Below, piece by piece: positions 1 to 64,000 of a stretch of 64,000 nucleotides of DNA. The notes beneath the pieces are model-generated. The model ran no database searches. It was not told where the DNA came from and worked only from the letters and a program-made list of their open reading frames with translations. The stretch is from Spirochaetota bacterium. GTDB lineage: Bacteria; Spirochaetota; UBA4802; UBA5550. Every line of letters starts with the position of its first letter. Within the stretch, counting starts at the first letter, position 1. The stretch is taken from contig JBGSQT010000014.1 of the NCBI GenBank assembly GCA_041737965.1, forward strand, positions 5,509-69,508, given 5' to 3'. Position numbers and translations under genes: made by a program.

Positions 1-1778
1 TTCATGAAGTCGGTGGCGTTGTCCGAGCCGCCAAGGTAGAAGGGGTGCCCGAGCACCACGTCGATTCCGGAGGCGACGAAGTAACAGCCGATGGCCACCG
101 CCTTTTCGCTCATCCATTCCGGCGCGATTCCCACCGCCGGTATGTCCGAGAGATCGTCTCCGAGGCCGCCTTCCATCACCACTTCCGTCGCCGCCTCGAG
201 AATTCTCGAATTGTCCACGCAGCTTCCCATGTGGAGCACGGGGGGCATCCCCACCGCCTCGCACACCTCCCTGAGGCCGGAACCGGCGGACTCAAGCGCC
301 GTCTCCGGCGTGAGCATCCCCTCCTTGGCGGAGGCGATGGCGGCGCACCCCGTTTCGAGCACCAGCACGTTCCGGCGCAGGAGCTCTTTCGTGAGCGTTA
401 CCGTAAATTCGTCCACCGCCTGTTTCGGATTGCTGCACCCGACTATCCCGGCGACGCCGCGGATCCTTCCCTGTATGATGGCGTCGTTCAGCGGGCGGAA
501 GGAGGCGCGAAAGCTCCCGCCGAGCATGTACCGTATCGCCTCGACGCCGAACCCGGCGATCAGCTGTTTCGACTCTTTCGGGATATACAGCTTCTCCGGG
601 TCCCGTTTCGGGAAGTTGTCGATGGCCTGCATGAGCAGTCCCTTCGCGTGGGCGTATGAGTCCTTTGCCGTGAACCCCTCGTGCCGGGCGCCGGGGGTCA
701 TGGCGATGTCGCTTGTGGAGGCCACGATCGTGTGGTACGAGGACGCCACTTCCGGCAGGCTCGGCATGCAGCACTGCACGTCCACGATCATCATCTCCAC
801 CGCGCCGGTGACCACGGCAAGCTCCTGCTGGAGGAAATTTCCCGCCACCGGTATGCCGTGGCGCATGAGGATCTCGTTGGCGGTGCAGCAGATGCCGGCC
901 AGGGTGACGCCCTTTGCGCCGCGTTCTTTCGCCCGGGCCAGAACCTCCGGGTCCGTGGCCGCGGCGGCGAGCATTTCCGAGAGGGCCGGCTCGTGCCCGT
1001 GAACCACCACGTTCACCGTCTCCTCTTTGAGCACGCCAAGGTTCACGCCGCTCCGCACCGGGGAGGGCGATCCGAACAGAATGTCCGAGACCGCCGTGGC
1101 GATGGATGAACCGCCCCAGCCGTCGGCAAGCGAGGTGCGGAATGCGTGCATGAGCAGGTTTTTATAATCGTGGTCGACACCCATGTGGGTGCGGTGCATG
1201 GCCTCCACCACCATGCGGTCTATGCCGCGGGGCGACACGCCGGCCCGGTCCCAGAGCCCGCGGCGCTTCAGCGGCGCCAGCGAGAGCGTCTTCAACGGCT
1301 CCTCCTGGGACACGAAATCGGCAAGGAAGGCGTCGGCGAGCTCCAGGGCGATTGAGTTGTCGTCCCTGTCGGCCGCTGCGATGCCGTATTTCAGGGCCGT
1401 GCGCCTGAGGGCGGCGGAATCGCGGATGCCGTAATCGCCCCCCTTTCCCCGGGCGATTTTTTTCAGCAGCAGCACCAGGTGCCTGGCGTGGTCGGAGTGG
1501 GCTGCGGCCCCTCCGGCCGCCTCGCGGAGGAAGTTCCTGGCCGCGATGGTGTCGGCGTCGGCGCCGCAGACCCCCTTCGGGGCCTTCGCCGATATCCGGC
1601 AGGGGCCCATGTGGCAGAGCCTGCAGCAGAGCCCCTGAAGGCCGAAGCCGCATCCCTTCCCCTGCTGGTCGAGCCTGTCGAAGGTGAGCGTCACCCCATC
1701 GCGCCCCGCCTTGGCGATGGTTTCGCGCGACGCGGCGTCCCGCACTTTCGTTTTTTCAGCCGCTTTTTTTTCGGTCAT
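1..1778 (-). CDS. cooS: Anaerobic Ni,Fe carbon monoxide dehydrogenase catalytic subunit CooS (3' end/C-terminus runs off the window)
   Basis: Hand translation of the minus strand from ATG at 1778 gives MTEKKAAEKTKVRDAASRETIAKAGRDGVTLTFDRLDQQGKGCGFGLQGLCCRLCHMGPCRISAKAPKGVCGADADTIAARNF... Further on it reads ...GSCVDNSRILEAA...APEWMSEKAVAIGCYFVASG. The N-terminal Cys cluster pattern is typical of CooS. The frame stays open to base 1, so it is absent from the ORF track (no stop in the window). Its ATG overlaps the cooC stop (ATGA at 1775-1778). Confidence 0.9.
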   Translation of the reverse strand, partial: MTEKKAAEKTKVRDAASRETIAKAGRDGVTLTFDRLDQQGKGCGFGLQGLCCRLCHMGPCRISAKAPKGVCGADADTIAARNFLREAAGGAAAHSDHARHLVLLLKKIARGKGGDYGIRDSAALRRTALKYGIAAADRDDNSIALELADAFLADFVSQEEPLKTLSLAPLKRRGLWDRAGVSPRGIDRMVVEAMHRTHMGVDHDYKNLLMHAFRTSLADGWGGSSIATAVSDILFGSPSPVRSGVNLGVLKEETVNVVVHGHEPALSEMLAAAATDPEVLARAKERGAKGVTLAGICCTANEILMRHGIPVAGNFLQQELAVVTGAVEMMIVDVQCCMPSLPEVASSYHTIVASTSDIAMTPGARHEGFTAKDSYAHAKGLLMQAIDNFPKRDPEKLYIPKESKQLIAGFGVEAIRYMLGGSFRASFRPLNDAIIQGRIRGVAGIVGCSNPKQAVDEFTVTLTKELLRRNVLVLETGCAAIASAKEGMLTPETALESAGSGLREVCEAVGMPPVLHMGSCVDNSRILEAATEVVMEGGLGDDLSDIPAVGIAPEWMSEKAVAIGCYFVASGIDVVLGHPFYLGGSDNATDFM

Positions 1779-2530
1779 GCGATGTCTCCTCTGTACAGTT
1801 CGTCGACGAGGGCCTCGAGGGTCCTCGCCACCGGGTTGTCCTCCGGCAGAAGCGTGAGCGGTATCCCCCGCTCGCCCGCCCGGAACACCTCTTCGTCCTC
1901 GGGAAGGCGCACCAGGAAATCGGCGTCCGGGAGCCCTTCAGTGCCGGCGGCGCTCCCGTGCCGCAGTCTGTTTATTATGACGGCCAGTCGGCGGAATCGC
2001 ACGTTCATTTCCAGCGCCAGGTCGTGCAGGCGCCGCACCGTCTCCAGTCCCCGAAGCGAGGAGTCGGCGGCGATGATCAGGCAGTCCACGCTCTGCACGA
2101 TCCGGCGGGACAGGTTCTCGAGCCCGGCCTCGTTGTCGATCACGATATAGGGGTAGCTCGCGGCGATGTCCTTCAGTATGTCCCGGAGCAGGTTGTTGGC
2201 GTAGCAGTAGCATCCCGGACCCTCGGGGCGCCCCATGGCGATGAGGTCGAACCCGTCGCTTTCCACAAGGCCCCATGCGACCTTCATCTCCAGCATCTGC
2301 CGTTTCCCCGCAGGGTCAGCCTTCACCGCCTCGTCGCGAAGCTCCTCCCTGGCGGCGCCGAGGGAGCTTTCCGCTTTTACTCCCAGCACCCGGTCCAGGC
2401 AGGAATTGGGGTCAGCGTCCACCGCGAGCACCGGTGACATCCCCTTCCGCACCATGAGGCTTACGATTATTCCGGCGATGGTGGTTTTTCCGGAGCCACC
2501 CTTTCCGGTGATTGCTATGGTGAGTCCCAT
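1775..2530 (-). CDS. cooC: CO dehydrogenase nickel-insertion ATPase CooC
   Basis: 251 aa with P-loop ITGKGGSGKTT at the N-terminus, a MinD/ParA-like fold pattern and the CXC motif GPGCYCYAN characteristic of CooC. It lies directly upstream of cooS and is translationally coupled to it. Confidence 0.85.
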   Translation of the reverse strand: MGLTIAITGKGGSGKTTIAGIIVSLMVRKGMSPVLAVDADPNSCLDRVLGVKAESSLGAAREELRDEAVKADPAGKRQMLEMKVAWGLVESDGFDLIAMGRPEGPGCYCYANNLLRDILKDIAASYPYIVIDNEAGLENLSRRIVQSVDCLIIAADSSLRGLETVRRLHDLALEMNVRFRRLAVIINRLRHGSAAGTEGLPDADFLVRLPEDEEVFRAGERGIPLTLLPEDNPVARTLEALVDELYRGDIA

Positions 2531-2540
2531 GAGGCGGAGG

Positions 2541-3611
2541 CTACCGTCCTTTACGCAGAAGATCGGAGGTTTCCTTCAGGCGGGCGAACACGGTCTTCGC
2601 GTCCTCCCTGTCCATTGAGCCGGTGCCGCAGGACGGGGTGAGCAGGCTCTGCGCCAGGATCATCTCCTTCGGGGCGCCGCATTTTTCCGACAGGTGCGCG
2701 ACCAGTTCGTTAAACCGCGCGGCAAGGCTTTCGGCGGTCTGGGTGCGTATTTCGGGGGATGTGGGGACGATTCCCCAGGCCAGGGCCCCTCCCCGGGACA
2801 GGAAGCTCTTCACCGATTCCGGGTAGAGCGCGATGGTCTCGCCGTAGCCGAAGGCGTCGAAGTTGACGATGTCCACGCCCGCGTCGATGAGGATGCTCCA
2901 GTCGGTATTGCCGCAGCAGTGGACCCCGGCGAGGGCGCCGTCGGCGTGGACCGCCTCCACCGTTTCCGCGATCATCGCTATGATGTCCTCCCGCTTTACC
3001 GAGATGTAGGTGGAGGACCCGAATGCGGAGAGGATCGGCTCGTCGATAAAGCAGATGACCTGCGTGCAGTAGGGGGCGAACTTTTTCACCTGCCACCGGC
3101 ACTTCATGGCCAGCGCCTTCACGATGACGTCCCGGAACTCTTCATTATAATAAATCGCCCGCTTGTCCTGGTCCACCGCGGTGAGGGCGAAGGAACAGGG
3201 CCCGGTGACCTGCACTTTCACGTAGGGAAGGCGATCGCCCCCCTTCTTCAATCTGTCCTCGAGCGCGTAAATCCCCCGGGAAAACCGGTCGCTCACCGCC
3301 ATGGCGGAGCAGTCCCCGGTGCCGTTGTCCGGGTCCATGGCGGCCATGTAGATTTCATAGAAGCCGGCGAAGTCCTCGGAATAGTCGCCGGTGGTGTCGA
3401 AGTGGAGGCGCGCCTTTTCCTCGTCCACCACGGCCCGGGGCATGCCTTCGGAATACTGGATCTCCATCCCCTCCAGGGGCGACCGCAGGGGGAGCTGGGG
3501 CCACACCGGCGCGTCCGGTATGGCGCTGAAAATGACCTGTAGCGCCTCATCCGCGCTTTCGAAGGGGAAGCTCCCGATGGCGGTGGCGAGATAGGGGATT
3601 GCACATTTCAT
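2541..3611 (-). CDS. Zn-dependent methyltransferase of the MetE / MtaA (UROD-like TIM barrel) superfamily, core-MetE-sized
   Basis: 356 aa with candidate Zn-ligand motifs GVHCCGNTDW (H-x-C) and TPSCGTGS, resembling the MetE HxC...C and MtaA HxCG signatures. GGAG lies 8 nt upstream of the ATG at 3611. The gene sits between two cooC genes. Confidence 0.6.
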   Translation of the reverse strand: MKCAIPYLATAIGSFPFESADEALQVIFSAIPDAPVWPQLPLRSPLEGMEIQYSEGMPRAVVDEEKARLHFDTTGDYSEDFAGFYEIYMAAMDPDNGTGDCSAMAVSDRFSRGIYALEDRLKKGGDRLPYVKVQVTGPCSFALTAVDQDKRAIYYNEEFRDVIVKALAMKCRWQVKKFAPYCTQVICFIDEPILSAFGSSTYISVKREDIIAMIAETVEAVHADGALAGVHCCGNTDWSILIDAGVDIVNFDAFGYGETIALYPESVKSFLSRGGALAWGIVPTSPEIRTQTAESLAARFNELVAHLSEKCGAPKEMILAQSLLTPSCGTGSMDREDAKTVFARLKETSDLLRKGR

Positions 3612-3670
3612 GGGTGTACTCCGGATTTGTAATCATTACACAGCCCATCGGCTGTTCGGGTCCCTGTCAA

Positions 3671-4441
3671 TCATTTTTGCAAAAGCGCGGCCATCTCCCC
3701 GAAAAGGGCGGCCGTTGCCGGGTCCAGGCAGTCCATAACAGAGACGCCGTCCCTGTCGCCTGAAAGGAATTCCGGCCTGAAGGGGACCGTCCCCAGCACC
3801 GGAATGTCCGGGAGCGATTCGCGGAGAAAACGCTCCTCCTCGGCGTTTCTTATTTTGTTGGCCACCAGGCGGAGGTCCGAAATCCCGATCTCGGCGGCCA
3901 TTCGGGCGATCCTCCCGACCGTGTCCACGGAGCGCTGTCCCGGCTCGGCCACGGTGATAAGGGCGTCAATACCCATGGCCGTCGCCCTGCCCAGATGCTC
4001 GATTCCGGCCTCCATGTCCAGGATCAGGGTTTCGCCGCCCCGAAGCACCAGGTGGTTCACCAGCGCCTTGAGCAGGGCGCTTTCCGGGCACGCGCACCCG
4101 CCCCCTCCCCGGGAGGAGGCGCCCAGCACCAGGAGCGAGACGCCGTCCTTGTCATAGGCGTACCGCCCGGCGATATCGGCCACCTCCGGATTCAGGCTGA
4201 ACATCCGGCCGTATCCGTCGGTGTTCGCGCCGGTACGCTCCTCGATGAGCTCGCGGTGCCTGGCGATGGTGACGATTTTTTCCTGTTCAGACGAGGTGAT
4301 GCCCATTGCCGAGGCCAGGTTGGCGTCCGGGTCCGCGTCCACGGCCAGCACCCGGTGCCCGCTGCGGGCCAGAGTGAAGGCGAGAGCGGCGGTGACGGTG
4401 GATTTTCCCACACCCCCTTTACCCGACACGGCGATTTTCAT
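3671..4441 (-). CDS. Second CooC/AcsF-type nickel-insertion ATPase paralog
   Basis: P-loop MKIAVSGKGGVGKST and CXC motif GGGGCACPES. I prefer the internal ATG at 4441 (GGAGA upstream) over the track start at 4495, whose 18 extra residues look non-coding. Confidence 0.8.
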   Translation of the reverse strand: MKIAVSGKGGVGKSTVTAALAFTLARSGHRVLAVDADPDANLASAMGITSSEQEKIVTIARHRELIEERTGANTDGYGRMFSLNPEVADIAGRYAYDKDGVSLLVLGASSRGGGGCACPESALLKALVNHLVLRGGETLILDMEAGIEHLGRATAMGIDALITVAEPGQRSVDTVGRIARMAAEIGISDLRLVANKIRNAEEERFLRESLPDIPVLGTVPFRPEFLSGDRDGVSVMDCLDPATAALFGEMAALLQK

Positions 4442-4540
4442 TGTTCTTTCTCCCCGGGGCCGGAACGCGTATTCCGCGGCGGCCGGGGATAGCATGAAAC
4501 CGGGGAGGGTATTGTCAAGAAAACTTTTTGGTTTAATGCC

Positions 4541-4616
4541 GTCCCTCGGCCACTGTCATCCCCTCGGCCACTACCGTCCCGCGGCCATAGTCATCCCCGC
4601 GAAAGCGGGGATCCAC
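4541..4616. repeat. REP-like degenerate tandem units ending in a GC hairpin
   Basis: The units are gtccctcggccac / tgtcatcccctcggccac / taccgtcccgcggccat / agtcatccccgcGAAAgcggggatccac. The last unit forms an 8-bp stem (4593-4600 / 4605-4612) with a GAAA loop. In one frame it reads VIPAKAGIH, a peptide typical of spurious ORFs over this kind of palindromic element. Confidence 0.5.
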
Positions 4617-4654
4617 TTTATGTCTACGACTTTATCTGTACAATGGACGCGGTT

Positions 4655-5656
4655 CTATTTATATGCCACAATGCCTTTGAAAGAGTCTCCAAAGAGATTG
4701 ACGCTGGTCACGCGGGTGAATCCGGAATTCTTTAAATCACGCATGACATCATTCAGGCGCGGAAGCCCATACAGACCCCGTGTCGCTGAGAATATTAAAT
4801 CGTAATAGGATGACGACAGGCTTCCGGTTTTAAAACCCGTTGCCAGGATAAAGCGGCCGTTTTTCTTCAGCATTGAATGGATCGTCCCGAAAAGCCGGGT
4901 TCTTGCGTCGCCGGAAAAGTAATGCATGTTTGAAAAGGATGTCACAAGGTCGAACGTTTTGTCCTTTACGGCTGCAGGATCCAGAATATTCTCCTGCACC
5001 ACCGTAAAATTGCCTTCTATGCCGTTATTCTCAATCTTTTTTCGCGCGATGGCAACGGCCGACGCGTCCATATCTATGGCGACGCCGCCGTTGCCACTGT
5101 GTATGTCGACATAGTATTTCAGGTATTCGCCCGAGCCGCAGCCGAATTCCAGGATTGCGAGCGGGGCCGTTTTTTTTACGGTATGATAGATAAAGCCCTT
5201 GATGAAGGGCTCCAGTATTCGAGATGATTCGGCGATCACCCCGCCGAAGTCTTTCAGGTAATCCCCTTCAGTATTCTTTATGAGATACGCGCCGAGATTG
5301 CGCGCGACATCGGCATGATACAGAACCGTCTCGCGAATGAGCTCTGTCAGGGGGACGTGCGCCGCGAGGGCTTTCGCCATTGATCCCTTCAGCCGGTAAG
5401 TCCCTTTTTTGCACGATATCTCGTCGAGCGCACACCCGAGATCCAGAAGCGGGGCCAGAAGCCGTGTGTTCGCGATATTTGATCCAAGACGGATTTGTTC
5501 GAGGGTCGACGGTTTTTCCAGTATTTTAAACAGCCCGGTCTCGATACCCCCGTGGTAGAATATGAGGCTCCCCTCCAGTTTCATGATGCCGCCCATCTTC
5601 ATCTGGGCGAATACGTTCTTTGAAGTGAAGAGATTTTTGAGTGATTGAAATATCAT
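4655..5656 (-). CDS. Class I SAM-dependent (O-)methyltransferase with N-terminal dimerisation/winged-helix-like region
   Basis: 333 aa with SAM motif I ILEFGCGSGEY and an acidic post-I residue (AIDMD). The overall layout resembles family-2 O-methyltransferases. G+C is visibly lower than in neighbouring genes. Confidence 0.75.
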   Translation of the reverse strand: MIFQSLKNLFTSKNVFAQMKMGGIMKLEGSLIFYHGGIETGLFKILEKPSTLEQIRLGSNIANTRLLAPLLDLGCALDEISCKKGTYRLKGSMAKALAAHVPLTELIRETVLYHADVARNLGAYLIKNTEGDYLKDFGGVIAESSRILEPFIKGFIYHTVKKTAPLAILEFGCGSGEYLKYYVDIHSGNGGVAIDMDASAVAIARKKIENNGIEGNFTVVQENILDPAAVKDKTFDLVTSFSNMHYFSGDARTRLFGTIHSMLKKNGRFILATGFKTGSLSSSYYDLIFSATRGLYGLPRLNDVMRDLKNSGFTRVTSVNLFGDSFKGIVAYK

Positions 5657-5766
5657 GGTATATCCTCCATAAATTAGTGAAAAAGACCCTGCGCCGTCTT
5701 TCCCTTTTTCATGAAAGATACGCCATGTGCCGCCGGCTGTCGCCCGGGTTACTGAACTCGTACGTT

Positions 5767-6897
5767 TTATTGCACGGATAAACCCGCCCGGTACTCCCGC
5801 GGCGTTTTTCCGGTGAATTTTTTAAACATTGTGTTGAATGTGGATTTGGAATTGAATCCGGCCTCGTACGCGATGGTTAAAATGCTCCGGTTACGGTTGT
5901 CCGGGTCGACCAGTTTCCGTTTTGCCTCCTCGACGCGGTAACTGTTTACGAAGTTAAAAAAGTTTTGTTCTATGCGGATGTTGAGTATCATGGAAAGGTG
6001 CTGTGTGGACAGGGAGAGGTCATCGGCCATCTCCTGGAGGGTCAGCTCTTCCTGGAGGTACGGTTTTTTTTCAGCCATATATTCCCGCAGATTCCTTACA
6101 TGTTTTTCCTCTTCTGACGCCGGAAGCCTGAATTTCTCATACTTTGGACCCGATGCCGCCTCGTTCCCGGGCACCGCGTTTTCCATCAACCGCACCCGGT
6201 TGAACAGTTCGGGCTGAATCATGGCGAAGAAGGCGATTATAAACTCAATCCCCACGCTGATCAGGATGGTGACGCTATCGAGCAGTTTGTACTCCCGCCT
6301 CACATAACCGTCCCGGAGTAATGACAGGAGGATAAAAAAAACAACCAGGATGAGAAACGCCAGCGCTGTTCTAATCAGGGACAGCTTTATCGCGTCGATG
6401 GCTGAAAAGTATTCCTTTAAGCGGCCGATATATTTCTGAAGGAGCACAAGGGACAGAGCATAGAGCGCCGCTTCAAAAATCAGCCCCCCTCCGTTGATAA
6501 TCATGTCGGCATGCGTCACCGCCGCCGGTACATCGCGCGGGCCGAGGGAAAAATGCAGAATTATGTGTGCGGAAAGGACGGCAGCGAAGGGCGCATACAG
6601 CAGAAGGTGTTTTTTTGAGAAGGACTGTATGCGCGCGGTCAGAAGGGCGATATATAGAAAAATTGAGGGGCCGAAGATGAAAGAATAGGGGATTATACTC
6701 AGCTGGTACGGACGCGTCGGCCCGAGGTGCCCCCGCGCCCCGAGAAAAAGCTCGAACAGGTCGAGGGCCGTGAAACACATGAACAGGGAGAGATGCCGGT
6801 TTGCCTTCCGGTTGTTTTTTTTGACCGCCAAAAGGATTGACAGAAAAAGCGCCTGGAGTGCGCCGGCAAAACAGATTATCCCGAATATTTCCCGCAT
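5767..6897 (-). CDS. Membrane-anchored AraC-family transcriptional regulator
   Basis: The C-terminal AraC HTH reads LTLQEMADDLSLSTQHLSMILN...ILTIAYEAGFNSKSTFNTMFKKFTGKTPREYR. About six hydrophobic segments lie in the N-terminal 230 aa. I prefer the ATG at 6897 (MREIFGIICFAG); the track start at 6984 adds an Arg/Gly-rich tail. Confidence 0.8.
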   Translation of the reverse strand: MREIFGIICFAGALQALFLSILLAVKKNNRKANRHLSLFMCFTALDLFELFLGARGHLGPTRPYQLSIIPYSFIFGPSIFLYIALLTARIQSFSKKHLLLYAPFAAVLSAHIILHFSLGPRDVPAAVTHADMIINGGGLIFEAALYALSLVLLQKYIGRLKEYFSAIDAIKLSLIRTALAFLILVVFFILLSLLRDGYVRREYKLLDSVTILISVGIEFIIAFFAMIQPELFNRVRLMENAVPGNEAASGPKYEKFRLPASEEEKHVRNLREYMAEKKPYLQEELTLQEMADDLSLSTQHLSMILNIRIEQNFFNFVNSYRVEEAKRKLVDPDNRNRSILTIAYEAGFNSKSTFNTMFKKFTGKTPREYRAGLSVQ

Positions 6898-7147
6898 GAT
6901 GCTACAGGTTGTGCGCCGGCGACGCGCGCCTGTCAAGACATATCCGTTTCGGCTGTTGCAGCCGCCCGGGCGAATCCCCCCCATCTTTTATCCGCGTGCA
7001 TCGGCGTCTCCGCGGCATGACATCCGGGCAGTTGCAAAATAGGTTGCATATTTTAACGGCGGAGTATAGGAGTGTGAACAGCGGCGTCAGTTCAGAGCCG
7101 TCCCTGTGCGTGTTTTCTGACATACGGAGGAGACAGAATAATAATCC

Positions 7148-7672
7148 ATGATAGAATTCATCACCGACAGGGACCTGTACGAAACGGTCGTCCTCAGGGA
7201 AATTCCGGCGGCGCGGAAATTTCTCTGGATCGCCACGTCCGACCTGAAGGACATGTACGTGGAAAAGGGGAAAAAGGCGGTCCCCTTTCTGGAAATCCTC
7301 TCAGGGCTTGTGGACCGGAACGTGTCGGTCCGCCTTATCCACGCCAAAGAGCCGGGCGAAAACTTCCGCAAAGACTTTGACCGGTACCCCAACCTGATCA
7401 CCGGGCTGGAGCGGCTCCTCTGTCCCAGGGCGCATTTCAAGGCTGCGGTGGTGGACGGTCGCTTCGCGTACACCGGAAGCGCGAACATCACCGGCGCCGG
7501 CCTGGGAGCCAAGTCTGAAAGGCGCAGGAATTTCGAAAGCGGGATACTCACCGACGATGCGCGGCTCATCGGGAAGATCATGGCGCAGTTCGACGAAATC
7601 TGGATGGGGGCCCACTGCCGAAACTGCCGGCGCAGGGAGTTCTGCGCCGACTACAGGGATATGCTGGTATAA
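7148..7672 (+). CDS. Single-domain phospholipase D-family protein (Nuc-like HKD nuclease/phosphodiesterase)
   Basis: 174 aa with the HKD motif AHFKAAVVDGRFAYTGSANIT (H-x-K-x4-D...GSxN). A C-terminal Cys cluster CRNCRRREFC is present. Confidence 0.75.
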   Translation: MIEFITDRDLYETVVLREIPAARKFLWIATSDLKDMYVEKGKKAVPFLEILSGLVDRNVSVRLIHAKEPGENFRKDFDRYPNLITGLERLLCPRAHFKAAVVDGRFAYTGSANITGAGLGAKSERRRNFESGILTDDARLIGKIMAQFDEIWMGAHCRNCRRREFCADYRDMLV

Positions 7673-7752
7673 AAGCCCCTGTCCGACCTTCGGAGTGACG
7701 GCGACTAAAATCACTTGAAAAAACGACGGCTCCGGTCCAATATGGCAAAAAA

Positions 7753-8070
7753 ATGGAACCCAGGACAATTGAGTGCCTCAGGTGCGGCAAATGCTGCCTC
7801 GCCAATGTTCTCTCCTTTACCACAGACCGCGATATCGAGCGATGGAAACGCCAGGGGCGTAAGGACATCCTTCACGTCATAGAGCATTACCATCCGATTT
7901 GGGCCGGCGATCATCTCATCTCCTCGGAGAGCGGCCGTTACCTTCACGGGTGCCCCTTTCTGATATGGGAAGAGGAGCGGTACACCTGCACCATTTACGA
8001 ATCGCGGCCGCGGGTCTGTGAAGAGTACCTGCCCGGGTCGTCGCAGATATGTCCGCTGCGGCATCGGTGA
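7753..8070 (+). CDS. YkgJ-family Cys-cluster protein (CxxCxxCC zinc/iron-chelating domain)
   Basis: 105 aa with ECLRCGKCC near the N-terminus and further Cys residues (HGCPF, YTCTIY, RVCEEY, ICP). Confidence 0.7.
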   Translation: MEPRTIECLRCGKCCLANVLSFTTDRDIERWKRQGRKDILHVIEHYHPIWAGDHLISSESGRYLHGCPFLIWEEERYTCTIYESRPRVCEEYLPGSSQICPLRHR

Positions 8071-8120
8071 GTTGTGTTGTCCGAATGGGGGAAATGGACG
8101 ACCCGATGCCGGGGCGCCCC

Positions 8121-9392
8121 TCAGTATCCCACTTTTACATGGAAATTTAATGAGATGTCCCATTCAGTAAATCCGATGTAAATTTTTGAATCGTGCGATA
8201 CCGCATACACTTCGTCAACGCTTTGCAAGGGATTGAAATTGAGTCCGTTGGTCATTCCGCCGTCGATGAAGAACCAGTACGGCGACCCTTCGTCGCCGCT
8301 GAACAGCGCGCACCGAAGCTGGTTGGGGCCTGTGCCGGTGTATTCCCTCCAGGCGGCCACGAGTCTGCCGTTGACCACCGCCAGCGCGTTCATCCTTGCA
8401 TCACTCATGGTGTTGTTTACCGAGGTGTCGTTCGACCCGAAGTATCTCAAACCGTCTCTTGTCAGCGGGGTTTTACCGTCCATCCTCTGCCAGGCGAGGC
8501 CGTTGTAGCGTATGGCCCAGAGCCCGTCGTGCGGGATAAAGTTATTGTATTCACGCCACAGCATGTACAGGCTGTTGTTGTACGAGGTTATCGTGCAGAG
8601 TTGAGCGAAGTCAGAACTGGTGTTATTTATGGCAATATTCCCGCCGACAGTAACCCAGCCCGCGCCGTTGTAGGCACGAACTCTAAGCACGGTGTGCGGC
8701 GCGGGTGCGCTCACCATGCCGTACGAAGCGAAAAGGAGCCCGTTGTGTATGGTCGCGTGGAGGCCGTAGGAAGTGGCCACCGTATCCTGTATGCCGTTCA
8801 CGTCCTCCACGCCCGCCCCTCCGGTCCAGACGTCGCCGCCGTCGTACCGTTTCATGCGGATAAACCCGGGAGGCGCTTCCTTCCAGAGGGCGTACAGTTT
8901 TCCCGCGTAGGAAACGAGCGTGAGCTGTTCCTGGGGGGTTGCGCCGTAGTCAATGCCCCCGCCGGGGGTGATGTCTTCCCAGCCCGACTGGTCCGATTTC
9001 AGGCGCTGGCACCTCAGATCTCCTGCGGCAAAATAAAGCACATATATCCGCCCGTCATGGATCTCCATGACGCCGTTCGTGTCGCCCGCAAGCCCGAGAT
9101 TCGGCAGGGTCTGCCACATGGGGAAATCGTCATTGCCGTTGAAAATCCGTATATGATACATTCCGTTTTCATGCCAGCCGGAATATAAAACACCTCCGTA
9201 GGATTTCAGCGAAATATAATTGGCGCTTATATTTGTATTTTCATTCAGCGAAAATGAGCCCATCGGGTCCACGCTCCGCCAGACAACCTGCCGTTCGCCC
9301 GAATCGACGCTCTGCCAGTCGGCGAACATGCCGCTGCAGGAGGGGACAAGGGCCGTAAGGAAGAATAGAAGCGCCATGGTGTGTCTTTGCAT
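8121..9392 (-). CDS. Secreted/lipoprotein with repeated beta-propeller-like blades
   Basis: The signal peptide ends in LVPSCSG (lipobox-like). At least six repeats of roughly ...Y.G.LY..W.E......R..RYNG..W... are visible. I chose the ATG at 9392 because GGGGAGA lies 6 nt upstream. Alternative starts are at 9407 and 9377. Confidence 0.6.
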   Translation of the reverse strand: MQRHTMALLFFLTALVPSCSGMFADWQSVDSGERQVVWRSVDPMGSFSLNENTNISANYISLKSYGGVLYSGWHENGMYHIRIFNGNDDFPMWQTLPNLGLAGDTNGVMEIHDGRIYVLYFAAGDLRCQRLKSDQSGWEDITPGGGIDYGATPQEQLTLVSYAGKLYALWKEAPPGFIRMKRYDGGDVWTGGAGVEDVNGIQDTVATSYGLHATIHNGLLFASYGMVSAPAPHTVLRVRAYNGAGWVTVGGNIAINNTSSDFAQLCTITSYNNSLYMLWREYNNFIPHDGLWAIRYNGLAWQRMDGKTPLTRDGLRYFGSNDTSVNNTMSDARMNALAVVNGRLVAAWREYTGTGPNQLRCALFSGDEGSPYWFFIDGGMTNGLNFNPLQSVDEVYAVSHDSKIYIGFTEWDISLNFHVKVGY

Positions 9393-9522
9393 ATGCAATC
9401 TCCCCATAGGATTGATGTGATAAGTGAAGCCCGTTTTCTCCAGCCAACGAGATGAAACGGGCGCGGACCGGGTTCTATCATAGAATCGGATTGCCCGCCA
9501 GTCAATTTATTTTTTTATTTGA

Positions 9523-9903
9523 TCACCCGGCAAAGGCCACCGCCTCAATCTCCACCAGGGCGCCCCTGGGCAATGCCGCGGCCTGGTACGCGGCGCGGGC
9601 CGGATATTCCCCTTCAAAATACCTGGCGTAGGCCTCGTTCACCCCGGCGAAATCGGCCATGTCCGCGAGGAGCAGCGTGGTCTTTACCAGGTCTCTGTAG
9701 CCGAGCCCGGCCGCTTCGAGTATCGCCCCGATGTGCTCCATGGCCTTCGCCGCCTGTTCAGAGGCGGTGGCCCCCTCAAGCTCCATGGTCGCCGGGTCAA
9801 GGGCTATCTGGCCCGATATGAAAAGCAGGCCACCGGCCCTTACCGCCTGTGAATAGGGCCCGATTGCTCCGGGCGCCCTTTCCGTACTGATGATTTTTTT
9901 CAT
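9523..9903 (-). CDS. ridA: RidA/YjgF-family reactive enamine/imine deaminase
   Basis: 126 aa reading MKKIISTERAPGAIGPYSQAVRAGGLLFISGQIALDP...ALVEIEAVA, the classic YjgF/RidA signature. Confidence 0.9.
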   Translation of the reverse strand: MKKIISTERAPGAIGPYSQAVRAGGLLFISGQIALDPATMELEGATASEQAAKAMEHIGAILEAAGLGYRDLVKTTLLLADMADFAGVNEAYARYFEGEYPARAAYQAAALPRGALVEIEAVAFAG

Positions 9904-10232
9904 GTGTTCTCCAGGATTGCCGTGATGCGCCCGTTTGGGGCGCCCCGCGGGGCGGCAGACGTCCGGTTTCCGGCGCCGCGGGTTTGGGATACTGTGCGCC
10001 GCCCGGCGGGGAAAATCAACCAGAATACGGCCCCCGAGGGAGGCATCCCGCCGCTATTCGGCAGAAGCGTTATGCGAAATATAAATCGATCCGGTTCCAT
10101 GCCGCGAAATCGAAAACCGTCCGTGCGGTCCGTTACCGTCCCGCTGTCCCGTACTTTTTTAAAAAAATATTTGCGCGCCGGCAGGCTTTGCGCGATATGG
10201 TCGTCAACTTAATGACATCGGAGGAAGTTGAG

Positions 10233-10304
10233 ATGATCGGCCTTTTCAAGAAAATTCTGGACCTGTATCTCGAAGTGCTCGGCAGGTATCCGGTGCGGTG
10301 GTAG
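10233..10304 (+). CDS. Candidate 23-aa small ORF (MIGLFKKILDLYLEVLGRYPVRW)
   Basis: GGAGGAAG lies 5-6 nt upstream of the ATG. The ORF sits in a 520-bp gap otherwise free of ORFs and is followed by a plus-strand intrinsic terminator. It is below the ORF-track size cutoff and no family is recognised. Confidence 0.25.
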   Translation: MIGLFKKILDLYLEVLGRYPVRW

Positions 10305-10395
10305 CTGACGGCCGCGCCCCGCGTCAGGGGCGCATGCCGAATAGAATAGGATACACGCGGTCCGGCGCTGTGCGCCGCGCCTCCTGAATGCGCTT

Positions 10396-10424
10396 CCGGC
10401 GGGATTTGCCCGCCGGTTTTTTTT
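10396..10424 (+). terminator. Rho-independent terminator (plus strand)
   Basis: The stem is CCGGCGGG (10396-10403) / CCCGCCGG (10409-10416) with loop ATTTG, followed by T8 (10417-10424). Confidence 0.65.
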
Positions 10425-11911
10425 CAGGGCGTGATGCCGCCGAACGTCTTCATCTCCTCGGCCACGGACGGGTCGGACAACTCCCCGCCGGCCCTCAGAA
10501 AATCGATGAATATCAGGAAAAGTATGGGGTCCATGCCCGGATGGGCGGCCTCTATGTATTCCTTTCTCATCGCCCGTACCGCCTCTTCCGGGGTGAAGGG
10601 TTTTGCCCTGTATTTTTTTTCCGGATCTGTCATGGCGTCGTACACGTCGAGGATCTCCATGATCTTGTTGGGGAAATAGGCCAAGGCTTTGCCGTAGCCC
10701 ACGTCGTTGATGCTGTACGAGATGAAGTGCATCAAGGGTGAGTTGTCCCTGGACCTTTCACGGCGCTCGGTGAATTTTTTTCGGAACGTCTCCAACTGGC
10801 GGTACCCGTAGGGGGCGTCATAGTAATCGTGGTGGAGCAGGCCGGTGGAGACCACGCCGAGGCTGAGCTCCCTGGTCTCCAGGAGCATATTGAAGCTGTC
10901 GAAGACGTGGCGCCTCGCCTTTTTCGGGTCGAAAGCCTCGTTGCCGTCGTGATAGCTTATCTCCGGTATCTTGCCGATGTCGTGCATGAAGCCGCCCATT
11001 ACGTAATCGATGAACTTCCACCGCTCCTGCACCGGCGCGATCCCGTCCTTGAACACAATCTCGAGGTTGATCTGCTGGGACCCTTTCAGTATCCTGTCAT
11101 AATACTGGTAAAACGAGTCCTTGAAATGGGCCCTGAATTTTTTCACGTCGTTGGAAAATTTCTGGAAGTATGAATTGTAAAAGAAGAGGAAGGCGATGAA
11201 CCTGATGAGCAGCCTGTTCATGTGGTTCAGAGTTGTGGAGCCGGTCTTTATATGCTCCAGCCGCGCCAGGTCCCTGAAACTGGCCTTCCCCTTTGCCATG
11301 AGCTTGAGAAGATTGTCGATCAGCGCGTGGCTCCCGGTGATGATCTTGTTCATGTTGTCCTGGGGTATCCTGGCGTCCAGGTTTTCCACCATCGTGGCCT
11401 TGTTTATGCAGAGTGTGCTCACGAATATGTCGCTCACCTCGCCGATGGTCCCGGGGTCGAACTTCTGCATCTTCTCGATCATGCCGTTCATGCGGAAATT
11501 GTGATTCATGATCGATTGGATCCGTTCCGTGATATCCAGCTCCGTCGCCTTTTGTATCTCCTTCTGGTAGACCCGGTCAATCTCCGCCGGCCTCGCCGGC
11601 CCGGGCGCCGGCTCCCGGATGATCGTGTGCGTCTCCGCCTGCTCTTTACGCTCCGGTTCCTTGCTCACCAGTTTTATGAATGACGCGTCGTCTATGTAGA
11701 AATCCATTTCCTGATTTTTCAGGAAGATATTGAAATCCTTGGGCGGGATGAAACTGTAGGAGCCGTCTTTTCGTTTTCTCCTCAGCGGTATGTCCAGCTC
11801 CACAATCCTTTCGAGATTCTCGTTCACTTCATTGGTGGCGAGACAGTAATACCCGTCAACGGGCTTTTTTGAGGTGAGTGATTCATTCATGTATCTGTTT
11901 CCACTCTGCAA
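10424..11911 (-). CDS. HD-domain phosphohydrolase, divergent HD-GYP-like
   Basis: 495 aa with GGFMHDIGKIPE (HD motif) and LLHHDYYDAPYGY, which resembles HHExxDGxGYP but is degenerate. The roughly 300-aa N-terminal region is unrecognised. Confidence 0.75.
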   Translation of the reverse strand: MQSGNRYMNESLTSKKPVDGYYCLATNEVNENLERIVELDIPLRRKRKDGSYSFIPPKDFNIFLKNQEMDFYIDDASFIKLVSKEPERKEQAETHTIIREPAPGPARPAEIDRVYQKEIQKATELDITERIQSIMNHNFRMNGMIEKMQKFDPGTIGEVSDIFVSTLCINKATMVENLDARIPQDNMNKIITGSHALIDNLLKLMAKGKASFRDLARLEHIKTGSTTLNHMNRLLIRFIAFLFFYNSYFQKFSNDVKKFRAHFKDSFYQYYDRILKGSQQINLEIVFKDGIAPVQERWKFIDYVMGGFMHDIGKIPEISYHDGNEAFDPKKARRHVFDSFNMLLETRELSLGVVSTGLLHHDYYDAPYGYRQLETFRKKFTERRERSRDNSPLMHFISYSINDVGYGKALAYFPNKIMEILDVYDAMTDPEKKYRAKPFTPEEAVRAMRKEYIEAAHPGMDPILFLIFIDFLRAGGELSDPSVAEEMKTFGGITP

Positions 11912-12315
11912 TTAAAGTACTAAGGTGCGAGTAAAAAGTATAATATAAAATTTGTCAACATTCAATTCTTTTATTGAAGATGGAAGCGGCCCGGCATGCT
12001 ATTATTGAGACCATCCCTTTGTCGCATACTGCTTGTTAGAAGGTAATCCCCTGCGCCGGCGCTCTCTTGGCCGATGCAGCGCAGATTCCGAACGTCTGGA
12101 CCGCTGCGTTATTTTAAGATTCACCGGAAAGTGCAAACATAGAGAGCGCACCGCGGCACTATCAATAAAAGAGTAAAACAGGGGTGGGGGGTATTCATGG
12201 CTCCTATATGGCGTTGCCAGATGCAATGTTTCACCAAGATTCCGCAAAAATCAACAAATAGTACAGATAGATAACCGTTGTTCATAAAAAAAACCGTCCA
12301 GACGGGAAAAAATTC

Positions 12316-12344
12316 TTGAATTTTTTATGCCTCCTATTGATATT
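12316..12344 (+). promoter_or_regulatory. Possible sigma70-type promoter of the lipase gene
   Basis: The pattern is TTGAAT (12316-12321), a 17-nt spacer, then GATATT (12339-12344). It lies about 28 nt upstream of the ATG at 12372 in an AT-rich gap. Confidence 0.3.
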
Positions 12345-12371
12345 TATCTCAGATCAGAACGGAGGATGTTT

Positions 12372-13286
12372 ATGAAGAAAGCATTGATCGTTTCCATGGC
12401 ATTTCTTTTTACCCTTTGTTTTTCACTTCAATCCTTCGCCGGCGGCGGCGACAACAGAACTGTCCTGAAAAACCCTGTCGTGCTCATTCACGGATGGGCC
12501 GGTTCAGACGTCTTTTTACGGGGAATCGAATACTTCTGGGGTATCGAGGACGATCTGGAAAACAATTTCCGGACGAGCTCCCTGGACGACTGCGTGTTTG
12601 TTGCCAACACGGTCAATGCTTTCAATACCGACAGTATCCGCGGCCCCCAGCTTCGCCAGTACGTGCTGAACGTGCTTGCCTGGACCGGGGCCTCCAAAGT
12701 GAACATAATCGGCCACTCAATGGGGGGGACCACCTCCAGGTACATGGTATGGGCGTTTAACGACATGAAAACCCGCGTCGCATCGATAAGCTCGGTGGCG
12801 ACACCCCATCGCGGCACCTCCGCGGCCGACCTGATCATCATGATAGACAACGGCACCATGGGGAGCCTCCAGTGGGTAATGGATAATTTCTGGGGCAAGC
12901 TCGTGAGCGGCGACGAGCGGAGCAGATTCATGGCGGCGACCCGTCAGCTTACCCCCGCCGGGATGGCGTCCTTCAACCAGTTGGTCACCAACGCCACGGG
13001 CGTACGGTATTTCAGCTACGCGGACAAGTACTACGGCGTGTCTCCGGCGCCCTTCAACAACGTGCTCTATCCTTTCTATACCTGGATGAAAGCCAGGGAA
13101 GGGGACAACGACGGCGTCGTTCCCGTATCGAGCATGAGATGGGGCGAGTACCGGGGCTGCAGCACCGGCCTCTTCGGCGTCGACCATGTGATGGTGGTCA
13201 ACCAGCTCTTCGGCGTGACGCCGGGATTCGACGCCAAGGGATTCTATGTGGACATCTGCGAATACCTGGCAGGCCGCGGACTGTAA
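12372..13286 (+). CDS. Secreted triacylglycerol lipase (alpha/beta hydrolase, family I.1/I.2-like)
   Basis: The protein has a signal peptide MKKALIVSMAFLFTLCFSLQSFA, an oxyanion region PVVLIHGWAGS and a nucleophile elbow IIGHSMGG. A late DGVVP and GVDH are consistent with the Asp/His of the triad. GGAGGA lies upstream of the ATG at 12372. Confidence 0.8.
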   Translation: MKKALIVSMAFLFTLCFSLQSFAGGGDNRTVLKNPVVLIHGWAGSDVFLRGIEYFWGIEDDLENNFRTSSLDDCVFVANTVNAFNTDSIRGPQLRQYVLNVLAWTGASKVNIIGHSMGGTTSRYMVWAFNDMKTRVASISSVATPHRGTSAADLIIMIDNGTMGSLQWVMDNFWGKLVSGDERSRFMAATRQLTPAGMASFNQLVTNATGVRYFSYADKYYGVSPAPFNNVLYPFYTWMKAREGDNDGVVPVSSMRWGEYRGCSTGLFGVDHVMVVNQLFGVTPGFDAKGFYVDICEYLAGRGL

Positions 13287-13312
13287 CATATCCTGACAAT
13301 GTGCAATCAAAA

Positions 13313-13348
13313 AAGGGCTTGATGAAAATCAGGCCCTTTTATTTTTTT
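13313..13348 (+). terminator. Rho-independent terminator between lipase and foldase genes
   Basis: The stem is AGGGCTTGAT (13313-13322) / ATCAGGCCCT (13327-13336, one G-U pair) with loop GAAA, followed by TTTATTTTTTTT. Confidence 0.7.
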
Positions 13349-13429
13349 TAAGACCCCGTACTTGATCTTTCCCTCTGGAAAGCGGACGCAACCCGCGGGG
13401 AGGACCTTAATTGAAAAGAGGTTTGCGCG

Positions 13430-14419
13430 ATGAATAGAAAAAGAGCGATACTACTCGGCATCGCCGCGCTGGCCGGCGCCGCGCTGCTCTATTCCTTCAT
13501 GGGGAGGGAGGAGGACGGAGAAGACCGCTACATCATGGAGCGCGGCGAGGTGTCGCTTCGGGACATACGGGCCTCCATGAGGAAAATAGATTTCAACAAC
13601 GGGGACCTCCGGGAATATTTCGGCGGAAGCGTCGTGAATCCCCACACGATCGATTTTTTCAATTCCCTTCAGCGGCGGTTCCCCGACTTCGCCAGCCTTG
13701 ACGATCACTTCAACCAGGTCCGGGACTATCTTTATACCGTGATGTCGCGCCAGGAGGCGGACCGGCTCATGGAGCTGTACCGGTCCTACATAAGATACCA
13801 GAAAAACCTGGCCGAGGACATGCGCACCTGGGAAATGCCTTCCGGCCCAGACGGCGCGGTGGAGTTCCTGAGGAAAGTGCAGGAGTACAGGAGAAATTTT
13901 TTCGGTAAAAGCACGGCGGACACGCTTTTCGGCGCCACAGTGGCGGCCAAGGAGTACTCCATCCGGCGTTATTCCATAGTCAACGACGGAGACGAATACG
14001 GGAGCAAAAAAGAGGAGCGCATCAGAAAACTCAACAGCGGGATGTTCGGGAACGAGGGGGACGAAGTTGAGGCTTCAATGAGCCCCTTTTCCCGATACCA
14101 GGAGAAGCTCCAGCTGTACAAAAAAGATCTCGAGGAGCTCGGCGCCGGGGAAAAAGCGGCAAAGATCGCCGAATTCCGCGCCGGAATCTTCACGCCGGAA
14201 GTGGCGGAACGGTTCGAGAAGGTGGATGCGCAGCTTGAGGAGGAGAAGCGGCAGGAGGACGCATTCCGGTCAGGCGAGGAGAAAATCCTCGGCGACCCGA
14301 ACCTCTCAGGCGGCGAAAAGGAGCGAAAAATCCAGGCACTGCAGGACGATATATTCGGGGGAGACGCGGAGTACTTCCGGAGGCGGGAACAGTTCAGGAA
14401 GACGGTGGTGCCGGAATAA
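13430..14419 (+). CDS. Putative lipase-specific foldase (Lif / lipase chaperone)
   Basis: The protein has an N-terminal membrane anchor (AILLGIAALAGAALLY), is helical and charged throughout, and has segments such as FFGKSTADTLFGATVAAKEYSIRRYSIVND...KKEERIRKL that resemble Lif proteins as I recall them. Its position directly after a family-I lipase supports the call. Confidence 0.55.
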   Translation: MNRKRAILLGIAALAGAALLYSFMGREEDGEDRYIMERGEVSLRDIRASMRKIDFNNGDLREYFGGSVVNPHTIDFFNSLQRRFPDFASLDDHFNQVRDYLYTVMSRQEADRLMELYRSYIRYQKNLAEDMRTWEMPSGPDGAVEFLRKVQEYRRNFFGKSTADTLFGATVAAKEYSIRRYSIVNDGDEYGSKKEERIRKLNSGMFGNEGDEVEASMSPFSRYQEKLQLYKKDLEELGAGEKAAKIAEFRAGIFTPEVAERFEKVDAQLEEEKRQEDAFRSGEEKILGDPNLSGGEKERKIQALQDDIFGGDAEYFRRREQFRKTVVPE

Positions 14420-15383
14420 TCCGCCGCCGGGCGATGAATTCCTCCATGTCGGCAGGAAGCGGCGAACTGCAGATGACCCGCTCCCCCGTCAGGGGGTGGT
14501 CGAAGGCGATGCCAGCCGCGTGAAGGAGGTGCCGGCCGGTTTCGAGCCAGGCAAGCGGCGCCGGGTCCCTCTGCCGGGCCCGCTCCACGAACTCCAGGAA
14601 CTCCCGGTCGCTCCTGCCGTATAATTTGTCCCCCGCCAGGGGGTGGCCCGCGTGCTCGAGATGGACCCTGATCTGGTTGGTGCGGCCTGTTTTCGGTACG
14701 CAGAGGAGGACCGTGGCGCCGTCGAGCCGCTCCATGACCCGGAAAACCGTGGTCGAAGCCCTGGCGCCGGGGTGGTCGTCTGGCACGACGGTTTTGCGAA
14801 TGGAAACGGCGCTCTTTTCATCCCTCGCGATCGCGCCGGTAACGGTATATTCGTCCTTTTCGACCACGCCCCTGGCCACGGCGATATATTCCTTGTCCAC
14901 CGTGCCCGCTTCAAACTGCCGCGTGAGCGCCCTGTGGGCCTCCCTGTTTTTTGAAACGACAATGAGGCCGCTGGTCTCGCGGTCAAGGCGGTTTACCGGA
15001 TTTACCGGTACGGCGGACCCGATCGCCCCCAGCCTTTCCCTTAGTAGATATATGAAGGTGTGCGTGATGAAATTGCCGTCGCTGTGGGTCGGCAGGTTGC
15101 CCGGCTTGTGCGCGACGCAAAAGGTCTCCTCCTCCAGCACCATGACGATGTTGCCGTCCACCTCCGGCTCGTCCAGCGTCACCGTGTATTCAACGCTGTC
15201 CCCTTTGCGAAGAATCAACTCTGGCGCCGCGCCCCGGCCGTTCACCGTCACCGCCTTCTCCAGAACCAGCGATCTCCACGCGCCGGCATCGTGGTAACGG
15301 AACCGGCCGCTCAGGAATTCGAGAAGGCTTTTCCCTTCCTCGAAAGGGCGTATGAGCGACTTGAGCGTCGTTTCGTCTTTCAT
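14394..15383 (-). CDS. RluA-family 23S rRNA/tRNA pseudouridine synthase with S4-like N-terminus
   Basis: The catalytic motif is NRLDRETSGLIVVSKN. KEYIAVARG and GRTNQIRVHL are also conserved. Its 3' end overlaps the convergent foldase gene by 26 nt. Confidence 0.85.
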   Translation of the reverse strand: MKDETTLKSLIRPFEEGKSLLEFLSGRFRYHDAGAWRSLVLEKAVTVNGRGAAPELILRKGDSVEYTVTLDEPEVDGNIVMVLEEETFCVAHKPGNLPTHSDGNFITHTFIYLLRERLGAIGSAVPVNPVNRLDRETSGLIVVSKNREAHRALTRQFEAGTVDKEYIAVARGVVEKDEYTVTGAIARDEKSAVSIRKTVVPDDHPGARASTTVFRVMERLDGATVLLCVPKTGRTNQIRVHLEHAGHPLAGDKLYGRSDREFLEFVERARQRDPAPLAWLETGRHLLHAAGIAFDHPLTGERVICSSPLPADMEEFIARRRIIPAPPSS

Positions 15384-15612
15384 GGCGGCATTGTCGCACC
15401 GGGCGCCGATCCATCAAGACATTTATGCTCGGTACAGAAGCATTGAATAAATTGTATTTATCCTCCCTGATATGGATTGACAATAACCAGCCATGACGGT
15501 ATTTTAGTGTTACACCGGCGGGATGCACTCCGTGTCCCCTGAAATACCGGCCTCTGTTTTCCGGTCCTGCCTTTTGAAAAAGGGACCATTCTGAAGCGCA
15601 TGGCGGGCATCT

Positions 15613-17070
15613 ATGAGCAACAATGTCCTGATTATTGAAAAGAACGCCGCACACGCCGAGAAAATCTCCGATCTTCTCGCAATGCAGGGTTACCGAACAA
15701 ACATCATCATAGACGGGGGGCCGGACGAGGTGATGGAAGCGATATCGGCTGACATCGCCGACATGGTGCTTCTGGACCTCTGGTGGGGCGATGGGTTGTC
15801 CTGTGAAACTGCCCTGACCCTTGCCGAAAGGATCAGGAAGTTGTTCCCCATGCCCATCGTGTTCCTTACCCACTATATCACCCCGGAGATACGGGAGCTG
15901 GCCGACAGGGTGTGTCCGGAATGCTATATCTTCAAGCCCTTCACCGACAGCGAGTTGATTGAAATTTTAAAGAATCTGCGCGTCAAGAGGGCGGTGGCGG
16001 CGGCCGGCGGAGAGGGGCTGAAAAAGGACGTCCTGGCCATCGACAGCGTGGATATATTCCGCGCGGTGTTCAACAAGGCGGGCATCGGAATCGCCCTGGT
16101 GTCCCGCGACGGGAGGATAATCCACGCAAACAGGGCCTTTGAACTATTTCTCGGGTACGGCGCGGGTGAGTTGGCAGGCATGTCCTTCACCGATTTCACT
16201 CATCCGGGGGACGCGGAAAACGACCTGCTCCTGGCCGATGACCTGTGCCGGGGCGTCATGGACTGGTATCAGATCGAAAAAAGGTATATCAAAAAAGACG
16301 GTTCCCGGGTATGGGGGCTGATGACCGCCTCGCTGGTCCAGAACGAACTCAACGATCCGGAGTACTACATAAGGATGGTCGAGGACATCGATGAAAAAAA
16401 GAAGGCCCTCGAATATGTTACCAGTACGCTCCGTGAAAAGGAATCGCTTTTAAAGGAAGTGCATCACAGGGTCAAGAACAACCTTCAGATAATGTCGAGC
16501 CTTATCCATCTGCAGTCCAATGATACCGATGACGAAAGGATCAAGAGTCTTCTTCTTGAATTTCATGATAAAATTCTCGCCATGAAGCTGGTCCACGAAC
16601 GGCTTTACCGGGAAGAAGACCTGGCCTTCATTCATCTAAAGGAATACATCGACACCCTGTCGATGGACCTGCTGGAGCGATACAAGCACCTGAACCGGGG
16701 TGTGCGCATCACGAGTATTATGGAGCAGGACATTCTTGTTGAGATGGAAACCGCGATACCTCTTGGTCTGGCTGTCAACGAGATACTGTCCAATGCGCTT
16801 ATTCACGCCTTTCCGGGCCCCGCCGGCGGCAGAATCTCGATTCGCTGCCGTCTGAACAGATCGGACATGGTCCTCATCATACAGGACGACGGGATCGGAA
16901 CAGACACCGGGAGCATTGACGGAAGAGGCGGGCTCGGACTCAAACTCGTGTCGGTACTCGCACAGCAGTTGAAGGGGTCGATGGACATGCGGCGCGACAG
17001 CGGCACCACGGTCGTCATAACCGTGCCTCTTGATAAGGGGATACGCCGCGCCGGTGGTACACTTTTGTAA
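15613..17070 (+). CDS. Hybrid signalling protein: receiver domain - PAS - HisKA_2/HATPase histidine kinase
   Basis: The receiver has Asp in MVLLDLWW and Lys in IFKPF. The PAS region reads FRAVFNKAGIGIALVSRDGRIIHAN. The H-box EVHHRVKNNLQIMSSLIHLQ is HisKA_2 type. The ATPase G-boxes are DDGIG and GGLGLKLV. Confidence 0.85.
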   Translation: MSNNVLIIEKNAAHAEKISDLLAMQGYRTNIIIDGGPDEVMEAISADIADMVLLDLWWGDGLSCETALTLAERIRKLFPMPIVFLTHYITPEIRELADRVCPECYIFKPFTDSELIEILKNLRVKRAVAAAGGEGLKKDVLAIDSVDIFRAVFNKAGIGIALVSRDGRIIHANRAFELFLGYGAGELAGMSFTDFTHPGDAENDLLLADDLCRGVMDWYQIEKRYIKKDGSRVWGLMTASLVQNELNDPEYYIRMVEDIDEKKKALEYVTSTLREKESLLKEVHHRVKNNLQIMSSLIHLQSNDTDDERIKSLLLEFHDKILAMKLVHERLYREEDLAFIHLKEYIDTLSMDLLERYKHLNRGVRITSIMEQDILVEMETAIPLGLAVNEILSNALIHAFPGPAGGRISIRCRLNRSDMVLIIQDDGIGTDTGSIDGRGGLGLKLVSVLAQQLKGSMDMRRDSGTTVVITVPLDKGIRRAGGTLL

Positions 17071-17327
17071 CTTCGGTGCGTGTGCCCGGACATTTTTGTC
17101 GCCCTGTCGTCATCTCCCGTTGACATATCGCTGATACACATCCCGTCACACTGCCGTGGTCCGGCTGCACCGGTGCTCCCGGCCCTGCTGTTTCGCTCAT
17201 TCCGTTACGATCATGTTAATTATCGCTCTACTGACTTCCCGGCGCATTGCGGCGGCGATTTCGGCACGATACGTGCATTATAAATGGTCAGAGCGAAAAA
17301 AAAACGGCAGAATATTCAAAGGAGGAT

Positions 17328-18173
17328 ATGATGAGAAGAATCGCTTGGATCGTTTGCATGATGCTGGCGCTGGCCGGGACCGGTTTTGCGCAGGAATCCG
17401 CGGGGGGGTCAGAGCCTCTTGGCGTCACCGCGCGGTTGGATTACGCGAGCACCTACCTGTGGAGGGGAACCTATTTCTTCGGGGGCGACGGGGCGTTCCT
17501 CCCCACCGTTACCTATAACGTGCTGGGATCGGGAGTGGTGGTTTCCTTTATCGGTGAGTTCTCGGACGGGTATTTTTTTGAAGGAGAGGCGCGAAACAGG
17601 AACGCGGTCGGGTTCGCAAACCACGGACTCGATTTCGGCCTGGATTATTCCTATACCTTCAACGAGGCGTTTACCGTAGGCGCCGGTCTCTGGTACTACT
17701 GGTATTTCAACTCGTCCACGGCGGAGGGTACCGCCAGGACCAACCTGAGCTTTCTTTCAGGCAAGGCTTTCGCGAAATTCGACATGATTCCGCTCACGCC
17801 CACTCTGACGGTATACTACGATTACTATACCGCCATTCAGCGGGGCGGGGACGTGTATACCACCTTCGGGCTCGGTCATGAATTCGCGCTTACCGGGGAG
17901 GTGAGTCTCGCGGTATCGCTGAGCGCCGGTTACTACTACCAGAACAGCGCTGGGACCACCTCTTACGCGGGCACCGAAATCACCGACATCACCGTCACTC
18001 CGGTGAAGAAGGGAATCAGCGACATCACGACCCTCGTCACCCTCAATTACCGCAAAGGGATACTTGGCATCACCGGCGGAATGGGATACGTGATCGTTCC
18101 GTCGCTTACCTGGCACAACGGACAGGACATCCACCGGTTTTACGCCACATTCGGGGTCTCCTGCAGTCTTTGA
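17328..18173 (+). CDS. Outer-membrane beta-barrel protein (TorF/Gcw_chp-like putative porin)
   Basis: AGGAGG lies upstream of the ATG at 17328/17331. The signal peptide is MMRRIAWIVCMMLALAGTGFAQE. An alternating aromatic/hydrophilic strand pattern is present, including LDYASTYLWRGTYF. Confidence 0.6.
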   Translation: MMRRIAWIVCMMLALAGTGFAQESAGGSEPLGVTARLDYASTYLWRGTYFFGGDGAFLPTVTYNVLGSGVVVSFIGEFSDGYFFEGEARNRNAVGFANHGLDFGLDYSYTFNEAFTVGAGLWYYWYFNSSTAEGTARTNLSFLSGKAFAKFDMIPLTPTLTVYYDYYTAIQRGGDVYTTFGLGHEFALTGEVSLAVSLSAGYYYQNSAGTTSYAGTEITDITVTPVKKGISDITTLVTLNYRKGILGITGGMGYVIVPSLTWHNGQDIHRFYATFGVSCSL

Positions 18174-18194
18174 CATTAAGAGCCTCAGCGTATG

Positions 18195-18231
18195 AAAAAG
18201 GGGGAGCGTTTCGTAAGCTCCCCCTTTTTTT
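18195..18231. terminator. Bidirectional intrinsic terminator between convergent genes
   Basis: The pattern is A5, GGGGGAGC (18200-18207), a 9-nt loop, GCTCCCCC (18217-18224), then T7. Confidence 0.8.
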
Positions 18232-18268
18232 GCGGCATCTGATTTCGACGGACGCGGGATGACCTGTA

Positions 18269-19357
18269 TCAGGGACGCAAGGCGCTTCCTGTTTTGATCT
18301 GTGTGAACCCGAGTGGAAGCCAGCGGACGAAAAGGCCCAGCAGTCTGGCGGACAGGGGCGCCCTCTCCGGGACCGGGCGGTCCAGCAGGCCCTGTTCATG
18401 AAACCAGGCGAATGTGTCCCGCACCGTCTCGATGATCGGCCGCGGCCTGAATCCCAGGTCCCTCACCGCTTTTTCGTTGGATATGAACCGGTGGCCCGTG
18501 AGCGCGGCGATCGCTTCCCTGGAATAAAGGGGCTCCTGCGAAAAAACCCTTCCGTAAAGCTCGACAAAGGGGGCGGTCGCCCGTGCGATCCAGAGGGGCG
18601 ATATAAGCGTGGGGATGCATCCTCCGGCGAGCTCCCGTATCATCACCGCCAGCTCCACCGTGGAGGCCCACCGGTTCGACACGATATAGCTTTCGCCGCG
18701 TCTGCCAAGCTTCTCGGCCGCCAGGGCGGCGTCGGCCACGTCGCGGACGTCCACCCAGTCGAAACCGTTGTCGATTATTGACGGAAGCTCGTGGTAGTAG
18801 AGCCGCCTCATCGCGCTTCCCATCTGCGATGATCTGTAGTCATGGGGGCCTATGATGCCGGTGGGGTGCAGCATCACCGCGTCCAGGCCGCGTTCGACGC
18901 CCTTTCGTATTTCGATCACCCCCTCCGCCTTGGACCTGTTGTACGCGTATTCCTCCTTCCCCATGGACAGCGGCGACTCCTCGGTAATGATGCGGTACAG
19001 CGGCCGGCGCGAGTACGCGTAAATCGAGCTGAAGTGGACCAGGCGCTTCACGCCTGCGGCGATGCAGGCGTCAACCACGTTCCGCGTTCCGATGACGTTT
19101 ATCCGGTGCACGGAGCCGTCCCTGTCCCCGGAAAGCGAGATTTTTCCGGCGCAGTGAAACACGGTTCCGCACCCTTTTACCGCCTTTGCAAGCGATTCCG
19201 GGTCCAGGATGTCGCCCCGGACTATTTCGACGTCCAGGCCTCGTATCGCGGAGTCGTCGCGATGGATCAGGACCCGCACCTTCCGCTTTCGTTTCAGAAG
19301 GGCCCGCACGAGATTGGCCCCCACGTGGCCGGATACTCCCGTTATCAGCGATTTCAT
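18269..19357 (-). CDS. NAD(P)-dependent epimerase/dehydratase (extended SDR)
   Basis: The Rossmann motif is ITGVSGHVGANLVRAL and a YxxxK is present (YNRSK). At 362 aa it has a hydrophobic C-terminal tail. Confidence 0.8.
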   Translation of the reverse strand: MKSLITGVSGHVGANLVRALLKRKRKVRVLIHRDDSAIRGLDVEIVRGDILDPESLAKAVKGCGTVFHCAGKISLSGDRDGSVHRINVIGTRNVVDACIAAGVKRLVHFSSIYAYSRRPLYRIITEESPLSMGKEEYAYNRSKAEGVIEIRKGVERGLDAVMLHPTGIIGPHDYRSSQMGSAMRRLYYHELPSIIDNGFDWVDVRDVADAALAAEKLGRRGESYIVSNRWASTVELAVMIRELAGGCIPTLISPLWIARATAPFVELYGRVFSQEPLYSREAIAALTGHRFISNEKAVRDLGFRPRPIIETVRDTFAWFHEQGLLDRPVPERAPLSARLLGLFVRWLPLGFTQIKTGSALRP

Positions 19358-19452
19358 TTATCATCCTCCACACGGCCGGATCGTCCGGCATTTCGCCGCC
19401 GGGGCGGCTGGAGAATCAGCGCCCGGAACGGGTACGAAGTAAAGTGTTTTTT

Positions 19453-21147
19453 TTATTTGCGCCGCGGCTGTCCCGGCTTGAAGGCCCGTTTCTGCCTGAG
19501 TTTTTTCCCCATGTCCCTTTCCACGAATACCGGCTCGCCGGTCATCGGGTCGGCGCCGGTATGGTACATCAGGGTTGACCATGTGGAGGGGGTGGGGGTG
19601 AATATCTGCACCTGGCCGGGGACGCCGGCGACGGCGCCGCCGAGGTCGCGGGAAAGGCGTTTCATGTCGCTCTCCGCGCATCCCGGATGGGCCGCCATGC
19701 AGTATACGGTGAGGCGAAGGCGTTTCCGGTGTTTTTCGTTCAGTGATTTGAAGAGGCTGATGAATCCGGCGAGCTCCCCTCCGTTGGGCTTGCCCATCAG
19801 CTCCAGCACGCGCTCAGCGGTGTGTTCCGGCGCGATCCTGAGCTGTCCCGAAATGTGGTGCAGGACCATCTCCTCCAGAAACTCGCGGCCGTTCCTGGCG
19901 TCCCGCATCACCAGGTCGTACCGGATGCCGGAGGTGACGAAAACCCTGCGGACGCCCTCGATGCCGCGCAATTTTCTCAGCAGACGGATGTACCTTCCGT
20001 GGTCCGTCGAAAGCGTCCCGCACGGGTCCGGCGCGAGACAGTGGCGCCTTCCGCCGCATCCGGAACCGGCGCGGCACTCCATGCCGTACATGTTCGCCGT
20101 GGCCCCGCCGACGTCGGCGATAACGCCGCGGAATTTCGGGTGCACGGTCATGCGCCGCGCCTCCTCTAAAATCGAATCCTCGCTTCTGGAAACCACCGCG
20201 TTCCCCTGGTGCGCCGCGATCGAGCAGAAGTTGCAGCCCCCGAAGCACCCGCGGTGCGTCGTAAGCGAAAACCTGATTGTGTCCAGGGCCGTCACTTTCC
20301 CCTCTTCACTGTGCCGTGGGTGCGCCTCCAGCTCGTAGGGGAGAAGCTGGAACCTGTCGAGCTCCTCCGGGGAGAGATCGGGCTGGGGCGGGTTCTGGAC
20401 CAGAAAACGGTCCCCGTGTCGCTGCGCGATGCCCTTCCGGCCCGGCATGCCGTTTTTTCCGCAGAAGGCGAGGAACATCGCGGTGAACACCTCCCTGTCC
20501 GCCGCCGCCTCCTCAAAGGAGGGTATCTCCAGGAAATGGTCCGGCCTGTTCCGTGAGATGTAGCAGAGGCCGGGTATTTCCTTCGGGTCCCCGTTCCGCG
20601 ACAGCACGCCGGCAAGCGCCAGCACCGCCAGCTCGCCCATGCCGTAGACAAGGTAATCGGCCTTGGCGTCGAAAAGTATGGACCGCCTGACGCGGTCATC
20701 CCAGTAGTCGTAGTGGGCGACGCGGCGCAGGCTCGCCTCGATTCCACCGAGCACCACCGGCACGGTGTTCTTGAAACGCCGGCGTATCATGTTGGTGTAG
20801 GCGATGCAGGCGCGGTCGGGCCTTCTGCCGGGTTCGCCGCCGGGGGTGAAATCGTCGTGCCGCCGCCGGCTCCTGTCGGCGTTGTAATTGGACACCATGG
20901 AGTCAACCGATCCGGCCGTGACTCCCCAGAACAGGCGGGGCTCCCCCAGGCGGCCGATATCGGCGCCGTCGTCTCCCTGCGGCTGGGGAATGACGCCCAC
21001 CCGGTATCCGGCGTCGAGCAGCACCCTGCCGATCACCGCGGTTCCTGCCAGCGGGCTGTCTATATAGGCGTCACCGGTGACCAGGACCACGTCCAGGGAG
21101 TCCCAGCCGATGGCGGCGGCTTCTTCCAATGTTGTCGGCAGGAACAT
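19453..21147 (-). CDS. ygiQ: YgiQ-family radical SAM protein (UPF0313)
   Basis: The N-terminus MFLPTTLEEAAAIGWDSLDVVLVTGDAYIDSP is typical of YgiQ and the radical SAM cluster is CFGGCNFCS. The track start at 21162 is a TTG. I prefer the first ATG at 21147, which has GAGG upstream. Confidence 0.85.
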   Translation of the reverse strand: MFLPTTLEEAAAIGWDSLDVVLVTGDAYIDSPLAGTAVIGRVLLDAGYRVGVIPQPQGDDGADIGRLGEPRLFWGVTAGSVDSMVSNYNADRSRRRHDDFTPGGEPGRRPDRACIAYTNMIRRRFKNTVPVVLGGIEASLRRVAHYDYWDDRVRRSILFDAKADYLVYGMGELAVLALAGVLSRNGDPKEIPGLCYISRNRPDHFLEIPSFEEAAADREVFTAMFLAFCGKNGMPGRKGIAQRHGDRFLVQNPPQPDLSPEELDRFQLLPYELEAHPRHSEEGKVTALDTIRFSLTTHRGCFGGCNFCSIAAHQGNAVVSRSEDSILEEARRMTVHPKFRGVIADVGGATANMYGMECRAGSGCGGRRHCLAPDPCGTLSTDHGRYIRLLRKLRGIEGVRRVFVTSGIRYDLVMRDARNGREFLEEMVLHHISGQLRIAPEHTAERVLELMGKPNGGELAGFISLFKSLNEKHRKRLRLTVYCMAAHPGCAESDMKRLSRDLGGAVAGVPGQVQIFTPTPSTWSTLMYHTGADPMTGEPVFVERDMGKKLRQKRAFKPGQPRRK

Positions 21148-21207
21148 GACGGGCCGCCTCAACCGGTGAATGATTTCGCAGGATTGGTTTGCCAGGCGTG
21201 CAACGGA

Positions 21208-21597
21208 TCAGCCTCCCAGCGCGAAGTCGTCCGCCCGCACGGTGACCTGGTCCCCGGGGCGGACTTCCCGGAGCACCCGGTGGTCTCCGGTGATCCGGCC
21301 GATGACGTTCACCGGTCCGTAGGCCCTGGGCCTGTCGTCGGTGCTGAGGGGTGTCCTGCCGAAAAAGGCGCAGAAGGCGCGTCCCGTCGGCCAGAATGCG
21401 AGGTCTCCCGGCTCCAACAACTCAACGGCGTCCTGTTCGAGGCCGCATTCGCAGGGGACCTGGAAATATATTTCATCGCCCCAGAGGTTCGCGCTCCCCA
21501 GGAGGGGGAGGCATTCATAAATACTCCCCGCGCAGGGAGTGTCCCGAAGCGAGGCTTCCAGGAGCAGTTTCCCGCTCTGTATCACGATTCTTTTCAT
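21208..21597 (-). CDS. Cyclophilin-like fold protein (TM1367-like)
   Basis: 129 aa. WGDEIYFQVP, GDLAFWPTGRAFCAFFGRTP and VNVIGRI match the TM1367-type cyclophilin-like family as I recall it. Confidence 0.75.
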   Translation of the reverse strand: MKRIVIQSGKLLLEASLRDTPCAGSIYECLPLLGSANLWGDEIYFQVPCECGLEQDAVELLEPGDLAFWPTGRAFCAFFGRTPLSTDDRPRAYGPVNVIGRITGDHRVLREVRPGDQVTVRADDFALGG

Positions 21598-21713
21598 AAT
21601 TAATACGTCCCATCACCTCATGCTCTTCACAGAGACCGGCCCGTACCGGTCCCTGTCAACAGCTATTCTCTCCGATTATTCATTTCGGCACCAGGCCGGC
21701 AACGGTGTCCGGA

Positions 21714-22169
21714 TCACCGGCTGCTGAAAAAGCTGTGCACTATCCTCTCAGCCGGGAGCTTTGTCAGGTCAAGAAGAATGTTCTTTTTCAGCCTGCCCAT
21801 CAGCTCCGGCCTGATGCCGCCCAGGATTTCGCCGTTCAGCTTCTTGGGCGCGGCGAAATACCATTCTCCGGCGTTGCGTTTCAAAAGGAGACTATTGACC
21901 TGATCCGCGATGTTTCGCGCGGTCCGTTTTTTCGTCTCCTCTATGATGTTGTTGGGATCGCCGGAATTGTAGGCGGCCGTCCCGTTTCCTCCGAGGCCCC
22001 TGAACCTTCCCGACCTGTCGCTCACGGTATCGCTCAGTTTTTTGTGGGGGGCGATATTGTCGAAGCTGGTGAGCGCGACAAGATCGATCCTGCCGGAGCG
22101 TTTTCGCTCTTGTACGTTGAAGGCCTTGAAATGCTCTAAATCGGTGACGATTAACAGCGTTTCGTTCAT
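21714..22169 (-). CDS. Host-attachment-protein-family (eRF1-like fold) protein
   Basis: The layout is MNETLLIVTDLEHFKAF...SDRSGRF...EETKKRTARNIADQVNSLL...WYFAAPKKLNGEILGGIRPELMGRLKKNILLDLTKLP, which resembles the Host_attach family. I chose the ATG at 22169, with AGGGAG 6 nt upstream. Confidence 0.5.
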   Translation of the reverse strand: MNETLLIVTDLEHFKAFNVQERKRSGRIDLVALTSFDNIAPHKKLSDTVSDRSGRFRGLGGNGTAAYNSGDPNNIIEETKKRTARNIADQVNSLLLKRNAGEWYFAAPKKLNGEILGGIRPELMGRLKKNILLDLTKLPAERIVHSFFSSR

Positions 22170-22336
22170 ACGCATCTCCCTGAATGGTATAAGTATCCCG
22201 CCGGACTCCCGCGTGCGTTCCGGCGTTATGCATACAATGTACCCTGTTTTCGGGCATTTTCCAAGGGGGGCATCAATTTCTTTGTACACGAGCCGCGCAG
22301 GGGTGCCGGCGGCTCACCTGGTAAATTATCGCGCGG

Positions 22337-23176
22337 TCACGCGCCCAGCTCGCGCCTGAGGGAGGCGCGCGTCCACAGGAATTTCACGGTCCGCAGTACC
22401 GCGAAGACCAGCACGGACGTGAATATGATGGCTGCGCCCGAGGGGACGTCAAGGATTGCCGAAATCAGCAGGCCGGACACCGAGGAGAACAGGCCGATGA
22501 TCACCGAAAGGGCGATTATTTTTCTGAATTCCCCGGTGAAGATCGAGGCCGCGGCCTGGGGGATGGTGAGGAGCGATATCACCAGTATGATTCCCGCAAC
22601 GCGGATGCACAGGACGATGACAAGCGCAGTGAGGCCGAGGACCAGGTAGTTTATCGCCCGCACCGGGAGCCTTCTGGTGAGTGAAAATTCCTCGTCAAAG
22701 GCGATGAAGAGGATCTCCCGGAAAAAAAGCGAAAAGATTATGACCACAGCCAGGGAAACGGCGACCATGAGGAGAAGATGGAGGTCCGTGACGGTGAGTA
22801 TGCTCCCGAAAAGATAGCTCATAAGGTCTGGGGCGTATCCGGGGGTGATGTACACGAAAATGATCCCCACGGCCATGCCGAATGACCAGATAACCCCGAT
22901 CAGGGAATCGACCCTCATGGAGGCCCTGCGCGATACAAGGTCGATCCCCGCCGAACAGGCCACGGCGAAGGCGGCTGCGCCGATTATGGGGTCGAAGCCG
23001 AAATAATACGCCATGCCGATCCCGCCAAATGAGGCGTGGGAGATGCCGCCGCTCATAAACACCATGCGGCGCGACACGATGTAGGTCCCGATGATCCCGC
23101 AGCTTATGCTCGCCAGCGCCGCCGCGGCCAGTGCCCGGTAAAAAAACTGGTAGCTGAAAAGCTCGGCCGCGGTCAT
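22337..23176 (-). CDS. Metal (Zn/Mn-type) ABC transporter permease (ABC-3 family)
   Basis: 279 aa and very hydrophobic (8-9 TM segments). It overlaps the upstream ATPase gene by 4 nt and has the typical ZnuB/MntB/TroC layout. Confidence 0.85.
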   Translation of the reverse strand: MTAAELFSYQFFYRALAAAALASISCGIIGTYIVSRRMVFMSGGISHASFGGIGMAYYFGFDPIIGAAAFAVACSAGIDLVSRRASMRVDSLIGVIWSFGMAVGIIFVYITPGYAPDLMSYLFGSILTVTDLHLLLMVAVSLAVVIIFSLFFREILFIAFDEEFSLTRRLPVRAINYLVLGLTALVIVLCIRVAGIILVISLLTIPQAAASIFTGEFRKIIALSVIIGLFSSVSGLLISAILDVPSGAAIIFTSVLVFAVLRTVKFLWTRASLRRELGA

Positions 23177-23922
23177 TTCCCGTGCCTCTTCAATACCGTA
23201 TGGGGGAAGTCCCCGTGTCCCACCAGGCGCACCGGGCAGCCCACTGAATCGAAGAGTTCCCGGGAAAACTCCTCCGCTTCGTGGTAGTGCAGGGATTCGT
23301 TCACGCAGGCGATGTTCTTCACCGCGGGGAGGACCGCGCCGATGTCGTGGGACACTATGACGATCCCGATCTCCCGGTTGATCTCCCGAAGGATGTCGTT
23401 CAGGTTTCCGGAGAATCCTCCGTCAACGTAGGCGTCCGGCTCGTCCAGCACCAGAAGGCGCGGCGACGAGGCCAGGGCCCTGCAGAGAAAGGCCCTCTGG
23501 GTCTGGCCGCCCGAGAGTTCCGCCAGGGGCCTCTTCCGCAGGTGCGTCAGCCCGAAGCGCTCCAGAAGCCGGTCGACCCTTTCCCTGTCGCCGGCGCCGA
23601 TTCTTCTCATTAATTTCGACCCCTCGTAGAGGCCGGACATCGCGATCTCCTCCACCGTGATGGGGAAGTCCCGGTCCACTGATTTGTGCTGGGGCAGATA
23701 ACCGAAATCTTTTCCGCTCCAGGAGGGGTCGTGTCTGATCACCTCGCCTGAAAAGGGGCGTATCAGCCCGAGGATGACCCTGAGAAGGGTCGTCTTGCCG
23801 CCGCCGTTTGGGCCGATGATGCCGAGGAAGTCACGTTCATACACCGACAGGGAGACGTCCCTGAGGACCACCCTGTCGCGGTATCCGGCGGACACGGACG
23901 CGAGTTCAATCAGTTTTTTCAT
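23173..23922 (-). CDS. Metal ABC transporter ATP-binding protein
   Basis: Walker A is GPNGGGKTT, the signature is LSGGQTQR and Walker B is LLVLDEP. Confidence 0.9.
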   Translation of the reverse strand: MKKLIELASVSAGYRDRVVLRDVSLSVYERDFLGIIGPNGGGKTTLLRVILGLIRPFSGEVIRHDPSWSGKDFGYLPQHKSVDRDFPITVEEIAMSGLYEGSKLMRRIGAGDRERVDRLLERFGLTHLRKRPLAELSGGQTQRAFLCRALASSPRLLVLDEPDAYVDGGFSGNLNDILREINREIGIVIVSHDIGAVLPAVKNIACVNESLHYHEAEEFSRELFDSVGCPVRLVGHGDFPHTVLKRHGK

Positions 23923-24778
23923 GCCCCTCTCCGAGCGATTTCGCGATGGCCGCGGCGGTCCTTTCCATTCCTCCGAGATAGTCCGGGTCCAGCGGGTCCA
24001 GCGGGACCACGTCGCCGCCGATTTCCCTGGCGACTGAGCGCGCGGTGTCCGAAGGGAACTGGCTCTGTATGAAAACGGCGCGGGCCCCCTCCCTTTTGGC
24101 GAGCTGGATGATGCCGGCGATGCCGGCCGGGCCGGGCGTTTTTCCGTCGCGCTCCACGGCCGCCTGGACCAGTCCGTAGTCCCTGGCGAAATACGACCAG
24201 GCGGGATGGTACACGATGAATGTCCGGCCCCTGTAAGGGGAGAGAAGGCGGGCGATTACCTCGTCGGTCCTGTCTATGTCGGCGATGAGGCCGCGGTAGT
24301 TTGCCCGGAAGTAGTCGGCGGATCCGGGGTCCGCGGCGGCCAGAGTCTCCATCATGTGTTTCGCCATTATACGGGCCGATTTAAGGGAAACCCAGAGGTG
24401 CGGGTCCGGTCCGTCGCCGTGCCCGCCGTGCCCCGTTATCGGCTCTATGCCGGCCGACGTGTCCGCCACCGTCATGTCCGGGTTCGCCTGGACAAGCGAC
24501 GCCATGTTGGCCCTTTCGAAAGGTATCGGGCCCACGCGGAAGTAAATGGCCGCGCCCGATGCGGCTCTCATCCTGCCCGGGGTCAGTTCCCTGGACTCGG
24601 GGCTGTATCCCGGGGGGAGCAGAACCGCCACCCTGTATCTGTTGCCGGCGATCCGTTCCGCAAGGTACTTCTGCGGCAGTATCGACACCGCCACGGTCCG
24701 GTGCCCTTCCGGTGAAGAGCAGTTCATCGCAGCCGTGACGGCAAGGGCCGCCAAGGCGATTTTCGGGGCCCACGGCAT
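23906..24778 (-). CDS. Metal ABC transporter substrate-binding protein (ZnuA/TroA cluster-9 family)
   Basis: The signal sequence is MPWAPKIALAALAVTAAMNCSSPEG. The metal-site region ITGHGGHGDGPDPHLW and a later YHPAWSYF are present. The internal ATG at 24778 is preferred over 24901. Confidence 0.8.
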   Translation of the reverse strand: MPWAPKIALAALAVTAAMNCSSPEGHRTVAVSILPQKYLAERIAGNRYRVAVLLPPGYSPESRELTPGRMRAASGAAIYFRVGPIPFERANMASLVQANPDMTVADTSAGIEPITGHGGHGDGPDPHLWVSLKSARIMAKHMMETLAAADPGSADYFRANYRGLIADIDRTDEVIARLLSPYRGRTFIVYHPAWSYFARDYGLVQAAVERDGKTPGPAGIAGIIQLAKREGARAVFIQSQFPSDTARSVAREIGGDVVPLDPLDPDYLGGMERTAAAIAKSLGEGHEKTD

Positions 24779-25129
24779 GACGTGGCGGTGAGGCGAGAAT
24801 CGCACACGCGTGGGGATGATACGTATCGTGTTCACAGCGGGTTCCCCCTGGAAATCCTCATGAATTTCACGCACTATGTCGCCGGACCCGGACACTGTCA
24901 AATGAATTTTTCGCCGCTATTTTATCGCATTCGTGAAGGTTTTTTGCTTGCCAACGGCTATAATGTGATACCATACGCTAACGGCGTGTGTCCGTCCGGT
25001 AAAAGCCGCATGGGAAAAGCGCCTGATGCGGTCCGGTGCCCGTATCCGTACATCGGATCCGGGCCGGTCCCGCGGAAGGAAACAGCGGCGGTGTCTTTTA
25101 ATTTTTTTTTTGAAATAAGAGGTGTATAA

Positions 25130-25402
25130 ATGAAAAAAGTGGCTCTGTGGGTGGTGATTTTCCTTTGTCTTCCGGCGCTCGTTTTCGTGAGAACCGCAAG
25201 GGCAGCAGGAATTGCCGCGCTCTCCGGGGATCACTCCGGGATGATATGCCAGGCTTCCGACGATGGAACGGATGACGGAGGCGATCAATACGAAGACCCT
25301 GATGAAGGGGACGGTTCCGATGACGGTACGTACGATTCGGGCGATGATGACGGATCGGACCTCGATATGGACGACGATTACGGCGATGATGCCGAGGAAT
25401 AA
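25130..25402 (+). CDS. Small secreted poly-acidic (Asp/Gly-rich) protein
   Basis: AGAGGTG lies upstream of the ATG. The signal peptide is MKKVALWVVIFLCLPALVFVRTARA. The mature part of about 65 aa is dominated by D, G and E (DDGTDDGGDQYEDPDEGDGSDDGTYDSGDDDGSDLDMDDDYGDDAEE). A terminator hairpin follows. Confidence 0.6.
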   Translation: MKKVALWVVIFLCLPALVFVRTARAAGIAALSGDHSGMICQASDDGTDDGGDQYEDPDEGDGSDDGTYDSGDDDGSDLDMDDDYGDDAEE

Positions 25403-25421
25403 CCGCTGATCCGGACATTTC

Positions 25422-25463
25422 AGGCGGTTACCTCCGCGATACACGGGAGTAACCGCCTTTATT
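25422..25463 (+). terminator. Rho-independent terminator after the acidic-protein gene
   Basis: The stem is AGGCGGTTAC (25422-25431) / GTAACCGCCT (25449-25458), followed by TTTATT. Confidence 0.6.
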
Positions 25464-25905
25464 CCGCGTATACGTGCGGTCATATCCAAAAGGTGAATTT
25501 CATCAATCAATAGATAGACTGCTGTTTCTTTTCTCTTCTGTAGTTCCGGGACGGCATTCAGAAATACGGCGTACAAATATCCGCACCCTTCCAACCCGGT
25601 GTCCTCACGCCGGTCCAGCCTCAAGAAAATCGAAAAAATATCGGTTCAGTTAAAAAAATGTTTGTGTAATTCAGCCGTTTTTTTTAAGTGAATTCTCGAA
25701 TAGTGCGGGTTGCGTAAAGGCTCGGGCAATCCCCTGTGGGACGAAAGGGCCAAATCAAAGAAAAAAGGAGGGCTCCCGCGACAAAAAGCCGGACCGTTCC
25801 GACGTGCTACACGCGGTACCGGTGATTTTTACAACACAGCATAGAGAAGCATCACCCGGTGGTGCCGCTGCTGATATCGTGAAACTATCTTTCGTAGGAG
25901 GGGTT

Positions 25906-26496
25906 ATGAACAGCAACACACTGCTGGAAGAGGCTGTTATACCCGGCAGGGTATACGCCGGAAGCATCGCCATAGGGAACAGGATTCCCAAAGACTACTT
26001 CATCACACGCGGGAAAGGCCAGAGCGACATAACCGTTCACGCCGGATCCTACCACCTCGCCCTCCTCGAAGCGGGCATTGAGATGTGCAACATCATGACC
26101 TACTCGTCAATACTCCCCTCCATAGCAAGAAAGGTCGAAAAAACCGGAAAGCTGGTGCACGGATCGGTCATGGAGACGATCATGGCCGTGGCCAATTCAG
26201 AAAACGGTGTGCGGGCGACCGCGGGCATAATATACGGATGGCTTTACGACAGGATCACCGGCGAGCGGTACGGCGGGCTGGTGTGCGAATACAACGGCGA
26301 TAAAGAGGAGGCGGACGCGGAGTCCCAGCTCAGGGCAAGCCTGCGCGAGCTGTACGAAAACGGCTATTCCGAGAGGTTCGATATGGACGATATCACCCTG
26401 ATCTCGGAAAGCTTCATACCGGAAAAAAAATACGGCACCGCGGTCGTGGCGCTCTGTTTTCTCAATTATCTGATCCCGCTTGCCGGAGGCGCATAG
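25906..26496 (+). CDS. pdaD: Pyruvoyl-dependent arginine decarboxylase (divergent PdaD paralog)
   Basis: AGGAGG lies upstream of the ATG at 25906. IPKDYFITRGKGQSD...HLALLEAGIEMCNIMTYSSILP follows the PdaD pattern (xTxGxG...ALxxAGI..xNLxxxSSIxP). Agmatinase follows immediately. Confidence 0.75.
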   Translation: MNSNTLLEEAVIPGRVYAGSIAIGNRIPKDYFITRGKGQSDITVHAGSYHLALLEAGIEMCNIMTYSSILPSIARKVEKTGKLVHGSVMETIMAVANSENGVRATAGIIYGWLYDRITGERYGGLVCEYNGDKEEADAESQLRASLRELYENGYSERFDMDDITLISESFIPEKKYGTAVVALCFLNYLIPLAGGA

Positions 26497-26497
26497 T

Positions 26498-27358
26498 ATG
26501 GCGGAAACCGGATTTGGGGACCTTCCCGGAGAGTACGGCTCCCAGGACGGCGCCGCGGTGGCGATCGTGCCCGTCCCCTATGACGGCACCAGCACCTGGA
26601 TGAAGGGGGCTGACCTGGGGCCTGAACGCATAATCGAGGCCTCGGCCCAGGTGGAGCTGTACGACATCGAGACCGACAGCGAGCCCTACAGGTCCGGCAT
26701 CTATACCGACGCGCCGGTGAAGGAATCCGCGTCTCCGGAATCGATGACCGCCGCGGTGGAGGAGCGGGTGGGGGCCCACCTCGACGCCGGCAGATTCACG
26801 GTGGTTCTGGGGGGGGAGCATTCGGTTTCCATCGGCGCGATCAGGGCGCACGCGAGCCGGTACCGCGGCCTGACCGTGCTCCAGCTTGACGCGCACGCCG
26901 ATCTGCGGGACGAATACCACGGCTCCCGGCACAATCACGCCTGCGTCATGGCCAGGGCCAGGGAGCTCTGCAGTGTCGTGCAGGTGGGGATTCGGAGCAT
27001 GGACGTCTCGGAGAAGGGGGCGGCGGCGGAGGGGCGCGTGTTCTACGCCCACGAGATCGCCGGGGAGCGGGACTGGATCGGCGACTCGGTCGCCGCGATG
27101 TCGGAACAGGTGTATGTCACCATCGATCTCGACGTATTCGACCCCTCGGTGATGCCCAGCACTGGCACGCCGGAACCGGGGGGCCTTTTCTGGTACGACG
27201 TGACGGCGCTCCTGGCCAGGGTGGCGCGGGAGCGGAGGATCGTCGGGTTTGACGTGGTGGAGCTCTGCCCGTCCGACGCCGGCAGGCACGCGGATTTTCT
27301 CGCCGCCAAGCTGGTGTACAAACTGCTGGCATACATATTTAAAGGGGGAAAAAGATGA
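26498..27358 (+). CDS. speB: Agmatinase (arginase/ureohydrolase family)
   Basis: The Mn-ligand motifs are GGEHSVS, LQLDAHADLRD and ITIDLDVFDPSVMPSTGTPEPGG. The ATG lies 1 nt after the pdaD stop, with GGAGG upstream. Confidence 0.9.
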   Translation: MAETGFGDLPGEYGSQDGAAVAIVPVPYDGTSTWMKGADLGPERIIEASAQVELYDIETDSEPYRSGIYTDAPVKESASPESMTAAVEERVGAHLDAGRFTVVLGGEHSVSIGAIRAHASRYRGLTVLQLDAHADLRDEYHGSRHNHACVMARARELCSVVQVGIRSMDVSEKGAAAEGRVFYAHEIAGERDWIGDSVAAMSEQVYVTIDLDVFDPSVMPSTGTPEPGGLFWYDVTALLARVARERRIVGFDVVELCPSDAGRHADFLAAKLVYKLLAYIFKGGKR

Positions 27359-28398
27359 AAACTCCGGACAAAAAAGGCCTCTTGAAAGAGAGCGTCACGC
27401 ATATAGACATTGCCGCCTTCGACGCCACGCCCATCATCAGCTCGATGAGGGGGATGTCCTTTTCGTCGCGCGATACGGCCCAGGCGGCGGACATTCTCCA
27501 GATGATGATGACCGACAAGGACTGCACCGTCGCGCTCACCCTGGCCGGGAGCACCAGCGCAGGGGGGTGCATGAAGCTGTACGCGGACATGATCAAGTAC
27601 AATATGGTCGATGTCGTGGTGGCCACCGGCGCGTCCATCGTGGATATGGATTTTTTCGAGGCCCTCGGATACAAGCATTACAAGGGGAGCCCCTGGGTTG
27701 ACGACAGGATGCTCCGGGGGCTCTACATCGACCGGATCTACGACACCTACATCGACGAGGAGGACCTCCAGGCCTGCGACAACACCGTAAAGATCATCGC
27801 CGACCGGCTCGCCCCGGGCCCTTATTCATCACGCGAGTTTATCCGTGAAATGGGGAAGTTCCTTAAAGAAGGCGGCGCAAAAAAGGATGAGTCCCTGGTC
27901 CAGCTGGCATACGAGCACGACGTGCCGGTGTTCTGCCCGGCCTTTTCGGATTCGAGCGCCGGTTTCGGCCTGGTGAAGCACCAGTGGGAACGGCCCGGCG
28001 CCCATGTGTCCATAGACTCGGTGAAGGATTTCCGCGAGCTGACGATGATCAAAATGAAGGCGGGCACCACCGGCCTTTTCATGGTGGGAGGCGGTGTGCC
28101 AAAGAACTTCATCCAGGACACGGTCGTGTGCGCCGAGGTGCTGGGGAAGGAGGTTCCCATGCATGCTTACGCGGTGCAGATCACCGTGGCCGACGTGCGG
28201 GACGGCGCCTGTTCAAGCTCCACGCTCAAGGAGGCCACCTCCTGGGGGAAAGTCGACACCGTTCACGAGCAGATGGTCTTCGCCGAGGCCACCACGGTGA
28301 TGCCGCTCATCGCCAGCTACGTGTACCACCGGGGCGACTGCCTTAAGCGGCCCAGAAGGGAGTGGGCGAAGATTTTCGGCGGAACTTCAGGGAAGTAG
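27355..28398 (+). CDS. Deoxyhypusine synthase-like protein (candidate homospermidine synthase)
   Basis: 347 aa. LTLAGSTSAGGCMKLYADMIKYNMVDVVVATGASIVDMD and MVGGGVPKNF match the DHS family. There is an ATGA overlap with the speB stop (27355-27358). Confidence 0.85.
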   Translation: MKTPDKKGLLKESVTHIDIAAFDATPIISSMRGMSFSSRDTAQAADILQMMMTDKDCTVALTLAGSTSAGGCMKLYADMIKYNMVDVVVATGASIVDMDFFEALGYKHYKGSPWVDDRMLRGLYIDRIYDTYIDEEDLQACDNTVKIIADRLAPGPYSSREFIREMGKFLKEGGAKKDESLVQLAYEHDVPVFCPAFSDSSAGFGLVKHQWERPGAHVSIDSVKDFRELTMIKMKAGTTGLFMVGGGVPKNFIQDTVVCAEVLGKEVPMHAYAVQITVADVRDGACSSSTLKEATSWGKVDTVHEQMVFAEATTVMPLIASYVYHRGDCLKRPRREWAKIFGGTSGK

Positions 28399-28405
28399 CG
28401 GGATT

Positions 28406-28579
28406 TCAGGGCGGGGCCCCGGGATCGCCCCCGCTGTTCCGATAAAAACACCAGGGGTCCCGGTCCTTCAGCGGATCGAGGCCCAGGCCCTGGACCACCG
28501 CCATGCATCCCCGGCACACCGGGTTGAGTTTGCAGCCGGGCCGCACCCGTACCCGGCACCACCTTTCTGACCGCTTCAC
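28406..28579 (-). CDS. Candidate 57-aa Cys-rich mini-ORF starting at a GTG that overlaps the preceding TGA
   Basis: The peptide is VKRSERWCRVRVRPGCKLNPVCRGCMAVVQGLGLDPLKDRDPWCFYRNSGGDPGAPP. Third codon positions are almost all G/C in my hand count, the highest of the three frames. There is a GTGA start/stop overlap at 28576-28579. It corresponds to the 3' part of track ORF 28406..28756. Confidence 0.3.
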   Translation of the reverse strand: MKRSERWCRVRVRPGCKLNPVCRGCMAVVQGLGLDPLKDRDPWCFYRNSGGDPGAPP

Positions 28580-28683
28580 CAGGATTCCCCACGGTCCTTG
28601 CAGGCCGTAAGCGAAAGGCCGCCGGCGATCAGCGCCGCGACGCTGAACCCGGCCAGTACTTTTTTGAGATCGCTCAAATCCAT
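28576..28683 (-). CDS. Candidate 35-aa membrane/lipoprotein-signal mini-ORF (MDLSDLKKVLAGFSVAALIAGGLSLTACKDRGESW)
   Basis: GGAGG (28690-28694) lies 6 nt upstream of the ATG at 28683. There is one hydrophobic helix ending in the lipobox-like LTAC. The ORF ends at TGA 28576-28578. It is not in the ORF track (under 60 aa). Confidence 0.35.
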   Translation of the reverse strand: MDLSDLKKVLAGFSVAALIAGGLSLTACKDRGESW

Positions 28684-28872
28684 ATACCGCCTCCGTTGTG
28701 GTTTTTTGCATAGGGAAGAATGGTGTTAAAGTATAGACAAACAGGGAACATGTCAAGCCCCCGAAGTGACATTCAGCCGCGGACTCAATCCGGTTGAGCC
28801 TGTGCGGGGAGCTTGCGGAAATTCAGCCGAAATGCCACTGTATTACAAAAATAGAGTAAGGCATTTAATGCA

Positions 28873-28901
28873 TTGACAGACACGGCAACGCATGGTATGA
28901 A
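28873..28901 (+). promoter_or_regulatory. Sigma70-like promoter of the MFS gene, with an overlapping short palindrome
   Basis: The pattern is TTGACA (28873-28878), a 17-nt spacer, then TATGAA (28896-28901). The ATG is at 28938. The palindrome GCATTTAATGC (28861-28871) abuts the -35 box. Confidence 0.45.
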
Positions 28902-28937
28902 CACGCACTCGCACAATTCCAATCCAAGAGGGTTTCC

Positions 28938-30155
28938 ATGAATAATAAAAACGGTATTTCTGTTTCCCCATACCGCTGGGTGATTCTCGTCCTGTTCATG
29001 CTCCCGGCGGTCGCGACGCAGATCCAGTGGATCACCTTCGCTCCCATCGCGCGCGACACGGCGGCGCTCTTTACTGGGGGCGATACGGATGCGGTGGACC
29101 TTTTCGCGATTGTGTTCATGCTGGTGTACATCCCGGTGTCCTTTCCCGCCTCCTGGTGCATCGACCGGTTCGGGCTGAAGTGGGGCACCGGCATCGGCGT
29201 CATCATTCTGGGGTTGTCCGGATTTTTGCGGATATTCGCACCTGATTATACATGGCTCATGGTGTTCCAGATAGGATGCGCCGTCGGACAGCCTTTTGTC
29301 CTCAATTCCTTCACCAAAGTGGCTGCCAACTGGTTTCCGGAGAAAGAGGAGGCGCTCGCCTCGGGCCTTGCCACGATGTCGCTTTTCCTGGGGCTCACCT
29401 TCGCCATGTTTGCCGGCGATTTTATAATGGCCCATTTCAAGCAGGCCGGGAACGAGGCCGGCGGCGTTTCAATGATACTGAACATTTACGGGATTTTTTC
29501 CCTTGCCGGCATGGTTCTCTACATTCTGTTCGTAAAGGACAAGCCTGCGTCGCCGCCGAACCCTCTCGCCGCGGAGCGGAAGGTGTCGATGCTTATCGGG
29601 ATACGGTCGCTTTTCAGGAACAGGGACTTTCTCTATCTCGCGGGGGCCTTTTTCATAGGTCTGGGGGCGTTTAACGCGATCTCTTCCAAAATCGACGCGA
29701 TATTCAACAGGCCCCTGGACATCGATCCCACGGTCGCGCCGGGCATAATCGGCGGTCTCATAATCGTGGGCGGGCTTTTCGGCGCGGTCGTTCTTTCGGC
29801 GCTGTCTGATAAATTCCGCAAAAGAAGGCTTTTTCTTGTGATCACCATGGCCGTGGCCATACCGCTGAGCCTGATGCTGCAGTACCTGTCGTCAATCGCC
29901 ATGCTCGGCGCTGCGGGTTTCGCCTTCGGCTTCTTTCTTGTGTCGGCGCTCCCGATCGGCCTCACCTACGCGGTGGAAAAGACGCACCCGGTGCCGGAAG
30001 CCACCTCAAACGGCATACTCATGCTGAGCGGGCAGGTGAGCGGCATTCTGATGGCACTTTTTTTCAACATGACGGTAATCACGGTGCTTTTCGGCGCTGG
30101 TCTTGTGTTCACGCTGCTCATGACCGAGATCAACGGGAGGAAGGGGGATTCTTGA
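28938..30155 (+). CDS. MFS transporter
   Basis: 405 aa with about 12 hydrophobic segments and a central loop, the typical MFS layout. Confidence 0.8.
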   Translation: MNNKNGISVSPYRWVILVLFMLPAVATQIQWITFAPIARDTAALFTGGDTDAVDLFAIVFMLVYIPVSFPASWCIDRFGLKWGTGIGVIILGLSGFLRIFAPDYTWLMVFQIGCAVGQPFVLNSFTKVAANWFPEKEEALASGLATMSLFLGLTFAMFAGDFIMAHFKQAGNEAGGVSMILNIYGIFSLAGMVLYILFVKDKPASPPNPLAAERKVSMLIGIRSLFRNRDFLYLAGAFFIGLGAFNAISSKIDAIFNRPLDIDPTVAPGIIGGLIIVGGLFGAVVLSALSDKFRKRRLFLVITMAVAIPLSLMLQYLSSIAMLGAAGFAFGFFLVSALPIGLTYAVEKTHPVPEATSNGILMLSGQVSGILMALFFNMTVITVLFGAGLVFTLLMTEINGRKGDS

Positions 30156-30231
30156 GGTGTTCCGGGCATGAAAAAAGAGGCCGTTCTTTCGGAACGGCCT
30201 CTCCATCGCGTGCGGGATTCCGTGAATATGT

Positions 30232-31473
30232 TTAGAACCTGTACGCCAGGCCGAGGTCTATTGAATACTGCGACATGGACGTGCGATATGACCCGACCCC
30301 CTGGCCCATCGGTGGCGGCAGAAAGTTGGAACCGGTAATGCTCGCCTTGGGCGAGTACATGGTGCCGACATTCAGCGTGAATTTCTCGTTGAAATGGATG
30401 CCGAACCCGAGGGTTATGTGGTGTTCCGACACCGCGGGAAACGCGATGTTCTCGAAGGCCCTGTTCTCGTCCAGGGGCATCTTGCCGTAATTGTAGCCGG
30501 CCCTCACATCGACCGGGCCGAGCGCGTACTGGACGCCGAACTTGTACACGAACTGGTCTGTCCAGTTCAGGTTCCAGGGGAGCGCGAAACTGCGGTTCTG
30601 AACATACGAAGGCTTGTTCTTTCCGTTTGTCTCAGCCCAGTGTATCCACTGCACGTCGAAACCGAGCACCAGGCCCTCGAGCGGGGTGAAGCCGAAGCCG
30701 ATGGTCGCCGACTGGGGCTGGTCGAAATCGATCCTGTCGGTGCCGACCCTGGTATTGAACACGAAATCCTGGAACCAGCTTCTGGTCTCATACGAGAGCC
30801 CCACGCTCATCCAGGTCACCGGTTTTATCATGACGCCGAGCGTGGCGCCGACGCCCATGGCCGCCGCGCCGAGATGCGCCTGCTGGGGGAAGTTTGCGGC
30901 CGGTACTATCGCCGGCGGCCCCGCGTTGAATTCCATCGTTGCGTACATGACGTTCAGCGTGACGCCGATGGATATCATTTCGTTAATTTTATAGGACACG
31001 CCGGGCGCAAACCTCATCTGGGAATACGCCGAGGAGACCTGGTTTCCGTACAGGTTGACCTTGTAATCGACGCCCATACCCGCGATCCCGTACGCGCCGA
31101 TGCCGAAATGCAGGTCATCACTGATAGGAATTATCACTCCCAGGGCCGGTATCGGAGAGGCGCCGCGGTCGGAGTGATACACCGAGCTGTTGGGAACGAT
31201 CATTCCGCCGAATCCGGGGGTCTCCACCGCCCTGTATTCGACAGCGGGTGAAAAGTACGATGCGCCGAAGTCCACCCTTCCATTCAGTCCGCTCATCCCG
31301 GCGGGGTTTGTGAGCATTGAGGCCGCGTCCAGCGCGACTCCGACGCTCGCTCCTCCCATGGAGCGCTGTACCGGACCGAAACCGATCATCCTCATTCCGT
31401 TCGTCGCGAATAACGGTGCCGATAACATCGTACCCGCGACCAGAGCAATTGCATAACGAGCCATTCGTTTCAT
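30232..31473 (-). CDS. FadL/OmpP1/TodX-family outer-membrane hydrophobic-compound transporter
   Basis: A signal peptide is followed by GFGPVQRSMGGASVGVALDAASMLTNPAGMSGL, the FadL N-terminal hatch motif. The rest is beta-strand rich and ends in ...GLAYRF. Confidence 0.8.
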   Translation of the reverse strand: MKRMARYAIALVAGTMLSAPLFATNGMRMIGFGPVQRSMGGASVGVALDAASMLTNPAGMSGLNGRVDFGASYFSPAVEYRAVETPGFGGMIVPNSSVYHSDRGASPIPALGVIIPISDDLHFGIGAYGIAGMGVDYKVNLYGNQVSSAYSQMRFAPGVSYKINEMISIGVTLNVMYATMEFNAGPPAIVPAANFPQQAHLGAAAMGVGATLGVMIKPVTWMSVGLSYETRSWFQDFVFNTRVGTDRIDFDQPQSATIGFGFTPLEGLVLGFDVQWIHWAETNGKNKPSYVQNRSFALPWNLNWTDQFVYKFGVQYALGPVDVRAGYNYGKMPLDENRAFENIAFPAVSEHHITLGFGIHFNEKFTLNVGTMYSPKASITGSNFLPPPMGQGVGSYRTSMSQYSIDLGLAYRF

Positions 31474-31787
31474 GAGTCCTCCTTGAAAGTCAGTTTCTGT
31501 ATTGTATCGCCCGCCGGTGTTTATTACGGCCGGTATGGCGACTTAATCCAATTATAAGTATAAAATTGTGAGAGGGCAAAAATAAGGCATTCCCTTCATT
31601 GGTCCTGTTATTTAATTATGGTATTCATTGGGGCAATTAGAATAAAAGAATATTAAAATTGTAAATAATAATATAATTATAAAATAAATAAAAACTAATA
31701 ATATAAAATACCAAAATACTTAAATTGCTGTCAACATTTTTTTTCACTATTTTGATATTTCAGAACGGAATTCGGGCAGTCAAAGGA

Positions 31788-32345
31788 TCAGCGTTTTTTG
31801 ACCATGGTGTACCAGTGGGGGGTATGGAGGCTTCTCCGGCTGATATAGCCGGCCCGCATGGGCCGCACGTCCTCGACCGTGACGAAGGCCATCGGCTCCA
31901 GGATGTTTACAATCTCGAGCACCGTCGGGATGTCGCCTTTGGGAACTATCGTGTGTATGATAAAGACGTCCCCTTTCATACCCTTGCCGTCGACGGTGGT
32001 GACGCCGAATCCGTGCTCGCGGAGCTGCAGGGGGAGGGCGGTGACCATTTTGCTGGTGATGATTTGCACGTATTTGTAGCCAAGGGGGATCTTGGCCTCG
32101 AGCAGCATGCCAACAAAATTCCCGGTGGCGAAACCGGCGGCGTAAATCAGGTAGCTGTACACGCTGTCAAGGTGCTGCAGCGCCTTGGTGATCGCGGTGA
32201 GCCAGATCAGCACCTCGACGAAGCCGAAGAGGGGCGCGATGTACCGGTATCCTTTTGATATGAGGATGATCCGTATGGTTCCGATTGATACGTCGAAAAT
32301 TCTCGCGAAAAAGATGTAAAGCATTGTGACGATTTCAGGTGTCAT
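31788..32345 (-). CDS. UPF0316/DUF2179-domain membrane protein
   Basis: Three N-terminal TM segments are followed by the C-terminal DUF2179-like region GFGVTTVDGKGMKGDVFIIHTIVPK...FVTVEDV. Confidence 0.75.
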   Translation of the reverse strand: MTPEIVTMLYIFFARIFDVSIGTIRIILISKGYRYIAPLFGFVEVLIWLTAITKALQHLDSVYSYLIYAAGFATGNFVGMLLEAKIPLGYKYVQIITSKMVTALPLQLREHGFGVTTVDGKGMKGDVFIIHTIVPKGDIPTVLEIVNILEPMAFVTVEDVRPMRAGYISRRSLHTPHWYTMVKKR

Positions 32346-32449
32346 TACGGTCCGCCGTCGGTTCGTTGCCCTTTTTCCGGGGACAGTAGCACCGGGTGCC
32401 CGGATAAATCAATTATTTTTTCCACCATGGGGCAGGCCGCAATCCAGGT

Positions 32450-33583
32450 TCAGCGAGCGGGCTGACCGTCTCCGGCCCTGGCGGCGATCATCGCCGCGAT
32501 CTTCGATGGGGCAAGCCTGAGTGCGAGCCTTTTAAAGCCGCCGGCCGGTTTCCGGTATCTCCCGTTTTCGGCCATGCTCACCGCACCCGCGGGGCACGCG
32601 GTAACGCAATGGCCGCAGCCGACACAGCGTGCCGGATCGTAACTGTGCCGGCCGCCCTCCATCCGGTGCGCCCTCAGGTTGCACGCCGGCACGCACCTGC
32701 CGCATCCGGTGCAGCGGTCCTCGTCCGTCCCGGCGAGATATTTCGGCTGGGTGACGATAAGCCCCGGATCGAAATGGATGATCTGCCCCAGCATGTGGCA
32801 GCAGCAGTCGCAGCAGGTGCATATCTGGTTTGTGCTTTCCGCCGCCACATTGCCGGCGAAAAAGACAAGCTTGCGGTCGATGCGGTCCCGGACGATGGAC
32901 CTCATGGAATCCCTGTCAACCTGCCTGGCCCCGCCGCGCTCGATGTAGAGCCGCGCGAAACCGCCGAAGGCGATACAGCCGTCGGCGCGGTCGGCTCGTT
33001 TGCACGACTGTCCCTCCAGATGGCGGGCCTGGCGGCACTGGCAGTTGTGAAGCACCGCGATGGTATCGTGCGCCCGGATCATCCTTTCGACGCGGTCCGG
33101 ATCGACTGGCCCGCTCCCCGGTCCGAGCTCCCTGTCCAGCGGAATGCTGCGGACGACCCTGGTGGGCCGCGCCAGAAAACGGCGCACGTACCCCGTCTCG
33201 TACAGGCGGTTGGCGATACGGGCGAACTCCCGGTGCCAGGGAGTTTCGTGCCCGTCCATGAGGACATTTTCGAACATTCCCGGAAGTATCGGCAGCAGCG
33301 CGTACCCCCTGCCCCGACCGCGGATTACGCCCCTCCCGGTCATCGCCTCTAAAAGCGGTCTGATCTCATCGGGCCGTTTCCCGGCGGCGCGGGCTATCTT
33401 CTCTATGCCGTGGACCTTGTAGAAAAAGGGGAGATGCATCGCAAGCGCCGCCTCTTCAGGCGAGAAGCAGTGTATGAGCAGTTCCCTCAGGAGCGGCTCC
33501 CCGCTTTCGGGCCCGATCATCGCCTCGGCGGAAAAATGCGCGGCCAGGTGATCGTAGATGCGGTCGTCGGTATTCATGGTCAA
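32450..33583 (-). CDS. 4Fe-4S dicluster (ferredoxin-type) domain protein with additional Cys clusters
   Basis: The C-terminal region reads CTGCGRCVPACN...CVGCGHCVTACPAGA (2x CxxCxxCxxxC[NP]). Upstream Cys-rich segments NCQCRQ and CTCCDCCCH are present. Confidence 0.7.
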   Translation of the reverse strand: MTMNTDDRIYDHLAAHFSAEAMIGPESGEPLLRELLIHCFSPEEAALAMHLPFFYKVHGIEKIARAAGKRPDEIRPLLEAMTGRGVIRGRGRGYALLPILPGMFENVLMDGHETPWHREFARIANRLYETGYVRRFLARPTRVVRSIPLDRELGPGSGPVDPDRVERMIRAHDTIAVLHNCQCRQARHLEGQSCKRADRADGCIAFGGFARLYIERGGARQVDRDSMRSIVRDRIDRKLVFFAGNVAAESTNQICTCCDCCCHMLGQIIHFDPGLIVTQPKYLAGTDEDRCTGCGRCVPACNLRAHRMEGGRHSYDPARCVGCGHCVTACPAGAVSMAENGRYRKPAGGFKRLALRLAPSKIAAMIAARAGDGQPAR

Positions 33584-33706
33584 ACCTCGGAATGCCTGGA
33601 ATTCGCGATGCGGGGCATCAGAAGACTGGAAAAAAATCTTGCAAAACGCTGATCTTCGGGAAGGATGAGCACGGAATCGGTAAAAGTCAACGAAAATAAG
33701 GTTATC

Positions 33707-34570
33707 ATGAAAATTGTCCTCATGACCACGCTTATGTTCACGGCAGTGGCGTCAGCCGCCCTCTCGCAGACGCGGGATACGCCGGTGACCGGAATTTCCG
33801 CCTTCCATGTCCCCGCGGGAGATGAAACCGTGTCCGGGACGGTCGCCGTGGACCTGTATGAGCCGCCGAAGGGCACGAAAATATCGGGCGATATGCTGGT
33901 GCTGCCGGGATGGAAATTTTCACGGACCAGGTGGTACAGGGAGACCGACCTGCTGGACTGGTGCGGGAAAATGGGGATACGCGCCGCGTTTCCCGAGATG
34001 ACCGTGACCTGTTACGAATCACGGTACTTCCCCGAGACCCGGATGAAGTGGGCAGGGACTCCCGGCGGGGAATGGATCCGCTCCATCCTTATCCCCTACA
34101 TGAACCGAAAGTACGGAATGTTCGAGAAAGGGGCGCGTAATTATCTCCTGGGGCTTTCCACAGGAGGCAGGGGCGTGCTTCTGGTGGCGCTGCGGAATCC
34201 GGGGATTTTTTCCGCCTGCGCGACCCTTTCCGGAGACTGTGATCAGTCGCGTATGCCCGGGGACAGGCTCATGACGGCGATTTACGGGCCCTATGAACAG
34301 CACCGGCTCCGGTGGAAGAATGTCGATAATCCCATTGCGTCGATACTGAAGGGCGAATGGGTCGCGCCGATCTATATAGGACACGGCAAAAGCGACGGGG
34401 TATCGCCCTATTCACAGAGCCGGCTTCTTTATGAGACGATTTCAAACCGGCCGGAAAAAATCAAGGCGGTGTTCAGCGATCCTGCGGGGGGAGGGCACGA
34501 TTTCAACTACTGGCGGAGCGAAGTCCCGGCGATAATGAAATTTTTCGACCGGTTCGGCGCGGCGGAATGA
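33707..34570 (+). CDS. Secreted esterase (esterase D/putative-esterase family alpha/beta hydrolase)
   Basis: The signal peptide is MKIVLMTTLMFTAVASAALSQ, the nucleophile elbow is LLGLSTGGRG and a late GGGHDF is present. The start was moved to the ATG at 33707. Confidence 0.7.
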   Translation: MKIVLMTTLMFTAVASAALSQTRDTPVTGISAFHVPAGDETVSGTVAVDLYEPPKGTKISGDMLVLPGWKFSRTRWYRETDLLDWCGKMGIRAAFPEMTVTCYESRYFPETRMKWAGTPGGEWIRSILIPYMNRKYGMFEKGARNYLLGLSTGGRGVLLVALRNPGIFSACATLSGDCDQSRMPGDRLMTAIYGPYEQHRLRWKNVDNPIASILKGEWVAPIYIGHGKSDGVSPYSQSRLLYETISNRPEKIKAVFSDPAGGGHDFNYWRSEVPAIMKFFDRFGAAE

Positions 34571-34622
34571 AAACAGGAACGAGCGGCAGTGTCTGCCGCC
34601 GGAAATGTTCTCTCAAGGCCGC

Positions 34623-36638
34623 TCAGGACACCTTGTTTCCCGGCACCGCGCCGCTGTCCGGCCCCAGGAGGAATACGCCGCCTTCGCCGTCTGTGGCCGC
34701 CAGGAGCATCCCTTCGGACAGGCCGAATTTCATCTTGCGGGGCTTTAGATTGGCCACCACCACGATGAGCCGGCCGGAAAGATCTTCCGGTTTGTACTGT
34801 TTTTTTATGCCGGCGAAAATCGTCCGCTCTTCCTCGCCAAGGCTTATCCTGAGTTTGAGGAGCTTGTCCGCCCCCTCGATCTCCTCGGCAGAGATGATTT
34901 TCGCCACTCTGAGGTCCACTTTCGCGAAGTCGTCGTATTCAATGGTCTGTGTTTCCTGTTCCGTCATCTCCTTCTCCTTTGCCGCAGGGGTGTCCGTTTC
35001 CAAACTCCCCTGAATGATTGCGTCCACCGCCTCCTTCGGTATCCTCTGCGCCAGGTGCTCGTAGGGGCGGACTTCGGTTTCCTCAAGGGATCGTCCCGCC
35101 GATTCCCAGGTGTAGGGGGCTTCGTTGAAGAGCTCCTCGACCCTGGCCGCGTACACCGGCAGTACCGGCTTCAGAAAAATCGCGAGCAGCCTGAACGAGT
35201 TGATCACCGCGGTGATGATCCCCCTCGCCTTTTCCGGGTCCGCGGCAATGACCTTCCACGGCTCGTTCTCGTCCACGTATTTGTTCGCGTCCTCGGCGAG
35301 GGACCTGATTTCCATCATGGCCCTGTTGAAATTCCTGTTCTCATAATGCGTGGCGATGGTTTCCGCGCTCCCGCGGATTTTCTCCACCAGGGCAAGGCCG
35401 TCGCCGGAGAGGGTTCCGGTTTTCAGGCCGATTTTCGCGAGCATCTGGACGCTTCTGGATGCAAGGTTGGTGATCTTGCCGATGAGCTCGGAATTTACGC
35501 GATTGACGAAATCCTCCATGGAGAGGTCCACGTCCTCAACAGTGGCGCCGAGCTTGCAGGCGTAATAGTACCGCAGGTACATAGGGTCAAGGTGGTCGAG
35601 ATAGGTGCGCGCCTTGATAAAGGTCCCCTTGGATTTGCTCATCTTTTCGCCGTTTACGGTCAGAAACCCGTGCACGAAAACCTGGTCAGGGGTTTTGAAC
35701 CCGGAAAGAGAGAGCATCGCCGGCCAGAAGAGGGTGTGGAAGTAGACTATGTCCTTGCCGATAAAGTGGTACAGCTCCGCGTCACCGCTGTGCCAGAACT
35801 CGCGGTAGTCCCTGTTGTTCCGCTCGCACCAGTTTTTCGTGGAGGAGATGTATCCCACCGGCGCATCAACCCATACGTAGAAATACTTGTCTTTTTTTCC
35901 CGGAATGGGAAAGCCGAAATAGGGGGCATCCCGGGAGATGTCCCAGTCCCGGAGGTCGTCCTTCAGCCACTCGTCAAGCTTGTTGGCGATCTCTTTCGAT
36001 GTGTGGCCGCGCACCCAATCTTTCAGGAAAGAGCGGAAATTGTTCAGTTTGAAAAAAATATGCATGCTCTCCCGTTCCTGCGGCGGTGTGCCGCAGATGA
36101 CGCAGCGGGAATCCTTGAGCTCGGCAGGGTTGTAGGTGGCGCTGCAGACGTCGCATGAATCGCCGTACTGGTCCGGGGACCCGCAGGAGGGGCATATCCC
36201 GCGCACAAAACGGTCCGGGAGAAACATCTTGTCCACGTCGCAGTAGAGCTGGCGGATCGGGCGCTCCTCGATGTGGTTCCCCTCGAGCATCTTCGCGTAT
36301 ATCTCCTCGGAGAGCACCCTGTTTTCGGGACTGTTGGTCGTGTAGTAGTTGTCGAAGTCCACGCTGAAACCGGTGAAATCAGAAAGGTGCCGTTTATGAA
36401 ACCTTTCGATCAGTTCCTCCGGGGTGATACCCTGGTTTCTTGCGCTGATCATCACCGGCGTGCCGTGAGTGTCGTCGGCGCACATGTACCGGCATTCGTG
36501 CCCCCGCATTTTCTGAAACCTCACCCAGAAATCGGTCTGGAGGTATTCCACAAGGTGCCCGAGATGAATGTCACCGTTGGCGTAGGGGAGTGCGGAGGTG
36601 ACCAGAATTTTTCTTTTTTTTTCCATGAAGCGGTCCAT
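34623..36638 (-). CDS. metG: Methionine--tRNA ligase with C-terminal tRNA-binding (EMAP/Trbp111-like) domain
   Basis: ALPYANGDIHLGH (HIGH), a Zn knuckle CPSCG...CDVC and KMSKS are present, with the C-terminal DLRVAKIISAE...KLLKL. The alternative ATG at 36626 (MEKKRKILVT) is equally plausible. Confidence 0.95.
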   Translation of the reverse strand: MDRFMEKKRKILVTSALPYANGDIHLGHLVEYLQTDFWVRFQKMRGHECRYMCADDTHGTPVMISARNQGITPEELIERFHKRHLSDFTGFSVDFDNYYTTNSPENRVLSEEIYAKMLEGNHIEERPIRQLYCDVDKMFLPDRFVRGICPSCGSPDQYGDSCDVCSATYNPAELKDSRCVICGTPPQERESMHIFFKLNNFRSFLKDWVRGHTSKEIANKLDEWLKDDLRDWDISRDAPYFGFPIPGKKDKYFYVWVDAPVGYISSTKNWCERNNRDYREFWHSGDAELYHFIGKDIVYFHTLFWPAMLSLSGFKTPDQVFVHGFLTVNGEKMSKSKGTFIKARTYLDHLDPMYLRYYYACKLGATVEDVDLSMEDFVNRVNSELIGKITNLASRSVQMLAKIGLKTGTLSGDGLALVEKIRGSAETIATHYENRNFNRAMMEIRSLAEDANKYVDENEPWKVIAADPEKARGIITAVINSFRLLAIFLKPVLPVYAARVEELFNEAPYTWESAGRSLEETEVRPYEHLAQRIPKEAVDAIIQGSLETDTPAAKEKEMTEQETQTIEYDDFAKVDLRVAKIISAEEIEGADKLLKLRISLGEEERTIFAGIKKQYKPEDLSGRLIVVVANLKPRKMKFGLSEGMLLAATDGEGGVFLLGPDSGAVPGNKVS

Positions 36639-36829
36639 ACGTTGGTATTGGCAGTCCGCTCACAATCGCCGAGGCGTTAAAAACTGTCAATTACATAATT
36701 AATTACCCATGAAAGGTCTTGACAGTCATGATTTTTTATGCTGCTGTCCTCCGGTCCGCCGGTAATGCAGTGCCGTTCAAGGACAATTGTCTCTTTTTAT
36801 ACATATTACAATAAATCAGGAGAGGTAAG

Positions 36830-37264
36830 ATGAGGATTCTAAATTCTGTAACGGAAAAACTTTTTGCAGTCATGATCGTGGCGATGATTTCGCTGACCGT
36901 GGGCGGTTGCTCCTCCTTCGGCATCGGCGGTTCGAGCGAAGTTGAACCGAACAACGACGTAAGCCTCGCGGACAGGGTGAGCGGGATGCAGATAAACGGC
37001 GTCATCGGTTACGAAGGGGACGTGGACTGGTATGTGCTGAACAACCAGGAAGGATACACTCCTACTTTCGTCATATACCATGACCCGTCGATAGACGTCG
37101 ATTTCGAGGTGTACAACACCATGAACGGCTATATGTCGAGCGTTGGGTTCGCCACGGGAACGCAGAGCGGCGATTCCATCCGGGTCAGCACGCCGGGACA
37201 GGTGCATGTCCGGGTCTGGTCGTACCGGGGCACCGGCAGTTACCAGATACAGATTATCCCATAA
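36830..37264 (+). CDS. Small lipoprotein consisting of a pre-peptidase C-terminal (PPC)-like domain
   Basis: AGGAGAGG lies upstream of the ATG. The lipobox is LTVGGCSS. EVEPNNDVSLADRV...INGVIGYEGDVDWYVL fits the PPC pattern (EPNd...A..i...G.l...D.DwY). Confidence 0.6.
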   Translation: MRILNSVTEKLFAVMIVAMISLTVGGCSSFGIGGSSEVEPNNDVSLADRVSGMQINGVIGYEGDVDWYVLNNQEGYTPTFVIYHDPSIDVDFEVYNTMNGYMSSVGFATGTQSGDSIRVSTPGQVHVRVWSYRGTGSYQIQIIP

Positions 37265-37316
37265 AGACGCACGGCGAAATTTCGCGGGAGACGCGGATTA
37301 AAACAGGGGGAAGCGT

Positions 37317-37559
37317 ATGATAAATCTGATCATTTTTCTGATTGTGGGGCTGATTGCGGGATGGCTCGCCGGCCTTTTATGGAAAGGGCGCGGGTTCGGC
37401 GTCGCGGGCAACCTCGTGGTCGGAGTGGTGGGGGCCTTTCTTGGCGGGTTCCTTCTTCGGCTGATAGGGGTCCATTACAGCGGCATCATTGCCTCAATCG
37501 TCGCCGCGGTTATCGGGGCTCTGCTGCTTCTTTCTATTATAAATTTAATAAAAAAATAG
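37317..37559 (+). CDS. GlsB/YeaQ/YmgE-family stress-response membrane protein
   Basis: 80 aa reading LIVGLIAGWLAGLLWKGRGFGVAGNLVVGVVGAFLGGFL, the classic transglycosylase-associated family sequence. Confidence 0.85.
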   Translation: MINLIIFLIVGLIAGWLAGLLWKGRGFGVAGNLVVGVVGAFLGGFLLRLIGVHYSGIIASIVAAVIGALLLLSIINLIKK

Positions 37560-37584
37560 GGGAATCGGCGCGGGTTTGCCCGCC

Positions 37585-38541
37585 TTATCTTCGTCCTGTA
37601 ATAAGGCCGATGCTCTCCTTTCCCCTGGTCCAATGCCAGTCGTCCCGGGCGTTATAGTAAAGCAAAAAGCGCCTCCCGGGGCGGTGGTATCGTATGTCGC
37701 AGGCGTAAACGTGGCTCCTCTGCCACCCGGCAGTGGGCTTTATGACCGGCTCCTCGATATGCGTGTTCCAATCCATGCCGTTTCCGGACCTTCGGAGCAG
37801 GATCGCGGAGCCCGATCTGCCGCTCCCCCGGTCGATGTAGATTCCGTTCTGGAATCCCACGAACCCGTCGTCCGCGCGCAGGACCTTGATCGCCCCGGCG
37901 CCGAGATTCATCCACCGGCTTTCCGGATCGGGTGAGATCACCGGTTCCGGGTGCACCCGGAAGGGTCCCGCAGGGCTTTCCGATTCCGCCATGCCGATGT
38001 GTTTCGGTTCGCAGAACCCGCAATCCGGCACATAGGAGAGGGACGCGCTGAAAAAAAGAAGGTAACCCCGGCCTGTCCTTACCAGGCACGGGTTGCTCAC
38101 CGACTCGCCGAGCGCCCGGTCACGATGCCACGGGAGCGACGGCGCGAGTAAAACGGCAGGATCATCCCAGGAGGAGAGGTCCCGGGACGCCCTTATTTCG
38201 ATGCGGGACCTCCATTTCCAGAACCTCATCCAGGGGACAAGGATCTGCAGAGGGCGGTATTTTTCATAGAGCAGGTAATAGGCATCGTCCCCGCGGAAAA
38301 TGAAGGCCCGCATCGCGTTCCTGATCAAAAGCACGGGGTCTCTCCACGATATGCCGTCATCTGAACGGAAGTGGTGTACCCCCCAGATAGTATGGGCGAA
38401 AAGGTGCCACAGGCCGTCCGGGGATTCCTCCGGCAGGAGAACCGACGGATCGGCGATCACCGGGGATAGTCCCGGGGGAGTGAGAATCGGATTGTCGCCA
38501 GGTACGGTCCATTTGATCTTTCCGTAATCAGCTGTTTTCAT
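37585..38541 (-). CDS. Five-bladed beta-propeller glycoside-hydrolase-like protein (GH43/GH32/GH130-like)
   Basis: 318 aa with no signal peptide. NPILTPP...ADPSVL...DGLWHLF... and repeated W/D-containing blade-like segments are present. The subfamily cannot be determined by eye. Confidence 0.45.
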   Translation of the reverse strand: MKTADYGKIKWTVPGDNPILTPPGLSPVIADPSVLLPEESPDGLWHLFAHTIWGVHHFRSDDGISWRDPVLLIRNAMRAFIFRGDDAYYLLYEKYRPLQILVPWMRFWKWRSRIEIRASRDLSSWDDPAVLLAPSLPWHRDRALGESVSNPCLVRTGRGYLLFFSASLSYVPDCGFCEPKHIGMAESESPAGPFRVHPEPVISPDPESRWMNLGAGAIKVLRADDGFVGFQNGIYIDRGSGRSGSAILLRRSGNGMDWNTHIEEPVIKPTAGWQRSHVYACDIRYHRPGRRFLLYYNARDDWHWTRGKESIGLITGRR

Positions 38542-38766
38542 GCTTTCTCCTCCGGATGCTGAATCTAATCACGCTGAAAAGGGTTTTGTCAATCCCATAA
38601 TGCCCGGCCGCGGTGACGGATATTGGGGGGGCGATTTTAGCCGGTAAAAATCGTTTTTTCCGGTCGAATCGGCGTGGTTGAATTTTATTTTTCAAAAAAA
38701 AAATGGATTGAGTTATCGGCCCGTGTATGGTATAAAAAGCGAATAATAACGCCACAGGAGCCAGTA

Positions 38767-39747
38767 ATGAAAAAAAAGATACTGATCGGCCTTTCGGTGA
38801 TCATTGCCGCGCTTGCGACATGGCATGTCGTGATGACGTCCGTTTCTTATACCTATACGCCGTCGCCTTTGCCGAAAACATTTGATGAATTCTATAAAGA
38901 AAAACTCCGGATCAGCCGGGAGCTCAAGGTTCGTCCGAAAAACGAGGAGAAGCTTGTACGCTTCGCCGAAAAAACTCCGGTCGCGATCCTGTATATACAC
39001 GGATACGGGGCCTCCCGCGCCGAGGGTGAGCTGGTCATGGACAGGATCGCCAAGCAGCTTAAGGCCAACACCTATTATCTCAGGCTTCCGGGCCACGGCA
39101 CCACCATCCTGGACCATGCGGGAGTGACTCCCAAAGAACATCTCGACGAGGCGATTACCACGCTGGAAATGATGCGTAAACTCGGAGACAAGGTCATTGT
39201 TGTGGGGACCAGCATGGGAGGGCTTATCACCACCTATATCGCCGCCGAGTATCCGGGCAAAATGGATGCAGCGGTGCTGGTGTCGCCATTTTACCAGTTC
39301 GGAAATTTAAACGGGAAGCTGACCAATTTCTATCCCATGTTCAGGCTCATTTCGGCTGTGATGCCGCATCGTCCTTCATCGCCGATACCGGATGAGGCTG
39401 ACAACTGGTCACTCTACTGGTATCCGAACCAGTACATGAAGGCCTTGAGACAGCTTCACCTGCTGCGGGCCATCGGCGTTCACGATTCAATATTTCGCAA
39501 GATTCACATACCTGTCCTTCTTCTTTATTATTTCAAGGACGAAGAAAATCGCGACACAACAGCCGATGTGGGCGCAATGCTTGACGCCTACGATGAGTTT
39601 AACGACGGTACGCCAAACAGGCTCAGCAGAAAAGTCGCCATTGAAAATGGGAATCACGTGCTGATGAGCAAGTATCAGAAGGTAGATTACGACAGAGTTG
39701 AAAAGACTGTGCTGGATTTTGTACGCGATCTGGGCTGGCAAAAATAA
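38767..39747 (+). CDS. Membrane-anchored alpha/beta hydrolase (lysophospholipase/carboxylesterase-like)
   Basis: AGGAG lies upstream of the ATG at 38767. The protein has an N-terminal anchor, the oxyanion region ILYIHGYGAS, the nucleophile elbow VVGTSMGG and a late ENGNHV. Confidence 0.75.
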   Translation: MKKKILIGLSVIIAALATWHVVMTSVSYTYTPSPLPKTFDEFYKEKLRISRELKVRPKNEEKLVRFAEKTPVAILYIHGYGASRAEGELVMDRIAKQLKANTYYLRLPGHGTTILDHAGVTPKEHLDEAITTLEMMRKLGDKVIVVGTSMGGLITTYIAAEYPGKMDAAVLVSPFYQFGNLNGKLTNFYPMFRLISAVMPHRPSSPIPDEADNWSLYWYPNQYMKALRQLHLLRAIGVHDSIFRKIHIPVLLLYYFKDEENRDTTADVGAMLDAYDEFNDGTPNRLSRKVAIENGNHVLMSKYQKVDYDRVEKTVLDFVRDLGWQK

Positions 39748-39774
39748 TCCCTCCATGCATGGGATAATGGGAAG

Positions 39775-39800
39775 ACCGCGTTTCGGCGCGGTTTTTTTTA
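39775..39800 (+). terminator. Rho-independent terminator; also the left edge of the lower-G+C segment
   Basis: The stem is ACCGCG (39775-39780) / CGCGGT (39787-39792), followed by T8. Confidence 0.75.
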
Positions 39801-40036
39801 TCCCTGTCATTTGCATCTAAACGAGAAGGGCGAAGAACATGGGAAATTCATGAAGGACAGCATCGAGAAATTGTCAGTATGATTTTGGGTTCCCTCGGGA
39901 TTGATGATGTGAAGCTGCGCAACAGAGTCGTGGAAACAATGAAGGATAGTATGACCGCAAAAGGAGATCTGTTGCAACGTGATAGGTGGTTAGAAAAAAA
40001 AGGAATAAATAACTGAAAGAAGCAACAGGAGAAGGT

Positions 40037-40618
40037 ATGGTACTTTCAAGAATCGAATTTATCGCCATGAACAACCCGGTACGAAGGCTCATACAGAAGC
40101 ATTTCGAATTCCGCAAATTCCAAAAGATGGGGCTTGTCGATACGGGCATGGACATTCTGGAGATAGGATGCGGCTCAGGGTACGCCGCGGTGCTGTTGTC
40201 AAAGCTGAATCTAAAGAGTTACGTGGGAATTGACCTGATGCCTGAACAAATCATGATTGCCGGTAAAAGGAAATTACCCGGGTATGAGTTTATCGTGATG
40301 GACGCAACCGATCTGGGCCGCTTTTCAAGTGGCAGCAGGGATATTGTGGTGATATTCGGTATACTGCATCACATTCCGGAATGGAGAAAGGTGCTGGCTG
40401 AATGCGGCAGGGTGTTGAAAAAGGGGGGGATGATATTTCTTGATGAACCGGGGGGCAGGCTTCTCAGACCGTGGGACAGGATTTTTCGATTGGGCCATCC
40501 GGAGGAGGGGTATTTTACCCTGGAGGAACTGGGGCGTGAGATCGAGAAAGCCGGCTTCACCATCACCGGCCATGCGAAGTATTTCGGTTTCGGGATATAT
40601 GCGGGGAGGAAAGGATAG
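40037..40618 (+). CDS. Class I SAM-dependent methyltransferase
   Basis: 193 aa with motif I ILEIGCGSGYAA, motif II IVMDATD and GGMIFLDEP. GGAGAAGG lies upstream of the ATG. Confidence 0.8.
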   Translation: MVLSRIEFIAMNNPVRRLIQKHFEFRKFQKMGLVDTGMDILEIGCGSGYAAVLLSKLNLKSYVGIDLMPEQIMIAGKRKLPGYEFIVMDATDLGRFSSGSRDIVVIFGILHHIPEWRKVLAECGRVLKKGGMIFLDEPGGRLLRPWDRIFRLGHPEEGYFTLEELGREIEKAGFTITGHAKYFGFGIYAGRKG

Positions 40619-41005
40619 TTATCCACTTCCGTTTCACATGATGAAGATACACTTAATGTGATGCTGTTATTTATAGAATACTCGCTGCAGGTGCTGACAG
40701 GATGGATTACAAATAGTTGGATTCTATCCCACTAATAATTACCGGCTCATCCTTTTTAAAATGGTATTTAAAATGTGGTAAATATTGTAGAATATGGCAT
40801 AGGTGATTCCTGTATGACATCCATGCAGCAGACATAAATCCATCATGAAAATGAGATATTTAAATTTATATTCATGACAGCGCAGGTAAGCATGATTTCA
40901 ACCGGTTTACACACAGGAAACCGGCAGCAGATTATTTTCGGTGTCACAGGGCTTCGCGCTGTGCCTAAACGGGGGGATATGTTCTTCTCTCATCATTTAC
41001 TGAGA

Positions 41006-41410
41006 TCAGTCTTTTTTCTTTATGACTCCGGTCATGATGAACAATGATGAAATAATAAAAAATACCCCTCCGGCCAGTGCTACAGGGGCAAAAATCATAG
41101 AACCTTCAGTTAAGCCCCTCAAGCCGAGTCCGACAGGAAGAAGCAGCGCGCAGACGGCAATTATCGATCCGGTTCTTTTTGATTTATCAGAAAGTCCCAG
41201 CGAGTCAATCAGCATTCCGAAAATGAGATTGTAAAATGCCATCAGTAATCCATGTGTGTGACTTCCCCGCAGAAATATTCTGACATAGGTCATACTGTAG
41301 ACTCCGTCTTTCATGAATGCATCCATTGTGCCTCCCAGCAAAAAACCGCCAATCCCGCCGGCGACAATTACAATAGAACCAATTATGATATTTAATCTTC
41401 CGTATTTCAT
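41006..41410 (-). CDS. Hypothetical 4-TM membrane protein
   Basis: 134 aa with four hydrophobic segments, AT-rich codon usage and no recognisable family. Confidence 0.5.
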   Translation of the reverse strand: MKYGRLNIIIGSIVIVAGGIGGFLLGGTMDAFMKDGVYSMTYVRIFLRGSHTHGLLMAFYNLIFGMLIDSLGLSDKSKRTGSIIAVCALLLPVGLGLRGLTEGSMIFAPVALAGGVFFIISSLFIMTGVIKKKD

Positions 41411-41715
41411 CTATCTTCCAATTTCAAAGACACTCGTGTATTTAATTTCACAATGTCATTATATTCAACATCATTTTCCATGAAAAGCGTATTTCATCAA
41501 ATAAGCATAAAGATCACTTGCAATTTGGGCTTTCTAGAAAATTCGTAAATTATAAAAAAAAATTAATGGATGCGTGATTGATGTTATGGCGGAAATACGC
41601 GGGAAAGAGGCCGAAAAGGCGAAAACTTGTGCATCTGGGAAAAACAAATGTAGCGAATGAAAAACCAGGGTTAGTTGGAATTCGAATATTTCACTTTTCC
41701 TTCAACGGAAAATTG

Positions 41716-41808
41716 AGGAGAGACAACAGCTTGATACATCTGTCAAAGCAGATCCCCTGGGATTAACTCGAAGAAGAATACAAGAGATTATGCTGTGATC
41801 AGCCCTAA
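41716..41808 (+). pseudogene. Remnant of an IS5/IS1182-type transposase N-terminus (DUF772-like)
   Basis: The reading is RRDNSLIHLSKQIPWD*LEEEYKRLCCDQP. It resembles the conserved ...npL..L...IdW..Le.ef..ly start of IS5-family transposases. It carries an in-frame stop and no transposase body follows. Confidence 0.3.
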
Positions 41809-41842
41809 TTGATATGTATAGAAGATATGCAATTACATCTTC

Positions 41843-42538
41843 TTATTTTGCCTCTCCTCCATGGTAGGCAATGCTAAGATAATTAAAAATATCCTTTGCC
41901 GTTGTTATTGTTGATAAATCGGTGTCAATTTTGTCGTTTTCTCCAAGCACATGGCCATGGCCGATGATTACCGGTGTTTTTTGTACCTCAGAGCCTGATA
42001 GCAATAAAGACGATTTCCAGACAAGTGACGGTTGGCCGTTTACATCGCTGAAATTCTTGTCACCCTGTATCGCGGTTTTTGGGTAATGAACATTATAATC
42101 AAAGGATATATTCGATTCGATAAACACGTCAATTTTTTTTCCCATTAGATTTTCTGGAACCGGCCATTCGATGACAAATGTGTTTCCTGAAGGCGTGGCA
42201 CCGGTGACACTGTCAATGGTTGTTGGCGGCTCATTTTTCCTTATTCCGTTCCATACGGGCAACGCTGAAGGACGTGTTTTTGCACCCCACCAATTCTCCT
42301 TCGCTCCTTTTTTTGTCGCATATATCGTTTTATTTATTCCATCACCATTGATAGTTATCCAAACCGCTGTTTGAGGATAGAATGTTTTTATGAATTTTTT
42401 ATAGGAATCTGTATTAAAAGAAAATTTTATTTCAAGATAAGGTCTTGATTTATCTACATTGATTATTTCTGGATCATTTGCGCATGAAAAAAGAGGCAAC
42501 AAAAGCATAAAAATCATAATATGATTTATAATCCGCAT
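41843..42538 (-). CDS. DUF2271-like periplasmic lipoprotein
   Basis: GGAGG lies 8 nt upstream of the ATG at 42538. The lipobox is LLPLFSCAN. QTAVWITINGDG...ALPVWNG...IDSVTGATPSG resembles DUF2271. Codon usage is very AT-rich. Confidence 0.5.
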   Translation of the reverse strand: MRIINHIMIFMLLLPLFSCANDPEIINVDKSRPYLEIKFSFNTDSYKKFIKTFYPQTAVWITINGDGINKTIYATKKGAKENWWGAKTRPSALPVWNGIRKNEPPTTIDSVTGATPSGNTFVIEWPVPENLMGKKIDVFIESNISFDYNVHYPKTAIQGDKNFSDVNGQPSLVWKSSLLLSGSEVQKTPVIIGHGHVLGENDKIDTDLSTITTAKDIFNYLSIAYHGGEAK

Positions 42539-42615
42539 GATGAAAGCCTCCATAAAATATAAGAGTAATGATGATAGCATGGTAATTGTTTTTGTAAAGC
42601 TGTTTTATGGCAGCT

Positions 42616-43083
42616 TTATGTAAAAATGTGTTCTTTATGTTTTGGGAGACCCCAGTATGTTTTCCAACAGATTGCGTTTTTCACATATATTCGTGATAGA
42701 ATATGGCATTGCAGCTGATAGTTATCAATACTATTATTTTCAAATGTACTATTCTGGAAAGTTTCAATAATTTTATCCAAATAATGTTGAACAGCAGTGG
42801 AAAGAAGTAGAGAAGCAGACTGTTTAAAAAGTTTTCTCATGTCAAAAATGAATTCATAATCACGGGGATTCAAGAACAGATGAACACGTTTCCATTCGTC
42901 TCCCTGAATTTTTTTCTGATATTTGACAGCGTCTCCATAACGTAAATATTTGCCATGTTCATTGATAATTCGGTTAAAAAGCATAACAACCAACGTTGAA
43001 ACATCCCTTTGTATCGCTTCTGCGGCAAGTTCCAGTTTTATTTTTATTTTCGCGTTTGCATTTATGGTTGTGTGAATGCGCAT
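42616..43083 (-). CDS. Hypothetical protein, possible N-terminal ribbon-helix-helix
   Basis: AGGAGG lies 5 nt upstream of the ATG at 43083. The N-terminus MRIHTTINANAKIKIKLELAAEAIQRDVSTLVVMLFNRII has a strand-helix-helix look. No family is recognised. Confidence 0.45.
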   Translation of the reverse strand: MRIHTTINANAKIKIKLELAAEAIQRDVSTLVVMLFNRIINEHGKYLRYGDAVKYQKKIQGDEWKRVHLFLNPRDYEFIFDMRKLFKQSASLLLSTAVQHYLDKIIETFQNSTFENNSIDNYQLQCHILSRIYVKNAICWKTYWGLPKHKEHIFT

Positions 43084-43262
43084 CAGTGCCTCCTGGTGTT
43101 GGTAGTATTGAATAAACGGATGGAATAAAAAAAATAATAAAAAAATGAGAACCATTTCTCATGCATCCTGTCTATGGTATATCAATATCCGATAAACAAA
43201 ATTTTCGTAGGCGTTTACCGGAATTTGAAATTCATCATGCAGAGTCAAATGCGAGGTATGAA

Positions 43263-44648
43263 ATGAAGATGAGAACATTATTTTTGTCATCCGTAACTCT
43301 CGTTGTGTGCTCAATGATCCTTGGGGGAGATTATAGCGCAGCTGATGCCACTGTGGTCTCTGTCAAAAAAGGCATTAAAGATTACAATGTATATAGTTCC
43401 GTTGTTGCCAAAACTGTTGGCATGGTAAACGATCAAAAAGCGGTATCGCTGGCGACTCGTTACGGCTTAAACGTTCTTAACGTCACATGGGAAGACACGG
43501 GACGGTATCAGAATTCAGCAGTCGGTCCGAACATAAGCGATATGACGATCCAGGTTGAGCTTATGGATCCTGCATCAAGGCAGTATCAGCTCTATTGTAT
43601 GCCGGTAATACGTTTTTCGAATTTTGAAGACAAGACATGCGATGTCAGGATGGACAGGTTCTATGTATTGGTGGGAAATGAAAAGAACAGGGGGCTGCGG
43701 AAAATAAACCTTAGAGACCTTCTCGGTAATCTCAGAAATTATCTTACGCGCCCCGGCTCCTGGAAGGGAAACGGCAGATCCCTTCTCGCGAAAAGGGACA
43801 CTCATGTGCTTGTGAGCGCCCAGGCGTGCTTTCTTCCGATCCCTAAACAAGGCGACGCAATTTTTAATCCGGTGCTTTTCAATTACCAGTCGTATGCGAA
43901 AAATCCAGCGGTATTGACAATCCTTGCTACCAGGGAGGGGACAAGCATAACCATAATCGATAACCAGCGCGACGCTTTTAACGCGGGGGGTACCTGGGGT
44001 CAGCGTCTTTTCTTCAACCAGAATGGCGAACGGGCGAGCCTCATGGGTAAAAGGATGAGTGATTTTCTTAAAGAGCAAAAAGTTATCGCGGGAGGAGTAA
44101 AGAGTTCGGTTTCTGCGGGGAACGCTAAAGGATTGAACATGGTCCTACTGATACAGGTTCCGCTTAAACATAAATCGTTCTATAACGAGGAAGGCGTACT
44201 GCCGAGCGCGTCCATGGCCAAGCAGGAGTGTGAAGCATCACGGTGCCACCGTAGCGATGTAGAAAACGCCGTGATCGGTCACGGAAAAGTGGAGGGGCCT
44301 TATACGGAAATTGATAATCTGGCCATTGAAAGGGACGAACGGTTCCCGGTGAGGGTCACCGTCCAGTTTTATAAAGCGACCGGCAACGGTCTGGTGAACG
44401 ACAGGGACATGGCCGAGATCGCATCGCAGATTACGAAAGTGTATGCGGACGCTGATTACGTGGGAAGCCTCGTGGTTGACGGTAAAAACGGCCGTCCCAC
44501 GGAACATGACGGTCCTATGGATGAACCTCCCGGTTGGTGGGACTCCTTCTGGAGCCAGTATGAACATGAAAACGGACAGACCAGGGAAGATGCGATCCGG
44601 ATGTTCCGAAATCTGCTGGGCATTCACATCAGGCCTTTTTATCAGTGA
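43263..44648 (+). CDS. Hypothetical secreted protein (about 460 aa), no recognisable family
   Basis: GAGGT lies upstream of the ATG at 43263. The signal peptide is MKMRTLFLSSVTLVVCSMILGGDYSAADA. The ORF is long and uninterrupted, and a strong terminator follows. Confidence 0.6.
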   Translation: MKMRTLFLSSVTLVVCSMILGGDYSAADATVVSVKKGIKDYNVYSSVVAKTVGMVNDQKAVSLATRYGLNVLNVTWEDTGRYQNSAVGPNISDMTIQVELMDPASRQYQLYCMPVIRFSNFEDKTCDVRMDRFYVLVGNEKNRGLRKINLRDLLGNLRNYLTRPGSWKGNGRSLLAKRDTHVLVSAQACFLPIPKQGDAIFNPVLFNYQSYAKNPAVLTILATREGTSITIIDNQRDAFNAGGTWGQRLFFNQNGERASLMGKRMSDFLKEQKVIAGGVKSSVSAGNAKGLNMVLLIQVPLKHKSFYNEEGVLPSASMAKQECEASRCHRSDVENAVIGHGKVEGPYTEIDNLAIERDERFPVRVTVQFYKATGNGLVNDRDMAEIASQITKVYADADYVGSLVVDGKNGRPTEHDGPMDEPPGWWDSFWSQYEHENGQTREDAIRMFRNLLGIHIRPFYQ

Positions 44649-44667
44649 TTGGAACAGTGTGCGAGAA

Positions 44668-44696
44668 TAAAAGCGCCGGCCTACGCCGGCGTTTTT
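44668..44696. terminator. Bidirectional intrinsic terminator
   Basis: The pattern is an A-run, CGCCGGC (44674-44680), loop CTAC, GCCGGCG (44685-44691), then T5. It lies between convergent genes. Confidence 0.75.
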
Positions 44697-44729
44697 ATTG
44701 AGATGACATGATTGAATACTCGGGGCATA

Positions 44730-45293
44730 TCAGCTGAAAAGCATGATGGCCGCCGCGATGACCGTGGTCCAGTGGCCTTCCTTGTGGCCTTCGGCCGACT
44801 GTGATATGTTTCTTGTTTTGAATATATGGCCGCTGGTGCGGTATACCTGTTTGCGTTCGTCCCATGCCTGGTTCGGATCGAAGGGGATACCGAGGGTTGA
44901 TGCGAGCATCGTGGCGGCAAGGTCCTCGGCATAATCGCCCGATATTTTGGCGGTCTGTCCGAAAGAATGGTGCTCGGAAAGATACCCGTATGCTTCAACA
45001 TCCTTCGGCATGGCGATCCCGACTGAGGCCGAAACCAGCCTGTTCGGCTCATTGGTCTCGATTCTGGCCATGACGCAGAAGGTGATCTCGCCTGCGTTGA
45101 GATGCTTCAAGCCTTCCTGCTTGGAGATGATTCTGCACTTGGGCGGCAGAATGCTGGATACATAAACAAGGTTGCATTTTTCTATCCCGGCGTTTCGAAG
45201 CGCCAGCTCGAATGATGAAAGCTTGTTTTTATCCACCCCCACCCCTTTGGTGAGGAATAGTTTTTTGGGCACCAGGGGCATCAATTTTTCCAT
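44730..45293 (-). CDS. pdaD: Pyruvoyl-dependent arginine decarboxylase, canonical bacterial type (second copy)
   Basis: [45 protein letters not shown] and [35 protein letters not shown] closely follow the bacterial PdaD consensus as I recall it. The track start at 45326 is a TTG. The first ATG is at 45293 and the next at 45281. Confidence 0.85.
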
Positions 45294-45558
45294 AGCTTTC
45301 ACCGCCTCTTCAGATATGTATGACAAAGAATGTGAAAAAACGTATGTGACAAGGATTTTTTTATAAAGGGGTGATTTTTATTCAGCATACAGCCTCCAAA
45401 TGGGTCTAGCTTGCGCTAAAATATATCAGATTTATAATATATTTATATAAAAATCTTTACATATTTTATCAGCTTGATTGAATAGTTTAACTTTCCTTCG
45501 AGTCTGATAAAGGGGCCGTTTGAGCCGCTTGTATATACGGATTGTCCGGAGGTGTAGT

Positions 45559-47118
45559 ATGATCAATGTTATGAATCGCGATACTATCGGCGATATCACG
45601 CGACGCGCTGCGCTGCGATATCGTGACAAAAAGGCGATTGTGTTCAGGGATCGGGAGCTGACCTTCACGCAACTTGAAGAAGAGTCCTGCAGGTTCGCCA
45701 ACCTTATGCTGAAACTCGGCGTAAAAAAGGGGGACCGGATCGCCATTGACGCCTTCAATTCACATCTGTATCCTATAAGCTTTTTCGGTCTCGCCAAGAT
45801 CGGCGCGATACAGGTCCCGATCAATTTCATGCTTAACGGTGAGGAGATCTCCTATATCATAAACCATTCTCGGGCCAGTGTCCTAATCATTGAAGACTCG
45901 CTTTATCCGGTCATTGAGCCGGTACGCGACCGCTTTACGTCGATAAAAAACTGGGGCTTCATATCTCTCACCGGTACGCCGGCCCCGGCCGGGTTTTTCG
46001 ATCTGGAGTCGGAGATGAAGTCGATGCCGCCAGTGGAGCCCTTCGAGAATGTGGCGGCGGAAGATATCGCCCAGATACCCTACACCAGCGGCACCGAGTC
46101 CAGGCCCAAGGGGGCGATGCTTTCCCACCGAGCCCTGATGTCACAATATCATAGCTGCATTTTCGACGGAGAATACCGGAGCGGCGACATCTCGCTTCAT
46201 GCGCTTCCGCTGTTCCACTGCGCCCAGCTGCACTGTTTCCTGGTGCCCCTTCTCTATGTCGGCGCCGAGAACATAATCCATCACAAAGCGGATCCCGCGG
46301 CAATGATCAGCGACATAGAAAAATACGGCGTGACCCATATGTTCGCGCCTCCCACGGTCTGGATCGGGATTCTCAACCACCCGGAACTGAAAAAGCACGA
46401 TATGAGAACTCTCGTCAAGGCCGCCTACGGAGCCAGCATCATGCCGGTGGAAATAATCTCACAGCTCACCGGCACTTTCGGCGGCCTCAGGCTCTGGAAC
46501 TATTACGGACAGACCGAAATGGGGCCTGTGGCAACGATACTGAAGCCGGAAGACCAGCTGAAAAAGCCCGGTTCCGCGGGAAAGCCGGTACTCAACGTCG
46601 AGACAATGCTCATGGACGACGACGGAACCTTTGTCGGCCCTGATACCGTCGCCGAGATCGTGCATCGTTCCGGTCAGGTGATGACCGGATACCTCGACGA
46701 TCCGGAAAAGACCGCCGAATCCTTCGCCTTCGGCTGGTTTCACAGCGGCGATCTCGGAAGGTTCGATGAGGACGGATACCTCTATGTGGTGGACAGAAAA
46801 AAGGACATGATCAAGACCGGGGGCGAAAACGTCGCCTCCAGGGAAGTTGAAGAGGTGCTTTACCGGCATCCTTCGGTCGAAGAGGCCGCGGTGATCGGCC
46901 TGCCGGACCCGAAATGGATTGAACTGGTCACCGCCGTGGTGGTCCTTAAAAAAGGCGCGATTCTCTCGGAAAAGGACATCATCACCTATGCAAAGGAGCA
47001 CCTGGCCGGGTTCAAGTGTCCCAAACGGGTCGTAATCGCGGAAAAACTGCCTAAAAATCCCTCCGGGAAAATATTAAAGCGCGAGCTCAAACAGTCGCTG
47101 AAGGATGATCTGAACTGA
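45559..47118 (+). CDS. AMP-dependent acyl-CoA synthetase/ligase (ANL superfamily)
   Basis: GGAGGTG lies upstream of the ATG at 45559. The AMP-binding motif is IPYTSGTESRPKGAML. YGQTE, GWFHSGDLGRFDEDGYLYVVDRKKDMIKTGGENV and PSGKILKREL are also present. Confidence 0.9.
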   Translation: MINVMNRDTIGDITRRAALRYRDKKAIVFRDRELTFTQLEEESCRFANLMLKLGVKKGDRIAIDAFNSHLYPISFFGLAKIGAIQVPINFMLNGEEISYIINHSRASVLIIEDSLYPVIEPVRDRFTSIKNWGFISLTGTPAPAGFFDLESEMKSMPPVEPFENVAAEDIAQIPYTSGTESRPKGAMLSHRALMSQYHSCIFDGEYRSGDISLHALPLFHCAQLHCFLVPLLYVGAENIIHHKADPAAMISDIEKYGVTHMFAPPTVWIGILNHPELKKHDMRTLVKAAYGASIMPVEIISQLTGTFGGLRLWNYYGQTEMGPVATILKPEDQLKKPGSAGKPVLNVETMLMDDDGTFVGPDTVAEIVHRSGQVMTGYLDDPEKTAESFAFGWFHSGDLGRFDEDGYLYVVDRKKDMIKTGGENVASREVEEVLYRHPSVEEAAVIGLPDPKWIELVTAVVVLKKGAILSEKDIITYAKEHLAGFKCPKRVVIAEKLPKNPSGKILKRELKQSLKDDLN

Positions 47119-47173
47119 TCCGGATTGCCGTGACAGACTCGCTCCGGTCCGGGATGCGTTCCCGATTCACGCG

Positions 47174-47566
47174 CTAAAACAGGGTGTCGTACAGGAGTCC
47201 CTCACCGCCGGTGATGTGGGCGATGAAGCCGAAGAAATCCTCGTGGGTGATGTTTTTCTTTACGGTTTTTCCGCCGTAATTCGGACTATCGGTGAATTCG
47301 ATCTCCATAATAACGGAGTCTCCTTCGCAGGATATTCCGAAGCGATACGGTGAATTTCTCTCGCGGAGATACGAGTTCGCCAGTTCAACCGATTTGATAA
47401 GGTCCTGGATATTGTCCTTCACTTCTCCCGCGGTCGGTGCGGGTTCATCCGTCGCGGTCGCACGTTCGTCCTGCTTTTCCCTGGCGCCGTTTTTTTCCCT
47501 TTCCCGTTGAAGGATGGAAAGGGTCCCGCTCACCCTCTGGTTTACCGATGCCGTTGCTTCTTCCAT
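47174..47566 (-). CDS. Small protein, possibly FlaG-like
   Basis: AAGGAG lies upstream of the ATG. The C-terminal half (LIKSVELANSYLRERNSPYRFGISCEGDSVIMEIEF...ITHEDFFGFIAHITGGEGLLYD) loosely resembles FlaG. There is no flagellar context in the window. Confidence 0.35.
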   Translation of the reverse strand: MEEATASVNQRVSGTLSILQREREKNGAREKQDERATATDEPAPTAGEVKDNIQDLIKSVELANSYLRERNSPYRFGISCEGDSVIMEIEFTDSPNYGGKTVKKNITHEDFFGFIAHITGGEGLLYDTLF

Positions 47567-47703
47567 ACCGTCTCCTTGCAGTCTCCAATAGGAGTATCGG
47601 TCGGAATGGACGGGAGAATTAGTATATTATGTCGCAATAATTCTCACGCCGGCGTTCCGTACATCATTAAATGAACAGAATCGGATGTGCCCCATGGCCG
47701 GCG

Positions 47704-48426
47704 TTATTTTTTGATGTTCCGGCATTTCGATTTTAGAAATGTATCGAGTTCCTCGTTATTCTGATACTTGAAAATCACCTCGTCCCTGTCGTCGGGATCC
47801 ACCCTGAAAAGCTCTCTCAGGCTGACCTTGCAGCTGTTCCCGTATCCGTCAGAAATCACCGCCGTCCTCCAGAGCTGTGTAATCGGAATCTCTCCGGTGC
47901 GCCAGCCGTAATCGATCAGGATGCTCCCTTTTTCGGGAACCAGCTCCACCCCCCCTGATTTTTTCACCATTTCATCGAAGCGCACCAGGGGGGATGTTCT
48001 CACAATGAAGCCCTCCAGCTCAATCAGCTCACCCGTCTGTTTCGAAAAGACAGCCCTGTGTCCTCCTGGAAGTACCGCGGTTACGGAATCAGAAAGGGAG
48101 TCCTGAAATTCCGGTTCGGCCTTTGTCCTGAAGGGGAGGAGATGAAACATCCTTGAGCCGTCGGCTCTCGGCAGGAGCCCCACGTCATCAGTCCCGATAA
48201 AAACCATAAGCATCGAGTTCGTGTAAAAAGTGTAGCTCCTGTTTCTGTTGCTGTTGGCCCTGTATGTGTCGTAGCTCTGTTGTGCGCAGAAGGATAACAA
48301 TCCGCCTCTGCCCGCCTGAATCGTGATTTCAAGGTTGCCGAGCGTCACCTGCCTGTTTTCGGAGGCATTGAGTCCGGCAATAAGTGTCTCGGTTAAAAGC
48401 ATGAGGCAGATGATCCTGTTTTTCAT
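47704..48426 (-). CDS. Hypothetical secreted protein
   Basis: The signal peptide is MKNRIICLMLLTETLIAGLNASE. No family is recognised. The alternative start is at 48438. Confidence 0.5.
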   Translation of the reverse strand: MKNRIICLMLLTETLIAGLNASENRQVTLGNLEITIQAGRGGLLSFCAQQSYDTYRANSNRNRSYTFYTNSMLMVFIGTDDVGLLPRADGSRMFHLLPFRTKAEPEFQDSLSDSVTAVLPGGHRAVFSKQTGELIELEGFIVRTSPLVRFDEMVKKSGGVELVPEKGSILIDYGWRTGEIPITQLWRTAVISDGYGNSCKVSLRELFRVDPDDRDEVIFKYQNNEELDTFLKSKCRNIKK

Positions 48427-48706
48427 AATACTTTCCATGTATGGAATGTTCACGCACCGCGCAATGAGTTGACATCCGCTGTGCATAATGTCTCAATGGA
48501 ATCGATCATCGCAGCGGAAACATGTATCGTCAACATGATTTTCATGCGCGACTTTGAATTCATTGAGCTACGGGTTCTTAACTGGATGAGTATCCGCGGC
48601 CCTGTTCTCTGCTCAACATGACGGGGCCGGACTTGTTTACCTTATTGACATATTGCTAACTTTTGTATAGTTGTTTTTTCCACAATAAAAGTATACTATT
48701 AAAAAT

Positions 48707-49807
48707 ATGAAATCATTCCCATTCCGTGTATTCAAAACCGGCATCCTCACGCTGATAATGCTGACGCTTTTTTCCATAGTCCAGTCATGCAGCGCTCCAG
48801 AGACTGTCGACCCACAGCCCGAAAAACGCCCCGTCCTCTCTTCGAATCTTCGCAGCGGCAATGTCTATAATCCCAAGTCCGGCATTCGTCCCGTACGCAA
48901 GGTCAGGTTCGGTGAGATATGGGGCTATCTGCTGAAAGGCGAGGAGGGGAGCGTTCGGGGGGACGAGCCATTCACCGACCTCTGTTATTTTTGCGCGTCC
49001 ATCACTTCAGGCGGGAGGATGAGCGGCTCATGCGTGCCGCCGGCGATAGTGTGGAAGGGGAGAGCCGCGCCGAGACTGCATATGGTCGTGGCGATGATAG
49101 GCAACCCGGCCCTGGTCCGTCACAGCATCGATCCCAAGGGACCCGCGAGGGGCGATTTTATAAAGGATATTGTGGAGGCCTCGAAACAGTTCGACGGGGT
49201 GCAGATCGATTTCGAATCTCTTCCCCCCTCGGACGGCCAATCATACCTCGAATTCATCCGGGAGCTCAAGAAACAGCTCGATCCTTCCAAAACACTCAGT
49301 GTCGCCCTCCCGGCGCGGAGAAAAAAACTGGCCGAGGACGCCTACGATTATGCGGTTCTTTCAGAGGCGGCAGACCGGCTGGTGGTGATGGCGTACGACC
49401 AGCACTGGAAGACCAGCCGGCCGGGACCTGTGGCGTCACTCCCCTGGTGCAGGGAGGTGCTGGCCTACTCGAAATCGGCGATCCCCTCTGAAAAGCTTAT
49501 CATGGGGCTTCCCCTGTACGGCAGGGAGTGGCTCGACAACAGCGAACACAGGGCGCTTAAATTCCGTCAGGTGAAGGAGATACTGGAGAAATCGGGGATG
49601 AGCCCCAGCTACAATCGAGAAAAGGGGCTGTATTTCGAATATGAAGGCTCCGTAAAAGGTCAGGTCTATTACGATGATCACAGGACCCTGCTGGAGAAGC
49701 TGTACCTTTACCGTTCCGCCGGCGTACGGGCCGTGTCATTCTGGCGCATCGGCCAGGGGCCGGAGAAACTCTGGCGGTACATCGTCCCCTCGCCGCCGAA
49801 AATCTGA
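48707..49807 (+). CDS. Glycoside hydrolase family 18 lipoprotein (YaaH/YdhD-like, peptidoglycan/chitin-type)
   Basis: The lipobox is IVQSCSA. The catalytic region FDGVQIDFE is the DGxxIDFE variant of DxxDxDxE. MAYDQHW and LPLYGREW are also present. Confidence 0.7.
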   Translation: MKSFPFRVFKTGILTLIMLTLFSIVQSCSAPETVDPQPEKRPVLSSNLRSGNVYNPKSGIRPVRKVRFGEIWGYLLKGEEGSVRGDEPFTDLCYFCASITSGGRMSGSCVPPAIVWKGRAAPRLHMVVAMIGNPALVRHSIDPKGPARGDFIKDIVEASKQFDGVQIDFESLPPSDGQSYLEFIRELKKQLDPSKTLSVALPARRKKLAEDAYDYAVLSEAADRLVVMAYDQHWKTSRPGPVASLPWCREVLAYSKSAIPSEKLIMGLPLYGREWLDNSEHRALKFRQVKEILEKSGMSPSYNREKGLYFEYEGSVKGQVYYDDHRTLLEKLYLYRSAGVRAVSFWRIGQGPEKLWRYIVPSPPKI

Positions 49808-49812
49808 CGCCG

Positions 49813-50307
49813 TCAGGGAACGAGTTTTTTCATGAAGACGATCTTGCCGTCCCCGGGAGCGTAAAAATCCTCAAAATCCGCTGCCGCAATGTATCCGTTC
49901 GCGAGATAGAATTCCCTGGTGGAGCGGTACTGTTCCCGCGACGAGGTGTCGGCATAGATCCTCTCCCCGCCGTTCCTCCGAACCTCGTCCTCTGTCATGG
50001 CCAGAAGAGCTCTCCCGGCTCCCTTTCCCTGAAGATCGCGCCGCACCGCGATCCAATAGAGGTCGTAACTTGACCGGGTGAGCGGTATCACGCCGTAGCA
50101 GGAGTATCCCCTGAGCCCCTCGGGGCCGTCCAGGAAAATGAACCGGTAATCGCCCGCATCGCCCTTATCCAGCGTTTCCTGCACCAGTTCCCTGGCGATG
50201 TCGATTTCGGCGGAATAAAAGAAACCGGTCGCCTCCAGCAGCGCGGTCACCGACTTCAGGTCTTCCGGCACCGGTGCCGTGCGTATTTCTCCGTGTAATT
50301 TTTCCAT
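49813..50307 (-). CDS. GNAT-family N-acetyltransferase (last gene of the kamA operon)
   Basis: 164 aa with the acetyl-CoA motif A region IAVRRDLQGKGAGRALL. It lies 16 nt downstream of the ATP-grasp gene. Confidence 0.8.
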   Translation of the reverse strand: MEKLHGEIRTAPVPEDLKSVTALLEATGFFYSAEIDIARELVQETLDKGDAGDYRFIFLDGPEGLRGYSCYGVIPLTRSSYDLYWIAVRRDLQGKGAGRALLAMTEDEVRRNGGERIYADTSSREQYRSTREFYLANGYIAAADFEDFYAPGDGKIVFMKKLVP

Positions 50308-50323
50308 AATCGAGCCCTTTCCC

Positions 50324-51289
50324 TTACCGGCATTCCACTATGCGCCGTATCACCCGGTCGTAATCAATCCCCGCCCGCGCCGCCGCGGCGATAAATCCGG
50401 CGTCCGACGAGAGGCAGGGGTTCGCGTTTATCTCCAGTATCCAGGGCGTGCCGTTGTCGTCGACCCGGAAATCGACCCTTGCGTATCCCCGGAGCCCGAA
50501 TTCCCGCCAGCACCGCAGCGAGAGGTCGCGGAGGGTCTCCAGCAGCGGGCCGTCTCCGGGCGGGAAATCGAACGAACGCGCCGTGTTCCGGTATTCCGGG
50601 GCATCCTGGTCCCACTTGGCCCGGTAGTCGACGATTTTCGGTTTACCCGCATGGTAGCCGACAAACCGGATCTCCGCCGGGGGGAGCACTTCGGGCCCGG
50701 AAGGCCCGCAGATAAGGGATATGTTGAATTCCCGTCCGTCTATGTACTTTTCCGCAAAGCATTCTGATCCGAACCTTCCGGAAAAATTTTCGTGCCAATT
50801 GGTTGCGCCGGATTCGATCGGTATCACCGAACACTCGTCGATGCCGGCGGAACCGTGCTCCCAGTTCGACTTCACCAGATAGAGGCCGCTTTCAGGCGCC
50901 GGCTCTCCGAACGCCGCAAAGGCGGGCGTGGGGAGGCCGGCCCGCCGCATTTCCCCTTTCGCCGACATCTTGTCGGTGGTCCTGGCAATGGCCCGCCAGG
51001 GCGATCCGGTAAAGGGGATGTTCGCCGATTCCAGGAGCGCAGGCGCCAGGTGGAGCAGGCGGTCGTGCCCCTCCAGCGATTCCACGAGGTTGAACACCAT
51101 CCACGGGCCGGCCGCCTGCAGTTCCCGCAAAGTCTTTCCGAGATCCAGCGTCATCGCCAGCGGAAGCGACTCGTACCCGATTCTGCCGAGCGATCCGGCG
51201 ATTTCGTCGCGCTGGACAAGCGTGTCCCGGTCGTCGCCGGCGGCGTCCTCAGGGATGAAGGGATACAGCAGTGCCACGGTCTTTTTCAT
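50324..51289 (-). CDS. D-Ala-D-Ala-ligase-like ATP-grasp enzyme (copy 2 in operon order)
   Basis: 321 aa. IPFTGS, DKMSAKGEMRRAGLPTPAF, YIDGREF and the C-terminal GYARVDFRVDDNGTPWILEINANPCLS are typical of the Ddl-family ATP-grasp. Confidence 0.8.
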   Translation of the reverse strand: MKKTVALLYPFIPEDAAGDDRDTLVQRDEIAGSLGRIGYESLPLAMTLDLGKTLRELQAAGPWMVFNLVESLEGHDRLLHLAPALLESANIPFTGSPWRAIARTTDKMSAKGEMRRAGLPTPAFAAFGEPAPESGLYLVKSNWEHGSAGIDECSVIPIESGATNWHENFSGRFGSECFAEKYIDGREFNISLICGPSGPEVLPPAEIRFVGYHAGKPKIVDYRAKWDQDAPEYRNTARSFDFPPGDGPLLETLRDLSLRCWREFGLRGYARVDFRVDDNGTPWILEINANPCLSSDAGFIAAAARAGIDYDRVIRRIVECR

Positions 51290-51298
51290 CGGGGTGGA

Positions 51299-52309
51299 TC
51301 AGGCTTCCGCGAGCCGCGCCGGTGCGGAGGCGGTCAGGCCGTGCCGGGCCAGGGCGGATTTCATTATATCGGCGATCAGGCTCCTGTAGGTGATGCCGCG
51401 CGAGGTGCAGATGATCGGAAGGTCCGAGTGCTCCGGGTGCAGGCCGGCCAGGGGATTGATCTCGATAAACGAAGGCCTCCCGGAGGCGTCGCACCGCAGG
51501 TCCACCCTGCCGGCGTCGAGGCATCCAAGTCCCCGCCACGACGCGATGGCTATCTCCTCCGCCTCCCGGGACGCGTCGTCGTCGATTTTTTGATACTTCA
51601 CCAGCTCCTCGCAGTTCTCCTTGTTCGCGTAGGAATAGGCGAGCCGCTCCGCACCCTTCAGCAGTATGATCTCCACCGTCCCGGCGACCCTGGCATCGTC
51701 CCCGCTTCCGATTATGCCCACGGTGAATTCCCGGCCCGGGAGATATTCCTCCACCAGCACCGGCTGTCGATACTGCGCCAGAAGGCGGCGGCACAGGCCA
51801 TCCAGCTCTTCGGGGCTGCCGATAAAGGAGGATGGAGAAATCCCCTTGCCGGTGCCTTCTGAATAGGGTTTTGCGAAGAGGGGAAAAGAAATCGCGACAT
51901 TTTTGACATCCTCGGGACGTCGCACGAGAAAAAAGTCCGGCGTCGGCAGGCCGAGGTCCCGGATTACGCGCTTGGTCATCGCCTTGTGCAGACATAGGGA
52001 GAGAACGCAGGGATCGGAAAAAGTATAGGGGATCTCGTAGGCGTCCAGCAGCGCCGGAACCTGGGCCTCCCTTCCGATGCCGCGCAGCCCCTCGGCGATA
52101 TTGAAGACGATGTCCCACCGCCTCCCCCGCGTCAGTAGGTCCGCGAGGCTCCGTATGTGCCCGATCCGCTCGGTGGCGAATCCAAGGTCCCGGAGCGTCG
52201 AGTCGATGGCGTCGATGGTGGCGACGGAATCGAACTCTGCGATATCCTCCTCGGAATATCCCTCGGCCCGGTACTGGTCCCTCAGGTCATAGGTGATTCC
52301 GACAAGCAT
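51299..52309 (-). CDS. D-Ala-D-Ala-ligase-like ATP-grasp enzyme (copy 1 in operon order)
   Basis: The real start is the ATG at 52309 (MLVGITYDLRDQYRAEGYSEEDIAEFD...), which overlaps the kamA stop as ATGA. IPYTFSD, HKAMTKRVIRDLGLPTPDF, YLPGREFTVG and GRVDLRCDASGRPSFIEINPLAGL are present. The track ORF extends upstream into non-coding-looking RG-rich sequence. Confidence 0.8.
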   Translation of the reverse strand: MLVGITYDLRDQYRAEGYSEEDIAEFDSVATIDAIDSTLRDLGFATERIGHIRSLADLLTRGRRWDIVFNIAEGLRGIGREAQVPALLDAYEIPYTFSDPCVLSLCLHKAMTKRVIRDLGLPTPDFFLVRRPEDVKNVAISFPLFAKPYSEGTGKGISPSSFIGSPEELDGLCRRLLAQYRQPVLVEEYLPGREFTVGIIGSGDDARVAGTVEIILLKGAERLAYSYANKENCEELVKYQKIDDDASREAEEIAIASWRGLGCLDAGRVDLRCDASGRPSFIEINPLAGLHPEHSDLPIICTSRGITYRSLIADIMKSALARHGLTASAPARLAEA

Positions 52310-53667
52310 CAGCCCCGGGCCGCCGTGTCCGGATAATCGAATCGTCCTCCCTGGTAGTTCCGGAGCACCACCGCGTCGCCGTCGCGGCCCTGATAATAAT
52401 CCGGAATAAGCGGTATTTTGCCCCCGCCCCCCGGCGCGTCGATGACGTAGTGGGGGACCGCGAAACCGGTGGTGTGCCCTCTGAGCCCCTCGATGATCTG
52501 CAGCCCCCTGGATACCGGGGTCCTGAAATGGGACGAGCCGCTGATGGGATCGCACTGGTACAGGTAATAGGGGCGAACCCGGCAGGTGAGCAGGCGCTGA
52601 TAGAGCTCCTTCATCACCGTTACGTCGTCATTGATCCCTTTAAGGAGCACGGTCTGGCTTCCCAGCGGAATGCCGGCGTTGGCGAGCCTGGTGCAGGCGG
52701 TGTGCGTTTCCGGGGTGATCTCCTCCGGATGAGTAAAATGGATGTTCATCCAGAGGGGATGGTATTTTTTCAGCATATTCGTGAGCTTCATGGTGATCCG
52801 CTGGGGCAGCACCGCAGGGACTTTCGTGCCGATTCTTATGATTTCGACGTGGGGGATTCTCCTGATCCTGGCCAGGAGCCATTCCAGCGCCGCGTCAGGC
52901 AGAGTGAGCGGGTCTCCTCCCGAGATCAGCACATCCCTTATTGTGGGGGTCGCTTCGATGTAGGCGGCGCCGGCCTCCCAACGGGCCCTGGATGTCTGGC
53001 GGTCCGCCGACCGCCCCACCATCCTTGACCTGGTGCAGTACCTGCAGTTTGTCGAGCAGAAGTCGGTGGCCATGAACAGCACCCTGTCCGGATAGCGGTG
53101 CACGAGGCCGGGAACGGGGCTGTCATTGTCCTCATGAAGCGGATCGTCTGATTCGCCGTCGGACCGGTACAGTTCGTTCACCACCGGGACCACGCTTCTC
53201 CGCAGGGGGTGCCCCGGGTCCTTCGCCTTCAGCAGGCTGGCATAGTACGGTGTTATGGAAAGGGGGAGGGACCCGTTGGCGTAGGTGAGCGCCTGCACCT
53301 CCTCCTCCGAAAGCTTGAGAAACCTCGCGAGCTGTTCGGCGGTGCAAATTCTGTTCTGGAGCTGCCATCGCCAGTCGTTCCACTGGGCAGTTGACGCATT
53401 GGGATAATAGAGTTTCCTGAAGGTGCGGGTTTTCAAAGATGACGAGTGCTTGTGAATCGGGACAGGTCGGTCGGTAAATGAGGCGTTGTTGTACAGAGAC
53501 GGAAACAATTGCGGAAAAAGCGTATTTTCCGAAAGGCCCGCTGAAGGGGGAGGCTCCTCCGTATCGCCCTCTTCGAGCTCTTCGGGAGAGAATAAAAGCA
53601 TGCTGGGAGGCTCCTGGGATTCCTCCATAACCGACTGCTCTGCTGAAAGTGAAGCGTTTTTTTCCAT
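52309..53667 (-). CDS. kamA: Lysine 2,3-aminomutase-family radical SAM/PLP enzyme (KamA/AblA-like) with an N-terminal extension
   Basis: QWNDWRWQLQNRI, the radical SAM cluster CSTNCRYCTRS, ISGGDPL, YLYQCDPISGSSHFRT and VIDAPGGGGKIP are present. About 95 acidic/Pro-rich residues precede the conserved core. GAGGT lies upstream of the ATG at 53667. Confidence 0.85.
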   Translation of the reverse strand: MEKNASLSAEQSVMEESQEPPSMLLFSPEELEEGDTEEPPPSAGLSENTLFPQLFPSLYNNASFTDRPVPIHKHSSSLKTRTFRKLYYPNASTAQWNDWRWQLQNRICTAEQLARFLKLSEEEVQALTYANGSLPLSITPYYASLLKAKDPGHPLRRSVVPVVNELYRSDGESDDPLHEDNDSPVPGLVHRYPDRVLFMATDFCSTNCRYCTRSRMVGRSADRQTSRARWEAGAAYIEATPTIRDVLISGGDPLTLPDAALEWLLARIRRIPHVEIIRIGTKVPAVLPQRITMKLTNMLKKYHPLWMNIHFTHPEEITPETHTACTRLANAGIPLGSQTVLLKGINDDVTVMKELYQRLLTCRVRPYYLYQCDPISGSSHFRTPVSRGLQIIEGLRGHTTGFAVPHYVIDAPGGGGKIPLIPDYYQGRDGDAVVLRNYQGGRFDYPDTAARG

Positions 53668-53731
53668 CCTAATTTACCTCACGGTACTTGTGTTCGCATC
53701 TTCGGGATGCCTGCTAAAAAAAGCTGATAAT

Positions 53732-53759
53732 TAAATAGTACAAGCCCCTTTCATGTCAA
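53732..53759 (-). promoter_or_regulatory. Possible sigma70-type promoter of the kamA operon
   Basis: On the minus strand the pattern is TTGACA (53759-53754), a 16-nt spacer, then TATTTA (53737-53732). It sits in an AT-rich gap about 65 nt upstream of the kamA ATG. Confidence 0.35.
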
Positions 53760-53828
53760 TACTTATTATTCTATAATTCGTTATAAAATTAAAAAAAATT
53801 AAATTTTTCGGCCGGAAAAACCAGGAAT

Positions 53829-53868
53829 TTGACGTAACACTGTTATGTGCGTAACAGTGTTACGTCAA
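53829..53868. repeat. Perfect 17-bp inverted repeat with 6-nt spacer
   Basis: The arms are TTGACGTAACACTGTTA (53829-53845) and TAACAGTGTTACGTCAA (53852-53868), separated by tgtgcg. The repeat starts 6 nt after the stop of the 53875..54939 gene and lies about 70 nt upstream of the putative kamA -35 box. Confidence 0.7.
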
Positions 53869-53874
53869 TTGGTG

Positions 53875-54939
53875 TCATCTCAGGAAAAAATTCCTCTCAC
53901 CCACCAGCTGTCCCCCGGCAGTCCAAACCTCCACGGTATACTTTCCCGGGCCTTCCATCAACCTGTGGCGGGACCATGTCCTGAAGCCTTCCTTTCTGCC
54001 GCCGTAAAGGTCCTTTATATCAACCGTAAACAGCATTTGTCCGTTGTGACGCCAGACATGAAGCATCCGTTCCTTCAAACCCCTGGGCGCTGATATCGAA
54101 GAAAAAAAACAGACCTCATCGACCGTTCCCGCGGGCATTGAAACGAAGGAATTCACCGGGCTGTGGCCGGCAATTGATTCGCAGGCCCCCGCGCTCACCA
54201 GGGTGAGGGGCGCCGGAGGTATCGCGCTTCTGCCGAACCAGAGAAGGGCCAGGAACGCGATGATGCCGGTCAAGGAGAGAAAGGTGTTTTTCCAGCCTTT
54301 CAGGAGCGGGATATGGGGGTTGATAAAAAGCACCACAAGCAATGACGCGATCGTCCCGGAGACAAGAAGGCTCCAGATGTTTCTCATGCCGAAGACCACC
54401 GGAAACACCAGATTGAGAACGCAGAAGATCGTCAGGGAGTAAAAGAAGGAGCCTATAACGGGATAGGGGAGAATAAACCGCCGATAGAGCGCGTACCAGT
54501 GCGCAAGCACCGCCAGCAGGAGAAGAACCGGGGCAAAGACCATATTTACCGAAGGGACAGTCATGGACTCGAAGTAAAAGGGAACTGCGAAAAGAAGCAT
54601 GTCGTTGATCAGGAACAGGAGCGCCGTGTCCCATACTTTCGGGAGCACGCCCCCGCGGCGGTGGATTTGCATCCTGAAAGTGAGATAAAAAAACGCGAAC
54701 AGGGCGGACACCAGGACCACCGGTGCGTATTCGTAGCCTTTCCTGAGAAGGAGTATGCAGAAGATGCTGGTTGCCAGCGCCATGAGCGGCTGAAGCTTCA
54801 TTATCCGGGTGAATACCGGCGGGGACGCGGCCACGACGTCGGAAAGGTACCGGATGTGCCCCTTCAGGCCCGGTTCATGGGCCTCGCGGGGAGGGAACCC
54901 CTCGGTCAGCCGGCGCCGGAGGGAATTGAAGGCCTTCAT
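53875..54939 (-). CDS. DUF5924/DUF2914-type polytopic membrane protein
   Basis: About 8 TM segments are followed by a C-terminal soluble domain (VWRHNGQMLFTVDIKDLYGGRKEGFRTWSRHRL..GKYTVEVWTAGGQLVGERNF) that resembles DUF2914. Confidence 0.65.
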   Translation of the reverse strand: MKAFNSLRRRLTEGFPPREAHEPGLKGHIRYLSDVVAASPPVFTRIMKLQPLMALATSIFCILLLRKGYEYAPVVLVSALFAFFYLTFRMQIHRRGGVLPKVWDTALLFLINDMLLFAVPFYFESMTVPSVNMVFAPVLLLLAVLAHWYALYRRFILPYPVIGSFFYSLTIFCVLNLVFPVVFGMRNIWSLLVSGTIASLLVVLFINPHIPLLKGWKNTFLSLTGIIAFLALLWFGRSAIPPAPLTLVSAGACESIAGHSPVNSFVSMPAGTVDEVCFFSSISAPRGLKERMLHVWRHNGQMLFTVDIKDLYGGRKEGFRTWSRHRLMEGPGKYTVEVWTAGGQLVGERNFFLR

Positions 54940-54940
54940 T

Positions 54941-56170
54941 CTACAGCTTCAGGCGGCTGAAGCGCTCCATCGCCTCCGCCACGTCTTCCCGTTTCCCGAA
55001 CGCGGTGAGCCGGAAATAGCCCTCGCCGCACCGCCCGAAACCCGAGCCGGGGGTGCCCACCACCTGGCACTGCTCCAGAAGCCGGTGAAAAAAATCCCAT
55101 GAGGAGAGGCCGGCCGGGGCCTTGAGCCATATATAGGGTGAATTGACGCCCCCGGTACACTCGATGCCCAGTTTCTGGAGCCCTTCCCGGATTATGCGGG
55201 CGTTTCCGAGATAGTAGCGTATGGTGGCGTCGATTTCCGCACGCCCCCTGTCGGTAAACGCCGCTTCCGCCCCCTTCTGGATGACATAGGCGACGCCGTT
55301 GAATTTCGTGGCCTGGCGCCTGTCCCACAGATTGAGGATGGAATGGGCCGAACCGTCGTCGCCGTACAGGCAGGCCTCTTTCGGCACAATGGTATATGAG
55401 AGCCTCGTGCCGGTGAATCCGGCGGTTTTGGACAGGCTCCTGAATTCCACCGCCACTTCACGGGCCCCGGGAATCTCAAAAATGCTGTGCGGAACCGAGT
55501 CGTCGGTAATGAATGCTTCATAGGCGGCGTCATAGAGGATGAGCGCCCTGTGCTCCCTTGCGTAATCGACCCACTGCTTCAGGTCGTCCTTCATCGCCAC
55601 CTGGCCGGTGGGATTGTTGGGAAAGCAGAGGTAGATCAGGTCAACCGGTTTTTCCGGCAGTGACGGCCTGAAACTGTTTGCATGGGTGCAATCCAGGTAG
55701 GTTATACCCTCATACCGCCCATCCGAATAGTCGCCGGTACGGCCGGCCATGACGTTGCTGTCCACATACACCGGATAGACCGGGTCCGGCACGGCGATGG
55801 CGGTGTCATGATGGAACAGCTCCTGTATGTTCGCGGTGTCCTCCTTCGCGCCGGTTGAGATGAAAATCTCCTCCGCGTCGATGTCGATACCCCGCCTCCT
55901 GAAATCGCGGTCCGCGATCTTTTCCCGCAGAAATTCGTACCCCCTGTCGGAACGGTACCCCCGGAAGGTGCCGCGGTGCGCCATTTCCTCCACCGCGGAC
56001 TTCATCGCCTCCGTCACCGCGGTTCCGAAAGGCTCGGTGACATCGCCGATACCGAGGCGGATCACCCGCTCCCCCTGATGGCTCTGCTGGTACATCGCCA
56101 CCTGTTTCGCTATTTCCGAAAAGAGATAGCTCCCCGCCAGTTTCCTGTAATGCGGATTCATTCTTATCAT
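54941..56170 (-). CDS. dapL: LL-diaminopimelate aminotransferase (DapL)
   Basis: NPHYRKLAGSYLFSEIAKQV...VIRLGIGDVTEPF, CFPNNPTG and the PLP-lysine region SLSKTAGFTGTRLSY are present. I chose the ATG at 56170, with GGAG 8 nt upstream. Confidence 0.85.
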   Translation of the reverse strand: MIRMNPHYRKLAGSYLFSEIAKQVAMYQQSHQGERVIRLGIGDVTEPFGTAVTEAMKSAVEEMAHRGTFRGYRSDRGYEFLREKIADRDFRRRGIDIDAEEIFISTGAKEDTANIQELFHHDTAIAVPDPVYPVYVDSNVMAGRTGDYSDGRYEGITYLDCTHANSFRPSLPEKPVDLIYLCFPNNPTGQVAMKDDLKQWVDYAREHRALILYDAAYEAFITDDSVPHSIFEIPGAREVAVEFRSLSKTAGFTGTRLSYTIVPKEACLYGDDGSAHSILNLWDRRQATKFNGVAYVIQKGAEAAFTDRGRAEIDATIRYYLGNARIIREGLQKLGIECTGGVNSPYIWLKAPAGLSSWDFFHRLLEQCQVVGTPGSGFGRCGEGYFRLTAFGKREDVAEAMERFSRLKL

Positions 56171-56227
56171 GTCAGGAACTCCAGTATCATAAATTGACGA
56201 TTCCCGCACCGGCCCGCCGACTGCGGA

Positions 56228-56560
56228 TCAGCTGTGCCGGTATTTGATGACCTTCATCTTTTCGAGGGTCACGAGCCCTTCGGTCACGGTCTCGTCGATG
56301 AAAGGCATAATTTTTTCGATGTTCTCTTCGGTGTCAACAATTTCTACGACCATTGGAAGATCGATGGAGAGATCCATGAGTTTTGCCGAATGGATCCTGC
56401 TGTCGGCGCCGAAGCCGAGGACGCCCCTGAGCACCGTCGCTCCGGCAAGGTTCAGCTCCCTGGCCTTCAGCACGATTTGCTCGTACAGCGGCTTGCTGCG
56501 GTACCGGTCGCTTTCGCCGATAAAGACGCGAAGCATGACCGCCTGTTCCGGTAATTTCAT
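56228..56560 (-). CDS. DUF190 (PII-like, CrcB-associated) protein
   Basis: 110 aa reading MLRVFIGESDRYRSKPLYEQIVLKARELNLAGATVLRGVLGFG, typical of DUF190. It lies 4 nt after crcB. Confidence 0.8.
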   Translation of the reverse strand: MKLPEQAVMLRVFIGESDRYRSKPLYEQIVLKARELNLAGATVLRGVLGFGADSRIHSAKLMDLSIDLPMVVEIVDTEENIEKIMPFIDETVTEGLVTLEKMKVIKYRHS

Positions 56561-56564
56561 CGGA

Positions 56565-56960
56565 TCACCCCGCCTTCAGGACCCTTATCGCGATCCTGCA
56601 TAGATAAATGCCGCCCCACGCGGCGGCCAGAGACAGACAATTGTTCGCCAGAACGTTGTACAGTGCGTAACGGAGCTCTCCGTCCTGAATCAGCGCCATG
56701 GTTTCGAGCGAGAATGTTGAAAATGTCGTAAAGGCTCCCAGAAGGCCCACGGTGAAAAACCCCTTCATATCCGGAGATGCGTTGAATTCGTCGAATAACA
56801 CATAGAGAAATCCGAGGACAAAGCTGCCGGCGATGTTGACCGCCGCGGTGCCCATGGGGAACGCGGTATTCGCCGTCTGGGTGATGAACCGGGAGACGCC
56901 GAACCGGAGCAGGGCTCCGACTGAACCTCCGAGCGCGATGGGTACAAGCAGTCGTATCAT
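56565..56960 (-). CDS. crcB: Fluoride ion channel CrcB/FluC
   Basis: The sequence is MIRLLVPIALGGSVGALLRFGVS...FPMGTAAVNIAGSFVLGF...GLLGAFTTFSTFSLE. AGGA lies upstream of the ATG at 56960. The longer track ORF adds a non-coding-like N-terminus. Confidence 0.9.
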   Translation of the reverse strand: MIRLLVPIALGGSVGALLRFGVSRFITQTANTAFPMGTAAVNIAGSFVLGFLYVLFDEFNASPDMKGFFTVGLLGAFTTFSTFSLETMALIQDGELRYALYNVLANNCLSLAAAWGGIYLCRIAIRVLKAG

Positions 56961-57165
56961 GGTTTCCTTTTGGCCGCGGCGTGACGATGGGGGCCCGGCA
57001 GCGCCTTCGGCCTGATCCGCCGCATGATGCGTACAGGAGATTCCACCGGGCGACTCCATGTCAATAAGATTTTACCCGATGACTGAAAATTTTTTGATAT
57101 TGCCGGGCGTTCCGGACATGCCGCAATCCGGGTCCCCGGCGGGTTCACTGTTTCAGAAGCGGCAG

Positions 57166-57981
57166 TCAGAACGATATCTTTTTAGACTTGATTTCGAGGC
57201 CGAAGAGGCTGCGGCAGCTGGCGTCGAACATTTCTGTTGAATCGGTGGTGAAGTAGGAAACGGAGCCGTTTTTGGTGCATGCGCGGTCGATTTCGGGGTG
57301 CCGGGAAAGGTAGTCGGTGAGGCTTTCCGCCACGATGCTGTCCTGGGGGATCACGGCGATTCCCGGGGCAACGTGCCTTGTAATGGTTTCCAGGAGCACC
57401 GGATAATGGGTGCACCCGAGGAGCACCACGTCGATCTCCGGGTCCTTTTCCATGAGGTTTCTGATGTGCCTTTCCACGAAATAATCGGTCCCCGGATTGT
57501 GAAGCTCGTCGTTTTCCACCAGCGGGACCCACATCGGGCACGCTTCCTGGGTCACCCTGATATGGGGGAAGAGCTTTTGTATCTCCATCGGATAGGAGTT
57601 TGACGTGACGGTGCCCAGCGTGCCGAGGACGCCGATATGTTTGGTCTTCGACAGGGAGTCGATCGCTTCCACCGTGGGGCGGATGACCCCGAGCACGCGC
57701 CGCGACGGATCGAGGTGCGGCAGGTCGCGCTGCTGGATTGTCCTCAGCGCCTTGGACGAGGCGGTATTGCAGGCGATGATCACCAGCTGGCAGTCGAACC
57801 TGAACAGGAGCTTCACCGCGGAAAGGGTGTAGGAGTACACCGTTTCAAAGGACCTGTTCCCGTACGGTGTCCTGGCGTTATCGCCGAGATAGATGAAATC
57901 GTATCCGGGCAGTGTGCGGATGAATTCTTTCAGTATCGTCAAACCGCCGTATCCGGAATCAAACACGCCAATGGGTCCCAT
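57166..57981 (-). CDS. murI: Glutamate racemase
   Basis: IGVFDSGYGGLT, the IIACNTASS Cys motif and LGCTHYP are present. Confidence 0.9.
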   Translation of the reverse strand: MGPIGVFDSGYGGLTILKEFIRTLPGYDFIYLGDNARTPYGNRSFETVYSYTLSAVKLLFRFDCQLVIIACNTASSKALRTIQQRDLPHLDPSRRVLGVIRPTVEAIDSLSKTKHIGVLGTLGTVTSNSYPMEIQKLFPHIRVTQEACPMWVPLVENDELHNPGTDYFVERHIRNLMEKDPEIDVVLLGCTHYPVLLETITRHVAPGIAVIPQDSIVAESLTDYLSRHPEIDRACTKNGSVSYFTTDSTEMFDASCRSLFGLEIKSKKISF

Positions 57982-58143
57982 GATAACCTTTCCTTTTATG
58001 TATGCATTTCCGCCCGACCGGCCGATTATTTCAAGAATTAATTTTACACCGGCGTAATACGCGCCTTTTTAAATCTATTGTAATATTGTGCGGGGCAAAG
58101 GCATATAGACCGTGATGAAACCCTTGATTTTCGGAGGAAACAT

Positions 58144-58416
58144 ATGATGAGCAGGAGGCTTCTCGTAAAAAACGTCGATGTCGGCGCCACAGAGGAACAG
58201 ATCGAAAGGCTCTTTTCAGTCTACGGCGACGTTCATCAGGTGTTTCTGAACCGCCAGAAAGGCATCGGCATGATCGAGATGGCGTCGGATTCCGAGGCGA
58301 TCCGGGCCAGGGAGCGCCTGCAGGGTGAGCCATTATGGGGGCGGTCGCTTGATATCCTTGCCATGGGCAATTCGCTTAAAAGCCGGATTTCCTACATGCT
58401 GAACCGCTATTTTTAG
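58144..58416 (+). CDS. RRM-type RNA-binding protein
   Basis: GGAGGAAAC lies upstream of the ATG. RNP2-like LLVKNV and RNP1-like KGIGMIEM are present. The protein is 90 aa. Confidence 0.7.
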   Translation: MMSRRLLVKNVDVGATEEQIERLFSVYGDVHQVFLNRQKGIGMIEMASDSEAIRARERLQGEPLWGRSLDILAMGNSLKSRISYMLNRYF

Positions 58417-58486
58417 GGACCGCCCTTCCTCGGGCAGCGGGACACCTTTTTCAGAACCCCGGACTTCCGGCGGGGAAGTCGCGCCC

Positions 58487-59416
58487 CTATTTCTTCCTCC
58501 GCAGGCTGTAGACGCTGATATACACCACGATAAATATCACCAGGGCGATAAATCCGATCCCCAGGATTATCCAGAAGGCAACCGGGTGTTTTTTAAAGGG
58601 AATATCCACGTTCATGGAAAAGGCGCTCACCACAAAGGTCGGCACCATGATGCTGATGGTTATGATGTTCAGCGTTTTCATTAAAATGTTCAGGTTGTTG
58701 TTGACGATGGAGGCCCTGGCGTCCATCAGGCTGGCCAGTATGTTGGCGTAAATCTCCGCCTGCCGGTAGCACTGGGTGTTTTCGATCAGGATGTCGTCCA
58801 GATACTCCCTGTTCTCCTCGTTGAACCCGATCTTCGCGGAATTGAGCTTCAGCTTGTCGAAAACCATGCTGTTCGAGTTTATTGCGTTCAGGTAGTAGAC
58901 AAGGCTTTTCTCCAGGGAAAACATGTTGATGAGGTATTTGTTTTCCATGGCGATGCTGATTTTCTGCTCCAGAGAGTCGGAGATCATGTTTATCACCCGC
59001 AGGTGGCCGAAAAAGTGGGAGATGATGCCGAATATGATCTTCAGCATCGCGTCGTTGAGCGAATTTATTTTGTTGAAGAGTTTTCCCTTGAAAATGCCCA
59101 CGTCCTCGGCCATGATTATGATCAGACGGTCGGTAAATGAGAATATCCCCATGGAGGATATTTTAAACAGATAATTGTCCTCGGTGGAGTAGTTTTTCGG
59201 CCGTTTGACGATGAGCGCCACATGTTCAGGCTCGTACTCGATACGGGCGACCTCGTCCGGGTCCAGAGACGAGAGGAGGTTGTGCTCGTCTATCTTCATC
59301 ACCTCCACGAGGTGCGTCCGCTCGCCTGCGTCAGGGTTGATGTACAGGGAAATCCGCGCGTCCTCGCCGGCCGCCCCCTGAAGTTTTCCCTCATTTATGC
59401 CGTAGTGATACACCAT
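58487..59416 (-). CDS. CorA-like divalent-cation transporter with non-canonical SMN in place of GMN
   Basis: 309 aa with a cytoplasmic N-domain and two C-terminal TM helices. The loop motif reads VVSAFSMNVDIPF where CorA/ZntB have YGMNF. Confidence 0.65.
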   Translation of the reverse strand: MVYHYGINEGKLQGAAGEDARISLYINPDAGERTHLVEVMKIDEHNLLSSLDPDEVARIEYEPEHVALIVKRPKNYSTEDNYLFKISSMGIFSFTDRLIIIMAEDVGIFKGKLFNKINSLNDAMLKIIFGIISHFFGHLRVINMISDSLEQKISIAMENKYLINMFSLEKSLVYYLNAINSNSMVFDKLKLNSAKIGFNEENREYLDDILIENTQCYRQAEIYANILASLMDARASIVNNNLNILMKTLNIITISIMVPTFVVSAFSMNVDIPFKKHPVAFWIILGIGFIALVIFIVVYISVYSLRRKK

Positions 59417-59429
59417 GATGCGTTCCTCA

Positions 59430-60365
59430 TTAACGGAGAAAATCGCGGATCGCCCGCGACACTTCCGGCGCCCTGCAGTAGCCGTAGGAATTGTGGGCGT
59501 CTTTTTTTCCGTTTTTCATGTAGTTGTTCAGGACTATGGTGTCGACCGGACTGACCCCCCGCGAGTTCGGCGAATAGTCATCGGATAGACCGTAATTTAT
59601 CGCCACTCTGTCGTCGAGATCGGAAAAATTCAGCCACCGGTTGACGTTTTCGGGCGTGGGAATCTTCATGCCCGCCTTCGGCACGGTCCCCTGGCCGGCC
59701 AGAATTTTTTTCATTACCACCGGAAGGGCCAGCGGGGAGCCGATTGTGATGAAGGTGTCGATTGTCACCTCAGGCACCTCCCGCGTCAGCACATCGTAGG
59801 ATATGATGGTGCCCATGGAATGGGCGATAAGGAGTATTTTCTTGCGGCGGTGTTTTTTCAGGACTTTTACCAGCCTCCTGCGCACCTCCTCTCCCGCCTT
59901 CAGGCCCCGGAATGCGCTGACCGAGCATTCCCTGTGATAATAGTAATCCAGGTCCATGAAGAGGTTTCTCATCAGCCTGTCGGCGATCCTGTCGAAATTT
60001 ATGAAACCCTGGTCTTCGAAAAACATCCTGTCGACTTTTTTCTCCAGACCGTCGAGTATCTTTTTTTTAATCATGCTGGGCTTGAATTTCTCGTACACCG
60101 AAGGGTCTCCCGGCCGATACGGGTTATCGATGAAGCGCTCGCTTTTCGGGTCCTTTTCTTCCGGGTCAAGGGGGTTTTCATGCATCAGGTCGGCCCAGTA
60201 CGCGAAATCGTAGAGAAACCGGCGCCTCTTCCGGTCCACCTGCCCGAGCCCTTCCCGGATTGACTGTTTCCACCACTTTTTAAGAACGCGTTTCGGCGGT
60301 TTGTTGGCAAGGCCGTGGATCGCGATTATGATCTTTCGGCGAAACAACTTGTCAATTAACCACAT
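59430..60365 (-). CDS. Alpha/beta-hydrolase-fold protein (lipase/esterase-like), family not recognised
   Basis: IIIAIHGLANKP is present near the N-terminus and the nucleophile elbow is LIAHSMGT. The protein is 311 aa. Confidence 0.55.
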   Translation of the reverse strand: MWLIDKLFRRKIIIAIHGLANKPPKRVLKKWWKQSIREGLGQVDRKRRRFLYDFAYWADLMHENPLDPEEKDPKSERFIDNPYRPGDPSVYEKFKPSMIKKKILDGLEKKVDRMFFEDQGFINFDRIADRLMRNLFMDLDYYYHRECSVSAFRGLKAGEEVRRRLVKVLKKHRRKKILLIAHSMGTIISYDVLTREVPEVTIDTFITIGSPLALPVVMKKILAGQGTVPKAGMKIPTPENVNRWLNFSDLDDRVAINYGLSDDYSPNSRGVSPVDTIVLNNYMKNGKKDAHNSYGYCRAPEVSRAIRDFLR

Positions 60366-60626
60366 GGAGAACCACCTCCCTGAGATACGATTGAATATCG
60401 CCGGGCCCGGCGAAGATCGACCGGCTGTCGCTGTTTTCGATCAGTTCGGATTTAAAACACAGCCGCGGCACTCTGTCTATACAATTATTATCCCGGGAAG
60501 TCACGGTCAAAAAAAAATTGATGTGCGGGTTTTTTTACTTTACGGGATCGGCGAATGTTTCATTTCCATTTATATATTGACATTATTTCGGCAATACGCA
60601 TGATACAGATCTGAATCAAACCATCC

Positions 60627-61166
60627 ATGAAAAAAGCGAAAATAATCCTATTCGGAAATCCGATCCTGGGCCAGAGAGCAGAGGACGTCCGCGCCTTCCA
60701 TAAAAAACTCCATGGTCATATCGATACCATCGCCGCGACGCTGAAGGAGACCGAGCAGGGGGCCGCTCTGGCCGCCAACCAGATAGCCCTCCTCAAGAGG
60801 ATCACCGTCATTGATTATATGGATGAGTATTTTGAAATGATAAACCCTGAAATCCTTTCATCTTCCGGCACGCAGACGGGCTACGAGGGTTGTCTCTCCT
60901 TTCCCGGCTGGTCGGGGAGGGTGACCCGGGCGGAGACGGTGCAGGTCCGGTTTGCTGACCGCCGCGGAAAAGAGAGGGTGATCGAACGGTCCGGGCCGAT
61001 GGCGCGGTGCCTTCAGCACGAAATCGACCACCTCAACGGCGTCCTCTTTATCGACAGGATGGAGGATGGGTTCCTGTTCGGGGACGAAAAGGACACAAGC
61101 CTCGCGGTTGATGATCTGCGTAAAATGATGGCGGTCTCCCCGGAGGGCGTCAGGCCCGGACCCTGA
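60627..61166 (+). CDS. def: Peptide deformylase
   Basis: The three Def motifs are present: GAALAANQI (motif 1), EGCLSFPG (motif 2) and QHEIDHLNG (motif 3). Confidence 0.9.
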   Translation: MKKAKIILFGNPILGQRAEDVRAFHKKLHGHIDTIAATLKETEQGAALAANQIALLKRITVIDYMDEYFEMINPEILSSSGTQTGYEGCLSFPGWSGRVTRAETVQVRFADRRGKERVIERSGPMARCLQHEIDHLNGVLFIDRMEDGFLFGDEKDTSLAVDDLRKMMAVSPEGVRPGP

Positions 61167-61197
61167 TCGGCCGGGAGCGGCTCTATCCCGGCCGCTG

Positions 61198-61779
61198 TCA
61201 CCGGGAGGGCGCGCCCGCCAGCTCTTTCCCCAGCTCTTCCGCTTCCTGCATGAGGTCGAGGTCCGAGGTGATGTCACCCGCCTCCAGGGCGCTTCCGTAG
61301 ACCATGCCGACGATGTCGGCCCCCACGTAGCGGTAGGCGTCCTGAAATGTGCGGAGCGCGTTGACGCAGCCCGAGGCGAAGGGGTCCCGGTCGCCGTAAC
61401 TCATGGCGATGGCGATCCTCCTGCCGGTGAACGCGTCCTCCCGGAAGGATCCCAGGGCGAAACAGCGGTCCATCCAGAGCTTGGTCTGCGCCGACATGCC
61501 GAACCAGTACACCGGGCTCGCGATCACCCAGGCCTCCGCTTCCAGCATTTTCGCGTATATCCCGCCCATGTCGTCCTGTATGGCGCACCCTTCGCCCTCC
61601 GGTTTCTGGCATGCGTAGCAGGAGGCGCATGGGGCGATCTTCATTTCATGAAGAAAAAGCGTTTCCACCGAGGCGCCTGCGGACCGTGCCCCGCTGGCGA
61701 TCCTTTCCGCGAGCAGCGAGCTGTTTCCTTCACGCCTGGGGCTTCCGAGCAGCACCAGCACTTTGTTTACTCCGGTCAT
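61198..61779 (-). CDS. NADPH-dependent FMN reductase / iron-sulfur flavoprotein-like flavodoxin-fold protein
   Basis: GAGGAG lies upstream of the ATG at 61779. VLVLLGSPRREGNS (FMN-binding loop) and the Cys cluster CASCYACQKPEGEGC are present. Confidence 0.75.
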   Translation of the reverse strand: MTGVNKVLVLLGSPRREGNSSLLAERIASGARSAGASVETLFLHEMKIAPCASCYACQKPEGEGCAIQDDMGGIYAKMLEAEAWVIASPVYWFGMSAQTKLWMDRCFALGSFREDAFTGRRIAIAMSYGDRDPFASGCVNALRTFQDAYRYVGADIVGMVYGSALEAGDITSDLDLMQEAEELGKELAGAPSR

Positions 61780-61973
61780 CGTTTCTCCTCTGCTGACATG
61801 TTTTCGCAACTCTCCTCTCCGGGGAATGATCTGTCAAGCCGGTAATCCCCGGATGCCCCGGCTTCCGGCCCCCTCTTCCTCTCCGGCACATCGATTTTTA
61901 TATTGATTTTAACCGGCAGTCGGTTTTTATTGTCGGTTGAATGCGTGAGTATTATTTATCACAGGACCGGGGA

Positions 61974-62327
61974 ATGAACAAGTATATCGTCACAATGCTC
62001 CTCCTCTGCTGCAGCAACATCTTCATGACTTTCGCCTGGTACGGGCACCTGAAAAATCTTTCGGACAGGCCGTGGTTTATCGCGGCGCTGGCGAGCTGGG
62101 GGATCGCGTTGTGCGAGTATCTCCTGCAGGTTCCGGCCAACAGATTGGGGCACGAAGTCATGTCGGTGGGGCAATTGAAGATACTTCAGGAGGTGATTAC
62201 CCTGGCGGTCTTTTTCCCTTTTGCGGTGTTTTACCTGAAGGAGAAGCTGTCGCTGGATTATCTGTGGGCCGGGCTCTGCATGCTGGGGGCGGTGTTCTTT
62301 ATGTTTCGGGGGAAACTGGGATCGTGA
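61974..62327 (+). CDS. DMT-superfamily DUF486 membrane protein
   Basis: The sequence is MNKYIVTMLLLCCSNIFMTFAWYGHLKN...QLKILQEVITL, typical of DUF486 with 4 TM segments. Confidence 0.75.
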   Translation: MNKYIVTMLLLCCSNIFMTFAWYGHLKNLSDRPWFIAALASWGIALCEYLLQVPANRLGHEVMSVGQLKILQEVITLAVFFPFAVFYLKEKLSLDYLWAGLCMLGAVFFMFRGKLGS

Positions 62328-62403
62328 TGTATCCTGTCTGTATGAATCGTCGCCAGAAATTGCGGTGCGGGGCGGAATTCCGTCCTATTTGCGGGTACCT
62401 GTA

Positions 62404-63663
62404 ATGACGGCGCGAATACTCACGCCGGAACGGTTTTTTTTCGACGGTGAATCCCCCGCCGATCCCTTTATCGCGATGAGGCTGATCGGATCGCGGTCCC
62501 GGCGAGTTGCCGTCGCGACCGCGCTAATTTCAGGAGTGTTCACCGCCGTTGCGGCCGCGGCCGCGGGATTTCTGTTTCCATGGCAGGCGGCAGCGGGCGT
62601 CTCAGTTCCCGTATACATCATCTCCGCGCTCTCCATTCACTCGTATCTGAAAATCCGCGGTTTCCCCCTTTCCCTCAACTACGGCGACATCGACAGGAAA
62701 AGTTTTTTCCATACGCTGAAGGAGCGCATACTCGATCTTTCCGAGGCCGACGGGCTGTGGCATGTGAGCTCGGTATCGGCAAATCCGGACCCGGGGAGCT
62801 CCGGCGGCGCACCTGAACTATACAGGAGAGGCGCGGTTTCGGTGCGCCTCGAGACGCCGGATTTCATAATCGCCAACACCGGCATCCCCTGCGTGAAATC
62901 TGGCGGGATGGCGCTCTATTTTTTCCCGGATTTTCTTCTGACGCGGAGCGGGGCCCGGTACCGTGCTGTCCCCTACGCCCTGCTGGGTATCCTCTATCAG
63001 GAGAAGCCCTATGTAGAGCGGGGGGGCCTGCCCAGGGACGCCGATGTCATCGGACGGGTCTGGCTCCATCCGACCAAAAGCGGCGCGCCGGACCGGCGGT
63101 ATAAGATAAACAGAAAGATACCGGTGGCGCTGTACGGTGAGCTGATAATTTCCGCCGACCCCGGAATGGAGTTCCGGTTTCAGATGTCCCTCAGAAAGTG
63201 CGCCCGGTCCCTGTCGTCGCATCTGGGGGCCATGGCGCGAAGCTACGAGGAGCGGCGCTACACAAGGGAAAAAGAGAAAGCCGGCGGTCGCGCATCGGGA
63301 CGCGACCGTTCTGCCGGCGCGGGGGATGAGAGGGAGGCCCGATACTGGCATGAAAGGAACAGGGCCCGGAGGTTCGGCGGTGATAAAAACCGGAGCGGGA
63401 AACGCACGGAGGGGGGCGATCGAGGGGACGAACGAAGCGGTGGGTCCCTGCACCGCGGCGTCATCGGCCGGGGCGATGCTTTCAGGATTCTCGGTCTGCC
63501 GGAATCGGCGAGTGCTTCCGATATCACGAGGGCATACCGTTCTCTGGTAAAGAAATATCATCCCGACAAATTGTCGGCCGGGAGCGATTCGGAAAAACAT
63601 CACGCCGGAGAAAGGATCAGGGAGATCAACCGCGCCTACGATGAGCTGAAACGCCGGAGGTGA
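62404..63663 (+). CDS. Membrane protein with C-terminal J-domain (DnaJ-like co-chaperone)
   Basis: Two N-terminal TM segments are followed by an unknown central domain and an Arg/Gly/Glu/Asp-rich linker. The J-domain is DAFRILGLPESASASDITRAYRSLVKKYHPDKL...INRAYDEL. I chose the ATG at 62404. Confidence 0.7.
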   Translation: MTARILTPERFFFDGESPADPFIAMRLIGSRSRRVAVATALISGVFTAVAAAAAGFLFPWQAAAGVSVPVYIISALSIHSYLKIRGFPLSLNYGDIDRKSFFHTLKERILDLSEADGLWHVSSVSANPDPGSSGGAPELYRRGAVSVRLETPDFIIANTGIPCVKSGGMALYFFPDFLLTRSGARYRAVPYALLGILYQEKPYVERGGLPRDADVIGRVWLHPTKSGAPDRRYKINRKIPVALYGELIISADPGMEFRFQMSLRKCARSLSSHLGAMARSYEERRYTREKEKAGGRASGRDRSAGAGDEREARYWHERNRARRFGGDKNRSGKRTEGGDRGDERSGGSLHRGVIGRGDAFRILGLPESASASDITRAYRSLVKKYHPDKLSAGSDSEKHHAGERIREINRAYDELKRRR

Positions 63664-63776
63664 TGCTTTATTCCGGCCGAACGCCCCGATCCGGGGCCCT
63701 GAAACTCACACGCATGGCCCTTGCGCCCCGCCGGTTTGTATCCGCCTGCCGGCCTCCGATTAATCCGCATTTGGTG

Positions 63777-63805
63777 TTGACACTTCCGCGGAAATTGCAT
63801 ATCAT
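63777..63805 (+). promoter_or_regulatory. Near-consensus sigma70-type promoter
   Basis: The pattern is TTGACA (63777-63782), a 17-nt spacer, then TATCAT (63800-63805). It lies about 75 nt upstream of the ATG at 63881. Confidence 0.5.
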
Positions 63806-63880
63806 CGTATCATACGCTATAGAGATCTCACCGGTATTGGGCCCGCTGATTAAACTTACACAAACACCCGGAGGTGTTGT

Positions 63881-64000
63881 ATGACAGTGAAGCTCCGTTT
63901 AAAAACAGCGCTCGTTTCGGGACTCTTTTTCATCTCCGCGGGGGGGGTGTTCCTCCATTTTTTCATTCATGAGCCCCAGAAGCACGACTACGGACTTGTC
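63881..64000 (+). CDS. 5' part of a membrane-protein gene (runs off the window)
   Basis: GGAGGTG lies 5 nt upstream of the ATG. The translation is MTVKLRLKTALVSGLFFISAGGVFLHFFIHEPQKHDYGLV and the frame is open to the window end. Confidence 0.4.
   Translation, partial: MTVKLRLKTALVSGLFFISAGGVFLHFFIHEPQKHDYGLV

Follow-up and report, generated by a model that had tools for sequence, protein, structure and literature searches.

What does a bacterium make with an aminomutase, two Ddl-like ATP-grasp ligases and a GNAT encoded in a single operon? Such a cassette lies in the window that we analysed, a stretch of 64,000 nucleotides from a Spirochaetota contig. The preliminary description of this DNA knew of no characterised cluster of this composition. 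Our literature searches agree, as they returned no described pathway for the cassette, and there is no specific NCBIfam model for it.

Layout and upstream region of the cassette

The operon is on the minus strand and consists of four consecutive ORFs in the order kamA, ligase 1, ligase 2 and GNAT. The kamA gene (53667..52309, 452 aa) contains the Pfam domains LAM_C and Radical_SAM. It is followed by two ATP-grasp ligase genes with Pfam Dala_Dala_lig_C, ligase 1 (52309..51299, 336 aa) and ligase 2 (51289..50324, 321 aa), and by a GNAT gene with Pfam Acetyltransf_1 (50307..49813, 164 aa). ORFs, Pfam domains and coordinates support the gene identities and the tight operon of packed same-strand genes given in the preliminary description, and the sequence bears out its gaps of 9 nt between the two ligases and 16 nt between ligase 2 and GNAT. 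The ATGA stop/start overlap that it placed at 52307-52311 needs correction. The coding strand reads TGATG at this kamA/ligase 1 junction, with the kamA stop TGA at 52311-52309 and the ligase 1 start ATG at 52309-52307, giving an overlap of 1 nt and not 4 nt.

Upstream of kamA, an AT-rich intergenic region (53668..53828, minus strand, GC 0.46), the presumed promoter, is bordered by a terminator-like hairpin at 53829..53868 on the same strand. This hairpin is a perfect 17-nt inverted repeat with a 6-nt loop (arms 53829-53845 and 53852-53868, 100% complementary). It sits just past the stop of an upstream gene for a DUF5924/DUF2914 membrane protein and is followed by a U-run. The RNA fold has an energy of -28 kcal/mol (z = -5.96), and 0 of 200 shuffles were equally stable. 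The hairpin, being terminator-like, would set the cassette apart from upstream transcription.

An AT-rich promoter region had been proposed ahead of the four genes. Its AT-richness stands and extends over 53668-53874, where a TTGACA/TATTTA-like pair is found. The promoter itself is putative, as the TTGACA ... TATTTA pair is no consensus sigma-70 match and a consensus promoter scan did not accept it and returned no promoter-like site upstream of kamA. A sigma-54 -24/-12 element is likewise absent upstream of this kamA, where the best match covers only 6 of 11 positions, and no Rfam riboswitch or leader was identified there. In this window, the cassette seems to be transcribed from an ordinary promoter of its own that follows the terminator-like hairpin.

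Conserved residues and folds of the four proteins

KamA shares 55% identity with the lysine 2,3-aminomutase (LAM) from Clostridium whose crystal structure is PDB 2a5h. The motifs noted earlier, QWNDWRWQLQNRI, CSTNCRYC, YQCD and VIDAPGGGGK, are all present in the translation, and residues C125, C129, C132, R134, D293, D330 and K337 (2a5h numbering) are kept. Among these, the Fe-S cysteines of the radical-SAM CxxxCxxC motif and the PLP lysine K337 align identically with 2a5h. In LAM, Asp293 and Asp330 bind the epsilon-ammonium of lysine and Arg134 binds the carboxylate. With D293, D330 and R134 in place, the earlier claim that the residues of KamA indicate lysine as its substrate was borne out. 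Across 73 cassette KamAs, cofactor- and lysine-binding residues are at least 95% conserved.

Against the TIGR00238 KamA subfamily model, the protein scores 350.5 bits (cut-off 199.2). Its best-scoring model is the AblA equivalog model, where it falls just under the cut-off (487.4 versus 525.4 bits) because the last ~60 model positions, corresponding to the C-terminal domain, are absent from KamA. The Zn/tetramerisation domain at the C-terminus of clostridial LAM is missing, as the alignment stops at residue 365 of 416. C268, which together with the Cys-rich C-terminus binds Zn in clostridial LAM, is replaced by Asp. KamA also has an acidic/proline-rich N-terminal extension of ~80 aa that is not conserved, so its true start is uncertain.

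Two other assignments were rejected. KamA stays under the EpmB cut-off (264.1 versus 369.3 bits) and shares 32% identity with E. coli EpmB, and neither the window nor any of 82 loci with related cassettes contains efp or epmA. This places KamA outside EpmB, the enzyme whose clade the preliminary description had singled out as the one that would speak against its proposal. For glutamate 2,3-aminomutase, in which the lysine-binding Asp residues are replaced by Lys/Asn, KamA reaches 431 bits (cut-off 650) and retains both Asp. Judged by its residues and model scores, KamA is strongly supported as a genuine LAM that would make beta-lysine from L-lysine.

Both ligases keep the ATP/Mg/catalytic residues of Ddl (the set K215/R255/D257/E270/N272) and share with Ddl the full three-domain fold, including the omega-loop region, with a closed active site for small molecules. 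Still, they are 25-30% identical to Ddl, neither matches Pfam Dala_Dala_lig_N, and the scores of ligases 1 and 2 against the Ddl family model are 139.4 and 99.2 bits with a cut-off of 243. Substrate residues differ as well. Ligase 1 has Y216 replaced by E, S281-L282 by S-D, and an N-terminal loop with many invariant acidic residues. In ligase 2, Y216 is replaced by W, G276 by C and S281-L282 by A-G. Ordinary Ddl activity had been named beforehand as an objection to a new pathway. We rejected the ligases as bona fide Ddl on scores this far under the cut-off and on the replacement of Y216, S281 and L282.

The AF2 model of ligase 1 (pLDDT 91.5) has DdlB 8evz as its top Foldseek match (E = 6e-24, TM ~0.75-0.8). 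Ligase 1 is very strongly conserved, with ~60-65% identity across phyla, and is as conserved as KamA. Ligase 2 is 25% identical to ligase 1 and less conserved (~37-50%). We infer that ligase 1 handles beta-lysine and that ligase 2 makes a second amide bond.

The GNAT carries an acetyl-CoA-type Q/RxxGxG/A motif and is homologous to PDB 2r7h (E = 1.5e-35), a structural-genomics protein from a Desulfovibrio cassette. The cassettes of Oleidesulfovibrio and D. mangrovi also include GNATs of the 2r7h type. The depositors named 2r7h a 'putative D-alanine N-acetyltransferase', which is a guess from context with no assay behind it. An identity as AblB was rejected, as the GNAT has no AblB NCBIfam match at E <= 0.01 and scores highest against RimI (25 bits). 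PADLOC anti-phage defence models matched none of the four proteins. A fusion of a GNAT-like domain with an HDAC deacetylase lies inside or beside the cassette in at least 16-23 loci, plus D. mangrovi. In two Spirochaetota loci (L042 and L061), a Rosetta-stone ATP-grasp::GNAT fusion replaces ligase 2.

Recurrence and genomic neighbourhood

Relatives of ligase 1 occur in at least 597 species-level genomes, and the best 80 loci span about a dozen phyla. The order kamA-ligase1-ligase2-(GNAT) recurs across many phyla in hundreds of anaerobic bacteria, cultured Desulfovibrio included, and the record titles of carriers indicate freshwater, groundwater, fen, soil and marine habitats. Ligase 1 adjoins kamA in 74 of 77 evaluable loci and ligase 2 adjoins ligase 1 in 67 of 72, while the GNAT is present in 51 of 58 and absent from the other 7. 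The preliminary description had made its proposal depend on whether other genomes keep the four-gene arrangement, and they do. Nearly all of 82 unrelated loci show this collinear arrangement, far more than chance could produce.

Few other genes accompany the cassette. NCBIfam confirmed dapL (54941-56209) and murI (57166-57981) near the cassette, where they had been reported; the suggested link to precursor supply is not conserved, with dapL in 0 and murI in 3 of the 82 related loci. A GH18-like gene is also located near the cassette in this window. The 139 immediate neighbours show no enrichment of transporters or of any other function, and efp, Mur and catabolic genes do not accompany the cassette (Mur ligases, 2/139). 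In ~20 of the 82 loci, kamA is preceded on its own strand by a gene for a conserved small protein of ~80 aa. Its C-terminus is not conserved, and it is missing from this window and from most loci.

Sigma-54 promoters (at least 10 of 11 positions) were found in 12 of 66 cassette upstream regions versus 0 of 66 controls. Sigma-54 activators (enhancer-binding proteins) are encoded in 24 loci, including those of cultured Desulfovibrio. Expression may be conditional, with a sigma-54 promoter and an adjacent enhancer-binding protein driving the cassette in a subset of lineages.

A candidate beta-lysine amide pathway and its alternatives

We propose, with a probability of roughly 55%, that the cassette is a self-contained pathway that makes an N-acetylated di- or tri-amide of beta-lysine in the cytoplasm. 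The preliminary description had pictured an N-acetylated di- or tripeptide or a short oligomer that serves as a compatible solute or a bioactive peptide, and these stay candidates for product and role. KamA would convert L-lysine to beta-lysine. Ligase 1, with a Ddl-type acyl-phosphate site re-lined with invariant acidic residues, would form the first beta-lysine amide bond, and ligase 2 a second one, adding either another amino acid or one more beta-lysine. The GNAT would acetylate a free amine. Its most likely target is the beta-lysyl epsilon-amine, since an HDAC-type deacetylase accompanies many cassettes and this family deacetylates primary amines that resemble lysine side chains or polyamines. 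The acetyl group may stay on the final product as a cap that neutralises charge, as it does in N-epsilon-acetyl-beta-lysine and NAGGN; alternatively, it may be a transient protecting group while the carboxyl is activated. GNAT and deacetylase could also reflect regulation or turnover instead of biosynthetic logic.

Parts of this scheme have counterparts in known systems. In the synthesis of NAGGN (N-acetylglutaminylglutamine amide; Ngg/AsnO), a GNAT and an ATP-grasp enzyme likewise assemble a small capped peptide that needs neither ribosome nor NRPS, and the fusions in L042 and L061 resemble Ngg in having both activities in one protein. In contrast to NAGGN synthesis, the cassette has Ddl-type ATP-grasps and builds on beta-lysine supplied by a radical-SAM mutase, and no AsnO-like amidotransferase was found among the conserved cassette neighbours. 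The cassette may also resemble glutathione-type synthesis, where two sequential ATP-dependent ligases yield a small cytoplasmic tripeptide; in GshF, the second domain is Ddl-like. The cassette differs in lacking a gamma-glutamylcysteine ligase homologue, in its beta-lysine building block and in its acetyl cap.

Instead of one defined amide, the ligases might join beta-lysines through epsilon linkages into an oligomer of the kind found in the streptothricin side chain, with GNAT and HDAC controlling its charge or toxicity. Such an oligomer might serve as a nitrogen store, as an antimicrobial or as a polycation in the cytoplasm. The presence of two ligases and the acidic substrate pocket of ligase 1 are consistent with this, the classic enzymes of streptothricin resistance are GNATs that acetylate beta-lysine amines, the HDAC would make the product active again, and the sigma-54 link would suit nitrogen-related control. 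However, Ddl-type enzymes normally make one defined bond and no polymers, and neither an exporter nor an immunity gene is conserved, making a polymer unlikely.

A shorter route is known for N-epsilon-acetyl-beta-lysine, which is made by AblA/AblB in methanogens and some bacteria (kamA-yodP in B. subtilis). Like the cassette, it combines a LAM-type aminomutase and a GNAT in one operon, uses beta-lysine as building block and yields an acetylated, cytoplasmic product (in the cassette, probably so). If the ligases were unrelated or auxiliary, the cassette might be an osmolyte pathway of this kind that ends at N-acetyl-beta-lysine, in line with AblA as the best-scoring model of KamA and with an HDAC-type deacetylase for N-epsilon-acetyl turnover. 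Yet in 67/72 loci kamA and GNAT are separated by the two Ddl-like ligases, which are translationally coupled, and kamA is linked more tightly to ligase 1 (74/77) than to the GNAT (51/58). The small GNAT of 164 aa has no AblB match, and KamA is without the C-terminal domain (487 vs 525 bits). A purely salt-related role is weakened since carriers also live in freshwater, groundwater, fen and soil. We give an AblAB-like endpoint a small chance.

We rate as improbable that the ligases attach beta-lysine to a macromolecule, either EF-P or the ~80-aa small protein encoded upstream of kamA in ~20/82 loci, in an EpmA-independent beta-lysylation. As with EpmA/EpmB, a KamA-family aminomutase would supply beta-lysine for an ATP-dependent ligation; EF-P modification is not known in most of the carrier phyla. 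Conservation as high as that of ligase 1 (~60% across phyla) is not typical of enzymes that make secondary metabolites and might hint at a macromolecule as its partner. Against this, the cassette ligases are ATP-grasps and not a LysRS paralogue, KamA is LAM-like and not EpmB-like, and neither efp nor epmA accompanies any of the loci. The compact Ddl fold of the ligase model has a loop that closes over small substrates, and conditional sigma-54-dependent expression, as in a subset of lineages, would be unexpected for a housekeeping translation-factor modification. The small protein, for its part, is absent here and in most loci and has a variable C-terminus.

The homology of the ligases to Ddl, the proximity of murI, dapL and a GH18-like gene in the window, and the name given to 2r7h could all be read as signs of cell-wall modification, with an alternative peptidoglycan-precursor dipeptide built from beta-lysine or a D-amino acid. 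We regard this as very improbable: the neighbourhood is not kept (murI in 3/82, dapL in 0/82), Mur ligases are 2 of 139 neighbours, the ligases sit with kamA and GNAT and not with mur/fts genes, their Ddl substrate residues are replaced with scores far under the Ddl cut-offs, and the 2r7h name comes from context and not from an assay. Although clostridial lysine fermentation starts with KamA, a catabolic role with beta-lysine as first intermediate has next to no probability, as kamDE, kdd, kce and kal are absent from the conserved neighbours and ATP-consuming ligases with a GNAT are anabolic.

For the proposed acetylated beta-lysine amide, an intracellular location is favoured because no exporter is conserved, which suggests that the product stays in the cell. 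Since a few loci hold only kamA and ligase 1, the product may vary between lineages. The cassette matches no described pathway that we found, and it probably makes a small acetylated amide that contains beta-lysine.

Organisation and flanks of the cassette

The cassette consists of four consecutive ORFs, all on the minus strand: kamA (53667..52309; 452 aa; Pfam LAM_C and Radical_SAM), two ATP-grasp ligases with a Pfam Dala_Dala_lig_C domain (ligase 1, 52309..51299, 336 aa; ligase 2, 51289..50324, 321 aa) and a small GNAT acetyltransferase (50307..49813; 164 aa; Pfam Acetyltransf_1). Gaps of 9 nt between the ligases and 16 nt before the GNAT agree with the preliminary description, and all four KamA motifs quoted there are present in the translation. 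Where it placed an ATGA overlap (52307-52311), the coding strand has TGATG, in which the TGA stop and the ATG start overlap by a single base. The ligase 1 start is fixed by its homologues, which all begin M..G.TYDL.

Directly upstream of the cassette lies a gene for a multi-pass DUF5924 and DUF2914 membrane protein (53875-54939, minus strand, 354 aa), which has no NCBIfam name and is not conserved beside the cassette in other loci. Its stop is followed by a perfect 17-nt inverted repeat (53829-53868; -28 kcal/mol as RNA, z = -5.96) and a U-run. This hairpin probably ends transcription from upstream, so the cassette would be its own transcription unit. The AT-rich stretch between the repeat and kamA (53668-53828) contains TTGACA/TATTTA, which the promoter scan rejected, and neither a consensus sigma-70 promoter nor a sigma-54 element was found upstream of kamA. 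Rfam models detected no riboswitch or leader RNA, and no tRNA genes were found. At the other end, 5 nt separate the GNAT stop from the end of a convergently oriented GH18-like gene.

In GC3, the cassette genes (0.71-0.78) are in line with dapL and murI, so nothing suggests a recent acquisition, and horizontal transfer in the recent past is unsupported. A supply of precursors through dapL and murI had been proposed for the cassette. Among 82 related cassette loci, dapL occurs in none and murI in three, so this idea reflects a coincidence of the present genome. The interval between dapL and murI contains a crcB fluoride exporter gene and, ahead of it, a 110-aa ORF with no NCBIfam match (both within 56228-57059, minus strand); Rfam found no fluoride riboswitch across the window. 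A pyruvoyl-dependent arginine decarboxylase of polyamine synthesis (44730-45326, minus strand) and a fatty-acyl-CoA synthetase (45520-47118, plus strand) lie 4.5-8 kb downstream of the cassette, and neither is conserved near it in other genomes. Three further ORFs are without Pfam or NCBIfam match (43161-44648, plus strand, 495 aa; 47174-47566, minus strand, 130 aa; 47704-48486, minus strand, 260 aa). GC content in 40000-49812 is 0.48, markedly below the window mean of 0.56.

Predicted activities of the encoded enzymes

KamA is 55% identical to the Clostridium subterminale lysine 2,3-aminomutase (PDB 2a5h) across 358 aligned residues. In this alignment it keeps R134, the cluster cysteines C125, C129 and C132, K337 as the PLP lysine, and D293 and D330, which hold the epsilon-ammonium group of the substrate. 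These cofactor and substrate residues are at least 95% conserved among 73 KamAs of related cassettes. The window KamA differs from the clostridial enzyme by an added acidic/proline-rich N-terminal extension of ~80 aa, by the loss of the C-terminal domain and by an Asp at the position of C268. Because this extension lacks conservation, the true start of KamA is uncertain. KamA passes the NCBIfam KamA subfamily model (350 bits, cut-off 199). Its best NCBIfam score is to AblA (487 bits), where the cut-off of 525 is just missed because the C-terminal ~60 model positions are absent; scores to EpmB (264 bits, cut-off 369) and glutamate 2,3-aminomutase (431 bits, cut-off 650) are much lower and also stay below threshold. 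At the sequence level, the predicted conversion of L-lysine to beta-lysine by KamA is strongly supported.

The two ligases share 25% identity with each other and 25-30% with Escherichia coli DdlB. Both keep K215, R255, D257, E270 and N272 (DdlB numbering), and ligase 1 as modelled by AF2 (pLDDT 91.5) finds its best structural superposition in Pseudomonas DdlB (E = 6e-24, TM 0.74-0.79). Neither matches the Ddl N-terminal Pfam domain, and their Ddl family scores of 139 bits (ligase 1) and 99 bits (ligase 2) are well below the cut-off of 243. At DdlB position Y216, ligase 1 has a Glu (E231) within an invariant N-K-E and ligase 2 a Trp; at L282, ligase 1 has an Asp (D296) within an invariant H-S-D, while S281-L282 is replaced by A-G in ligase 2; G276 is kept in ligase 1 and is a Cys in ligase 2. 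Several further acidic residues are invariant in an N-terminal loop of ligase 1. These replacements and the acidic loop would fit a cationic substrate such as beta-lysine. The cassette defines two new, predicted substrate specificities within the Ddl branch of the ATP-grasp ligases.

Among solved structures the GNAT has a single close relative, PDB 2r7h (E = 1.5e-35), a structural-genomics protein named 'putative D-alanine N-acetyltransferase' by its depositors. The cassette is also present on contigs that match Oleidesulfovibrio alaskensis G20, with a GNAT that is 99% identical to 2r7h, and it puts this orphan structure into a functional context.

Distribution, variants and regulation

Ligase 1 relatives at 60-75% identity are found in MAGs of Spirochaetota, Thermodesulfobacteriota, Omnitrophota, KSB3 and Pseudomonadota. 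Scanning one genome per GTDB species gave at least 597 species-level genomes with a ligase 1 relative. The 80 best loci derive from Spirochaetota, many Desulfobacterota orders, Syntrophales, KSB1, WOR-3, Sumerlaeota, Bacteroidota/Ignavibacteriales (Ignavibacteria), Planctomycetota (Phycisphaerae), Acidobacteriota (Thermoanaerobaculia), Krumholzibacteria, Marinimicrobia and others. In Omnitrophota, the cassette was found by a separate look-up. The closest cassettes are from Spirochaetota MAGs. Sample sources of the best 80 loci include freshwater lake, groundwater, fen, soil or sediment, marine biofilm and sulfidic spring; these habitats give no specific pointer to salt.

Gene order was determined in evaluable loci by tblastn with the four window proteins as queries. 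kamA was directly upstream of ligase 1 in 74 of 77 loci, ligase 2 directly downstream of ligase 1 in 67 of 72, and the GNAT followed ligase 2 in 51 of 58, either directly (35) or beyond a 1.8-kb insert (16). Inspection of two loci without an adjacent kamA (L060 and L071) revealed no alternative precursor enzyme. The insert encodes a ~600-aa protein whose N-terminal GNAT domain is weak and whose histone-deacetylase/acetylpolyamine-amidohydrolase domain is strong. This GNAT/HDAC fusion lies between ligase 2 and the small GNAT at L020:8969-10768, L001:10046-11799, L085:9629-11386 and in ~20 other loci; no HDAC homologue was found in the window. In the cultured Desulfovibrio mangrovi the fusion instead follows the small GNAT, giving the order sigma-54 activator, kamA, ligase, ligase, GNAT, GNAT/HDAC. 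HDAC-family enzymes deacetylate primary amines that resemble lysine side chains or polyamines, which suggests a removable acetyl group on the epsilon-amine of a beta-lysyl moiety.

In two Spirochaetota cassettes, a single 519-aa ATP-grasp::GNAT fusion (Acetyltransf_3; L061:7999-9558 and L042, about 8050-9561) takes the place of ligase 2 and the GNAT. As Rosetta-stone evidence, this fusion argues for a single pathway that includes both the second ligation and the acylation. The NAGGN synthase Ngg similarly joins ATP-grasp and GNAT in one protein. Two WOR-3 loci contain only kamA and ligase 1, followed by a convergent gene for a Peptidase_S58 protein of the DmpA/BapA type (L030:1639-2784 and L021:4266-5390, both on the minus strand). 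Known members of this family cleave N-terminal beta-amino acids. Since the two genomes are related to each other, the link is weak evidence and may be mere synteny.

A sigma-54 enhancer-binding protein of the response-regulator type is encoded near the cassette in 24 loci, including L085:3857-5293 and L086:3874-5310. Near-consensus -24/-12 promoters were found upstream of kamA in 12 of 66 loci (L062, L038, L007, L073, L072, L064, L052, L029, L026, L025, L011 and L009) and in none of 66 coding-sequence controls. These promoters and activators point to sigma-54 control in a subset of lineages, where expression of the cassette would be conditional. The window contains neither the activator gene nor such a promoter. 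About 20 of the 82 loci have, upstream of kamA and in the same orientation, a gene for a conserved small protein with a core of ~80 aa (L001:5976-6251, L002:5646-5906, L007:2613-2909 and ~17 others), with the motif GVVIPxDWDExGxV...T.DE.EY.V....G.EL......VEV.G.V. It is absent from the window, belongs to no Pfam family and has no significant Foldseek match; its AF2 model, with four homologues retrieved, is of low confidence (pLDDT 62.6). Directly downstream of the Oleidesulfovibrio alaskensis-like cassette, on the opposite strand from it, a SiaC/DUF6272/SpoIIE-phosphatase/GGDEF module (L086:9684-13179, minus strand) resembles a SiaABCD-like c-di-GMP switch.

Flanking ORFs were clustered all against all, and 139 immediate neighbours were scanned against Pfam; both showed lineage-specific synteny only, with Fpg and PhoU. 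No transporter, Mur ligase set, efp/epmA, amidotransferase or lysine-fermentation genes were enriched among these neighbours.

A candidate route to beta-lysine amides

We rate the cassette as a beta-lysine-derived small-molecule pathway, independent of ribosome and NRPS. KamA would provide beta-lysine from L-lysine. Ligase 1 may then activate a carboxylate as acyl phosphate and form a first amide bond involving beta-lysine, ligase 2 may form a second, and the GNAT would acetylate a remaining amine, probably N-epsilon. The acetyl could be a neutralising cap, or a protecting group taken off by the HDAC fusion where present. The absence of a conserved exporter or immunity gene points to a product that would stay intracellular. 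We favour a cytoplasmic N-acetylated beta-lysine di- or tri-amide as the product, with a probability of roughly 0.55. Its physiological role could be that of a stress protectant, nitrogen-linked or other.

Less likely, though worth stating, the same enzymes may make an unknown class of NRPS-independent beta-lysine oligo-amides, or the highly conserved ligase 1 may move beta-lysine to a macromolecule in an EpmA-independent beta-lysylation. An oligo-beta-lysine would draw on the same acidic ligase 1 and removable acetyl group; an oligo-amide of the new class could, for example, have an epsilon-linked beta-lysyl-beta-lysine core with a further residue, built with a transient N-acetyl protecting group. 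Protein beta-lysylation would likewise start from beta-lysine, and its EF-P form is rejected because neither efp nor epmA was found in the window or in any of the 82 loci. Plain acetyl-beta-lysine would agree with the near-threshold AblA score; the GNAT does not match the AblB family model, and ligase 1 equals KamA in conservation and has the tightest linkage to kamA of all the cassette genes. Cell-wall modification would suit the Ddl-like folds and lysine catabolism the aminomutase, and the neighbourhoods are enriched in neither Mur ligases nor lysine-fermentation genes. A defence system is rejected, as PADLOC gave no match.

By family membership, the cassette falls outside AblAB (no AblB), EpmAB, Ddl proper and Ngg/AsnO. 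The amide pathway that we favour would work as a hybrid of AblAB and NAGGN logic with Ddl-type ligases. In the literature searched, no paper describes the cassette, and ablAB-type annotation is the most that the papers mention. The earlier statement that no characterised cluster has this composition holds for the literature searched and the curated family libraries, while accounts outside the searchable library are possible. The oligo-amide, if true, could be widespread in anaerobes of a dozen phyla and serve in the cytoplasm as polycation, protectant or nitrogen reserve. Carriers of the cassette belong to the uncultured anaerobes that form the majority in sediments and groundwater. The cassette is directly testable because it also occurs, behind a dedicated sigma-54 activator, in Desulfovibrio/Oleidesulfovibrio strains that are cultured and genetically tractable.
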